Part shown: one piece after another, positions 1 through 64,000 of the stretch
How the letters are laid out: the number at the start of each line of letters is the position of its first letter
Position numbering within the stretch: the stretch's first letter is position 1
NCBI GenBank assembly: GCA_013239625.1
Contig: MU057342.1
Location: 2,604,335-2,668,334 of the forward strand
DNA from: Lama guanicoe
Taxonomy: Eukaryota
Length of the DNA stretch: 64,000 nt
Direction of reading: 5' to 3'
Notes under the pieces: model-generated
What the model was told of the DNA's origin: nothing
What the model saw: only the letters and a program-made list of their open reading frames with translations
Databases searched by the model: none
Program-made: the position numbers and the translations under genes

Positions 1-843
1 CCCAGGCTAGACAGCACTTATGAGAGCAAGAACCTCATTTATCTTCTCTGATGTCTGGGTCACCCGGAGCATCTCGAGTACCTTTGATGAATTAGAATAA
101 GAACCCCTTTTCAGGCAGGTGCATGGCTTGGCCACTGGACAGCACCTGTGTGTGAATAAGATGCTTCCACTGGGAGACACAGCCCCGAGTCAGAGCACAG
201 GCCTGGTGAGGGGAGTCCAGGCTTGGTTCAGCCCCGACGCATCCCCTCGGCCGGGCACAAACAGCATTGCTGGCCCTGACTACTGTCTCCCAGGATATAG
301 TAGGTGTTCAATAAGAGTTGGCCAAGTGCAAGACTTCTTCATGACTCAAAACAGGCATTCCTGTTGAGGGACACAAACAAATGAGGAGGCAAGTGAACAG
401 CAAGAGGATGTCCAAGAGGAGTATGTAAGAGGAGTATCTACCAGAACTTCTCAACCTTCGGGAGGCTGAGTGGGGCCTGCGCCAGTCAGGCCCTTCCCCA
501 GGCCTTGGCCAGTTACCTCTGGCATTACTCAGCTCTGTCCAGGGCTCCTTCAAGAATTATCCCAGAAAAGTGGAGTCTAACAGTAAGGCCTAGGGTCCCC
601 AAAGACTAAGAGAAGCATAAGTAACTTCTAGAATCATTGCACATTAAGCCTAGTCAAAGAGGCACTCTGTTACCCAGGTATCTACTATAGAAGCCCACGG
701 CAAGGAGTGCCTTTGTGGACAAACGGGCTCATGGACCATGACTAGTGGGCCAGGGTGCAGCCTGTCAGGACCAGAGGCAAGATAGAACATGGCACTGAGA
801 GCCGGAGGTGGCTCAGCCTGCTGGCTGAAACAGAGACCACTGG

Positions 844-880
844 TGCGTGCGTGCGTGTGTGTGTGTGTGTGTGCGTGTGT
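844..880. repeat. (TG)n/(TGCG)n microsatellite
   Basis: gtgcgtgcgtgcgtgtgtgtgtgtgtgtgtgcgtgtgt read directly. Confidence 0.95.
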
Positions 881-889
881 AGGTTTCAG

Positions 890-1930
890 AGTGGCTAGGA
901 ATTAAATTAGAGAGGCAAGTAAGGGCCAGATAATTAAGGGGTTTTAAAACCATGCTAAAGGCTTACCTTTTTCTAGAAGGAAGGGGAAGGGGACATGTAA
1001 GCAAGGAGGATACAGTGTCCAATTTGTATGTTAGAAAGACCATTCCAGTTGCAGTATGGAATCGGACTGGAGGAAGAGAAGATGGGAGGGAGGGAAGATA
1101 AGGGGGTTGGAGGGATATAACAGGGTGGTGACCAATCGGGGAGCTGAGGTAACCTAGGCAGGTGACACTAGTGGTCTGAACTTGAATGGTGGCAGTGGAG
1201 ATGGAGAAAATGGGATGGGTTTGGAAAATGTTGAGAAAATAGAATCTACAGGACTTGGTGGTAAACTGGATATAAACAGAGGAGGAGAGGAGGAAAAATG
1301 ACTTCTGGCTTGGGTGGAAGAAGACGGATGGCTTTTGGCACGAGCAACTGGGTGGATCGTGATGCCACTCACAAAAACAGGGCGGACCAGAGGAGAAGCA
1401 GGTTTGGCAGATGGCGATGCGCTCGGCTTTTCCCTGTTGGAAGGAGACGTCTATGGGACAGCCAAGTGAACATATCTAAGAGGGCTGGAGTTCAGAAGAG
1501 AGATCTGGGTGGGAGATTTAGAACTGGAAGCCCCAACATACAGATGCCGACTGCAGCCACTATAGCAGGTGGCACAACATAGGATGGGTGTTTGGAGGAA
1601 GGAAAGGAGGCCTTCGACAGAACCCCTGAGGAGCATCAACATTTAAGGGCTGAGAAGAAGAGGAGAGTAAGTAGAGACCAGAGATATAAGAGAGAAACCG
1701 TGAGATGGGGGACATGAAAGGTGAGACAAGAAAGATTTTAAAAGGGAGAAGTGGTCAACTGTATCAGAAGCTACTCAAACGAGATAAGCATGAGGAGGAA
1801 CGACTGCTTCAGCAACAGGGGCTTTGTGATGACTCTGCAGTGGGGTGTGGGCAGAAGCCACAGTTATGTAAGATGAAGGGCGAATGGAAGCTAGGAAAAC
1901 AGAACTTGTGAGTATAAACAACCCTCTTGG
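890..1930 (-). mobile_element. LINE-2 (L2) fragment, about 1 kb, antisense
   Basis: Purine-rich run with typical antisense L2 words: gttagaaagaccattccagttgcagtatgga, ggtggcagtggagatggagaaaa, atagaatctacaggacttggt, gggctggagttcagaagagagatctggg, gaacccctgaggagcatcaacatttaaggg. Confidence 0.85.
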
Positions 1931-2397
1931 GAGGTGCGGCAGTGACACGGAAGCGGACATCTCTTTCCAATAAAGGGGGACGAGGATCAAGACGTAGGAG
2001 CTCTCCTTTGGATGCCACTGTCATTACCTCTTGCCAAACCACTCGCCCATGTCCCTGCTGTCCCTTTCTCTCAGGACCTTCTCCCTACTTCTGGGGCCTA
2101 AGTTTCTACAAAGTGCAGGTTCCTCCCAGCGTGAAGGAGCAGCTTTCCTAGTGGATAATTTCTTCCCTTATCAATCACACACTTCTCCCTCTGCTATTTC
2201 TTTAGAGACAACACCATACCCACTACTGCCATTCAGCCTGGAAGCCTCTCTTGTCTCCCCTGCCAACCCCCCCAGCCCCCCCACCCACCCACCAATATTC
2301 TCCCTTCCAGATTTCCCTTCCAGAATTTGCCTGCCTTTTTATAAATTCTTTTCATCAGAGGAATGTTTTCCTGGCTTTCCTCCAGAAGCCCTTTTGG

Positions 2398-2690
2398 GCA
2401 TTCATTTATTCATCTAACAAATATTTACCTAGAGCTTACAGCCTACTTGGCACAAAATATTGCACTAGGCACTGGTGTGGATATAAAGGCAGGATGCAGA
2501 CTCTAATCACAAGAAATCAGTCAGGAGATGAAATAAAGACATCAGCTCATTCATTCACTCAACAAGCACTGCCTGCTGGGCATCCGGCTCCTGGCCACAC
2601 GTGCACGTAACAAAAACATAAGGTAGAAAGTGCCATGTTATATAGCAAGGTTAGACAGGAAGGTGCTGTTAACATGGAGAGGAAAGAGAG
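2398..2690 (-). mobile_element. L2 3' end fragment(s)
   Basis: cattcatttattcatctaacaaatattt...ctaggcactgg and cattcattcactcaacaagcac resemble the reverse-complemented L2 tail. Confidence 0.6.
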
Positions 2691-3439
2691 TCTTGTACTC
2701 AGTTATTTCTTGATAATTACTCTTTTATTCATCTCTTTCCTGAAAGAGATGTCTTCTTTCCTGGAGAAGACAGTTTAGGTATATCTCCAGCCAGCTTTCT
2801 ACTCTTGCCATTTAGAAAAGCCATTTTCTTCCCCTATGATAATAATATCTTTCTGTGTGTCTTGAGCTTACGGTGGGTATTTGTATCTTCAGATATATGG
2901 TGGTAGTGGCGGTGACAGACTAAATGCTCATGAAAGCAGCTCATAAATCATAGCCCTGCCATTGGAAAGAAAGATTTTTTTTTTGCCCATATTACATTGA
3001 GAGTCAAGTAGAGGAAGTCTAAATGCAGAGACAGAAGAGGAAGTGAGGTCTTCTACCAAGAGTGGAAAGGAATTTTAAGTGCACGGTAGATTCTAGATTC
3101 TGGGGTAGGTCCCTTATATGCATTACCTCTAATCTTTACAATTTTCCTGAATCACCTCTCCACACATTCACCCATCTCTCCACTTATCCACTTATCCATC
3201 TATCCACCCACCCAACCATCCACCTTTCAGCAAATAATGACCTGCTAAATAGCATGACAAAGACATAACCGTGAGCAAGGCAAACCCAGTATCTGCTTTC
3301 AGAGTGCCTTCAGTCCAGCAATAAAGGCAAACAAACACTTAAAAAGTCATTACAATAAACTAGGGAAACTGTTATGACAGACAAAGTTCACGGGTCCTAT
3401 GAAAGCATATAGCGGGGCTCCTGTAAGGTATTTTTATCT

Positions 3440-3560
3440 CCTAGCAATAAGGAAGCTGAAGCTCAAAGAGACTAAATCATTTGCCCCAGATCACACAGTG
3501 GAAAAGAAGAATTCAAATCCAGGCCTGTCTTGCTTCAGAGCCAACTGATTTTTCTCCCCA
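3440..3560 (-). mobile_element. MIR SINE fragment
   Basis: aataaggaagctgaagctcaaagagactaaatcatttgccccagatcacacag...attcaaatccaggcctgtct matches the MIR core. Confidence 0.75.
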
Positions 3561-3783
3561 TGGCCCTAGTCCCATAGGAGAATCAGCAATGCAGAAGCTA
3601 AAATGAAGTATTTTAGCAGAAGCTAAAATTTCAGCTCTATCTTATTTCTCTTCTGCTTCAGTGATATTACATGGCTTGAACATTGTGGCAAGCAGGACCA
3701 GAGAAGCAGGAAAACTTAGGACCGTATTCAATTTTCTGCCATTTCTTTTTGAATAAAAAAAGTGAAATCTTATTGACTGAAAT

Positions 3784-3872
3784 CCCCTCCCTCTCTCTTT
3801 TCTCCTCTCCTCCCCTCCTCCCTCCCTCCAGTCTCCCTCCCTGAGTCCGTCCCTGTTCTTCTTCCTCCCTCT
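3784..3872. repeat. CT-rich polypyrimidine low-complexity tract
   Basis: cccctccctctctcttttctcctctcctcccctcctcc... Confidence 0.85.
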
Positions 3873-6069
3873 ATGTATCGGACTCTACGTGTGACACTCC
3901 CCCAAGTTCTTTATCAACAGAAATATTCAGCCCATGCCCGGGCCTGGCTTATCAACAACCAGACTGGAAACAAATGGGCCCTCTGGTTTAGCACAGCCAT
4001 TCCTCACAGCTGGTCCAGTTCATAGAGTCGGCACGGTTAACAGAGTTGTGGAGATTGATACCGAGAAAGGACGTGTCAGCAGCCGCTCACTCTGGCCAGT
4101 CTGCCAGGTCATGGTTGGTGTCAAAGGCTGAAAACAGAACCAGCCACAGCGGAACATGCCCTTCAGAGGGCCGCTGGCTATGCTCCCGCCTGTGAAGGAG
4201 AGAACTAGCCCGGAAAATGGAAAATTTAGAGAATTCTTGCAATGGGCATCTCAAAGCAAGGGCAGAGAACTGTGCTCTCGTCAGTGACTCTGGGAGTTTC
4301 TAGCCCTGGCTCCACTCAGTTTACTGGGCCAACCCTGACCCAGATGGGCCTGTTTTCTCATCCATAAGACAGGGATTGGGCTGGATGCCCTCTGAGAGCT
4401 CTCCCGGCGGGCAGCTCCCGAACTCCTTAAATTATCAGTGCAGCAGAGCAGCTGCAACCTTCCCACTGCCGCGTTCTCTGCTCAGAGCTGCTCCGCGTGA
4501 CCTGGAGGTGAAAAGGCAGAAGGCCGATGCCAGCAATCCTGGTGAAGCCATCCTTCCTCAGCTGATGGAACAGGTGACCCCCTTACCTGCCACGGAATAA
4601 CTGACTTGCCTCATAGATGCAGTGAGAATTAGTCAAAGTGAGTATGTGCATTATGTCCAAATACACTCCACTCCTGGCCTGTGAAGCACACCCAGTAAGT
4701 GAATTCCTGGCCTCTATCTGGGCCTACATGGAGTCCAGGGGAGAGGGAAGCCATTTATCTCCTGGCTTATGCCAGTCCTTGGGAGCGGGGCCCTGGCTGT
4801 CCAGCTCTGCTGCCCCTGGGGGACAGGTAAGCCTGCTTAATTCTGGGATTCGATAGTATGCAAGTCCACCTCGCTGACCACTCTCCTGCCTGCCCTTAGT
4901 GATACGGGTGACATTTTAGCCTATGCCTGCTTTATTTTGTTTGATTTTTGTTCATGTTTAGAACAGGACTGCTAACTATGGGGGTGGGGGGTGGTTCTAA
5001 GCAACCCCCAGCAGAAGGCAGCTTCCATTTTTCTAATGGGCAGGTCCTCCACAAAAAGACTGTGAATATATAAACTTTTAGAGATAATGAAATTATCAGG
5101 TATCTACTCATGCTATTTAATTCTTTAATTCAGTTATACATATGTAATAGAACCATGTATAAAATAATACACAAATTTAGAGATAGTGCTTTCATTAACT
5201 CATATTTCATAGGACAACTTTATGTAAATTCTCTATGTATCTCTTTGGCACTTTTGAGTCATCGAAGACATTTTTTTCTCAGAGCACATCATACTCACTT
5301 CTTCCTTATACTTTTCAGGGTAAAAAACTTAAAGGTCCATGTGCAATGGTGCCACTGGACATCTCCCCTGGCCCCAGCCATGGAATCACATCACATGAGG
5401 GCAGCTGGCTGTTCACTCATCCTGTGGGTGGTCTTCACAACATAACCACTGGTTATAATGCTTTTTCAAAAATTCATTTATGGAAAACCTTGACAGTGCT
5501 AAAAGGAATGAGGTGGCTGATACAGAAAGCTCTCCAAGATGTTAAATTTTAAAAGCAAGCTACAGCCAGCTCAGTGTTTACAGAGCACAAAGCAGCTCTG
5601 GAAGAAACTGCCAGGCTTGAACATATGTCTGGGGAGGAGGAGACCTGGGGACGGCAGGTCAGGAGAGGCTGGGAGACTAGGTTTTCACTGTACATCCTTT
5701 TATATCATTTGAAATAAAAAGAAAAAGAAAAAATATTTAAAAGAGTTGTTTACAATTACATTTAACACTCGTAATTGTGACTATATCTGAGTTAAAGTTC
5801 TTAGCCTCCTTTTGAAAAAGAATTTCATTAAGTAACCCCTACAAGAAGGCAAAACTATCACTGATTAAGGTAATTTCAGGTCTACTTTGTCTCTTCTAGA
5901 AAGCAGCTGGGGGCCCAAAATAAAGTAACTGAGAGAGAAACGCAACTACATGAGAGATTTTGTATAAATAAAATGTTAAGATGACATCTTCTTTCTGAAA
6001 AATCATCTGGAGCATATATCATAAATACAGACAGATATTTTCCCCTCTATTGACAGATGTTTATTACAT

Positions 6070-6390
6070 GATGTTAGGTGTTTCAGGTGCAGTCTTATTT
6101 AGTATTTATAACAAGCTTATAAAATGGAGATTATTAGTCCCATTATACAGGTGAGTAAACTGAGGAATAATGAAGTTGCCCAGAGTCACAAAGTTAATAG
6201 ATAGTAAAGCTGAATATTCAAATTTAGGTCTATCCAACTCTGAAAATCATGCTTTTTCCATGATAAAATCCTGCCTCTCCCACTGAGCCCTGCCATATTA
6301 TGGGACTTAATACATATCATCACACAGGATCTTCCAACAGCACTGTGAGGTGGGTAGTATTATCCCATTTTACAGATATGGAACCTTACC
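6070..6390 (-). mobile_element. MIR plus a second MIR fragment
   Basis: cccattatacaggtgagtaaactgagg...gttgcccagagtcaca; cactgtgaggtgggtagtattatcccattttacagatatggaa. Confidence 0.8.
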
Positions 6391-6849
6391 CCAAAGTTGG
6401 CCAACTCGTTTGTACCCTGTAAAAATAATACCATATATACCCAACGGTCATCTTGGGAAGAATAACCTGTCATATTTTATTATAATTCATTAAATACATT
6501 TGCTTCACTGTGTTAAACTTCTTTACTTAGATCTAAGATTGTGTTCATTCTGTCTTCATCTATAACCAACCTAAACCTCACCTATCACTGTCAGCCAAGT
6601 AAAAATAGATGAGGCCCAGTTGGATTGTCTAGTGGGGCTGTAGTTGGTTCTAATATTTGAAACCTCCTAAAAACCAGAGCCTCAAGTTTTGCTTTGCTTC
6701 TGGGTTTCAGTGCTTTGCGGTTTCTTATCACTTACTTTACAAATAACCTGTTACAGAGAAAATATGTCTAAAGATCACAAACACACACATGAGCAACACT
6801 GCAGACACCTCACCCACTGCACCACAAAGCAACAAAAACAGCACAGGAA

Positions 6850-7560
6850 GCGCAACTGCGATGTACAGGAAGGAGAAACAGAGCAGAGACAGTCAGAGCA
6901 AGCCTTCACGAGCTGCAAGACGCTGATTTAGAGCTCAGTGTTCAACTTGGCATTAGCGTGTTATCTATCGCTTGGATGCTGCATGTTCGAACAAATGTAC
7001 GCAGGAAGGAAAGCCTTCCTGTCACCGTGGCAGGATGGGTGACAGCATCAGTGGGTCTATAATTAAAGGGTTAAGAATGAGGCAAACAACCAGCGGCCCA
7101 ATGATTTCTGGAAGAGAAAGTATTTACATTACATAACAGAGCAAGAAGAATAGACCCCCCTCCCCGTCCCCCGCTGTTATCTTAGTGTCGCCTGCCTTCA
7201 CGGCACTTGGGACAGCTGTCCTGCGTGCTGGCGGGAGAGTCATATCCTCTTGCTGTTTGCACAGTGGCACATTTGTCTTCCTAATCGCGGTGTGTGAAAG
7301 TTCCTGCTTCCACAACCAGAATCAGAAACCAAATGTTAAAACAAATCTTTCCTTAATATTATCCTCCTGTCTGAAGCTGTTTGCACTTGTAACCTCTGTT
7401 TACCTACTTTCAGTGGCATGATTGTAAGGAACAGTGTATTTACACACCTGTGCCTTTATAAAAGATCATCTGTCAATTTCCTAATTTGTCCAGATAACAC
7501 ATATTTACCTGTCACTCTGTTGCGGCGCTCACGTTAGACGCCCGCACACACAGATCAGTA
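6850..7560. promoter_or_regulatory. Candidate enhancer / conserved non-coding element (forkhead + MEIS cluster)
   Basis: No recognisable repeat; more than 20 CpGs; seven TRTTTRC forkhead cores (7082 rev, 7121, 7254, 7378, 7397, 7437, 7502); four TGACAG/CTGTCA (7019, 7040, 7470, 7509); TGATTTA at 6924. Confidence 0.55.
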
Positions 7561-8524
7561 AGGAAGTTCTTTCCCTCAGGCAGCTCCCACTTCCATAGGA
7601 AACAGAATTGAATGGTGTCTATGGAAGGCGTGTGTGCAACTGCCATGGGTGCCCCAGGCAGGAACCAGGTCCCTGGCAGGGGTGAGTGGGAAGGATGAGG
7701 AAGACTTCACAGAGATGACACTGGAGCTGGGCAGAGAAGGATGAGTAGGCGTTTGCTGGGCTCTGCATTTTGGCGAGGGGGAGGAAGATGGAGGCACAAG
7801 GGAGGATTGGGACATTGGTTTCACTTCCAGCATTCTGAGAAGGAAGGGAACTTCTCGGTTTGTACACTGAGTGTTTCTGAGAAAGGAGCATTTCCTCACA
7901 AAGGCTAGATCATCATTTCCACTGGGAGCCTGTGCCTTAACAAAGCCATCTTTCCCTGCCTGTGATGAATGCATAGGCAAATACAAGAGGGACAGGCACG
8001 ACTGCTTGCAACCTCTCAAGGGGCAAGGAGAGGGTTACAGGGAAATTCCTCGAGGTCAACCTGCCATCTCACCTTCTCTTCTAAACATGTGGCCTATTAA
8101 TGCTTCCTGCTCTGCACAGAGCCCCCATCGTGATTACTCCCAGTGAGTGTCCTCTGGCTTTAGTTGGAATGAAAGTAAGGTGTGAATCCAATGGAAAGCC
8201 ACCCTAGTGTCCCCCAAACCCCAGTACTCCCCTGCACTTGACTCCAGCACCTCCCAAAGCAGAGGTCTGTACACACCAGGTGCTCAATAAATGTTTGTTT
8301 AATTGACCAACTGAGTCACCGCTATCAAAGTAGAGGAAAAAAGTCACATTTTCCTCAGGAATGTCTACTCCAGCCATCAGTACTGCATTTTCTGTGCAAG
8401 GTTCATCTTCAAAGCTCACAGTGTCCACGTGGCCAGTCACAAGCTGGCTGACAGGATTAAAAAGGAAAAGAACTACTGAGCACACTGGAAGTCTCCTCCA
8501 GCCAGGGTGTGCAGAGTGCCTTAC

Positions 8525-8581
8525 CTGACATACGTAAACTCTGATACCAATCGATCAATAACTAGTGCAGCCAGGGTCTGG
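8525..8581 (-). other. Candidate 57-nt (or 66-nt) cassette exon
   Basis: Minus strand: branch-like ctaat (8640-8636), long pyrimidine tract, ttctgacag|CCAGACC...TATGTCAG|gtaagg; one open frame (QTLAALVIDRLVSEFTYV). Confidence 0.25.
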
Positions 8582-10619
8582 CTGTCAGAACTCAAAAACC
8601 AGAAAAGGGAAAAGCAAAGAAAGCAACCAGAAATGATTAGATCTGGGGCCTCTGAATAACACAGTGAAAGGTCCTTTGTTTCCAGCATCTGAGTCTAAGC
8701 ACTTAATGGGAGCTCCCCAGGGCTTCATACCCTCCAGCAGGAAGTGGGTGTCCTCTGGGCACTAAAAGACCACTTACACTGAACCAGTAATAATTTCCTG
8801 GGTCAAGAGGCTCAGCCTTGAGCAGGAGCTGTTTGTAGGTTTTTCATATGCAACCTTTAGCTGTTTAGGTATTGGTTCTATTTTCAGAATTCATTTGTCA
8901 CACTGTAATGGGCTTTCTTCGAGTGCCCACCCTAGTGACAGAGGATGCTGGAGGGACTCCATTGTTCCACTCCTGTGAGCGCCACTGCACTGAATAGATG
9001 GTTCTGCAAGGCAGGCACACTCTGATCCTGACCACCACTGAGATTTTTTTAATATGGAATTGTAGATGTCGTTCTAAATGCATTTTTATAATACCAGTAT
9101 CTTCAAAGCTTTTCCACTAAAATATTCTAAATGTATCCACTGATTAAGATAACTTCTCTCTCACACATAGTAAATGACTCAAGGTTTCAGGGTACACAGT
9201 TGCCCTACCCCACGCGTGAGCTTCCTGTATACACCCAGAAGGGTATTTCTGCATCTGACTTTCTCACTCCAGTCTAGTCCTTTGACCCTAATCCTTACCC
9301 TTAGGGGACAAAGATGTGACAGGCATGGAATCTGATGGACATTTTCTAAACAGAATTTCTTTTTAAATAGAATTACAAGAAGACTGTTTCTGATTCCTCA
9401 CCATCATAGCTTTGTGCTGTCAAATTGCCACAACTCCATCAGCCAAAATTTTCTACATTCATCTTGTGTGGTCAATCAGTAACAATGCAATTGAATTTAT
9501 TTATCATATGGCTCTTTAGATGTGTTTTAATCTTTTCTTACAGCAGGGTGGTCAAATCTACTGATTGTTAAAGGCCAGGTAATCTTCAAAATGTCGAGGA
9601 CTGCCAGCCCCAGAGCACAGTGTACTTTTTATTATCATCTGGTCCTTTCTCACTGGCTCACACACTCATCTCGTCCCTGACTCTTAGCCATTACTGCTGA
9701 AAACCCAGAGATTATGGCTACAATAGGCCCTGTCTCTGCAGCCACTGGCTCACGGGTGGGTAGGGAGAAGGGATTGGGACGGGCGTGGGGCACATAAATT
9801 GGAAAACCAGAAAGAAGTCCAGGAACTAGAGAAGAAATCAGCCAGGAAAATGCTAGCAGTAGGAACAGAACATGTTCAATATGAAACCATGCCCTGATTT
9901 TAGAGCAGAAATTTGCCCTTATTCCCAAGGCTGCCAGTGCCTTTATGTTCACCCAGCTTGCTCCCAGTTTTTATTTTTAAAACAATACAAATATAAGGGA
10001 AAGTCAGCTAACTCAGAGGACTCAACTCCATCCTTAGATTCTTTTATTGGATCCATTTTTCTCAAGAGACCCCAACTTCTTCTTGGTCTGTTCTTAGCTG
10101 TGTGTATCTCTCCCACTCACTGAGTCATCTCTTCTCCTAAGAGTGGTCATTTTCTCAGAATAAGATTCTGAGCAGGGCCCTGTGAATCCTTTCACAGCAA
10201 CCTCAACATGAAGATATGGAGGCTGTGGGCTCAGAAGCTGTCAGGACCGAGAGTGGGACGCAGGTGAAGAATGTGAATGCACACCCGGGTGTGCCTCCCC
10301 CGTTTTGCTGTTGCTCTCTGCCTTTCCCAACCCAGCCCTGACCTCCTGGGAACCTAGCACACATCCTTCTTCACTTAGTTTCTCTGCTTCCTACCTCCAA
10401 GTCCCACAGGCTCCAACCATCTGAGAGATAAGCAAGGCCTTCACTGAGCTCTAAGCAGGGAAGAGAGAGTGGGTGTTTCTCATCTGATTGCAGCCCAGGC
10501 TCCCTTTTAATAAACATGCCTCACCCACATTCTGACTCCTGTTGCAGAAGGAAGGACATCTTCCGGGACAGGACCACGAGCCAAGACTAAGCCTTCTTCT
10601 TTGTAATCTGGATTAGCAG

Positions 10620-10870
10620 CTAGCTATCCAAACTGTATTTCCTGAGTGCTGACGATGTCCCAAGCCAAGAATCTTACAATTATCTTTATACTTCAGCCTC
10701 CCAAGAACCCCACGAATAGGCAGGATCACCATCCCTACTTTTAAAATGTGCCAAAAGAGCCTCAGAGAGAAATTTGCCCTAGGTGGCCCAGCTGGTAAGA
10801 GGCCCAGCTGGGGTCACACCTGGATAGTCCCACTCACGTGCGGGTGTTCCTAACCATTACTCCATGCGGC
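10620..10870 (-). mobile_element. MIR SINE
   Basis: ctgagtgctgacgatgtcccaagc...cttcagcctcccaagaaccccacgaataggcaggatcaccatccctactttt...ttgccctaggtggcccagctggtaagaggc. Confidence 0.65.
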
Positions 10871-11029
10871 TGTTCATTTTTTCCTTTTTATGGGTATACG
10901 TCGTATTGTACTATTCATGACTTTTTTCAGGTCATACAAGCCAACCTCCACCCCAATTCTGATTTCATCCATCCCTTGCACCCCTATCTCACAGCCAAGC
11001 CAATGAAAACTCACTGTGTTGGTATCCCT

Positions 11030-11525
11030 AAGTCTGAAGAGAAGAACTGACTCTCTAACAGAAGTGATCTCTGCTTCTCCCAGGGGTCCCCCCTGTGCGT
11101 GTGCAGGGGGGAGGTAATAAGAGCTGCATTCCTTAGACTCCCTTGCCTCCGGCTTCCAATTGGATTCAGCCAATGGGAAGCTTAGGCAGGAAACGTGGAG
11201 GAGGCAGGAGAGAGTTGCTGGGGTATTTATTCTGGTTCTCTCCCTGCTCTGGGGCTGCCGTGTAGGCAGCAGACCCTCACGGATACTACCGTCCAGACTC
11301 CTCCCCTGTGGCCCCAGCCGTCTCCAGGCTCCAGGAGTAACACGGTTTCCTCCTGTTGCCCCTTCAGGCCTGGGAGTGGTCATGGCTTCCCACTGCCGAC
11401 CACCCCTGGGTGCTTCAGAATCTCTGGTTCCCTTGGCCTGTCTATACCTCTGTAATTAAGCCCTTCATCAGCTTCTCTTCAACACTGCAGCTGCGTGTGC
11501 CTTTGGCCAGGACCCGCCCAGACAG
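11030..11525 (+). mobile_element. LTR33-like ERVL solo LTR
   Basis: ccttgcctccggcttccaattggattcagccaatgggaag...caggagagagttgctggggtatttatt...ccttcaggcctgggagtggtcatggcttccc...cccttcatcagcttctcttcaa follows the LTR33 consensus order. Confidence 0.8.
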
Positions 11526-12144
11526 CGAGATCCTTTAGCATCCCCCTAGACCACAGCAAGGGCAAAAACAGCCTGGAACAAGACAAAGGTCATTTATTTT
11601 TGTAGGGATTTTGGTATCACTTTTTATAAACTGAGTCAAATATGTTGCCCAAAGGTGAGGAGGGAGCCTGGATATCCTTCTAGTTTCCATGGCTCTGCCT
11701 CTGTTACACACAACGTAGGGAGAATTTCAAGCCCACAAGCTGAAACAGCAAATTTACCTCCAACTGCAACATTTAAATGTTGGTGGGTCAAATTTGGGAT
11801 ATGAATAAACATTTACCCTTGCTACATACTGTATAATTTCACGTCTGTAAGGAACTTTCCGTGCCAAACCATGCACTACTCCCAAATTGACCTGATGCAA
11901 GGAAGCCCTCATCTGAGCTCTGGGTTTTTCTAAAAATAAAAATGATAAGAACATCACCCACACCCCCTCCTTTACTCTTTAGTGATGGATTCTGAGCATA
12001 AGCAAGGCCTCCAAGTTTGGTGGGCTATTTTTCTTTTCTTCATATGAAATGCATGCCCAAACCTGCAATTATGGGGGTTTCTAAGAATTTTAATGATATG
12101 TCCTAGATACTAATTCGATTCCTTTGTTTTTCATACACATAGAA

Positions 12145-12163
12145 ACACACACACACACACACA
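12145..12163. repeat. (CA)n microsatellite
   Basis: acacacacacacacacaca. Confidence 0.9.
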
Positions 12164-14876
12164 GAACCTCCAAGAACACGTGTTTGTCTCTTGAATGTCA
12201 AACAGTGATTAAAATTAAATTCTAAAAACAGGCTTTAGAAAGGCCAACTTCATTAACCCATTATAAACTGTAATAAATAAACAAATATCCATCTAAGAGG
12301 GGCAACTCTCTCTTTCTTATATTCTCCAATCATGGAAGATTCTCAGAGTCGTAACAATTCCCAATTACACTGACACAGAAATTACTCGGTCTGACTCGGG
12401 GCACTGGGATGAAGCTCGTTCAGTCGAGCAGCACTGCTCAAATCACACTTACTAGGTGTGATACCCAGACCACCTTACACCTCCAGAGCCCATGACTGAA
12501 GAGTTTCGCTGCAGATCACTGTGCTGAAGAAAGCCAGGGCTATTTCAGAAGAGAGACTGTCAAACACACCACATTTCAAGATGACTTTATGATATTAAAA
12601 TAGAATGAGGTGCAACTCATTATTTTAAAAAGAAATGGGTCAGATCATTAAATGTGATTAAACACATAAAAATCTTCTTACAACTGCTTGACAATCTACT
12701 GATGTAGGCACTTGGAGAAATAAAGAAATACAGAAGATGATATTTACCTTCAAGGAGTTTACAGTCTGGGTGGGATGGGACATAAAGAGAGAATTAACAG
12801 CACAAGAAAGTAGATATGAAGGATGAGAAATGAATAGTCCAGTCAGTGAGAGCTCTGGGAGGTCAGAAAGCAGAGAAACCACAAAAGAACTGTCATCCAG
12901 ACTCCTTAAGAGAAACATTTCTTTTCTGAAAAGCAACAACTCCTGTTTTAAAAATCAGAAGAGGATCCTTTACCTAATCCAATCAAACATGTTTTCTTTA
13001 TTGCAGAGGTTTGCCGAGTAAACACTGTGATATTAAAATGCTTCAGATTCATCCAAACAATGATTAAATGCACTTATTTCTTGATCAGTTTCTGCAGATT
13101 AAACACACACACTTTACATTAATTATTACTGAGCTGGCAGGAAGTACACACCATGCAAGAACCCTGGCTTTCAGAGAAGTGAGGGCAGTGAAATGATACT
13201 CTCTTCCTCACCACACTTCTATTGATCTTCTCCGAGCAATTTCAGAAATGCTGCAAACAAATAATTTATACCCGATAAGAAAAGACAGGCCCCGAGAAGA
13301 TAGGTGATCAGAAAAATGAGAAAATAGCTCTGGCTGGACCATTTTCTATGATGACGGGCAGGCAGCCTCAACAGTTAACCATTTTTCTTGCCTTATCTGA
13401 AGGCTCAATGCCAGTGTTGGAAGATGAGGAGGAGTTAAACTCTTCCTTTCTGCTTGCTGTCAACCCTCAAATTTGCCAGACATGCTACTATTTCATTTCA
13501 CTGAAGTGCTTAGCAGATTGCCATGAAGCTTGGTGGAAACAGAAGCCTCTCTCGGGTTCAGCCAGCGCCTTTCAAGGAAAGGCAGGGCACATTCTCTTTT
13601 CCTGCCTCTTTTCCCTTACAGGGAATCGGCCATCTAGTTTATTTCGGCTTATTTGGACTCGAGAAGGAAACACTTCAGTCTGCAATGAATAACCCCAGAC
13701 AGTTGTAAAGTTAGACCAACTTCTAAAAGGATTCCACGTGGCTTTTCTAAGTACAAACATGATTTCCCAGGTAATTCATGAGTTAATGGTGCCCTGAGTG
13801 ATTTTTAGCTGTCGTAAGCACCATTACTATCTTCTGAAGAATTTAGAGATGTTTCTTTAGAAATGACAGCAGCTGTCAGCTTTACTGCAAAACTTTTCTA
13901 TTAGCAGATGGCCGAATTTCTTTCTTATTTCCAATTATGAAAACATGTCTAGACTTGTTACTTTAGGTTATTGTAAGCATTTGACCTCCAGCATAAGGCA
14001 TGAGAAGAAACAAGCCTGTTTACTTGAGACTTGGTTTATAAATCAGTGAGTTGATTCAGGATCCGGATGACTCCTATTCTGCTGTGTGTTTTTTTTTTTT
14101 TTTAATTCAGGAATGGCATATAATTTAAAATGTCACGAAATGCTAGTAACAGGGCGGAGGTATTTTCCCTGCCCAGTAATTTCGCTCCAATATTGAAGTT
14201 GTAATAGATAAAATAAAAACTACGGTTAATTGGCATTTAAAAATTTTTTCTCCATACCAGACTGTTGGTACAAAAGCCTCTTTTCTACACGTATCTTTGC
14301 ATATCCACATTTGCTTCCTCCATGTAAATTCTGACCTAGTCAATGTCTCAAAAGGAATGCTTTTACTGTGTCTCCATCTGAGTCTTTTTTGGCCGATCAT
14401 CTGCTTAAGATGAAGAGGGAAAAAAGACTTTATGCTATGATAGAACAAACTAGCCTGTACTCTTGTAAATCTGATCTAAAATGAGTGTGTACATCGGACA
14501 GGCAGTCTTGCCTAAAAAAGGAAGTATTCGTCTAAGCTGAATAAAAGGTCACCACGTACAAAATGTTATTTAGACTTTCTGGATTCTAAATAGGAAAAGG
14601 AGAACTACTGTTAGAAAGATGAGCACAAAAGAAAAAAAAATGTTTGCTCAAGGCAAACTGTCTTTGAATAATTGCGCTTAGAATCTCAAAGAACCAGCAT
14701 TACCACTGGCACCAACTGTCTGCCTATGGAGTCTCTCACCTTTCTGCCCAAAACTTCTGTAGAATCTGTTTGAAGAGCAATCCAACATTATACTTTGAAG
14801 AGGTTATTTTCTCAGAAGATCTTGATTTTTTAAATGTTTTCTTTCTTACCCACTTTCTTTGGAAAGTTGAAGAAAG

Positions 14877-14880
<4 letters not shown>

Positions 14881-14910
<30 letters not shown>
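14881..14910. repeat. (CA)15 microsatellite
   Basis: perfect CA run. Confidence 0.95.
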
Positions 14911-14911
<1 letters not shown>

Positions 14912-15074
14912 TCCCTACTGTTCTCCAAATAAATAAAAAATAAGTACAAATACTAAACTGTTAAATTAACTTTAAACTTTACAATTCAGATAAGAAATGT
15001 GTCAAGTTGCAGGCAGCATTTAAGGCCATAAACTGGTTATTATCCTACAGCATTTATAGGGTGCTCTGGGCTCC

Positions 15075-15255
15075 AGTGCCTTGTGACCACTAATTACACA
15101 TTCCTCTGGCTCTCCCAATAGGGAACAGGCATCATTAACCACATTTTACAGGCAAAGAATCGGGAGGTAGGTGATGCGCCTCAGGTTACAGACTAAACAG
15201 AAGGTAGAGAGGGAACGTGATACTTAGTGTCTCAGTCCAAGCAAATATTCTGTGG
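15075..15255 (-). mobile_element. MIR fragment
   Basis: caggcatcattaaccacattttacaggcaaagaatc...gtgatgcgcctcaggttacagact. Confidence 0.6.
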
Positions 15256-15361
15256 CCTGTCATCTCAAAATATCAAAGATGTAAATACTGGTGTAGATTC
15301 AGAACTTTCATCTCAACAGTGAGGAAACCAGAAGCCTCACCACCCTTCAGAAGCTGGTCCA

Positions 15362-15547
15362 CAGCAGTGGTTCTTTACGTGCAGCAGAATCCCCTGGAGG
15401 GCTTATGAACACAACAGGCTTCTGAGCCTCACCTCCAGGTTTTTAGATTCAGAAGGCCTGGGATGGGGCCTGAGAGTCTTTATTTCTGAAAAGTTCTTGG
15501 GTGATGCTGATGCTGGTGGTCTGGAGAACTGACTTCTGTGGAACTGA
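15362..15547. mobile_element. MER5A (hAT-Charlie MITE)
   Basis: cagtggttct...cagaatcccctggagggctt...gattcagaaggcctgggatggggcctgagagtctttatttctgaaaagttcttgggtgatgctgatgctggtggtctggagaac. Confidence 0.85.
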
Positions 15548-15769
15548 TCTTCCACCTCACATCTAAGCCCTTCCTCACACACCTCGAACCCTCCCTCCCT
15601 CTCCGTCTCTCCAGGTATTATCTTCAGGTTGACATTCCCCGTCCTGTTGGCCTTGCTTTTCAGTTTCCTCATCCCAGTCTTACTCAGTGTGTCCCATAGA
15701 CAGAAACAAGGCCATGTAACAAGGCTATGTAACAAGGTGAGTAAGACCGTATCACAAGGTTATCAAGGT

Positions 15770-16060
15770 TTTGATATGTATCAGATTCCACTCAAGTCTT
15801 AATACCTCTGTTGCTGCATTTATACAATGGGGGAGAAATAACTACCTGATAGGTTTATTTTAAAGGTTAATTGAGGTAACCCATTAAAGCACTGAATGAA
15901 TGCCTGGCATAGAACAAGAGCTCATTGATACTGACTATTCTTACCATTACATATTTATCCAACAAGCATTTGTTGAACATCTAATATACTTTAGACTCTA
16001 TGAAAGGTAATGAAGATAGAATAAATTCTGATCCAGCTCTCAAAGAGATTAACATCTAAT
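15770..16060. mobile_element. MIR (+) followed by an L2 tail (-)
   Basis: gcatttatacaatggggg...acctgataggtttattttaaaggttaattgagg...tgcctggcatagaacaagagctcatt; then catatttatccaacaagcatttgttgaacatcta. Confidence 0.65.
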
Positions 16061-16329
16061 TTTTGAACTAGATGGGGGCTTCAGAGTCTCCTGTGATATT
16101 ATACTATAAGGACATACTAGGATACATTCATTAGTAGGCAAAAACAAAGCAAAGGAACAACCACAAAAACCTTGTCCTGAATAAAAGTTTATGCAGAAGA
16201 CTGACAGGTAAATACTGAGTTGCTCTAGTTGACCAGGGAAGGAGAAGCACAGGAAGCCCCTCTCCTACACCCTTTTCCTGCTTCTCCCCAGGCTTCTGTG
16301 AGCCCTGCTCTTTTAGAAAACTTCAGAAC

Positions 16330-16615
16330 TAGTCATTCCTCTATCTTTAAAAGTGAGGAAATTAAAAGCTAGAGAGGTGACATACTTGCTAACAGGACAC
16401 AGAGCCAATTGTTGTGGAAAAGATGGGACTGAATTAGAATGAAGTATCACAGAAGCATGTTAGGAGTGACTTTACAGATGAGTTTAGTTGATCTGACTTT
16501 CTCATTTTACAGATATGGATACAGAGGTCTCTGAGCCTATTAAGGAGCAGATCATGGGAATATGACCAAGTCTCCTAACTTCTAATCCACATCTCTTTCT
16601 TCTACAATTCTTCTA
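16330..16615 (-). mobile_element. Two MIR/MIR3 fragments
   Basis: gtgaggaaattaaaagctagagaggtgacatacttgc; ctcattttacagatatggatacagagg. Confidence 0.55.
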
Positions 16616-16859
16616 CCTTTAGTTTCTGCAAACAATATTACAGGAATGGAGCATTCCCCCCAAATGAATCAGGCCTGGGCTCGTCTCCATTCAGTGGTAC
16701 AAGGTAAAGTGTCCCAGGAATGTCTAATGTTTTAGCCCAGTCATAAGTGAGCCGTTAGGGGCGTCTTGCCTCAAAACCCACCCTCCCCATACTGGGGAGA
16801 CCCAACCTAGTAGGGATACATAAGATGTAGATGTCGTGGTTGGCATCAGTAGCTATTAT

Positions 16860-17330
16860 AGAGTAACAAAGTTATGAGAAAACTCTGATCTCAGACAGTG
16901 CTAACAGAATGATAAGGTGACTGTCTGCTTTGGTCAGGTGATCTGGAGTGTTGTGTGTGGTTCTGGGGGCCACACCCTATGATATTATGGAAGGACTGAA
17001 ATGTGTCTGGAGGAGAATGAGTAGAATGAGATGATTCAAAACCTCATCAGGTAAGATATGATTGAAGAAAGCTGGGTTATCGATGTCTCTGGGTGAGCAT
17101 GGTGTATGTCTTCAAATAGCTGAAGGACCGGATGTGGACATGCTCTGTATACTTCAAGAATGCAGAGAAACAGAACTAATGCTAATCTAAGGAAGCACTT
17201 TCTGATGGTCTCCAGTGGCAGCTTCAGGAGGTAGAGCGTTTCCCATCATAGGAGATGTTGAAGCATGGCCAACAGTGCTTCGCAAACAGGAGTGCGTCCA
17301 TCTTCTAAAACTAAGCTGTCCCCGACCTTG
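16860..17330 (+). mobile_element. L3/CR1 LINE fragment
   Basis: tggtcaggtgatctggagtgttgtgtgtggttctggggg...gactgaaatgtgtctggaggagaatgag...gtcttcaaatagctgaagg...tttcccatcataggagatgttgaagca. Confidence 0.7.
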
Positions 17331-18164
17331 ATAGTGTTAACTTGACTTTATTTGCCATAAATAATCTCCTTCTAGAATAAAGCCTTGGGACTCCATACCA
17401 GTGGCTGAAAGACCTACTTCTACGAGCTACAGGACTGTATCCAAATCCCAATAAAGCCGTTTAATAACACACTGCGGTCATACAGAGCTTTCATCTGTGG
17501 AGCTCAGGGCATTTTCATACCAATGATTGCCTTTTATCTTCTCAAGACTCCCACTAGGTAAGGAGGAGGAGCAAGCAAGTTCGATTTTGCCCATTTTACA
17601 GCCAGGGGAGCTTGAGGAGATTTGGTGAAGGCTATTGCATCATGATGGGAATCTGGAATTTGGAATCTTGTTCTTTACCAATTTCTATTTCAATGGGTCA
17701 AGCCACATTCCACCTTTCTACAGGACACGTTCTCTGTTACAAAGCATTTAAAAGCAACAGGAACCAGGGAGTGACTTGGGACTTTCGGTTTCAGGAAAGG
17801 CAGGGACCCACTGGTAGAGACAGGCAGAGCTGATAGGAAGCAGCATGAGAAAAGCCATTTGACCCTTATTAGTGGTGAATTACAAGAGAAAATGGCTTGA
17901 ATTGGGCCTTTCTTTTCATTTTACCTCATTTTCCTCAATTATGTGAAGGGTTGATAGTTCTCTGGCATGGAAGGCAGTTCTAAAAATGGCTTTTACACCA
18001 CATGAAAATATCCAGGATTTAAGAACACCCTGTTCTGTGTTTCTATGAGGTATTTAACACAGTATGTCTTAAATTAGGTTGGCAAATGTCTCTCTGACTA
18101 ACCCTTAAGATCTGTAAAAGAAATGTTAAATCTTCCTTGTCCTTGTGTCAAGAAGTATAGAAGA

Positions 18165-18390
18165 GGGGGTACAAGCACAGTCTCTGAAACTATATTCCCT
18201 AGGTTCAAATCCCACCTCTGTCACCCATATGCTGTGTGACTTTGGGTCAGTCAGTCCACTGCTCTGTGCCTGGTTTCCTCATTCATAAAATGGGAATCAT
18301 TACAGCATCTCTTCCCTCACAGGAGAGCTGTGGGGAATAATTCAATGAATCCACAAGTGCCGGGCCTCTGGTACGTGCTTGAAGCGTCAG
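18165..18390 (+). mobile_element. MIR SINE, near full length
   Basis: ctaggttcaaatcccacctctgtcacc...gctgtgtgactttggg...ctctgtgcctggtttcctcattcataaaatgggaat. Confidence 0.85.
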
Positions 18391-21055
18391 CCTCCATTGT
18401 CACTGCCCTGTCCATCTACCACAGAGCACAGCATGTCCTCACCTTGGTGGTCACAATCAATCCACTCCCCAGTCACCTGCCTTAATTTTGGGCTGTCTAC
18501 ACCAGAGGGCAATATTAGGAAAGCAGACATAAATCAAATGCACAGACAACCCAGAAATTTCCTTTCTGCAAATAAAAAAAAATCCCTACTGTTCTCCACC
18601 AAGGAAGCTTTGTACCAGAACTGTTAACGATCTGTAAAGATCCTCCCTAGGCTGTCTGTTTTGTAGAAGAGATAACGGTGTTTTAAAGAAATGTCATTCT
18701 AAAGCAAGTTTTAAAAGAACCCACTTTCTTCCCTGAGGGAGAAATTTACCTAATTGCTCCCAGCATTGGGTCTAATTTGAAGTGATTTAGATTCTGGTGT
18801 TTGAGAACAAGTAAAGATGGGGCCAGTGTGGTCTCTATGGTTGCAGCAGATGTGCCCCTGCAGACAGGATGCGAGGGGCAGGAAAGAGGTTAGACACTAG
18901 GAGGCTGGAGGGAGAGGACCAGATGATGACCATGAGACAGAACAAGGTCTTCCAAAGCCTGGAAGGGGAAACTCAGAGAGCAACTCGGAGGAACGAGAAA
19001 GAGAGCCTCTGAGAAGGACAGAACCCAGGGAAATGCACACTGAGGTGTGGCGAGACAGCTGGGTAATGGGTTAGTATCTGGGAACTGCAGTTAGTATTGC
19101 TATCCCAAGTAGGGTCTGGGGTCCAACTGACTGTTAGATGTCAGTAAAGAAAGTCACAGGATCCTAGAAGTTGCTCTGTTGGTTTTGATGTTTCTTTAAT
19201 ATTCACTTGGCTTTAGCTTTTTCAAGAAAGAGAATTTTCTGCACAAAGTGTACAGTCACAAACCTGTGGGGATGCTCACCAAAAGCCTCACTGGCAAACC
19301 TTTGAGAGGATGCTCTTGTTGCTCAGAACCGCAGGGCCCTGTCATCCCTGATTAGCAGCATGTCTAAACCACATGGGAGGGCAATGACAAATGAGTATCT
19401 TTCTGGAGGCAGAAAGTGCAAAACTCAGAAGCCACAGCTGGGTGGCTATGAGGCTCCAGTCTCCAGTGTGTAAGGTTTGGTGATTGGTGCGGTGGTGAAG
19501 AACCCCACAGCTGATCTGACGGGTGAGAAGTGGTTCCATGCAGCTCTATGACTTTCTGACTATCATACGCTGGGCAAATGATACAACTTTGCTAAACCTC
19601 CATTACTTCCTCTTTAATAGAGAAATCTATAGGACCTGCCCTCTAGGGACCTGGGAGGGTTCAGTGAACCCAGTTCCTCATTCAATATTGATGCTCATCA
19701 TCCTACTCATCAATCGTCTACTTTATTCTCTAGTGGAGAGTCACAAAAAACACAGAAGTGACTGAAAGATAGGGGCAGGGAGGGCAGAGAAAGGGGAGGG
19801 GAAGGAGGGGAGGCTGCACAAAGGAACTGGGCATTGCAACACTGGCTCATTCACCCTGAGAAAGCAAGATGTGACAACGGGTTTGGTGCCACTCGGTTCC
19901 AGAGTAAACAAATGCCCAGATGAGCCACGGTCCTGGAAGAAAACCCCAACACTGCAATGCTGTGAACAGATGCCTTCCAGCCCTCATAGGGACCAGGGAG
20001 AAATGCCGGAAATAAAGTCATTTTGTGCAAATGCAAACGAACTGAAAGCCTCTAACAGAGCATGACAATCTGCAACTGTAGGTTTTTCCAAAGAGCTCCT
20101 GGAGTTTCTCAGAAGTAAGCATCTTATAGCTTAAGTTGAAATCAACTATTTTGGTGGTTCTGTTATATCTGAATTGTGTCCACGAGGATGTTAAACTAGA
20201 GGATGTGTGTGAAGGCATCATCCACCATGCCTGGCACTGGAGAGTACGAAGACCACCTTCGTGCTAGTATAAAAGCCGCTGATAGGATTTCTGCACCGAT
20301 GGGAGAGTGCTGTGCTGGCTTCCACCTGCACCCTTTCTCTCCTCCTTACCTCAACTCAACCTCCGCTCAGAGCCCAGCACTTAACACTACCCACGTTATT
20401 TATCTACTAAAGGTAGGCTAAGAACTGAGGCTTGAATCCTTGGGATTTTATGGTGATGCCATTAAAATGTTTTACGCACAGAGACCTATGCACAACTCCT
20501 GAGAAGTACATAAGACTTTACGGCACCGAATGGCTTTTAAATTTGCAGATTTCACACAGGCAGTTCCCTAAACTATTTCGTTGCTCCAGGAACATCCGAC
20601 TTCCCCTCCTTACAGCTCCTGTCAGTCTAACCCTCTTCCATGTATGTAGGAGGAATGGCAGCCCCACAATTAGGCAAAGCATGGAGAACATGCCAGCTTG
20701 TGGCAGATACGACTTTGGGACTGTATTAAGGGGACAGGGGCTTTGCAGGAGCTGTGGGCACCTCTACACAGCCCTGCTAGCTGCAGGAGTCAGGCAAAAC
20801 AAATTTACGAGGAAGTGAAATTTCTCCTTTCTATATCTGAGATGAGATTCTTCTCTGTTATTAGGCCCAAACTATTATGTTAACAGCTTTCATCGAAAGG
20901 TAAGAGTTCTTTGCTACCATACTGAATCTGCTAAATTATTAGAATCATAAATTACCTACAGGATGGGTCAGTGAACTGTGCAAGTTTCTTGGCTTAATCA
21001 ATTTGCAAGTGCCAAAAAACAGAACAAACAAAAAACTGCTGTAAAGTTATCAGGA

Positions 21056-21091
21056 AAAAAAAAAAGAGAGAGAGAGAGAGAAAGAGAGAGA
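21056..21091. repeat. poly(A)-(GA)n compound repeat
   Basis: aaaaaaaaaagagagagagagagagaaagagagaga. Confidence 0.9.
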
Positions 21092-21149
21092 CTTCAAATG
21101 GCCAGGGAGCTACCCTGGGCACAAAGAGCATGTGATGCAGTGTCTGTCT

Positions 21150-21845
21150 CAGGGTTCTGATCTTGCCCTTTTCTCTTCTCACCACACATCTCCCAGGATG
21201 GTCTTTATCCACCCCATTGGCTGCTGTGAATTCCACATGTGTCTCTAACCTAGACCTCTCCACTTTACTCCAGGACAGGACAGAGCAAACTTATCCTGGA
21301 AAAGACTGGAAAGAAAATATTTTAGGTTTTCTGTGCCACGTGGCCTCTGGTCTCTGATGCACCTATTCAACCCTGCCCTTATAGGGTGAAAGCAGCCACA
21401 GACAGTGTAAACCAATGTGCGTGGCTGTGTGCCAGTAAAACTTTATTTGCAAAAACAGAGAAGGCAGAATTTGGCTGGTGCAGCCATTAATGTGCTGACC
21501 CCTGCTCTCAACCCAGCTGTCCACTAGCTAGACATTTCCACTTGCAGATTCCACAGCTGCCTCGAAACTCAGTTTCAAGCTAGACACATTCTTTTACCTC
21601 TAGTTAGCCATAAACACACCACCAACACTCATGTGGCCAGGCTAACACTGGAGCATCATCCACATTTCCTACCCTAAGATCACAAATCCAGGCAGAAAGC
21701 CCATTAACTCTAACTTTTAATACATCTCATATGTCCCACTCCAATTATGTGTTCCTTGAGTCCCTGACCATGCATTCCTACTGTCTACTCTAGTGTCTAG
21801 CACATGGAAGGGGCTCCCCAAAATGTCTACTGAATCAGTTAATGA
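21150..21845 (+). mobile_element. L2 fragment split by MER58A
   Basis: ccttttctcttctcaccacacatctcccaggatggtctttatccacccc...tctctaacctagacctctc before the MITE and ccagctgtccactagctagacatttccacttg after; tail tctagcacatggaaggggctcc...tgaatcagttaatgaa. Confidence 0.7.
21276..21504 (+). mobile_element. MER58A (hAT-Charlie)
   Basis: aatattttaggtttt...gtgaaagcagccacagaca...gtgcgtggctgtgtgccagtaaaactttattt...gctgacccctg (TIR). Confidence 0.85.
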
Positions 21846-21861
21846 ACTGTTATAATGACTA

Positions 21862-22030
21862 TAGGGCGGTGCTTCTTAAACATCAATGCGTATATGTATC
21901 ACCTGGCAACTTCATTCTGCAGATTTTGATTGAGTAGGTCTAGAGTGGGGGCTGAGGTTCGGCATCTCCGTCATACTCTCAGGATGCTGAATACTGCTGG
22001 TCCACCAACCACATTTTGAGTAGTAAGAAT
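21862..22030. mobile_element. MER5A/MER5B (hAT-Charlie)
   Basis: gcttcttaaacatcaatgcgtat...atcacctgg...gcagattttgattgagtaggtctagagtgggggctgagg...ctgctggtccaccaaccacattttgagtag. Confidence 0.8.
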
Positions 22031-22639
22031 CTGGGAAATACTCTTTGGTCCCAAAGTGGCATATACTTAATGATTTCTTCCCCAATTTTGGTGTATATGT
22101 TGATTTCTTTCCATGGTCATTTCATTAAATCATTACTTGAATCTATTCAACACTCCAGAGATATTAATAAAATGTTTATGGCACCAAATGACTTCTAAAT
22201 TTGCAGAGTTTATACACATTTCCATTTCTATGCTTCAGACTATTTGCTATTTCAATTACTTCCTTCATCCCTATTTACTCCTATCCCTTGGTGCCCACTT
22301 AATTTAATTTAAACATAACTGTTCTCACTGTCTGGGTAGTGATTTTTCTACAGATGATCTGCCAATGCAAGGCTTTCTTATCAAGATGTGTTACTTATCA
22401 TGATGGTGCAAATGTCTTAAACAAATTATTATTGTTTAGAAATTCAAAAGAGCAGCCTGCTTTCCCAGAACTCCAGTACAATGAACAAATCGAAACCTAT
22501 TTTTGGGCTACCTACACCCCCTTTTTATAGCAACAAAACACTTTATCAGCAGAGCAAATAAGTGCTTCCAGAGCTCCAGGGACCACATGATTCTCCACTC
22601 TTTCAACCTCCCCTAATATCCCCGTCTCCCCTACAAATC

Positions 22640-22676
22640 AAAAAAAAAAAAAGAGAGAGAGAGAGAGAGAAGAGAA
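22640..22676. repeat. poly(A)-(GA)n compound repeat
   Basis: aaaaaaaaaaaaagagagagagagagagagaagagaa. Confidence 0.9.
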
Positions 22677-23193
22677 TATACCAAGATTACCTGGAGGAAC
22701 TTCATACTCCATGAAAGCTGAGCTATTTGCTTTGTCAGGTTAAATTTATAATCCCAACATTGTGGCAAAAATCACATTTCTTTGTATAAGTACAGTAAGA
22801 TTAGCTATCGCACTGGGGGCAGCAGTTCTGATCACATTCAGTGATGCCTGGAAACTGGCTTTTAGCACAAAGATGCCACAGATCCATAATATGTAGGCTA
22901 GCCTACACCAGGTAATCTCAGCATTTTGGACAACTCTATCTCCTCTGACAATTTCTAACGATGTTGAATTGTGTCATTAAATTGGTGTTATAGTGAATAT
23001 GGGATTCTAACTAGACTTTTTTCATTACTAAATTGTAGTAAAATGCAGTATAATGAACACATACTATATAAATGGCTCTCTTCCTATGTTTATTTCCAAT
23101 GAAAAGAACCAAATTACCTTACCTGAAATTATAGCAGAAAATGATTATGAAAGTATGGCAGTTTTATAACTGATAAACGACTTAAAATACCTG

Positions 23194-23546
23194 TGTCTTA
23201 GTCTGTTCAGGTGGCTGTAAGAAAATACCACAGACTGGGTGGCTTATAAACAACAGAAATGTATTTTTCACAATTCTGGGGGCTGGAGATCCCAGACCAG
23301 GGTGCCAGTACGGTCGGGTGAGATACGGACTTCTTGTTGTACCTTCATGTGATGGAAGGTGCTGTGGAGCTAGCCCCACTGCTAGGGACCATGGGATCTC
23401 TTTTTTAAGGGCATTAAGTCTAGTCATGAGGGCTCCACCCTCATGACTTCATTATTTCCCCAAAGCCCCACCTCCTAATGTCATCACATTGATGTTAGGA
23501 TTTCAACATATGAATTTTGTGGGGACACAAACATTCGGACATGGCA
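23194..23546 (-). mobile_element. MLT1A-type MaLR solo LTR with intact 5-bp TSD
   Basis: tgtcttagtctgttcaggtggctgtaagaaaataccacagactgggtggcttataaacaacagaaat...ttaggatttcaacatatgaattttgtggggacacaaacattcggacatggca; ACCTG at 23189-23193 and 23547-23551. Confidence 0.92.
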
Positions 23547-24039
23547 ACCTGATTTCATTATGTATCACAGATATGACAAACATTCCTATTTATCCAAAAA
23601 TCTAAATGACCAGGAAGCTCCAATAAAATGTGTTCCATAGTAACTGGTTTTCACATTGACAACTCTGAGGAACTGAAAGATCTCCTCGGGTCTTCTAAAT
23701 CATTCAAGAAACATTAATACTTACAGAATTCTAGAGCTGACAGAGATTTGGAGCTCATGTTCAAAATGCACATCTGACAGCTGTGGACTGGGTCCAGAGG
23801 AGGAATAACTTGCCCATGAATGAAAGCAAGGCCTGGAACCCAGTTTTCTCACACCCCCACAAATGGCCTTTGCACAATATGGATTGAATGGTGGTGTTAA
23901 ATACCGTAATCTTTTTTGTGCACAGATTTTTAGAAATTTTATAATTCATTTATGGTCCACTCTATCTAAAACTTCAACACCCAGCAGGATGTTTCAGAAA
24001 CACTTCCTACTTTATCTCTCCTCTTTGGCATTCTCACAG

Positions 24040-24180
24040 TTTTTCTTTTTAATTATCTGTCTCTGCCATCAGAAGGTAAGATTCCTAAAGACAAAGATTT
24101 TTATCTCTCAGTAGCTGCTATATTACCTAGCATAGTGACTAGCAAAAAGTGAGAGGTCAATAGATTTATTGAATAAAAAA
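24040..24180 (+). mobile_element. L2 3' end
   Basis: ctgtctctgccatcagaaggtaagattcctaaagacaaag...acctagcatagtgactagca...aggtcaatagatttattgaat. Confidence 0.65.
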
Positions 24181-25419
24181 AATCATATATGATAACCTTC
24201 AAACATATCACTGCATTATCAGAATACCTCCTTTTCATGTCATCTATTTGACATTTTTCCAGAACCTCTGATGTGCCAGGCATTTGACGAGGCTGAGGTG
24301 AACCTCAGAGTAATAGGTTTATTTTATTCATTCAGGGAGCTTAATTTAAGGCGATCCTATTATTGTAACCTCCTAATGCAATGTCATCGCTTATCAGCTT
24401 AATTCTGCAGACTCTACCTAGACATGGCTCCCTGAAGAAATTATTTTCACCTTCAGCCTGAAGTTAGGACTCTTAGGATTCAGCAATCGGCTTTCTAGGA
24501 TCATACGGGAGGGAAATTGCCATCTTTGTGCTGGCCTGCCAGTGCTGAGAAAGCTAGATCAGATCAAAATAAGCATGCCTGGCTAGGCGATTTTGACACA
24601 TTCTCTCAGATATTCCCATCACAAAGTAAAGCATTTCATAACTAGGGGAAGAGCCTGCAATTAGAAGCATACGTGGTATCAGGTCTCTCATATCCTGTAC
24701 TTGTTTTTGAGGTGATCAAAAAAGCAGAAATAAATATACGGCTTTGTTTTCCAGGAATATGATAAAAATCATAATTTTATACAAATCCAGGAAATTGTAC
24801 ATTTTCACAATTGAAGGCTAAATTACAATCAGGTTGACTCTTTCATATTGAGAATGCTAGTGTTTAAAAGCGGAATTAGCTTGGAGGGGTTTGGTACTTA
24901 GTACTCTCTTGTCTGTAAAAGTCACAATGTTGATTTAATCAAGTGATGCTTTATGGACAGGATGCCTGGAATTATTCCATCTCAGAACAGGTTATAAGAA
25001 TTCAGAAAATAAAGGGCTGCAGAGTCTTAATTATTCATTCTTCAATACAAGTGCAGGTAATTAAAAAAAAATTGCTTCTATTCGGCTTTAGATTCCCACC
25101 TACCCTTCTCAGTTCACCGTAAGTGGTTATCTCAAAAGCTCTACCTCGCACCTAACGTGAACCTGCACTTCCTGGAATTTTCATTCAATTAATATTCTGC
25201 GCATGTCTCAACTCCTGGACCACACCGACATCTCCCTGGGGACAAGAACCATGCTGTATATATCCATGCTGTATATATCTTCATAGCCTTCTTGGCTCTC
25301 AGTTCAGGTATACTGTATATACTAATTACTGAGAAATACTGGTTAAGAGTGAATTATTTGAATTGTTGGTGATGGTGGTGTAACTTTCCAATTCGTTTTC
25401 CCAAGTCAGTATCTTAAAA

Positions 25420-25975
25420 TTGTATTTCATTTTTCAATTGTGCCAGANNNNNNNNNNNNNNNNNNNNNNNNNNNNNNNNNNNNNNNNNNNNNNNNNNNNN
25501 NNNNNNNNNNNNNNNNNNNNNNNNNNNNNNNNNNNNNNNNNNNNNNNNNNNNNNNNNNNNNNNNNNNNNNNNNNNNNNNNNNNCAACAATTCCTCCTTCC
25601 CCTCTTTCCCTAGCCCTCAGTGACCACTATTCTACTTTGTGTGTCTGTGAATTTAACTATTTTAGGTACCTCATGGAAGGGCAATCATACANNNNNNNNN
25701 NNNNNNNNNNNNNNNNNNNNNNNNNNNNNNNNNNNNNNNNNNNNNNNNNNNNNNNNNNNNNNNNNNNNNNNNNNNNNNNNNNNNNNNNNNNNNNNNNNNN
25801 NNNNNNNNNNNNNNNNNNNNNNNNNNNNNNNNNNNNNNNNNNNNNNNNNNNNNNNNNNNNNNNNNNNNNNNNNNNNNNNNNGTTATGAACACGGATGTAT
25901 AGATACCTTTTTGAGATCCTGGTTTTAATTCTTTTGGCTATACATCCAGAAGTGAAATGACTGGATCATATTGTC
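25420..25975 (-). mobile_element. L1M (L1MA/L1MB) 3' UTR, interrupted by N runs
   Basis: ccctagccctcagtgaccactattctactttgtgtgtctgtgaatttaactattttaggtacctcat; ttttaattcttttggctatacatccagaagtgaaatgactggatcatat. Confidence 0.85.
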
Positions 25976-28129
25976 CCAGGCTAATGTTAACATTAGTTTA
26001 TATACTGACAAGCACTAGGAACAGGAAGTGAAAGGAGGATTCCGAACAGGCACTGGGCATAACGACTATAATCAAGCAGCGGACTGCACCTCGCCAGACA
26101 GAATGCTGGGACCCTGTCACCTTGAGGAGCCATTTTTCTAAAAATGATAAACACCCACGGTGAGTTAGTCCCATCAACAACCTTAAGACCCCCGTCCTGC
26201 CTTAGAGGAAGTAAGGGTCTGGACATGAAGAGCCGGAGGGGAGGGGAGGGAGAGATCAAGAATCAAGGTATCAATAAGAGCTTTTGGGAGAAATTTTCCT
26301 TAGAGGAGCATCATGGGAATGACTGACAGTGTTTAGAAGTTTAATCTCTGCTTCCTGGCTTGGCCCAGTACCATGGTCCTATGGACAGCACTTCACTAAA
26401 TTCGCCGCTTTCCCGGTGGGCAGCGGTCACCCTAAATGAGGTGCTCCCTCACTTGAGCAGTCAGCTGAGGGCTCAGCAGGGGACACAGGGAGCCTCAGGT
26501 CTGGGCCAGGGGCACATCTCCATTTTTCCAAGACTAAGCTGATACCTCTGGGAGCTCAACCAGCAAATCATTTGCCCCACCTGGTTTGTGAAGATTTTCT
26601 CACAAGTCCACTGTCTCTCTATTTCATGGGAATCCTTGGGTTCACATTTGCTAAACTAAAGCCTAGGGCCTTGGGTATTTGTCCTCCAACCCCTCTTAAA
26701 ATGTGACAATTTGTACCTGGGGAAAAGCCCGAAGGTAAGCATTAACCCAGCAACTGCATATGTTTTGAGAAGGCTGAGAAGCACTGGGGCTGAGGGAAAA
26801 GCTTGCCCTCGGCAGTGAGCAGGTCACTGGTGACCTCTGAGCTGATTTAGCGAGGCTCAAGTTCAATTGCAAATGGTTAAAGAGCTGAGTGGACTAACAG
26901 AGATATAGGAGTACTGACCATATTTCTGGAACAGAGTTTGACAGAAAGAGTATCTGTAAAAGATAAAAAGATGATGTTCTGGAAATCTGGGCTGTGAGAT
27001 TGTGCAAGATACAGGGAAACTACTGATAAATGCAGGGCCTTTCTGTAGTCACACTATGGTCATTTGAATTTATGTAGAATTTAAGTAATGAGTAATTTCC
27101 AATCCTGGAGACTGGGGTGTAGGGAGGGAAAAATGACGAAACAGCATATTCCAGTGGTACATTTTTAAGCTAGTGTTTTGCAAGTATAATGGATTATTTC
27201 TATTCCTGTAAAACTCCATTTGTTTTAAAATAATGCCATTATTTGGGAATAGTCTGAGTCTCTTAATACCTCAGTTTCATTTTAATACATGACACCACAG
27301 ACAAATGTATCCCTTATGCAGAAAAAGCAAATTTTTTTCAGAGCTCCCCGCTGTGTAAGATAGTAAGCAACACAGTGTAGAAGGATGTATTCTGTTACAT
27401 GGTCTTTATTACTTAGGTGACTTTAGACAACTAATCCTTTCGAATCTCTGCTTTGTTATTAATAAAACAGACATAAAGTCTGCCTCGTGAGGTTGCTTTG
27501 ACCTCTAGAGCTAGCTTTTCTTCTCTTTTCTGCCGCAAAATGAAATCTATAGTCCTTGATGACACAAATTTTGATCAGATCAATACTTCACCATTTTTAC
27601 CCTACAAGTTGAAAGAGGAAAATCACATTATCTTTACAAGTTTTGCTCAACTGTTCAAAAATACACACTTGGGAGGGTAGAGGAAAAAAGGAAAGTAAGA
27701 AGGGCGGGCAGAGAGTGCAAGGAAGCAGCAAGAGGCATTGAGATGGTTTCACAAGAGAAAAGGGGAGAAAAGCAGAAAAAAAGTAAAAAATATGAGCAAG
27801 AAAGAAAAACACAAAGAAATGAGAGAAAGGTGATATTTTCAGATATGCATTGAAGTTTCAAAAGATATGTTTCAACGCATCAAGATACATTAGGCTGTCA
27901 TGACGTGACCACTGACAGGTCACTTACACTTGATCAGTTACAGAGCTCTCCTATGACAAAGAAAGGATTTGTATTAATTTCCAGCACCATCACTACCTCA
28001 AATTACAGCCCAAGTTTCAAATGTAATCTAGTGACGTACGGATTCAGAAGCAGTAAAAATGTCATGAAAATAACACCTGAATCATTTATCCAACTTGCCC
28101 TTGACTTTTTCACTAGAATCTAAGTCACC

Positions 28130-28255
28130 ACTCTGTTCCCCACTGAGGGCAGGAATCTTGATGTGTTTTATTATTTATGTATTTCAGGTGCTTAAAACAA
28201 TGTCTGGCATATGGCAGATGCTCAAAACACACTTGTTGCATAAATAGTCAATCGA
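28130..28255 (+). mobile_element. L2 3' end
   Basis: ctgagggcaggaatcttg...gtgcttaaaacaatgtctggcatatggcagatgctcaaaac. Confidence 0.75.
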
Positions 28256-28404
28256 AATTTATGATGAGATTGTGTCTACCAGCCCTGGTCTTGGCATCAA
28301 AGAAATAAAGATACATTTAAAACATGATCTCTCCGCTACAATATGGTGGGGGAAGAGAGTCATGTGAAAAGGCCTCGTAAACATGAGAAGCAGCGGCACA
28401 TACG

Positions 28405-28625
28405 TACGCTAAGTGTAGAGATGTTGGAGCCACATTACCTGAGTTTGACCCCATTCTTGCCAGTTTCTACCTGTGATGCCTTGGACAAGTTACTTAACCT
28501 CTCTGTGCCTCCTTTTTCTCATTTGTAAAGTGGGGCTATAACTCTGCAGGGGATATTACAAGGATCACATAAATTACCATTTGGGAAGTGTAAAGTACTT
28601 GATACAAAGTAAGTGCCAAGAAGGG
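28405..28625 (+). mobile_element. MIR SINE
   Basis: ctgtgatgccttggacaagttacttaacctctctgtgcctcctttttctcatttgtaaagtgggg. Confidence 0.85.
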
Positions 28626-28654
28626 CAACAGAAAAGAATAACAATGACAGATAA

Positions 28655-28795
28655 AGAGATGAGGGAACACTTTGGGAGGTGATGGATATGACTCTGGCCT
28701 TGATGGTGATGGTTTCACGGGTGTCTACTTATCTCTGAACTCTGGTTTTCATGTATCATTCATACCTCAATAAAGTGGTTTTTTAAAAAAGAAAG
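28655..28795 (+). mobile_element. L1M 3' end fragment
   Basis: tttgggaggtgatggatatgactctggccttgatggtgatggtttcacgggtgt...atacctcaataaagtggttttttaaaaaa. Confidence 0.75.
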
Positions 28796-28799
28796 AAAC

Positions 28800-29195
28800 G
28801 CAGAAGAGATTTAAAGCTTCTATAAGAGAGTTCAGAACACACCAGGCATAAAGAAAGGTAGATTCTGGGAACAGAAGTGGGGACGGCCAGGAAAGATTCA
28901 GAGAACAGGTGACCTTTGAGTTGAGTCTCCTGAGACAGGTCCCGCTTTGCCAGGTTGTCAGGACAAGGCAGCATCATGCAGAACAGTGTGAGCAAAGGCC
29001 TGGGGGCAAGTCCTGCCAGAAGGTGACTAAGGGCTAAGGTACGGCAATGGTGGTGGGAGAATGATGCTGGGCGTGTGGACCAGAGATGTGAAGGAGGTGG
29101 AGCCACTCCAGACACTGAGGAGCCCGCAGTGCTTACTACATGTGGATGGGAGGGGAAGTGAGAGACAGGGTCTAGGATGAGGGTGAGGAACAACA
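28800..29195 (-). mobile_element. L2 fragment
   Basis: caggtgacctttgagttgagtctc...ggcagcatcatgcagaacagtgtgagcaaaggcctgg. Confidence 0.6.
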
Positions 29196-29329
29196 GAAAA
29201 GAAGGTTGCTGGGCTTTTTTTTTTTTAATTGCACTTCAATGACTTGTTTTGTTCTTTAAGTCTTCTGTAAATAGCCATTTTTTAGAAACAAATGTTTATT
29301 TGGGGATTAGTCATCTAATTTGTAAAGTA

Positions 29330-29790
29330 ACAGTTTTAGATTTTTGTGTCCCCTTACAAAAGAAATATGTTTTCATTATAAACATTTTTTAAAAATACCA
29401 CTGGGCACTAAGAATAAAAGAAAAATTTACCTATCATCACATTTACACAATAATCATGACATTTTGATCTTTATCCTTTTCATAGTTTATATATCATATA
29501 TTAAAAAAATTTAATTGGAAAAATGGGATCACATGGTATCCCCTATTTTATAGCCTGATTTCAAAAAATTAAATGTGAACATGATTACAGGTCATTTAAT
29601 ACTCTTCTACACGATCAATTTTAATGACTTTCTAGTATTTCATTGCATGAATGTACCATAATTTATTTTTATCTACTCCCTTATGTGAATGTTTAAGTTG
29701 TTTTCCATTTTTTTCTATTACTGAACACTCCTGTTGACATATCTTTGCACACATCCTTGATTTTAGTGTTCATTTTAATGTACTTCGCCT
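29330..29790 (-). mobile_element. Old L1 (L1ME-type) 3' fragment
   Basis: AT-rich; aaaaatgggatcacat...ttttaatgactttctagtatttcattgcatgaatgtaccataatttattt...gtttaagttgttttcca. Confidence 0.75.
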
Positions 29791-30714
29791 GCACAATAAC
29801 ATCAAAGTGAGGAAAGGAAAGCAAAGTAAATACACATCATACTCTTTACAGGAATTACCCCAACCACAAACCCTTGGTCCTCCACCGTGGAAATGCCAAA
29901 TGCCTGCTGCGTGGGAGGCAGAACAGGGTGGTGGGAGAAACCCATTTGAGGTAGGGGACATCCTGCCTAGCCAGTGATTCCAGGAATCAGCATTCTGGTC
30001 CCTCCCTCTGCTACATTCCACAGAGCCCAGGCAGTCAGGAGCCCTGTCAGAGTCAGAGCAGCACAAATGAGCCAGGTAGGGTGGACCTCCTCCGGGTCCC
30101 CCTCCAGGAGACGGGCAACAGCCCAGCCCTCACGGCAGCGCAGCCGAGCACACCACAGCCTCCCTCCTTGCAGCCCTACTCAGACTGCGAGAGGAGAAGC
30201 CTTGGGTCGGGCATTCTGTCTCTCAGAGGGCCACATAGGCCTAGTACCCATCAAGCCAGAAAAGGACAATGGGAAGGAAAAGGAGAAGAAAGATAAAGAA
30301 CTCAGTCATCTGTACTGGCATGCTCCCGTCTCCCGGGCCACTATGAGGACACTGAGAGAGGAGGAGATGGGGGAGTAGGTGGTTTGGCTTCTGTGAGTGG
30401 AGTGGGGCGTGGGGCGGGGGGTAAATTAGGAGGGTGTCTGAAGAGTCTGCACCCCACTCAGAAATACAACAGTGGAATTAATCAACCAAAATAAAAACAG
30501 AGCACTTTTTCTTGCCAGTCTGCTCATCTGGAGAAGTGAATTCACCAGATCAGTGCCATTCCAGGCACTTTTTGAACCCTAGAATAAGGTCTAGTATTTT
30601 TAACTTAAAAGATTTTGGTTGCTTTCTAAAATTGATTATGTAAAGAACCATGAGCTATTAGTTCTGTCTTTGCTACAGTAGCGAACATCTTCTGGATAAG
30701 GTCTCCGCTTTCTC

Positions 30715-31600
30715 TTTCATTTGTTGGGTCATCGGCTCATCCATTCATCACACACTGATGAACCACTACTGGTTGGTAAACTGCTCTGCAGGACACAGCC
30801 TTGCCAGGTATTGTGCATAACAAGGTCACGACAAAACAGACACTCTCTCTCCTCACACAGCTTTGGACTGGTGGGGAGAGCACAATTAACAAAGAGGCAA
30901 ATAAATTATTAAGGATGAATTACTATGGAGAAATAAATAAGGAATCATCATGAGACTAACCAGGCAGACCTGCTTAGGGATGTCACACGAGGCATCTGAG
31001 AAGGGGTATAGCGGGGTTACCAGTCACCCAAGTGGCGAGTTTTCCTCCTAGGCACACAGGAAGCACACAGCCCCTTGCACCTAGGCAGGGTCATGTGGAA
31101 TGTGGGTACAAGTGACGCTCCTCACTTTTAGGTCAGGCCTAAACAATCCTCCACAGGCCTTTGATTTCCCCCCAGGTGAAAGCAGATGAATTCCAAGAAG
31201 GCCAAGGGATTGGAGGAGGTCACATGACAGAAAGGCTTGGTGACCATGTAGCACACAGGGCACTCCCCATTCTTATCCCGGATTCTCACACACGCATCAA
31301 TCACAATGGGCTGTGACCTGAGGAGCAAATAAATGCTCCTGTTTTAAACCACCAAGGTTTGGAGTTTTAGGTGACAGATGGTTCTGAATAACAGAAGAGG
31401 AAGGATGCAAAGAAATCAGCCGTTGGGAGATCTGGAACAAAAGCACGTAAGGCAAAGGAAGCAGCGTGAACCAAGGGGCAGGGCAGGAAGGCTGAGGAAC
31501 TGACAGAAAGCTGGAGGGCTGGAGTCAGGAGAGGGGAAAAGTAACATAAGGGAAGGCTGGAGTGACAGCACAGTCAGATGGTGAGGAGTTGGATTTATCA
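30715..31600 (-). mobile_element. L2 fragment split by an MLT1 LTR
   Basis: cattcatcacacactgatgaacc...aaaacagacactctctctcctcacacagcttt; resumes ggaacaaaagcacgtaaggcaaagg...ggagttggattt. Confidence 0.55.
31005..31385 (+). mobile_element. MLT1I/J/K-type MaLR LTR
   Basis: ttcctcctaggcacacaggaag...agccccttgcacctaggcagggtcatgtg...gtgggtacaagtgac...aataaatgctcctgttttaaaccaccaaggtttgg. Confidence 0.65.
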
Positions 31601-31718
31601 AACTTCCTCTAGGCTTTTACAACGCCCCCAGAACCATTATTTGCATGTCATGGTACCCAGTAGATACCATTAACTGGTTTATTTAAATGACCAAAATCCA
31701 GAAAAGTACAACACGAAG

Positions 31719-32160
31719 GGCATTGGTTTTCTATTGCTGCTGTAACAAACTTACTATTACAGTTCTGGAGGTTAGAAGTTCAAATGGGACTCACTGGACT
31801 AAAATCAGTGTCAGCTGGGCTCGGTTCCTTCTGGAGGCCTAAGGAAGACTCTGTTTTCTTGCTTTTCCAGCTTCTAGAAACTGTCTGCATTCCTTGGCTC
31901 ATGGCCCTTTTCTCTCTCTTCAAAAGCCAACAGCATAGCATCCTCAAATCTTTCTCTGACTTTGCCCCTAAAGCTTCCCTCTTCCACTTAAAACGACTCT
32001 TGTGATTACACTGGACCCACCCAGATAATCCAGGATCATCTCCCCATCAGCCTTAATTCCATCTGCAATCTTACTTCCCCTTGGCCACGTAACAACATAG
32101 TCCCAGGTTCCAGGGATTAGAAGGAAGACCTCTTTGGGGGTTGTTATCCTGCCCACCACA
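31719..32160 (-). mobile_element. MLT1C/MLT1D MaLR solo LTR
   Basis: ttttctattgctgctgtaacaaac...acagttctggaggttagaagttc...tgtgattacactggacccacccagataatccaggat...ttatcctgcccaccaca. Confidence 0.9.
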
Positions 32161-33624
32161 CTAGGAATGCCATTAGTTGTGAGTTGAGGTTGACTAAACC
32201 ATAGTCATCAATCTTGTAACTCATGGACCCCTTTTATTATTTTCCCCCAAACTGAATTTTCCAAAGATTTGCTTTCCAAAGCAAATCAAATTTATTACAT
32301 AATTACTTACAGATACTGATTTCCATGTAGATTTTTTAATTAGGCTTTTCAAAAGTATAAAAGAGGTTGCAGAACTCTAAAAAATATTCGAAGTGATCCT
32401 GGGTTGAGGACCATCAGAATTACAGAAAACTGGATTTCTCAAATCTCAATTTTCTAGGCCTGGTCAAAGGATTTAGCTGAAAGGGAAAAAACAAACGCTG
32501 ATAGGATGGATCTGGGTACATCCCCCCTTCTTTTGCCCCCCAAATGGGGCTTTGGAGCTGCTCCCTTAAAAATGTCACCACAATAAAATTATATTCTTAA
32601 TACTAAAGAGGCTTGAACATAATGAATCACATCTGAAATGACAAGGACTAATTATTTAACATGCTTCACACCTCTGGAGGGAGATGTTCATTACTGTGCT
32701 AAAGGACTGAAACCTGGGAAGTCCACAGAATGCAGATCACCCAAAGCAATGCCCCTTGAGCTCACCTGATTACGTTCCCGCGTCATCCCTCAAGGACGCT
32801 AACAAAGCTGCTGGGACAGGAGGGAGTTTGCGGCAGTTCTTACCTATTGATTGTCCTGGATTCAGTGGACTGCCCAACATCTAAGTAATCAACAAAACAC
32901 TTGAAAAATCACCTTGGACACAAGATTCCCTGGACCTTTGTTTGCTCTCAGAGGGTGAATCTGTCACATACAGCAGTTCATGCAGCATCTGCTGGACCAT
33001 TTGGTTCTTTTTTGTAGCTCCCAGGATCTCCTTTTCCTACTGTGTCCCCGAGTTGATACTTGCCTTCTTGGCAATCAGCACTCTCGTCAGTGATACATCA
33101 TAGAGGGATTTTGTCTTCCCATCACTATCCTTCCTACGCTTTTTGCTTTGTGGATCCTCTTCATTGTTTATTAAACAAGCTACTCAATCAGAATGTTCTC
33201 CTTTCTTTCACATGATGCCAGTACTTCCATTTTCAGGAGATACTAACAATTAACTTCTCAGGAAATGTTTACATTGACTACAGTTTTTAAGCTTGAAACA
33301 CGCTCCCAGGAAACTGATAAAGCAATATGATGCTTTCAGATCTGCTTCTTAAGACACAGCTAGTTTAGGGACCAAAGGTTTCTTGGCTCACACTGTGTGC
33401 TACTAAATCAACAAACATTCACACACCAGCTTCCCCTTCTAAAGGGGACCTAACTCACAATGGGGCTGAAAGCAAGTCACAGAACTGAGAACATTCTGAG
33501 ATATTTACCTGACACTGAGTCTGCATCTTTCTCACCTAGATGTGAGCATTCTAGGTTTGGAAAACAGAAATCTAACATGTAAATAATATTCAAGTCTAAG
33601 TATTTGTCTAAAAAGATCTGGGGG

Positions 33625-33700
33625 GGTCATTTCCCCATCTCAAGGTCAGTTGATCAGCAGCCTTAATTCCATCTGCAGTCTTACTTCCCCTTTGCCACGG
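33625..33700 (-). mobile_element. Short MLT1D fragment
   Basis: catctcaaggtcagttgatcagcagccttaattccatctgcagtcttacttcccctttgccacg. Confidence 0.75.
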
Positions 33701-33823
33701 GGGTAGGGGAACAGGGAGAGAAAAAGAGAAGGGGTGAGGAGAGCGGAAAAAGAGGGGGAGAATTAGAAGAGGAGGAGGCTGGGGAAGAGGAGGAAGAGGG
33801 AGAGGGAGGGAAGGCAAGAGAGG
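33700..33823. repeat. GA-rich polypurine tract
   Basis: ggggaacagggagagaaaaagagaagggg...aggaggaagagggagagggagggaagg. Confidence 0.85.
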
Positions 33824-34792
33824 TCCACCTGATGTGGGTGGGCTTTCTTATTCAGAAGAATAAGATGTGGGCATGAAGAGTTACTTTCTTGGGCAGCTTT
33901 CCACACAAGTAGATGTTACCAGACTTTGCATTCTGTGCAATGTCAACCAAATAGCTAACTCTACAATTGCCTTGATTACTTGGTCTCTAAAAATTATCTA
34001 AAAGTTATTGACTCAATTTCCACTTTATCATGCCTCTAAGATTTAGCAAATGCAAATTTTTCTTACAAATCACAAGCTTTGTAATAAATCAGGGTAAGCG
34101 TCAAAACTAAGAAAACAAAAGTCATAGAAGAAACTATCCCTATTGAAATGCCGGATGCTGAATAGTTACTTCATGATTTTCGACAAGTAGAACATGAGCA
34201 GCAGACGAAGGGATGTGCTCCCTGTGTCCCTTCTGCCCCAGCACCTAACAGGAGTGCCTGACACACTGACAGCTCAAAAATCTTTGTTGGATATGGGCAC
34301 TGTATATCTCTCGGAAACCTTAATATTTGTAACTACTATTTTGAACAAGCAAAATTCATGGGCTGTAGGCAACTTTATCTTTGTCTCCCATTGTCGAAAC
34401 TTTACATTTATTCTGGTGGGGTTTAATTTAGGGCAAATCCCATGTCTTTCAGATTACTTTTGATTTCTAAAAAGTTTGTCAGCAACTCAACTCAAAAAAC
34501 ACAAAGTAGAGTAATGAATACGTTAAGTCCAGTGTAATAACATTTTCAATGTAATAATATTTTAAACTTGATTCAAAGTTACAGCTTCCTCCACTTTCCT
34601 GGCTCAGCCTGCTTCTGGCTAGTTGCCTGAGGTAGAAGATCTCTCTTCCCTCCCTGCCTTTTTATCCTTCTCACTAACTGCAGTTTCTGATTCCTCCAGG
34701 TCAGGGTGGAGGGGAGAGAAGGGAAAGGAAAGGTCTTACTGCTAAAAGGTGGCTTAGGCGCCTTCACAACAATTATTGAAAGTATACTCTAT

Positions 34793-35101
34793 CGGGGACA
34801 TAGAAAACAAACTGTGGTTCCTGGAGGTGGGGGGGGGGGGGGGGGTAGGAGAGAGCAGGAGGGATTGATTAGGAGTTTGGGATTAATAGATACACATTAC
34901 TTCATATAAAATAGATAAACAACAAGGACCTACAGTATAGCACAGGGAACTCTATTCAACTTCTTGCAAGGAGCCATAATGGAATAATGGAAAAGAATCT
35001 GAAAAAAAATATATGTATGTATATGTATAACTGAATCGCTTTGCTGTACACCTGAAACTAACATTGTAAATCAACTACACTTCAATAAAAATAAGAAAAA
35101 G
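34793..35101 (+). mobile_element. 5'-truncated artiodactyl-type L1 3' end with TSD
   Basis: catagaaaacaaactgtggtt...ggagtttgggattaatagatacac...atagataaacaacaaggacctacagtatagcacagggaac...gctgtacacctgaaactaacattgtaaatcaactacacttcaataaaa; AGTATACTCTAT at 34781-34792 and 35102-35113. Confidence 0.9.
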
Positions 35102-37016
35102 AGTATACTCTATACCTGAAACTAAAACACTGTTGTAAGTGTATATATATACTTCAATGATATATATGCTACTTCAACTATGTGTACTTCAAGTATATAC
35201 TACTATACTTCAATTTAAAAAAAAAAGAAGGAAAGAAGAAATATCACATATGCAAAATATACTCTTTTTTTCCTGGGGTAATTTCATGGGTTCCCCACAA
35301 TCACAGGGGATCTCCCACCTCAGGTATCTTTAATGCAGGCAAATGCTACAGGGCTCCTTTCTAGGCTACGGGAAATCTAGAGGCTCACCCTGCTTTGGGT
35401 GTCACTTTCCCCTTCAAGTGACTCTCCCAGACAGGATCTAAATTGACCCCATGCCAGCTGTCCCTGGAGCTCAGTTTATATTTCCTTCATGGGAAACAGT
35501 CACTCCTCTGCCCTGACAAATTCTAGATGTCCATTGGGCCCCTAGTCTAAGAGCAACCTGCCCTCTAGATTTTCCAGGGGTGAGTCAGGCCCCAGTCCAC
35601 GTGTCCCCCAAAATGCAGAGGACACTTATTAAACCCTTCAAGAGGTCTGGCGAAAGCTGCTCTTTGTGTACTTGAAGAAAGAGGCAAGTACACTTCATCC
35701 TTTTTTTAGGGAAGATGAGATTTGGACATAGCACATGGTTCGCTCCAAACTTCTAACCATCCATCTCATTACACCCTCAATGCGAGTGAGGAGTCAGAGT
35801 CACAAACCAGTTTGTGTGCGTGTCCTTCCCAAATTCTGAAGTGGCACATTTGCTGTATTGGGTATTCAGCCAACACTGAATTAAGATAGTTTCATTTTTA
35901 CATAATATTACATAAGAATATTCCATTTTATCCTAAAATAGGAACATGGAGATTTCCAAAGCAGACTAAGCAAGAGAGTTATTGTTCACTTTATCACATT
36001 TTACAATTTTTAATGCTGTTTGGTTATGAGGTATCATCTCTCTCTCCAATTACAGCTTGGCTAAGCCTCTCTGAATATGGGTTTTCATTTGCTCCCTCAG
36101 TCATTTTTGGTTTCTTAACTCTCAGCTATGCTTCACATCATATAAATCTCTCGGGGATACCAAAGGATCAGGTTTTAGTCATCTGCAAATCTGGTTTGCT
36201 TCACTAATTTATGTCCTCCACTCTCCCTGAACGTCTATTAAACCGTGGGGTTGAAACATTAGAGTTAGGAGATTATTTTTAAGTATTAACCCCAATGGCT
36301 CTTTGTGTATTTGTTCTGTATTTTGTCCCAGGACCCAGTGACCCTTGCTCATGCAATCAGCTAGGACTACTGCTTTCATGACTTTAGAGAGAAGCAATGA
36401 CACAGTACAATGGCAGAAAACAAAGAAATCAATTCTTTTCTGTTTGAAAATCCTGGGTCCTGGTATGGGCTAAAGATTTGGAAGGTCGGGTGTTAAGTAA
36501 GCAAAGGCTTTGATAAAGTCCCACGGACGGGGGAAGCTAGCAGACCAGTGGAGGGTGGTAGGATGGTATTAGAGGCTGAGGGTGGGGGGTGGGGGTTCCT
36601 GAGAAGAGGCTCTGTGACTGAGGTGGCCCCAGATTGGCCCTAATGCCCCCACACACCATAAGAACAAGTGAATGATTCCTATGCACCCCAAAGGGAGCAC
36701 GTAAGTGGAGGCAAGGCATATACAGACGCCAAGCTCCCCCAAGGAAAGAACGATCTCCATGAACCAAATGTGTCATGAAAGTAACTCAGAGAGAGGCAGA
36801 CCTTAAGCTGTCTTGCTGTGGGAAATACGGGTGACCACAGCATATGACTCCAAGGAATGGCGGACTGGGGACCAGGAAACAGACACCAGCATCAACACAA
36901 TACAGCAGAGAGAAGTCAGCCTGCTGCCCCTGGTGTGAGACACTGAGCAAGGCTCCTGGGAGCCAGACAGGCTGAAGGGTGGGTGGGTCAGACCTCTAAG
37001 CGCGCTGGCCCCAGGG

Positions 37017-37452
37017 NNNNNNNNNNNNNNNNNNNNNNNNNNNNNNNNNNNNNNNNNNNNNNNNNNNNNNNNNNNNNNNNNNNNNNNNNNNNNNNNNNNN
37101 NNNNNNNNNNNNNNNNNNNNNNNNNNNNNNNNNNNNNNNNNNNNNNNNNNNNNNNNNNNNNNNNNNNNNNNNNNNNNNNNNNNNNNNNNNNNNNNNNNNN
37201 NNNNNNNNNNNNGGCAGGAGGCCACGTGAATACGGAGGCGGAGACTGGGGTGATGCAGCTACAAGTCAAGGAACGCCACGGCTTGCTGGGACTGCCAGGA
37301 GAGAGGCGGGGAGGATTCTTCCCTACGGCCTGGAGAGGGAGCGGGCCCTGCTGACACCTTCAGACTTCTGGTCTCCAGAACCGTGAGAGAACGTGTTCCT
37401 TGTTCTGAGCTGCCCTGCTGTAGCTTGTCGCGGCAGCCCTAGGGAACTAACA
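37017..37452 (+). mobile_element. MLT1B/C MaLR LTR (5' part hidden by N run)
   Basis: ggaggccacgtgaatacggaggcggagactggggtgatgcagctacaagtcaaggaacgcc...ccctgctgacaccttcagacttctggtctccagaaccgtgagaga...ggcagccctagggaactaaca. Confidence 0.85.
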
Positions 37453-37829
37453 TGGCCCCTGAGCACACTGCGTCTGCACAGATGGCGCTTAGCAGGAGCC
37501 CAGTGACGCGTGGGGTAGCCAGAGCCCAGGAAGTCCCATCCAGACGGGAAGGAGCCAAAAGCTCCCTAGAAACCTCGAACTTCCATCTGACTGGAGGTCT
37601 TGACAGTTCTGAGGTTGATGGGAAGCTCTGCTCTCAAGAGGAGGTCCATTTTGGGGTTCAGTGGGGATCTAAATGCAGCACCAAGGAGAATGCTTGCTCC
37701 GGAGAGAGGCTTTTAGATGCTCCCGGCCTTTTCATGGTATCCTGCACTCCGGATGACCCAGAGCCTGCCCAGGACTCCCCTCATGCTTTCTCTGAAAGGA
37801 GAATGAGGCGCAATGACAAGGGCTGCAAG

Positions 37830-38030
37830 ATTTGGACTCAGAACACTACGACAGATCCTTCTTCCAGCCCTGGCTTAGCTAGGTGACCTTGGCATGTCGC
37901 TTAAACCTGTTGTCCTCATCTCATCTCATCTCTCTCCAGTATGTGCATGACACTACTTGCCCTGCTTAATCTCAAAGGATTAACAGAATGAAAACACTCT
38001 TTGAGTCTAAATGCACTATGTAGAAAGAAG
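37830..38030 (+). mobile_element. MIR fragment
   Basis: tagctaggtgaccttggcatgtcgcttaaacct...ctcaaaggattaacagaatg. Confidence 0.55.
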
Positions 38031-38404
38031 TGATTATTAACTCCCTGGCTGCAGATTTTTCTCTCCCTCTTCAAATAAGGGAGGGAGAGTTTTCTTTATA
38101 GGACAGAAACTGATAAAAACCCAATCTTAAAAATACACTTGCAATGTTTTTATTGAAATCATCTAGCAATCCTAGCTAGACTGGAGCAGGCCACTTTGAG
38201 GGCTGGGAGGTGAAACACCGTCGTATTCACCTTGGGCATCAGGAGTTTATGAGATGCACTTCCTCCTGGGGAACAGGAGCAAAGCCAGAGGACCCTCACA
38301 GGCTGGAGGACTGCAGTGTAAGGCACCTGGCCGCTTCCAAATGGGCCACTGCAGCTGTCCTTTCCTGAGAGAGTTACCTGCAGACTATAGTTTAGCAGAG
38401 AGGT

Positions 38405-38905
38405 TTTGTGGGGTTTGGGGGTGTAAAATATATATAACAAATTCACTGTGTTAACGATTTTTAAATGTACAGTTTAGTGGTGCTAAGTACGTCAGTACCT
38501 TAATGCCGTCATGCAATCATCAATCTCCAGAACTTTTTCATCATCCCAAACTGAAACTCCATGCCATTAAACACGAACTCCCCTCTCCCCATCCTCCAGC
38601 CCCTGGCTACCACCCTTCTACCTTCAGTCTCCATGAATTTGATCCCTCTGGGTACTTTACATAAGTGGAATCATACAATCTTTGTCTTTTTGTGTTTGGC
38701 TTATTTCACTTAGCATGATGTCTTCAAGTTTTATCCATGTTGTAGCATGTGGAATCTCATTCTTTTTAAAGCTGTATAATATTCCCTTTTGTTTATCCAT
38801 TAATCCACTGAGGTTGCTTGCTTCAACCTTGGGGCTATTGTGACTAATATGGCTATGAATATGGGTGTACAAGTATCTGTTCCTTCCCTTCATGTCTTTT
38901 GGGTA
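38405..38905 (-). mobile_element. L1MB-type 3' UTR
   Basis: ttaaatgtacagtttagtggtgctaagtac...ctccagaactttttcatcatcccaaactgaaactcc...cataagtggaatcatacaat...ggcttatttcacttagcatgatgtcttcaagttttatccatgttgtagcatgt. Confidence 0.9.
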
Positions 38906-39859
38906 GCAGAGGCTAGTTTTAAAATGCATTCGATAGGAAAAAAACTAGGAACTTCTAAAAAAGCCTAAAATAATTAAGTTTACTTCTTTTAAGGATTTGA
39001 AAAGGAAGCCATTGTTCGGGTTTTTCAGAGCTGACATTACAAAAGCTTTTCTTATGACAAGTTTTTTTAAGAAAAAAATGACATAGAACTTCCTAGACTC
39101 TATTTATTAAGGGACTACACAAATGGCAATAATAAAAATAATTAGTAAATTTTACTCTTGTCATTTATACATTTAATTAAAAAATTACAGCTTTAATTTT
39201 CCAAAATTGACTAAAAGAAAATGAAAATACACTCATTAAATTTCTTAGAGTATGTGGTGGCTGCTTCATGCATACATAAACAAGCATTTTTTAGACTACT
39301 GCACATGTCAAAATGTAGCTCTAAAGGATATCATGCTTGATGTGATAAGCTTGTTCCTGTGTTTTATCAAATGCCTACAAATAAATCACATTTTGAACAA
39401 GTGAAGACAAGATGCTTATAAGGCTATTTAAAGAATCCTTGAAAGAAAGCTTTTGGAAAAGATTCCTTTTGTTATTCAAATAGTCACCTGCTAACGTATC
39501 TGCTTCAGAGTCTCAAGTTCTGGTGTTTTTTGAAAAGGAGAAACTCTCCAAGTCTGAAAAATGAATCACCACTTTCTTTCTTTTTTTTTACTCCACCAAT
39601 CTGACTCATCATATTATTTTGTTGGCTCAAAGTCCTATGCTATATTTTTGGCTATTTTGAGCTTACTTAAAGGTAGAGATTAGCAACACACAAAATTGAG
39701 AAAGAATGTAAAAGGGCAATATTTTCCCGAGATCGTCCATTCAGAAGCCAGTGTTTAAGTCCCAGGGGGACACTTCATGCCCTAACAAACTGCCTGACCC
39801 CTCTCCCAACCTCCTCCCACAAGCTCACCTTTGTTTCTCATAGTTCACTAACGGCCAAT

Positions 39860-40310
39860 TCCAGTCTCTCCTTCATTTAGGGTATTTCTCACCTCAGCCT
39901 CCTCTCTATCTTCTCTGAAATGCCCTAGTTCAAGACATCATCAGTTTTTGTTTGGTGTATTGCTTCCAGCCTCTCTCATCGCTGCTTACTATTGCTTCTG
40001 CGCTTAAGTCCACACTCCCCAGCTGAACATGCAAGACCTTCCATAATCTGACCCCCATCTAACTTGGGCTCTTGTCCCTCATGTGCCCTCAGTTCTACTC
40101 TTGCTGGACCCTGCTCTGAGTTCCATGCCTCCAAGTCTTCATGCCATGCTATTTTTTCTGTCTTCCCTGTTTCTCTTTCTTGGACACTCAGGCTCTCATC
40201 TGTACTCTCATGGAGAGCTTTTCACTTGTCTATTAAAAGGCTTGTAACTTTCTTTGCCATGTGTCAGTTATTTGTGTTTATAGCTCGGTCCCCTGTGCCT
40301 CCTACCTAGC
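39860..40310 (+). mobile_element. L2 fragment
   Basis: tgccctagttcaagacatcatca...caagaccttccataatctgaccccc...ccatgcctccaagtcttcatgccatgct. Confidence 0.6.
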
Positions 40311-43159
40311 CAGCTCAATGAAAATTTTATCATGGGATATCAAGCAGTATCAGTAACCTCGCTTCATAATTGTATTACTCTTATAAAAAGTCAGAGTTTT
40401 GAGTTACATGCAATAACAACAAAATAGTACATTAAATACATGTTGTGCTTTCCAGGTCTATTATCTTTCATCTCAAGACCTCTGAAAAAGGTGACATGTC
40501 CATCCTTCTTGGACAAATGTGAGCAAAATGAAGCAAATTGTCAGCAAGAGGCAAAATCGGTGTGGCTGCAGCAGGCGAACAGGAATTTCTGGAAGTGCTA
40601 GAAAAACATAAAGTATTCAGAAAAATGAAGCTCAACCCGACTGCGGGCCCCTTGCTATGATCTCCAGACAGCACTACCTATGAGTTCAGGAATATCTTGA
40701 TTTACGTGGATGGCCACAAACACTCAGGAGAAACAAGACTTCAGATGAAATGAAAGAGTGAGTGTGTACTCTCATGACAACAGAAACCACCATGGATCAC
40801 TACGAGTAATGTTCTCCAGGACAGACTCCCCTTCTTAATCCAGAGGAGCCACTAATGGGGCGTTTCCGGGATCTGCCTTGCTCCCAAGAGCAAATCTCCA
40901 GTTAGGATCCTGTCATACAGGTCAACTTAGTGCACAAAGTCTGGCTAGTGGCCAAGTATCTCAAGGAGCGTTTACCTGTTATAAGTCACTCTCCACCCCT
41001 GCAAAGCAATTCATAAAAAGTTCATTAACTATCTGGCTTCATTTGGACTGCTTGGTAGGTTTAGACCACTTCATCTCTTTTGTCACTCAGTTTTTAATGG
41101 AGCACACATAAGTCATTAGAGAGAAACCTTTTTAATAATAAGTAAACAATGGAGAGGAACCCAGCCCTGTAGCATGCATATACCTGCAGGCCAGAGCTAG
41201 AGTCCGTTGGGCAAGTCTTCTCTTGGAAGCACCTTGCATGCCATCTGGAGTGTCCAGCAGCTGTCTGTTGTTTTACTTCATGGCACTCGGGGAAATACAA
41301 GTTATTTACCCAACATCGTTGGGGAACCTTACAAATAGAGCATTTTCGCCTATACTTAATAAAACACATTTGCTATAACTAGATTTGTTTTTAAAGGTGA
41401 TAAAATATGAACAGACCTTTCTCTTTTTTTGGAGTAGTCCTAGCTGCGGGCTTCTCAGCGCCAGCACGTGTTTCTTTAACATGCATGAGTTCCAGCACGT
41501 GGTGCCTGTAGACAGCCCAGCCAAGATCACGCTGACTTTCCCTCCTCTGGGACCCAATGCCCAACGTCTCAGACATCAGTGAGGCTCCCACGAGACCCTG
41601 CTGGCTCGAGGCCCTTTGCTAATTTGCCTAATCCTCTCTGCTGGCAAAGGCAGAGCTACTGAGGTCGGATCTGCACTAGTCAGTAATCTGCTTCTCAGGT
41701 GCCCTCTCCTCCTGGTCTTACTCACAAATATGAAAAGAGGCGGGTGAGCAGGCTCAATGGCCAAGAATCACTGGGATTCATTGGTGCCACCAGGTGAAAA
41801 CACTGGTAAGGGAAGTCTCAGTAACCCTCACTAACCATGCATGGTCCTACCTTTTTTTCTGGACTCCTGAGATTTGCACTTGTGTCGCTTCTGATAAAGA
41901 ACTGGCCTACTGAACGTGCACATCATGGAGCCCAAGACTAGCATTTCAGAAAAGCCGAGTTAGAAATCCAGCTCAGCCTTGCAGGACACATTTATGTAAG
42001 TTGCTTAATCGCTTTTTCTCTTTTGCCAAACCTGAATAGGATATCCTTCATCGGCCTCTGTCTGCAGACACATCCCCCAGGCAAGCACGCAGCGCTGGGC
42101 GGGGAGGGCAGTCACACCCCGGTTAAGTAGGAGGGTGAGTGTGGTGCACAAGTGGCTTCTCTTCAGAGTGTCCAAGTGGATGCAAAACGGGAGGAAAAGG
42201 ACAATAACCAGTAAGAGGGGAATTTACAAGAATGGCCTTTTATCTATCCAGAAAGGATTGGTGTCCATTTTATCCAATTTCAAATATGCTGGGTGCCTTC
42301 ATTGTCCAGGGCATTTTCTGTGTGTTGAAAAGTAATATACAATCCCTGCCCTCAGNNNNNNNNNNNNNNNNNNNNNNNNNNNNNNNNNNNNNNNNNNNNN
42401 NNNNNNNNNNNNNNNNNNNNNNNNNNNNNNNNNNNNNNNNNNNNNNNNNNNNNNNNNNNNNNNNNNNNNNNNNNNNNNNNNNNNNNNNNGAGGCACACTG
42501 CAGCTTGCTGTTCTAAGGAGCACAGTCCACAGAGGGCATCCATGCTGACAGCTAAGGATCTGGAAAGGCTTCGCAGACAAGCCTGCGTTTGTGCTGGCCT
42601 GGGCAGGAATGGAACCTCAGCAAGCAGAAACAGAGAACGGATTTTTGAAGAAAGAAAGAAAAAAAAAACTTGAGAAAAGGCAGGGAGCGGGGATAGTACA
42701 AGACTTGTGCTATGTGGTGATATGCGTGGGGAAGAGGAATTGACCTGTGAGGACCCAACCTGGGAAGGAGTCACCAAAGACAGGCAGGCGGCATCCGCCA
42801 CGTTTTCAGCAGTCTCTCAACCTGTACTTACAATGCCTCTGAAGCAAAATGAGCCGCATTAAGGCAAGCACTCAACTGCTTCTCTCTGATTCTGCCCCTG
42901 TCATTCAGTTTGGTCCCCAAATGGCGCCTTCTTGTGCTTACAAGACAGACTCTAAGGATTATACTTGGTATTTAGAGTTCTGAGGAAGTGTTTCTATGTA
43001 TACAGAAAGCCTGGCAAAATAAGAAAGGTATTCCACCTCTCATGTCTTTCCCAAGCCATAAAACTCTAAGAAAACGGGTCACCTGAATCTCCTATTAAGG
43101 TATGAGACTCAAGTGGTTCTATGGAAGTATTACTCCAAGTGTATTAATGACTATATCAA

Positions 43160-45460
43160 GAACATTCATCATCATTCATTCATTCCTCCATTCATTGAAC
43201 AAATATTGACTGAGCACCTATCATGCACCGAGCAGCATCCCAGGCACTGGGAATATGGCAGAGAATGTAACAGACCTCCAGCCCCCCAGTGGAGCTTACA
43301 GTTCAGTGGGTGGAGACTGACAATAAATGAAAGAAATACAAAAAATAGTAAGCCAGGTGATGTGATGTGCTACGGAGAAAAGGGGCAGGGAAAGGACATA
43401 GGTAGTGCCAGTGACATCTGAGCCAATACTTGAAAGGAGGGAGGGGTGGAGACTCATGCAGATCTCCAGGAGCAGAGCATTGTGGCAGAAGGAACAGCAA
43501 GTGCAAAGGCCCTGAAATGCACCAGACGTGGTTGAGGAATCCAGCTCGGCCTTGCAGAACACAAGGTGGCCAAGGTGCCTGGAGCTGAGTGAGAGAAGGC
43601 GAGCACAGTAAGATGTAAGGACAGAGGAGTAAGAGCCATCAGCAGTCTGGAGCAGGAAGACAATTAGCAGAGTGTGGATCGTGGGAGCAAGGAGAAGAAA
43701 AGCATTTCGCGGTGGAGAAAGTGAGTGGTCAGTGTTAGGAAATGTGGCCAAGAGGGCAAGTAAGGACTGAGCATGGACTCTTGAAGTTAATGCTGTGGAC
43801 GCTGTGGGCGGACCTGACTAGAAGGACTTAGGAGGAGGGAAGGGGTCAAAGGCGCAACCGCAGGGAATTCAAAGAAGAGTGGGAGGAAAAGAATGGACAA
43901 CAAAGCAGTACTGAAAAGTGTAGAGAAATGGAGTGGTTATTGGAGGAGGAAATGCTGTGAAGAAACATTGTTTTTTTTTTTTAAATAAAGAACTTATACA
44001 ACTCAATAGCAAAAAGGCAAATNNNNNNNNNNNNNNNNNNNNNNNNNNNNNNNNNNNNNNNNNNNNNNNNNNNNNNNNNNNNNNNNNNNNNNNNNNNNNN
44101 NNNNNNNNNNNNNNNNNNNNNNNNNNNNNNNNNNNNNNNNNNNNNNNNNNNNNNNNNNNNNNNNNNNNNNNNNNNNNNNNNNNNNNNNNNNNNNNNNNNN
44201 NNNNNNNNNNNNNNNNNNNNNNNNNNNNNNNNNNNNNNNNNNNNNNNNTTCGTGGGAATGTCAATTGGTGCAGCCACTGTGGAAAACGATATGGAGGTTC
44301 CTCAAAAAGTTATAAATAGAACCATCATATGATCCAACAATCCTACTTCTGAGTATATTTCTGAAAGAAATGACATCACTATCTTGAAGAGAAGATGTCT
44401 GTACTCCCATGTTCATCACAATATTATTCACAACAGCCAAGGTATGGAAACAACTGAAGTGTGCCTTAAGGGATGAATGAATAAAGAATATGCAAGTTAC
44501 ATGATGGAATATTATTCACCCATAAAAAAGGAAATCCTGCCACTCTCACCAACATGGATGAAACCTGAAGGAGTTATGTGAAGTGAAAGAAGTCAGTCAG
44601 AGAAATANNNNNNNNNNNNNNNNNNNNNNNNNNNNNNNNNNNNNNNNNNNNNNNNNNNNNNNNNNNNNNNNNNNNNNNNNNNNNNNNNNNNNNNNNNNNN
44701 NNNNNNNNNNNNNNNNNNNNNNNNNNNNNNNNNNNNNNNNNNNNNNNNNNNNNNNNNNNNNNNNNNNNNNNNNNNNNNNNNNNNNNNNNNNCCACTAAGC
44801 TTTTTTGTGGTCATCGATTCACAACATACATGCATAGCCAATCATTACGTTGTATGCCTAAAACTTACACAATGTTATTTGTCCATTATATCTCAATAAA
44901 GCTGAGGGGGGAGTAAAAGAAAGAAAAAAAGGTTGTTTTTGTTTGATTGGTTGATCATTTGTTTTGTCCTGTTTTTCAAATGAGAGAAATAACAGCCTGT
45001 GAGTAGGCTGTTAGGAATGGACCCAGTGGAGGGAAGGACTGGTGATGCTAGAGAAAGAAGGAAACTGGTCAGAATGAGCAGGGGGAATGGGTGGGAGGGG
45101 GAGGACCCAGGGCACGAGGGCACGAGGCTAGCTTAGGCAGCAGCAGGAACAACTCCTGATCTGGAAAAAAGAGGAGGCAGAGAATCCAGCACCAAGGTTT
45201 GGATGCAGATGTGCACCAGGAGCTCACGCAGCTCCCTCCCCACAGCTCTGTCATCTTCTCAGTGGAACAGACAGGGGATGTGTGGTCAGAGAGGCCCCAC
45301 CCTGTAGGGGCTGAGGTGTGACGCCAAGCGAGAAGGGGCTGCAACATGATCTGAGCTATTTGTGGGGTTTTTTTTTGATAGACCAAAGTGGTAGCAGTGG
45401 ACGTGGGGTAGCGATCAGATTCTGAATGTATTTGAATACAGGTAAGTAGGGAAGAGTCCG
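43160..45460 (-). mobile_element. Long L2 fragment split by an L1 insertion
   Basis: cattcattcctccattcattgaacaaatattgactgagcaccta...ggagcttacagttcagtggg...gaaggaacagcaagtgcaaaggccctga; L2-like text resumes at about 44960 (gagagaaataacagcctg...ggaatggacccagtggaggg). Confidence 0.8.
43982..44930 (+). mobile_element. L1MA-type 3' portion (end of ORF2 + 3' UTR) with two N runs
   Basis: aaagaacttatacaactcaatagcaaaaa; gtgggaatgtcaattggtgcagccactgtggaaaacgatatggaggttcctcaaaaa; ttatatctcaataaagctg. Confidence 0.92.
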
Positions 45461-46449
45461 TGAAGTATACAGGGTGCTTTGTTTTCCTCCCAAACCAATA
45501 CAACGAAACCAAGAGATGTTATTACAGCATTTAAACCAAAAATCAGTAACATTTCAGCTGCTTTTACTGACATCAATCCAGTTTTTAGCTAGCAAAACTA
45601 TTCCAGAACTGTGGCAATATCAATAACTGACGCCAGTGAATACATAAAAACCACTGGCGTTGTAAAGCATTATAGAAATTGCAGCTGTAGTTAAAAGCAA
45701 GGCATCTGTGTCTGTTCCAATAAGCCAATTGTCAGCAATGGATCAATAAATCACAGAATTAGCATGGAAAAATATTTCAAGCTTTCCAAGATCAAAGAAT
45801 GGATAGTAAAATATTAACTTGATGCCCTTTTAACTTTCTTTTCTCAATATTTATTAGTGTTTGACCTCCCTTGAAACGAGAGTTCCATTATAAGCTCTTT
45901 TGACAAATGGATTGAGAAGTTGCTCAAAGCACTCCATCATCACTAAGTATTTTCTCTCCACTGAAACACTATTAGTCTGCATTTTACAGTAACTCTCCAC
46001 AGCGTATCAAAAACGTGCATCTCTGCACAACACGGAAAAGAACTAGGAAGACTGCCCTTTCTCTCCCTCCTCTGCCGCCCATAACTACAGTTACAGATGC
46101 TCATTCTTACAGATAAAGCTGGGACATGCAAATTTGCATGGCAAGGTCAAAGTACCATTATAAAAAATGTCCACTCCTGGTCATTCATGAGGTCCATTTT
46201 AAACATATTTTAGCTAATATTTAGGCCTTGGAACAACCGAAATATATGAGGAGCCCAGCGCTTCCCTTCAAATTTATAACAGGAAATAATATGCATAAAA
46301 CTTCCCAGAGAGTAAAGAGCAGAAGTCCCTTCCTCCTCTTTTCCCTAGCTCAGGTTTTTTTTTGAGAAGCATTAACTTTTGTCACCCAGATGTTCTGTGC
46401 TACCCTAAAGGGCATATAAGATAGATTCCTGTAAGAATCATGGTGGGTT

Positions 46450-46885
46450 TTGACAAATTTCTAGAATTTAATACTAAAGAGACAATAAAAGATGCAAAAA
46501 TATTTAGCTGCAAGGATGTTCATCACTGCATGGTTTATTAGAAGGAAAAACTGCAGCTAACCTTAATGTCTAAAAATGGGTTAAAAAAAAAATAAGTACC
46601 ACCCATTTGGTTAAACTAGCAGAGCCACTAAAAATGATTTCAAGTCCTTAAAGATGTGGAAATAAGTTCATGGTGGATTTTGAAATAAAATTAATATGAA
46701 TGGTCTGACCACACTTTTGTTAAAAGAAAACATGTATTTACATGTATATTCATATGCAAGGAAATGAGAAGCCTAAACAGCAAAAGAGTTTGTGTTATTA
46801 TTTCTACATGTAGGATTTTCAGGGAAGTTGTCTGTTTTGCTCATCTGTGCTTTGTTCTAATTTTTCCGTAAGTATCTCTTTATTA
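46450..46885 (+). mobile_element. Old L1 (L1ME-type) 3' fragment
   Basis: gcaaggatgttcatcactgcatggtttatta...ccttaatgtctaaaaatggg...gcagagccactaaaaatga. Confidence 0.65.
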
Positions 46886-49240
46886 CTTGTGTTATTGGAA
46901 AACTGTCAGTAAATATGACTAAACATTATCCATGGGGACACTCCAGTCTCACAAGAAGACTGCTTGGCCAAAGGCACCCCAGTGGCTCCTGACCTTGTTT
47001 GCTTCGTAGACATGTGGTTATGTTGGTGCTTAAGCCCTAATGCGGCTCAGAGATGGCCTTCTTCCATGGATCTGTGACAATCGGCTCAGCAATCAGGCCG
47101 ACTGTATTCTTCAGGCACCAAGTGCAAGGAAATGGGAAGAGCAGCAGAGACCCAAATACCCACAGAACCACAAAGAACGAGGCTTTCGCAGTAAGCTTCG
47201 AGTGGGATGTGTCATCATGTTGGTTGCCATTGCATCAAAGCAACAGAGATTTTCCAGCAGCAAAAATGCAGCCAGAACATCCCTGGGGGATAGATGGTAG
47301 GGGGCACACAGGGGAGACAAGCAAAGCCCTAGAAAGAGAGCAAGAGCCCAACACACCCTTGGTCAAATGGGCCTTGTGCTATAAAACAGCATAGCACACT
47401 AAGGGAAATTCCAGCTAATTTCAGGGCCAAGACTCAATAGAAGGCCCAAGCAATTTCCAAAGACTCCTTTAAATTAAGCGTGAAGTCCCCAAAGAACTAA
47501 ATTCTAATACCTTGAACTTCAAACAAACTGCTTTAAAAGCAACACTAAAAACATCAAACAGAAAGTGGATTAAGTGCACGCTCTATCTGTAAGAGCTTGC
47601 TTAAGACAAACTCAATTACTTGTTCCGAAATGAGATACAGGTTTGTTTGGATTTACTGATAGGCTTGTCCTGATAAATGAGAATGACAGATCTAAGGGGA
47701 AAAAGCTTCAGTTCTCTCTCTTGGTTCACACTGAAAACCAAACCTCCAGATAAATGCATCAATGGGTAGCTGCGCTTTGCAAAGCAAAACAGGGCAACAT
47801 CCAAGGAATGCCAAGCCCAGTATTGACTTTTATCTTCTGTGCCATCTATTTGCATATAGAAAGCATAAGGGCATAGTTTCCTCTGGAAATAGTCAGCTTT
47901 TCCCCCTTCGGATGGTGCTTATTCCAAATAAGTATTTCTGTCTGCCATCACCCTCTGTTCAATTCTAGAATTTGCTCTCATCTGATTTTGGCCTATTTTT
48001 CAGTTCTGAGCAGAGGGCACAAGCCCGTGTGCCATGCTTGCCCGGCAGCACACTCACGCCTACCCTCACTCATGCTGGCCTTTGTGAGGCTGCCAGCACC
48101 CCCCTCTCGGAGACATCTGTTGCCTTGCTTAAACCAAGAAGCCACTGAAGCACGTGACTGGGCCGAGCAGACTCAGAGAGTGCCACCTCCAACAAGAGGC
48201 GTCTGTCCACTTCGCCTCTCCCCTGCCATTTCCTCCTCTAGCCTCGGCCTCAACAAGTGGCCAAGCCTCACACAAGCTGTCAGGGACAGATGCTATGTGA
48301 AAAGAGGAAATTGGACTCAAAGATGCTACAGCTTTTTAAATTAAGTCCAACCTAAAAGCCAAATAGTGAGGCATGAAATGAATACTTCCTTGCAAATAAG
48401 CACCACATTTCAAAAACAAATGCATTTGTTCAGAATAGTTGGCCGCTTATGAGCTTCGTCAAACGTTTCATTGTTCCTCATTCAGCGCCTCCGATATTCT
48501 CCCTTCTGCGGTGGGAGGTGGGAAATGCGTTTTGCATTGGTACATCGGTATCCTGAGTCTTTCTTTGTTGTTTCCTTCCTCCGCTGTCCCTAGGCTAGTT
48601 GTGTTGGCAGGAGCTGGCGTGTCCACACACAGCCAAATGCACACAGCTACTCATCACTCACCTCCTCGCTCCACAAACATCCACCAAGTGCCTACTACAC
48701 GTCAGGCCCGGCTTTACAGGATAGGCTAAGAAAGAGGAAGAATGGCAACACGGTTCTGGCTTTCCTCTCCCCGGTTCCCCCAAGCTAAGTCTAGTCATTC
48801 TCTTTGTCTCCATGTCTTTGTCTCCATTTTTCTCTAGTTTACTATTTGTTTGCTCTCCTGTTCTTTATTGTCCATCCCTGTGTGCTGCCTGCTAATTAAA
48901 GCTGACAAGAGGCCCAGGGCCTCGGCTGCAATTCTCAGCCTAAATGGCCTAGACCCTTGTTGATTACTAAGGACGGTGAGGACTCAGGGACAAGACCACA
49001 TGGACTTCTAGAGAGAAAAAAACAGGGAAGAAAAAAAAAACAAGACAAAACAAAAACCCTCAGATTCAGATGGACAAACCTTAAAATACATATAACCATC
49101 TCTGAGGGAATCAAAATACAGACGGGTCTCATTAAGATTTATTATTTTTCTCATTTTCTTTTCATCATTTCAACCATATAGAAAATTAAATATATTATTT
49201 AAGAGATTAAGAACGTCACCATACATTTCTAAATCAATAA

Positions 49241-49369
49241 GGGGGGAAGGGGTCGGGGTACAGCTCAGTGGTAGAGGGCATGCTAAGCATGCACAAGGTC
49301 CAGGGTTTTATCCCAAGTACCTCCACTAAGAAAAAATAAAATAAAATAAAATAAAATAAAATAAAATAA
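49241..49369 (+). mobile_element. tRNA-Ala-derived SINE, camelid vic-1-like
   Basis: ggggtacagctcagtggtagagggcatgctaagcatgcacaaggtccagggttttatcccaagtacctccactaag followed by (AAAAT)n tail; A box intact, B box degenerate. Confidence 0.85.
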
Positions 49370-49399
49370 GGAAGGAAACTCAGGTATCGCCTTGCCTGC

Positions 49400-49500
49400 T
49401 TTATAGACCAGGAAACCAGGGAGAATGACTTGTCCAAGACCACAGAGCCAGGTAGTTGCTGAGGCCAAGGTTCGATTCCCAGGTCCTCTGATTTGTTCCC
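49400..49500 (-). mobile_element. MIR fragment
   Basis: gaatgacttgtccaagaccacagagccaggtagttgctgaggccaaggttcgattcccaggtc. Confidence 0.65.
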
Positions 49501-50009
49501 CCTTCCCTCCTATCCATAGCCCCAGCCAAGTGCACTCTTCCCCATTCAGTGTATTCTATTATATCAGCATTTAAAAGTATTTCATGAATTAGGGATAAAG
49601 AAGGTAAAGCATATGCTTGCCGTGAAAATCTGATGACAATGCCTGGAGTTTTCTTTAGATAATCATAACACCCAAAATTTTGAAAAGAAATTCTGAAAAG
49701 TAAATTTCAGACAAATCCTATCAAGAAGATGGGAAGAAGAAAGAATGAGGCTGTTCCAAGATCATACTCACCACTGGATAACCATCAGGAAAGGAATATC
49801 TGACTTCGCTATTTTTTTCTTAGTCTCATTAAGGAAGACAAAACTTAAAATAAGAATTTGATTTCACTGGATCTACTAGTTATAACTCTTTGGGTTAATG
49901 GACCGAAAAACACCCCAAATTGGTTAATGCAGTAAAAGAATACATTGTTCTTAGAACTAAAAATCCAAGAAGGTGGTCTCATATCAGGAATGGCTGGACA
50001 CAGAGCTCA

Positions 50010-50215
50010 AATGGTGACAAACACCTATATGGTCCATACCAACTGCAGGGCACTGTTCTCAGTACTGCGAGTAGATGTTATAATGATTCCCATTTTTATG
50101 GATAAGGAAACAGAAACCTGGAGACTAACTTGCCCTGAGTGACCCTGATAGTAAACGGCAGAGCAGTTCAAACCCAAACAATCTGACTTCAGAGTCTAGA
50201 TTTTAACCAGTGCCT
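50010..50215 (-). mobile_element. MIR SINE
   Basis: attcccatttttatggataaggaaacagaaacctggagactaacttgccc...gtaaacggcagagcagttcaaacccaaacaatctgacttcagagtc. Confidence 0.75.
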
Positions 50216-51599
50216 CCTCACATCACCACAATCCAGTTTTGTTCCATCTTTCAAATCCACCTCCTCTGTGGGTCCATTCTCTTTGAGATGCTCCCCTCCC
50301 GGAAGCAGACAGCTGAAATAGCTTGAGCCTCAAAACCTGACAACTCCAAGCCCAGTAAAAAAAAATCAAGGGTTTCTTTTCCAAAAGTCCCAAGACAAGT
50401 CTCCCTGCATCTCATTGACTTGAGCCAAACATGGGAGAATACTAATGTTCTGATTTGCCAAACAAACCTGGGTTGCATATCCCCCTTGAGCAGAATGTGG
50501 AATCAACTCCACAGGAAACATATAGATAGAAATAAAAGGAGGTGACTATCAGAAATGTGACTGAAATACTGGGTGGTAAAAACAATAGGTGAACATTACA
50601 TTGTAAAATTTCACCACAATAATTAAAGTATTTCTTTTTCAATTATCCAATAGAAGCTCTAAGTCTTCAGGTATTATAGGCATCCTAGATGACCTGTGGC
50701 AGCTTTCTTTTTTTTTAAAGGATTAAGATGTATGAAAAAAATGAATTAAGATAGGACAATTGTGATAAATTTTATAATCATGGACTACCTCTACCAAGCC
50801 CATTCACATCAGTTTTCTGATTCCTCAATGAACTGTGAAATCAGAGAATTTTCACTTTAGGGTGGATATCAGAAATCATCCACCATCCCAAGATCCCACA
50901 TGGAGCAGTGGCTGTTCCCAGTGCATCCAAGGACCACTTTACCAGGCTGGTCTGCTTCTGACCTTGCCCTGCTTTTATGTACGGCATGGCCGATAGAGAA
51001 GAGGCGATGCCGCAGAAGACATCTGCACTTCCCTCCACCCTGTGGAAACCACAGAACTACACTCCCCTTATCTCTCGTCTCCCTCATCACCCCATCCCCA
51101 CGTGTAGACCTTGCCTTCAACTGCACACCTCCCAGCTTGCCCTGTTGTCATACCAGAGCCCCTACCCTGCTTCTTAGGATAAAATACTTAGGATTGCCTC
51201 CTCTGAAATAAAGATGAGTCCTACCACAATCTTTTAAGCACCCCAAGATCCACTGTTATCCTCTAAGCAGTCTTTATCTTTCCCCATGTGAGTCTGAGTG
51301 GAAACAAGTAAGCTGAGAGAGAACGGAGTGGTGGGAGGAAATGGACCTCAGAAGGACCAAACTCCAGAAGGGTGGGTATGATGTACCACCTGGAAAAGAT
51401 GCTACAGAGGGTTTGTGAGTGCTCACTAGGAGCTATTGTGACCTCCTGGCTTGGGAGGTCAGAGAACTAGACCCAACACCCTGTAGCTGGACTCCAGCAA
51501 ATATTTCATTACATTTCTGAGGGCACCTTTATGAGTTGGATGACTGCCAGTAGGTGATACAATTAGTTGGACTGGTAACTGAAAGACCCGAACACTGGG

Positions 51600-52670
51600 A
51601 GTAGGCCATCAATATGATGCCAGAGGGCTATGACCTCAACTCTGTCCAGTTCCAAAATTCTGTCAGTAACCCCAGTGAGGATATTTGGCATACTGATCAA
51701 ACTGAGAGTTGAGGTGATGCTGGGAAGAAGAGCAATATTGTTGGATGACCTCATAAGGATCAAGCAAGACATACACCAGACCCCTGATGAAACAGAACAG
51801 TGATGAACATTAAGCCCGTGTTTGGGTGAAAATAAACACACGCAAGTCCATTATTGTGGAGACATACCTTTGCAGCCACATGTGTGAAAAAGGAGTTTTG
51901 GTTGACTCGACATGTGGTATGAGTCAACTCTGCACTGGGGTTGCCACAAAGCTAATGTGGTCTGGTGCTGCCCTGATGGAAACTGAGCTTCTAACTGTGG
52001 CTCGTGTGAGGCTTGCTGTAGTTCATGTGAAGCACACCACACCAGGAGTTCTGTGCTTAGCTCCTGATTTTAATCTAAGAGAAACAGAGACCAACCAAGG
52101 TTCAGTTGGAGACAAGTGACCATTATGGTGAAGGAACTGGAGATACCTAGAAGGGGGTGGAGATGTTTTGCCTGGCAAAAAGAAGGCTTACGTGAAACAT
52201 GAGAGCTGTCTTTAATGATATAATAAACTGTCTTGAGAAAGAAGGCTTCCATTTGTTCTGTGCATCACCTGTGGCTGCACCCTGACCAATGGTTGGAATT
52301 ATAGAAGGACAGGTTTTAATGCAACAGAAAGAAAACTTTCCAAAGGAATGGTCCCTAGATGGGAAAAAATGTTTAGGGAAGCATTCAAACAGAAGTCAGA
52401 AGATGATAAAGATGTCGTCGAGGGAAACAGAAAGGTCAGGTGGCTTGTTGGATCAGACCACTGGTTCTCAAACTGTGTTCCTCAGAGGTGTTTCAGGAAA
52501 AGTAGACAGAAGCAGCTGAGAGCATGAGGTCTCCCACACCCCATTTTAAGCAGAGTAGCTCCCCTGACCTGTTCACATAATGGGCTTCTGATGTGAAGGA
52601 AAGGTCATATTAAGCCCCAGGACTGGATGATCTCAAAGGTCCGTGTTCAACTCTGAAGTTTTGGGAATTA
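51600..52670 (+). mobile_element. L3/CR1 LINE fragment with an internal hAT-like insert (about 52455-52620)
   Basis: ttggatgacctcataaggatcaag...gtatgagtcaactctgcactggggttgccacaaagctaatg...gcctggcaaaaagaaggctta...gactggatgatctcaaaggtcc; insert starts cactggttctcaaactgtgttcc. Confidence 0.75.
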
Positions 52671-52759
52671 GTGATTTTTGAGATACGACTTTTCCTAAGA
52701 CTAGAGTGTGGGGGGTATGGGTGAGTTCTGCAGCCAGAATCATGAGGTTCAAATCCCAG

Positions 52760-53440
52760 GGCATTCATTTTCTTATTGCTGTGTAACAAATGAACACAAA
52801 CTCAGTGTTTCAAACAACTTGAACTTATCAAATCAAAGTCTCTGCAGGACAGAAGTCCAGGCAGGGCTTAACTTGGGTCCTCTGCTCAGGGCCTCACAAG
52901 ACTGAAACCGAGGTATTAGCCGGACTGTGTTCCTTTCTTGAGCTCAGGGTCTTCTTCCAAACGGCCAGAACTCATTTCCCTTAGGTGGATGGCTGAGCTC
53001 CTCACTCCCTTTGTAGCTGCTGGCGGGGGACCACTCTCAGCTCCTGAGGCCACTCTCTGGTTCTTGCCATGTGGCTCCCTCCATAGGCTTTTACAGCATG
53101 GCTGTGTGCTTCTTCGAGGTCATCAGAAGACTTTCTTGCTTTAATTCTCTCTCTCCAGGAAAAGCGCTCACCCTCTTATAAAGGTCTTGCCTGATTAAGT
53201 CAGACCCACCCAGCAACATCTCCCTCTTGATTAATTCAAGATCAACTCACAAAAGACCTTATTTATGTCTTCAAAGATCCCTTCCTCCTAGGTATATAAT
53301 GTAACCTGTTCAAGACAGTAAAGTGCCATCACCTTTACAAATGCCATCCACACTGAAGGGAGAGGATTCTCCAGGGTATGTGTGCTAGGCAGGGGTGGGA
53401 CAGGAATCTTGGGGGCCACCACAGAATTCTGCCAATCCCA
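52760..53440 (-). mobile_element. MLT1E-type MaLR LTR inserted in a MIR
   Basis: ttttcttattgctgtgtaacaaatgaacacaaactcagtg...gggtcctctgctcagggcctcacaagactg...gattaagtcagacccacccag...ggaatcttgggggccaccacagaattctgcc; MIR halves at about 52700-52758 and 53440-53600. Confidence 0.85.
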
Positions 53441-55229
53441 GGTGGCTTTTCCACACGTGGCTTCCGACCTTGGAAGAGGGGCTCCATCTCTCTGTGACGC
53501 AGTTACTTCATCTAGAAAGTGGGGACAATGACGCCTCAAGGGGTTGCTTGGAGGATTAAAGGAGTTCATACGTGAGGCACTGAGAACAGTAACATGGCTG
53601 CAGGTTCACCCAGGGTAAGTTACAACGTACTGTTGTGCAGGAATCCATGGTATCCTTAGGGATGGTCAGGCATCCTGTGGTCAGTGTGCTCTCAGGCAGG
53701 AGCTGCTAAAGTGGGTCAGAGCCGCAGCTTCATGGAGAGGTGGCTTCTGTTTTCTCTCCTGCGGGCCAGCTCTCCCCTTTGCTGCCATGTTCACTCTTTG
53801 GCTTTCATTTCCTCTGCCACTTTGGCTGTCCACCACCTGCTGTTATTCTTCCTCTTCTCTGTGTGTGTGGGTTTTTTTCTTCTTTCTCTGTTGCTTCTCT
53901 CATTATTCTCATTTTTTACACTGACAAAATTTGGTATTAATAGTCCAGCAAATAAGACTATGTCTTTCCTTCAAATCAGCTAACATTCTGTCATGTGATC
54001 CTTTTTGTTAGTATTCACTACTCATCGGTTCTTTAAAAAAAATTTTTTTTGTTTGCCATTGTTTCTGATTCCTGAAGTTATTACATTTTGACCTATTTTC
54101 CTGTTAGGTTAAATTTTCTCCTTTACTAAACAGATAAATCAGAAAATAATGTTTCACCTTTCAAAACAATTGAGCATCAGAATTTCCTTTTAATAGAAAA
54201 AGCCCCCAGTATGGTTAAAATATGATTCATTTGATAACAATTCATTTTCAAAAATAAGTTTCAGGAACTCTTCTATTACGCTAAGGGAATCAGCCCTGGT
54301 TGGCAACTAGCTTGCCAATTAAAACTATAATGAGAGGCTAGCAAAGGGGAAAGGCAGAGCAACTCCAGTCTGCCAAAGTCAACGCAAACAGCCAACACAA
54401 ATGCGGCCGTCAGCAGCATTTCAAAACACAGAACATTGCAGCCCTGTGCCCAGCACCTAGTAGGTACTGAGTGGAAATTTCTTGCTTTGAATTGAGGCGA
54501 TGTCTCAGTTGCAAGCTGTTAAACCAAGCTGAGGAGCTGTCTCAGGAACAGACTAACGTGGATCTACTTAATAAGCGTCCTTCCTTCTCCCTGATATCTA
54601 ATTCCAACGCGAAATAGAGTTTTCAAAACAAACAGAAGAACCAGTAGTAGTAAACACAGTTCAGCACAGACGGCCTGTATGGACAAATGAGCTGACACGC
54701 ATTATCAGCTACATCTTCAGTGTTCGCCGAAAACCAGCTGAGGTCATAGCTCCCATTCTAGCCTGTTCTATCATGCCGCTGGGAGTCAGCACGACTGTCT
54801 CTGGGCTGCTTATGTAGGAAGCCAGGAGTGAGTCTGGAGCCTCCCTACCACCCCAGCCACCCCAGTGCCGGCAGCAGAAGCTGTCGGCTGGCACCCCTCT
54901 GATATTTAACACACGGGCAGCACACAGGATGTGTCCCAGGAGCTGATGCCCAGGGCGCAGCGCTGGCCCCAAGGCCATCTGCACCTCAGGGAGGAAAGAA
55001 CAAAACACTCCACGGATAAATATCTCTTAGAGGCAATGGCTAGACAGGGCTCCGAGGAGTTGCCCCTTACGTGGAACCATCGTTTTTCATGCCATTGACA
55101 AAAGGCCAAAGAGCTATCGTGTAGGGAGAGAAAAGGGTGAGGACCCTGTAAAAGTGTAGACCCATTCTCAGATCACAAAGGTGTTTAAACACATGACTTC
55201 ACGTGATTCTCGTAGCTACGGGAGACCCT

Positions 55230-55735
55230 ACCGATATGAGCATAACTTGGTAAAACCACGGCAGAGAGAAATTTGCTCAGCATCACCAAAATTACAAATA
55301 CACATTTTCTTTGATGTAGTAATCCCATTCCTAGGGATTTATCCTACAGATATGCCTGCACATGTGGGAACTGATGCAACAACCTAGAAGTCCATAAATG
55401 GGGGGTACTTAAGTAAAAATTGTTCTGTATAATAGATATATTTTGTTATGTGAGAAAAGCAAGGTGGAGAATAGCGAATAGTATGCTACCACTTTCACAA
55501 GAGAGAAAGATGCATGTGCGTGCACACACACACACACACACAGTGATAGGTTATACATGCAAAGAATATCCTTGTAAGAGCACACAAGAAAATACAGGAA
55601 CACTGGTGTCTTCTGGGAAGAGAAACTGGGGCTGGGGACAGCAGTGTGGAAGGGAGACTTTCACTATTTACCTATTCATGAGTTTTGTACCATCTGAATA
55701 TATTGCTTATTCAAAATACACAATTTTTTAAAGCA
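55230..55735 (+). mobile_element. Old L1 3' fragment containing a (CA)n repeat
   Basis: tttgatgtagtaatcccattcctagggatttatcctacagatat...gggagactttcactatttacct; CA run about 55523-55542. Confidence 0.7.
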
Positions 55736-56289
55736 TCAAAATTTAGGTATTGCATTAGACAATGTGTGTCTAAGGGTGTCATAAATGATAAGCCCCATGT
55801 ATGCCTCAGTGACTGCTCTGTTTCTTATCCTCCACTTTTATTGAATGAAGACATTGAGGCTGAGGAAGGTAAGAGACTTGCCTTTGATCACATAACTGAC
55901 AATGACAGGTGTTTTCATGAAAACATGTTTGCAAGTTTATTGCTGAATGTCTGTCTTCTCTGCTAAGCTATTAGCAACAGAGTATAGGAACCACATCTAC
56001 ACCCAGCACCAAGTAGACTGTCTTGTACTCAGTATTTGTTCAATCAATTAATGAAGAAACAAATGAACGGAGTCTTACATCCTGAATGGCAGGAGTAATG
56101 ACAAGGTTTCCAGGGTACTGAAAACATACTGAAGTTCATCCAGTGGCACATGTTAGTTCAGTCCCAAGTGTAAATAGGCCCCCACGCTCTACTCAACGGT
56201 GCCCCATTCATCACTGATCGAGTGGGTCTGCTCTGCTGGTGATTCCTCCGCTCACGTCTTTGAGCGCTGGTGCTCTTGCGGATCTGCCG

Positions 56290-57245
56290 TAGACCTGACT
56301 TGATCTTCCCATCCTTTCCCCTCCCTTCCCTTCTCTTCTTTCTCACACACTCTTTGGTTAACTCACTCACTGCCATGGATTTAATTACCGCCTATACATC
56401 ATTTTTACCTCCAACCCACCCTCTTGAATTCCAGCCCACATGACCCACAGACTAATGAGAAACTCCATCTCTATGTTCTTCAGACTCCTCAAACCAACAA
56501 CCCCAAACCCAACCCCTTAACTTCCCCAGCCCTCTAAAACACCTCTCCTCCTTCTGTATCTTTAATCATAAAGAACTCCTCCCTCACCTTCATGGTCCAA
56601 TGGCTTCTATCTCCTAACTGCAATCATACCTTCCTTCTCCTTCCCATCTTAGCTTCCATGTTCTCAGCTGAGAACTTCTTTATGTTAACAACAGCCTCCT
56701 AATAGGGTCCCTGCTTCCTTCCTTACCCCTCAGCCCAATTCAGGATCTCCAAGGCTACCAGAAGCACTTTCTAAAACAGGAACTGGACCTTTCTAAAACA
56801 GGAACAGAACATTCTCCCTCTATTCAAACGCTTTATATTGGCCCATGCTGCCCATTAAAGTTGGAACCCCTAGACTGGTTTACACAGCCCTTTGCCCCTT
56901 CCAGACTCAACTCCCTCCATTCCCCCGTGAACCACACACCGGTCACACAACCACATCCCACTCCTGCCTCTCCCAGAAATGCCTTTCCTCCCATTCCTGG
57001 TGGGGAATTTGAGTCCAACGACCCACCTTGCGCTCACTGGGAGCAACTTTCCCTGTAACCTCAGGTTTCCCCTCCAGCCTCTCCACTTGAAGAGCTATGT
57101 ACATGCCGCCCTTAGAGCACTTCTGATATGGCCGTACAGTTATTTGTTTATGTGATGGTTTCTCTCTCATGAAGATGGGAGCCTTAGCCTGTATCCCTGA
57201 CACATGGAACAAATTAGGGTCTCAATAAATGTTTGTGGAACAAAT
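56290..57245 (+). mobile_element. L2 fragment, about 1 kb
   Basis: ctcactcactgccatggatttaattacc...aacagcctcctaatagggtccctgcttcc...cccagaaatgcctttcctccc...cctgacacatggaacaaattagggtctcaataaatgtttgtggaacaaatg. Confidence 0.85.
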
Positions 57246-58156
57246 GCATCTAGATGTCTAAACAACTAAATTACAAAGAGACTTTGTGTACATGAACTGT
57301 TAATATCTTAGGTGTTACCTAAATGAAGGGTTTTCTTTCAGTCTGGCATTTTTGTGGTATCTCTACACCCCATTACCAAGGACAGTTGACGTATGAGGGA
57401 AGATAAGGAAAGTGTGCTATTTTTAGGGGGCTGGGGCATAATTCCAATCGCCACAAGCATTTCAGCAGCTTTATTCTTCAGTTGCCCTTTTGACTTTGTA
57501 AATAATCACAATCTACAATTTCAGGAATACCATATTAATATTCCATGAAAGAAAATTAATTGATATACTGAATTCCTCAGGCGAGAATGATGCTATTACT
57601 CAAGCTACAAGAACAGGGCAGACGTGGAAGGTCAACTGGAAAGGGAAGGAAGTGGGGCTCTGGGCGAGGAGGGGGTGGGGCCTGACCTCTCTGGGGAACA
57701 GCTCTGGAGGGAGACGGGAGTGGGGGTGCAGGGTGCAGGGGCGGCACGGGGAAGCATGCTCACCCGGGGACCGCCCTTTTGTCAAACAGGTGGCAGACAT
57801 GCAGGTCCAGCTAATCCTCCTAATCACAGAGGATCTGGTCACCAACCAAGTCCGGGAGGGGCAATTTTAACTCCTCATGGGGAAGGGCTGGCAAGCCAGA
57901 AAGGAACCCCTGCCAAACAGGGGATGGTTCATGGCAGGATTTCAGACCTGGAGGGAAGTGGGGTCCTTGACAAAATAGACAAATCATAGAGATTGGGCCA
58001 ACATCTCCAAGCCTGCAGGAAGGCAGCAGACTGAAGGGTATGGGGGTGCAGAGGGGGCTCTCCCAAGATACCACAGATACCTGAACCATAGAAGCAAGAT
58101 GAATTCTCATCTTCCTGGCGATGGAGAGAATCTACTAACGGACTGCCTGACTTGAT

Positions 58157-58377
58157 CAAGTGTTGGCAAATTATGGCTCATGGGCTAATTCTGGCCAGCC
58201 ACCTGTTTTTGTAAATAAAGTTTTACTGGAACACAGCCACATTCATTTGTTCATGTATTGTCTATGCCTGCTTTTGCTCTATGAAGAGTTGAGTAGTTGT
58301 GACAGAGACCATATGGCCCTGCAAGGCTTAAAATATGTACTATCTGGCCCTTTGCAGAAAAAATTTGCCAACTTTTG
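58157..58377 (-). mobile_element. MER58A (hAT-Charlie), full length
   Basis: TIRs caagtgttggcaaat ... atttgccaacttttg; internal cctgtttttgtaaataaagttttactggaacacagccac. Confidence 0.92.
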
Positions 58378-58384
58378 GTCCAGA

Positions 58385-58507
58385 AAGTACCCAGGCTGCA
58401 TCTCAGACCAACTGAAATCAGAATCACTGGTGGCAAGACCCAGGCATGAGTACTTTTTAAAGTTTACAAGGTGATTTCAGTGTGCAGCCAAGGTCGAAAA
58501 CCACTGG
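58385..58507. mobile_element. MER5-family fragment
   Basis: cagaccaactgaaatcagaatcactgg...ggtgatttcagtgtgcagccaaggtcgaaaaccactg. Confidence 0.75.
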
Positions 58508-58589
58508 TCCAGCCTGTCGCAGCAACTCTAAGAAGCAGCTGAATGTGTCACAGAATTAAGAGTCCATGTCAGTTGAATGAGTCACAGGG

Positions 58590-58830
58590 AAGGGTGGTCC
58601 GGCGCTTGAGCTTTGGGGGAAAGAAAGGTCTAATTTGCATACTTTCTCTGCGACTTACCAGCTATCTAACCTAGACAACTCAACCCCTCAGCACCTCTGT
58701 TTTTCCATCTGTAAAATGGGCATAATAACAACACTTACTTCACAGAGTCACTGGGAGGATTAAAGGGAAATGCCTGTAGAGCTTTTAGCATCATTCCTGG
58801 CATATGCATTGATAAAAGGCAGCTAAACTA
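58590..58830 (+). mobile_element. MIR SINE
   Basis: ctctgtttttccatctgtaaaatgggcataataacaacacttacttcacagagtcactgggaggattaaa. Confidence 0.85.
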
Positions 58831-60029
58831 GGGGATGGACAAGAGTTGAGCTGAGAAGCTGACTCCATCCTGGCTTAGAGCAGCTGGAGGAGCTGGAGGA
58901 ATTCTCAGGGTGCCACATGAGGTGTCCAAAGAGAGATGTTCATGTCAGAGGCTGAGCAACGTCTTGAAGATGCTGCTGGGCAAGCCCTGTGCATGTGTTA
59001 TGACTGTGTTGGGGGTGGGGGTGGGGGTGGTCCAGGAGAGCCTGAGAGACGCCCATGGCTAAACTCTGCCCAAATCTCCCCCTGCTCTCGGGGCTCCCTA
59101 TTTTGGGCCCTAGCTCACATTCTGGATGCCAGCCATTTATCTCCCTGCAAGGCTCTGGCAGCTCCTGGTGAGTGCTTGTTAGAGACCCTGATGCCAAACT
59201 CCAAACCTTGCTGCTTGGACTGGGGCTGTGGTGCCTTTATGCGTGCCTGATACCTACCCTGCACACTCCTGCTTCCTGCCCACCTTTGCCCTGACACTGT
59301 GCCAGTCTGGCTTTGCCATCAGTCTGCTGCAGTCTACCAAACTCATATCCAGGGAACACAAAGAGGGCTCTGGTCTGCTATACACAGAGGACTTCTCTTT
59401 AGGGCAGACTATCCGGCCCCTAGAGATGCTCTAACAATATCTGTCCTCAACCATTCAATTAACAAGTAAAGGGTATGCATGCTGCAAAATTCTTGGAGCT
59501 GCTTGCTCAGCGAATGACCTGCATCAGGCAGGGAGGGTGGTTCTTGCATTTCACAGACAGGCCTGGGTCCCGTTTGGAGTTAGTAACCTCTCCCATCTAG
59601 TGTAAAGATGAGTGGCTCCTCAAAGGCATGACCAGAGTTCTTGGGAGCCCCGGCAGGGTTTGGAGACCCATCAAATCAGGAAATGGTAAGCAATGACCTT
59701 CATTAGCTGAGCCAGGGACATGATGTTTGCAATCAGCCATCTCTTCCTGCATATTGGTTTAAGGCTTGGGGTAGAACAGGATCAAGCTGAGTGGCTAGTT
59801 CCAGAAAAGCCTGGCCAACGCTATCCTGAACGTAATACATAAGAAGGAAGGGTGGCTTAGCACCATTCCAGGCCCCTATCCATGGGCCCCTGCCCCCCAA
59901 ACAGGCAGTGCATGTGATGATCAGAAATAACAAGGGGTCAAGTCATGATTAAGGGACAGTCCTTCAACACACATGGAAAATCCTAGAACCAGCCAATGGG
60001 AAAAATCTATTTAAAATGGTAACAATGAT

Positions 60030-60232
60030 ATTAATGGCTTCCATTTATTGGGAGCTTACAAAGTACTTGGTGATTTTTGTATTTACATGCAATTTCTTCT
60101 TTATTATTTACAACCAACTTATGATGACTTGGAGAGTTAAGTGCTAGCACAGCCACCTAGCTTTTAAGTGGCAGGACTGAGATTTGAATTCAGGTTTCTC
60201 TGACTCTAAAGCTCCCACTCTCTAATTACTCT
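60030..60232 (-). mobile_element. MIR SINE
   Basis: catttattgggagcttac...aagtggcaggactgagatttgaattcaggtttctctgactctaaagc. Confidence 0.75.
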
Positions 60233-60610
60233 ATAATTAATAACTTATACAGCTTCCCCGGAAAAAGCTAGTTGTGCTTTGCTGTGGCATAATCTTGTTC
60301 CACCAAACAGTGTTGGACTGAGCCATGCCCCAGGGGAGAGCCTCCAGCCCCTCTGAGAAAGGGGCTGCACCTCTCTGCTCTGGAAGGTTCTACCTCATGC
60401 CTGGGACTTACCTCTGGCATGTGTACCTTTCCTCTAGGGTCTCAGAGTCCCTCCAGAAACTGCTTGTGGATTCCTGTTCCAGACTCTCTTTACACTTTCT
60501 CACTTGGCTGCTCCTTGGAGAGCTCTTAGAGACTTGCATCTGATCTTCCTGTATCAAGAATCTATTCTTGGCTCCATCCCTGGGTCACAAATGGTCAACG
60601 ATTTACTCAC

Positions 60611-60668
60611 CTAAGAAGCAACCAGCTCCTCTCCCCAAACAGTTCTGATAAAACATTGTATCTTTCAT
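60611..60668 (-). other. Candidate 58-nt exon (not frame-preserving)
   Basis: Minus strand atcttttgttcttcttag|ATGAAAGATAC...GCTTCTTAG|gtgagtaa, canonical sites on both ends. Confidence 0.25.
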
Positions 60669-60784
60669 CTAAGAAGAACAAAAGATCTAATTCTTTCACC
60701 AGCAGAGCACAACACTGTGGCCTGCTGAGCTTACACCAGGATGTATCTCGCCCACCTCCTGGACCTCTAGCCTTGCCCCCAGCT

Positions 60785-60995
60785 GGTTAAAGGCACTGAC
60801 TGGGGAAGCAGACCGCCTGGGCTCAGTCTTGGCCTGAATGGCCCTGGGTGAGCTATCAACTTCACTTTCCTCATCTGCAAACTGGAAATAACAACAACAC
60901 CTCTTTTAAGGCGCTGTGGTGAGGACTGAGATGATATATTACATATAAGTACTTAGCTCAGTGCTGGTGCAAGATAAATACTAACTGTTATTACC
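60785..60995 (+). mobile_element. MIR SINE
   Basis: cagaccgcctgggctcag...ctttcctcatctgcaaactggaaataacaac...gtggtgaggactgagatgatat. Confidence 0.75.
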
Positions 60996-61219
60996 AGTTG
61001 TGGTTATATCGCTGTTTCTCCTCTGGTTGTTATTATATATTCACTTAATCAAAATTAACTGCCCTACTTTCAAAACCGCGCAGAAAATCACGTGTTACTC
61101 TTCAAGGACTGGAGTCTTGCACATGAAGAAACACCCAGGTTCAAAAATTGACTGTTCTGTCCACTTGCCCCCAAATACAGTGCATTACTCTTAATGTCAT
61201 TTGACATTTTCTTTAAGAC

Positions 61220-61560
61220 TTGACCATATATTCTCTAACTTAATCCCCACATCAACTTGTAAAATCTACTTTGCAGATAAGGAAACTGAGTTTCAGAGGT
61301 GTCAAATAATAATAATGATAATATGATGATGATGATTAGTAACATTTATTTTGTGCTTCCTATGTATTAAAGACGAGTTTAAGAAGCTTCTTCAATTTGC
61401 AAAACCACACTATGAAATAGATGTTACTGTTACGCCCATTTTACAGACAGGGAAACTGAGATGCAGAGCGATTAAGTAACCCTCTAAGGTGATAGGGTTC
61501 ACAGAGATAATGGGAACTGGATAATTCCAATCCCCTGGTGTGGTGCCTGAGTTCCACAGC
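61220..61560 (-). mobile_element. Two MIR fragments
   Basis: ttgcagataaggaaactgagtttcagagg; cccattttacagacagggaaactgagatgcagagcgattaagtaac. Confidence 0.8.
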
Positions 61561-61637
61561 TAGCTTTGGCAGAGGACAGAGAGAGACAAGACCCACGGAT
61601 GGGCCTCTGCTATGGGTTCTGTCCCTACCCTATAGCT

Positions 61638-61662
61638 CACACACACACACACACACACACAC
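61638..61662. repeat. (CA)n microsatellite
   Basis: cacacacacacacacacacacacac. Confidence 0.95.
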
Positions 61663-62599
61663 CCCACCCTTCACAGTGGATGACCTAACTCTCCTTCTCA
61701 CTATACAACTCTGTGATTATTACTTAATCTATAGAGACCATCCTCTGCCAGTTTTGGAGAGGCCAGAGTTTTCTCAAGGGACAGAGAATGAAGTTGAATA
61801 TTTTCCCAGCCACATTAGAAATGATGTCTCTGTTTTAGCACAACATAAAAACGTGTTTTGTTTTGTCGTTTAACAGCCTTTCTTTGATCTGCACGTTGGC
61901 TGCAGACTGGCTGTATGCACTGTCCTTCCCTCGCGGGCCGAGTCTGGGCCTGAGCAAAGCTAGATCACAGTCCTTATAAATCATCACCTTCCATCCATGC
62001 TCATCTTACTAGTGTCACAGCTCTGTCACTGCCTTGATTAGTGCAGGAAAAAGGGAGTCACGATTAAGTGAGATAAATCTGTGCTGCCGGGGACACACCA
62101 GATGAGTCGGTAAACTGCCCAGTTGTCGGTCACTTGGAGAGCAGATTCCAGCTGCCCCGGGGCCTGGGAAACACAAAGCTCAGAGAGGCTGCGGAGCAGC
62201 TGCTCCTCTCTTATAAAGCTTTCAGTAACTGTGGAGAGGAAAAAGCCAGATATGTTGCCCAGACCAAGTGGAGCTTGTACCATGTGAGGTTCACGTTTTG
62301 ACAAAAGCATGGAAAGGAGACTGTCTCATGCTCTGGATTATCTTTTTTGCCAGTCAATGAGCAAGAACTTGGCCAGACTGCCCAACGGGACATTCACCGT
62401 CAATCTTATTCTAACTTGTCTTTGTGATGCTTTGTGGAATGTTCACATGCACTGTTCAAATGACAAAAGCTTTAAAAAGAATTATTCGCTTGGCTCACCA
62501 TTACCTACTTTCTGCCAATGCAGAAATGTCATGGTGCAAGTAGGCCACAAGTGAAACACAGAGCGACGCACGTTTCTGGGAACTGGTACCTAAGGATGT

Positions 62600-63087
62600 G
62601 GTACCATCTCAAAGGATGGTCTGGGGAATCCTGGGAGTCCTTCACACCTGGGATCTGAGAGGTCAAAACTATTTTCATAAGAACACTAAGACCTTATTTG
62701 ACTTGTTCACTCCCATTCTCTCTCAAGGACAGAGTTTTCCAGAAGATACATGACATGGGATATGGCATCAGATTGGATGCAAGAACAAATAAGAGAATCT
62801 AACCATCTTCCTTTAAGCCAGACACCACAGAGATTTGTAGCAAAATAAAACAATGACATTATTCTAATTATTTTTGGAAAACATAGTTTTTTTTAATAAA
62901 AATAATTTATGTTAACATACATCTGGCATATTGTTTGAAATGAACTGATAAATTATTTTTTGCATTTCTCAGTTTTAATTTCTCATATGGTGAGTATTGA
63001 TTGATATAACCCACAGAAAAGTATTTGAGGTCCTCAATTTTGCAAAGAATGACAAGATTCTGAGCCTCAAAAGCTTAAGAATCACTG
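62600..63087 (+). mobile_element. Charlie4a-like hAT DNA transposon
   Basis: gaggtcaaaactattttcataagaacactaagac...gagttttccagaagatacatgacatg...ctttaagccagacac...gatataacccaca...aaaagcttaagaatcactg. Confidence 0.8.
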
Positions 63088-63892
63088 ACCTAGAAGCATC
63101 TGACAACTTTATTTTCCCCTCGGGGGAAGCAGTCCTTCCTTCTTGGCTCAGCAGCCAAGCATCCACCTGTTTCAGACTCACCACCATCTTGGTCTTGGGT
63201 GCAGGCTGTCCCCTCTGCAGACCCATTACCTGCCTTGCCCTAAATCCTTACCGCTGAATTGTCTTTGTTTTGCCCATGACATGGGTCCAGGAGGGTCACA
63301 GTTGTTCATCCTCCCTGGCAAGGCAGAGAGTGGCTTTCCTCGGCCTGCCAGCTCTCAATCAGGCAGGATTCACATGCATAAGAGGACTGCCACTTCTGCC
63401 TGGACTGTCACTCCACAAACGCCAGCGATGGGGTTAGGTAGACACATGCCCATCTACAGGTTGAAGGTGGGAGGGAGCTGCTCACAGACCCCTGGGGGAT
63501 AAGGACCCTGAATGTGGACAGCAGAGACTGGGAGGGAGCCCCGTGCCTGTGGTGAGGGGCAACAGTACTGGACAGATCAAGGGTCCCCTCCATACGTGAA
63601 AACATTATGACTGACACAAAAGCCACAGGCAGGGCTACTTTCTCTGCAGGTTCCAGGGACCTCAGAAGCCTTGTCTCTATCTCTCTCCTGAAAATCACAT
63701 TAAAATATTCATTTCAATCGAATCCACCTAAAACCAATGATCACTGACACTGTGTAAAATCCGGTGCGAAGAAGTGCAAAGATTGGTAAGAAATGCTCCC
63801 TCCTGGCCCTCCAAGAGCAGGACAAGCCTTTTGTGGAGCCTCACATTAGCAGCCAAATGATCAGACTTGAGTTTTTAACTCACGTCTCTTAC

Positions 63893-63904
63893 CTTGCCTG
63901 TTTT
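63893..63904 (-). CDS. Candidate 12-nt microexon (AAAACAGGCAAG) of an unidentified minus-strand host gene
   Basis: gactttgctttttctccttgcgtgctttcattccttctag|AAAACAGGCAAG|gtaagagac|gtgagt; strong acceptor and donor, UGC motifs, length divisible by 3, no stop in any phase. Confidence 0.45.
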
Positions 63905-64000
63905 CTAGAAGGAATGAAAGCACGCAAGGAGAAAAAGCAAAGTCGCTAGAGAAAGCGGAGAAACAAAAGCCCTAAATAATTCACGAGACTGGATGATCAA

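What the first reader, a model, noticed from the sequence alone, without database searches (positions are those of the whole stretch)
63884..63972. Neural-type 12-nt microexon with an in-frame 21-nt alternative donor
Seen: the minus strand reads about 65 nt of almost pure pyrimidine (gggcttttgtttctccgctttctctagcgactttgctttttctccttgcgtgctttcattccttctag). Then come 12 nt AAAACAGGCAAG (63904-63893) and a near-consensus donor AAG|GTAAGA. A second donor, GAC|GTGAGT, lies exactly 9 nt further on and gives 21 nt, so both forms keep frame. The 12-mer reads KTGK, xNRQx or xKQAx depending on phase; the 21-mer reads KTGKVRD or xNRQGKR, with a stop in phase 2. Three UGC triplets sit in the tract just upstream of the AG. 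Established: long U/C tracts with UGC near the 3' splice site and frame-preserving lengths of 27 nt or less are hallmarks of SRRM3/SRRM4-activated neural and endocrine microexons, which gene predictors often miss. Inference: this is a real, possibly unannotated microexon, and the rest of the window is largely its downstream intron.
Basis: partly seen in the sequence, partly recalled or inferred. Interest (0 to 1): 0.7.

Follow-up and report, generated by a model that had tools for sequence, protein, structure and literature searches.

The report
Microexon look-alike inside CHN2 intron 1
A 12-base stretch with exon-like splice signals sits in the middle of the first intron of the beta2-chimaerin gene and would add four amino acids if used, but it is likely a rarely used decoy rather than a missed brain exon.

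Summary
The letters are as described: TAG|AAAACAGGCAAG|GTAAGA at 63904-63893 (minus strand), a second GT 9 nt on, and UGC at -35, -22 and -18. The tract is 76-82% pyrimidine, not almost pure, and holds a second AG at -43.

The host gene is CHN2 (beta2-chimaerin). The whole window lies in its 135-kb phase-1 intron 1, so the site is on the sense strand and in frame. It would insert ENRQ (12 nt) or ENRQGKRH (21 nt) after Ser16.

For: it has the strongest signals in 0.93 Mb scanned, by a post hoc filter.

Against:
- 0 of 205 CHN2 proteins from shark to human that span the junction carry a +4 or +7 insert.
- The acceptor has no TNA branch-point core, unlike 5 of 5 control microexon sites in this genome.
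- A filter loose enough to admit those controls finds 12 other sites, 4 in this window.
- CHN2 is absent from two SRRM4-target tables that list control genes.

No reads and no other mammal's DNA were obtained, so inclusion and conservation are untested. Verdict: most likely a cryptic or pseudo-microexon (0.6); regulated microexon 0.27; donor of an alternative first exon 0.12.

The parts
1..64000 (-). Part of intron 1 (about 135 kb, phase 1) of CHN2 / beta2-chimaerin. Exon 1 ends 63.7 kb beyond the window end (window coordinate 127654); exon 2 starts about 7.6 kb before the window start.
   Evidence: tblastn of CHN2 proteins on the window plus neighbouring G000 stretches; splice junctions read; gene named by PDB 1xa6 and homologue names
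63905..63972 (-). Pyrimidine-rich tract (76%; 87% in the last 30 nt) ending in the TAG acceptor; no TNA branch-point core within reach of this AG
63946..63947 (-). Competing upstream AG at -43; its use would give a 53- or 62-nt exon with an in-frame stop
63920..63939 (-). Three UGC triplets (starting at -35, -22, -18), lying inside the pyrimidine tract rather than after it
63893..63904 (-). Candidate 12-nt microexon; would read E-N-R-Q between Ser16 and Asp17 of beta2-chimaerin
   Evidence: in-silico junction translation; inclusion not shown
63887..63892 (-). Strong donor AAG|GTAAGA (7.3 bits)
63884..63892 (-). 9-nt extension to the second donor; the 21-nt form would read E-N-R-Q-G-K-R and turn Asp17 into His
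63878..63883 (-). Weaker second donor GAC|GTGAGT (2.4 bits)

Best explanation
The site is a sense-strand, in-frame AG/GT pair in CHN2 intron 1 that is likely a cryptic (pseudo-) microexon, skipped in nearly all transcripts. Shown: the position in the intron, phase 1, open frames, a strong donor, a long pyrimidine tract, and no TNA branch-point core for the 12-nt acceptor. Inferred mechanism: U1 could bind AAG|GTAAGA and U2AF the tract. U2 would have no good branch adenosine between the AG at -43 and the acceptor, and 12 nt is too short for ordinary exon definition. Exon 1 would therefore be joined straight to exon 2. Leaky inclusion in cells rich in SRRM3/4 would be harmless, because it keeps the frame and falls in the Ser-rich N-terminal tail; nothing would then select against the site.
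For: 0 of 205 CHN2 proteins that hold both the exon 1 peptide and the exon 2 anchor have a +4 or +7 insert, and none has ENRQ: 190 have the canonical spacing, 3 one extra Ser, 1 a shorter linker and 11 other inserts of 11-51 aa (356 proteins fetched, 260 with the anchor). The three camelid records (P0004, P0137, P0142) do not have it. The candidate has no yUnAy or TNA core, while 5 of 5 control sites, CHN2 exon 2 and 10 of 12 background sites have yUnAy. In 4 of 5 controls the last 15 nt before the AG are only 47-67% pyrimidine, against 87% here; the set-back tract is the described SRRM3/4 layout (bioRxiv 10.1101/2024.09.17.613571, passages). Twelve other sites in 0.93 Mb pass a filter that admits the controls; four lie in this window, two of them antisense. 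Chn2 is absent where Itsn1 is present in the table S2 file of PMC8797185. CHN2 is absent where APBB1 is present in the SRRM4-versus-GFP table of PMC7935315.
Against: It is the top site of 925,868 strand bases under the strictest filter, and 0 sites passed in 4 Mb of Markov-5 sequence. It is on the sense strand, both donors keep the frame, and neither form makes a stop. The sequence is unique and CpG-rich for this intron (8-9 per 300 nt, 95th percentile), which hints at constraint or low methylation. One control (AGRN-like 33 nt) also has 87% pyrimidine next to its AG. CHN2 is expressed in neurons (5.43 against 1.19 in progenitors; PMC7935315 supplement). Only up to 15 members of each large protein cluster (525, 333, 176, 111 members) were seen, and none but the representative of the 333-member fish cluster. 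Gene predictors miss 12-nt exons. CHN2 may be too low in HEK293 to be scored. Branch points without the -2 U exist (own knowledge).
Confidence: 0.6

Rival explanations
1. A real SRRM3/4-activated microexon, young or low in inclusion (camelid or cetartiodactyl), or conserved but overlooked. SRRM3/4 bound at the UGCs would rescue the weak branch point in neurons or endocrine cells. ENRQ would be inserted four residues before Tyr21 and the N-terminal segment that keeps beta2-chimaerin closed, which might tune its activation by diacylglycerol.
For: Top-ranked signals; UGC at -18 and -22, within the -10 to -38 range of the controls; sense strand, in frame, no stop; a UGC between branch point and AG is found in 74-79% of SRRM3/4 microexons (bioRxiv 10.1101/2024.09.17.613571, section 10); neuronal role of beta2-chimaerin (PMC4388020, passage). 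The role of the N-terminal segment and of Tyr21 is recalled; the paper read gives autoinhibition by the N-terminal SH2 module (PMC7430845, passage).
Against: 0 of 205 proteins; no branch-point core; absent from two target tables with working controls; 0 papers with CHN2 and microexon in the main text. The exon 1-exon 2 spacing is nearly invariant from shark to human.
Confidence: 0.27
2. Only the donor is used: it ends an alternative, non-coding first exon started from a nearby intronic promoter or enhancer, and the pyrimidine tract is leader or regulatory DNA. Splicing to exon 2 would place the ATG that opens exon 2 in a purine -3 context. That ATG starts the alternative-frame peptide MLKNTSLQYGN, found at the head of shorter annotated isoforms that skip exon 3 or exon 4.
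For: Two neighbouring CpG-rich patches at 63700-64200 and 64150-64650. CHN2 has many first exons: five human start sites (PMC7430845, passage), 55 of 260 anchored proteins with another N-terminus, and three such N-termini mapping in this intron. Ten proteins begin with the alternative-frame exon 2 peptide. A missing branch point would not matter.
Against: No transcription start evidence. No ATG in the 36-codon open frame leading to the donor. The CpG level is far below the exon 1 island (8-10 against 26-37 per 300 nt) and is matched by several other patches in the intron.
Confidence: 0.12

Closest known systems
SRRM3/SRRM4 (nSR100)-dependent neural and endocrine microexons, e.g. the 12-nt RSLE exons of the L1CAM family
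   Same: Length 12 nt, frame kept, strong donor, long pyrimidine tract, UGC within 25 nt of the AG, neuronally expressed host.
   Different: No branch-point core; shortest AG-free zone (39 nt against 44-97 in controls); tract runs up to the AG (87% against 47-67% in four of five controls); no protein record of inclusion; not in the target tables checked.
Cryptic microexons / pseudo-exons of long introns (the 'CR' class, under 10% inclusion in over 90% of samples, with or without UGC; bioRxiv 10.1101/2024.09.17.613571, passage)
   Same: Good local splice signals, no annotated product, several look-alikes in the same intron on both strands.
   Different: Its signals are at the strong end of the background, and its sequence is unique and CpG-rich. 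The two sense-strand look-alikes in the window resemble old LINE-2 sequence (recalled resemblance, not tested).
Annotated cassette exons in CHN2 intron 1 (e.g. the 13-aa primate insert ending in ELPKY)
   Same: Same intron, same phase, insert between Ser16 and Ala18.
   Different: Those are 11-51 aa long and each is restricted to a lineage; none matches ENRQ or maps to this site.

Membership tests
SRRM3/4-dependent microexon | Internal exon of 3-27 nt between AG and GT in a transcribed sense-strand intron | tested here: met
   12 or 21 nt on the sense strand of CHN2 intron 1; met as sequence, not as a spliced product
SRRM3/4-dependent microexon | Frame kept, no stop in the host phase | tested here: met
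   ENRQ or ENRQGKRH in phase 1
SRRM3/4-dependent microexon | Strong 5' splice site | tested here: met
   7.3 bits against 4.1-7.4 in five controls, with an approximate matrix
SRRM3/4-dependent microexon | UGC between branch point and AG | tested here: inconclusive
   UGC at -18, -22, -35, but no branch point can be placed
SRRM3/4-dependent microexon | Strong branch point and pyrimidine tract set back from the AG (weak 3' splice-site context) | tested here: not met
   No TNA core in reach; last 15 nt 87% pyrimidine. 5 of 5 controls have yUnAy, and 4 of 5 have 47-67% (feature). Motif test only; SVM-BP was not run.
SRRM3/4-dependent microexon | Inclusion in neural or endocrine mRNA, skipping elsewhere | not testable with these tools
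   No junction reads obtained; none of the 24 runs listed is labelled as neural tissue
SRRM3/4-dependent microexon | Response to SRRM3/4 gain or loss | tested here: inconclusive
   CHN2 absent from two published tables with controls present; coverage of CHN2 in those cells is unknown, and an exon missing from VastDB cannot be listed
SRRM3/4-dependent microexon | Conserved across mammals or vertebrates (exon and flanks) | tested here: inconclusive
   Protein level: 0 of 205. DNA level: no other mammal's sequence obtained; the two metagenome pattern hits were unrelated
Cryptic microexon / pseudo-exon | Near-consensus splice sites without an annotated product | tested here: met
Cryptic microexon / pseudo-exon | Inclusion under 10% in nearly all tissues | not testable with these tools
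   needs RNA-seq
Recursive splice site (AG|GT, zero-length) | Pyrimidine tract directly followed by AG|GT | tested here: not met
   The tract ends in TAG|AA; the AG|GT lies 12 purine-rich bases later, behind two other AGs

The most novel reading that the evidence does not exclude
An unannotated, possibly lineage-restricted SRRM3/4-switched microexon with a 12/21-nt donor choice inserts ENRQ or ENRQGKRH just ahead of the autoinhibitory N-terminal segment of beta2-chimaerin. This would give neurons or islet cells a Rac-GAP with altered sensitivity to diacylglycerol, and the exon would be recognised without a canonical branch point.
Probability: 0.15. Interest if true: 0.55.

Novelty: new member of a known kind. 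Interest (0 to 1): 0.2.

Why it matters
If the exon is spliced in, it would be the first microexon reported for CHN2 in the searches made. It would sit next to the segment that controls a Rac-GAP used in axon pruning, and it could be tested by one RT-PCR. If it is a decoy, as is more likely, it shows how often strong-looking microexon signals arise in long introns. It also shows that the branch point and protein records help to tell decoys from real exons. Neither outcome would be a new kind of system.

Tried and rejected
Reads: one search listed 24 runs. Fourteen RNA or presumed-RNA runs held 0.36-0.38 of the words of 63000-64000. No read or contig data were obtained for the locus, so these shares are no evidence either way.

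Conservation through collections: a degenerate acceptor-exon-donor pattern found 2 stretches in metagenome contigs. Neither aligns to the CHN2 region beyond the motif, so both are chance. Earlier findings of the scan: nothing by relatives, sequence or words.

Uninformative supplements:
- PMC7821500: 8 files; no Chn2, but the control Itsn1 occurs only in code.
- PMC10639058: 1 file; the control APBB1 is also absent.
- PMC5630039: 11 of 27 files searched.
- PMC4317164: 4 of 5 files searched.
- PMC9303857: 12 of 18 files searched, no control term.
- 7 of 19 files of PMC7935315 were not searched.
- Two papers asked for by id were not held, and bioRxiv supplements were not seen.
Any of the unseen files could list a CHN2 event.

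Controls: of the regions fetched around four Bravo_FIGEY hits and seven other gene hits, five short-exon sites were used. Two translate as RSLE and one is AGRN z11-like (labels recalled); two are presumed from position and signals only. The KDM1A, MEF2 and shorter AGRN microexons that I expected from memory were not recovered.

Rejected readings:
- Recursive splice site: no AG|GT at the end of the tract.
- Structured RNA: folding z = -1.0; best Rfam match E 0.64, far below its cut-off.
- High-copy repeat: single match in G000.
- Coding first exon: no ATG in the open frame.
- KTGK or KQA readings: wrong phase for this intron.

Full report
Observation. The minus strand reads TAG|AAAACAGGCAAG|GTAAGA at 63904-63893, with a second GT nine bases on (GAC|GTGAGT, 21 nt) and UGC at -35, -22 and -18. 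The quoted 68-nt tract has 16 purines (76% pyrimidine; 82% over the 60 nt before the AG, 87% over the last 30) and contains a second AG at -43. The stretch has one match in the own genome.

Host gene. I fetched 100 kb on each side and scanned for exons. One exon matched beta2-chimaerin (PDB 1xa6, E 2.4e-54) and CHN2 proteins, with 100% identity to a Camelus ferus record; the genome is camelid-like. tblastn placed six CHN2 exons on the minus strand. Exon 1 ends at window coordinate 127654 and exon 2 starts about 7.6 kb before the window. The whole window is therefore intron 1 (about 135 kb), and the candidate lies 63.7 kb below exon 1 on the sense strand. Exon 1 ends one base into a codon. Joining the real exons in silico gives SS-ENRQ-DAEEY for 12 nt and SS-ENRQGKR-HAEEY for 21 nt, both open; use of the -43 AG gives a stop.

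Is it more than chance? I scanned 925,868 strand bases of this contig with approximate, recalled splice-site weights. Under the strictest filter, set after seeing the candidate, it is the only site. One step looser, a 3-nt site on the antisense strand of the same window also passes. Markov-5 sequence gave 0 in 4 Mb at both levels and 3 at the next. That filter, however, selects strong acceptors rather than microexons: none of five control short-exon sites from the same genome would pass it. The controls are two RSLE exons of the L1CAM family and an AGRN z11-like exon (labels recalled), plus two sites presumed to be microexons. A filter that admits all five finds 12 other sites (13 per Mb), four of them in this window and two of those antisense (the candidate was outside that count because it lies near the window end). 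At such rates a 2-Gb genome holds thousands of look-alikes against some hundreds of true neural microexons (inference; the latter number is own knowledge).

Architecture. SRRM3/4 microexons are described as having a strong donor and a strong branch point and pyrimidine tract set back from the AG, with a UGC between branch point and AG in 74-79% (bioRxiv 10.1101/2024.09.17.613571; passages and section 10 read). The candidate has the donor (7.3 bits) and UGCs at plausible distances. Its tract runs up to the AG (87% in the last 15 nt against 47, 53, 53, 67 and 87% in the controls). It has no T-N-A core from 12 nt above the previous AG down to -15. All five controls, CHN2 exon 2 and 10 of the 12 background sites have yUnAy. 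The nearest yUnAy motifs are at -11 (too close) and -93, which is followed by three earlier AGs. This is a motif test only.

Protein records. Three homologue searches and two cluster look-ups gave 356 distinct proteins. Of these, 260 have the exon 2 anchor and 205 also the exon 1 peptide. Of the 205, 190 have the canonical spacing, 3 one extra Ser, 1 a shorter linker, and 11 inserts of 11-51 aa; none has +4, +7 or ENRQ. The set runs from sharks to human and includes camel and alpaca models. Limits: only up to 15 members of each large cluster were listed, and 12-nt exons are easily missed by gene predictors.

Literature. No paper held has CHN2 and microexon in its text; a search for CHN2, splicing and exon inclusion gave four papers (listing). 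In one of them, human brain long reads show a switch between two annotated CHN2 isoforms (PMC10807796, passage). Chn2 is absent and Itsn1 present in the table S2 file of PMC8797185, whose mouse sheet holds Srrm3/4-dependent and control exon groups. CHN2 is absent and APBB1 present in the SRRM4-versus-GFP table of PMC7935315, described there as 314 exons from HEK293; the same supplement shows CHN2 rising in neurons (12 of 19 files searched). Five other supplement searches were uninformative (with 29, 67). These tables list only events known to VastDB and covered in those cells.

Not obtained. No reads and no orthologous DNA from another mammal were obtained, so the two decisive questions, inclusion and conservation, stay open.

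Mechanism and rivals. Most likely (0.6) the site is a cryptic microexon. U1 and U2AF could bind, but without a usable branch point and with only 12 nt between the sites exon definition would fail, and exon 1 would join exon 2 (inferred). Any leak would be tolerated in the Ser-rich tail. Second (0.27), it is a real SRRM3/4-type exon, young or rarely included; a conserved, highly included exon takes about 0.07 of this, given 0 of 205. The insert would lie four residues before Tyr21 and the segment that helps keep the enzyme closed (recalled; autoinhibition by the N-terminal SH2 module is stated in PMC7430845, passage). Third (0.12), only the donor is used, by a non-coding first exon. The area is CpG-rich for this intron (95th percentile) and CHN2 has many starts. 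The junction would put the ATG that opens exon 2 in a purine -3 context; ten fetched proteins begin with that alternative-frame peptide. There is no evidence of a start site.

Verdict. The pattern is real and well placed, and the host gene, phase and peptide are now fixed. The case for a functional neural microexon is not made, and the available tests lean against it. Whichever reading holds, it is a member of a known kind. Interest 0.2.

Noticed in passing
L012:2401-2439 (minus; CHN2 exon 2, outside the window): Exon 2 begins with ATG, and its second frame (MLKNTSLQYGNRT) is open. Ten fetched CHN2 proteins from frog to lemur start with this peptide and rejoin the main frame by skipping exon 3 or exon 4: a possible conserved dual-frame exon that removes the normal N-terminus, or an annotation by-product of exon skipping.
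   Followed up: partly
window 972-967 (minus): 6-nt sense-strand look-alike TAG|AAAAAG|GTAAGC with a 92-nt AG-free zone, yUnAy at -26 and a 7.1-bit donor; the surrounding sequence resembles LINE-2 (recalled, not tested).
   Followed up: partly
window 12765-12748 (minus): 18-nt sense-strand look-alike with an 85-nt AG-free zone and a 5.7-bit donor; resembles a LINE-2 3' end (recalled, not tested).
   Followed up: partly
window 24073-24075 and 55851-55868 (plus): Two antisense look-alikes with AAG|GTAAGA-class donors (7.3 bits); useful as chance controls.
   Followed up: partly
window 41495-41430 and 17863-17816 (minus): Stretches similar to alternative N-termini of CHN2 models from pangolin (P0025, E 1.6e-5) and lynx (P0147, E 1.2e-5): possible orthologues of alternative first exons inside the window.
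   Followed up: no
L006, window-equivalent 111879-111835 (minus): Matches the alternative first-exon peptide of camel CHN2 isoform X2 (P0142; 14 of 15 residues).
   Followed up: no
L001, window-equivalent 63700-64650: Two adjacent CpG-rich patches (8-10 CpG per 300 nt; intron median 3) flank the candidate; possible unmethylated regulatory element.
   Followed up: partly
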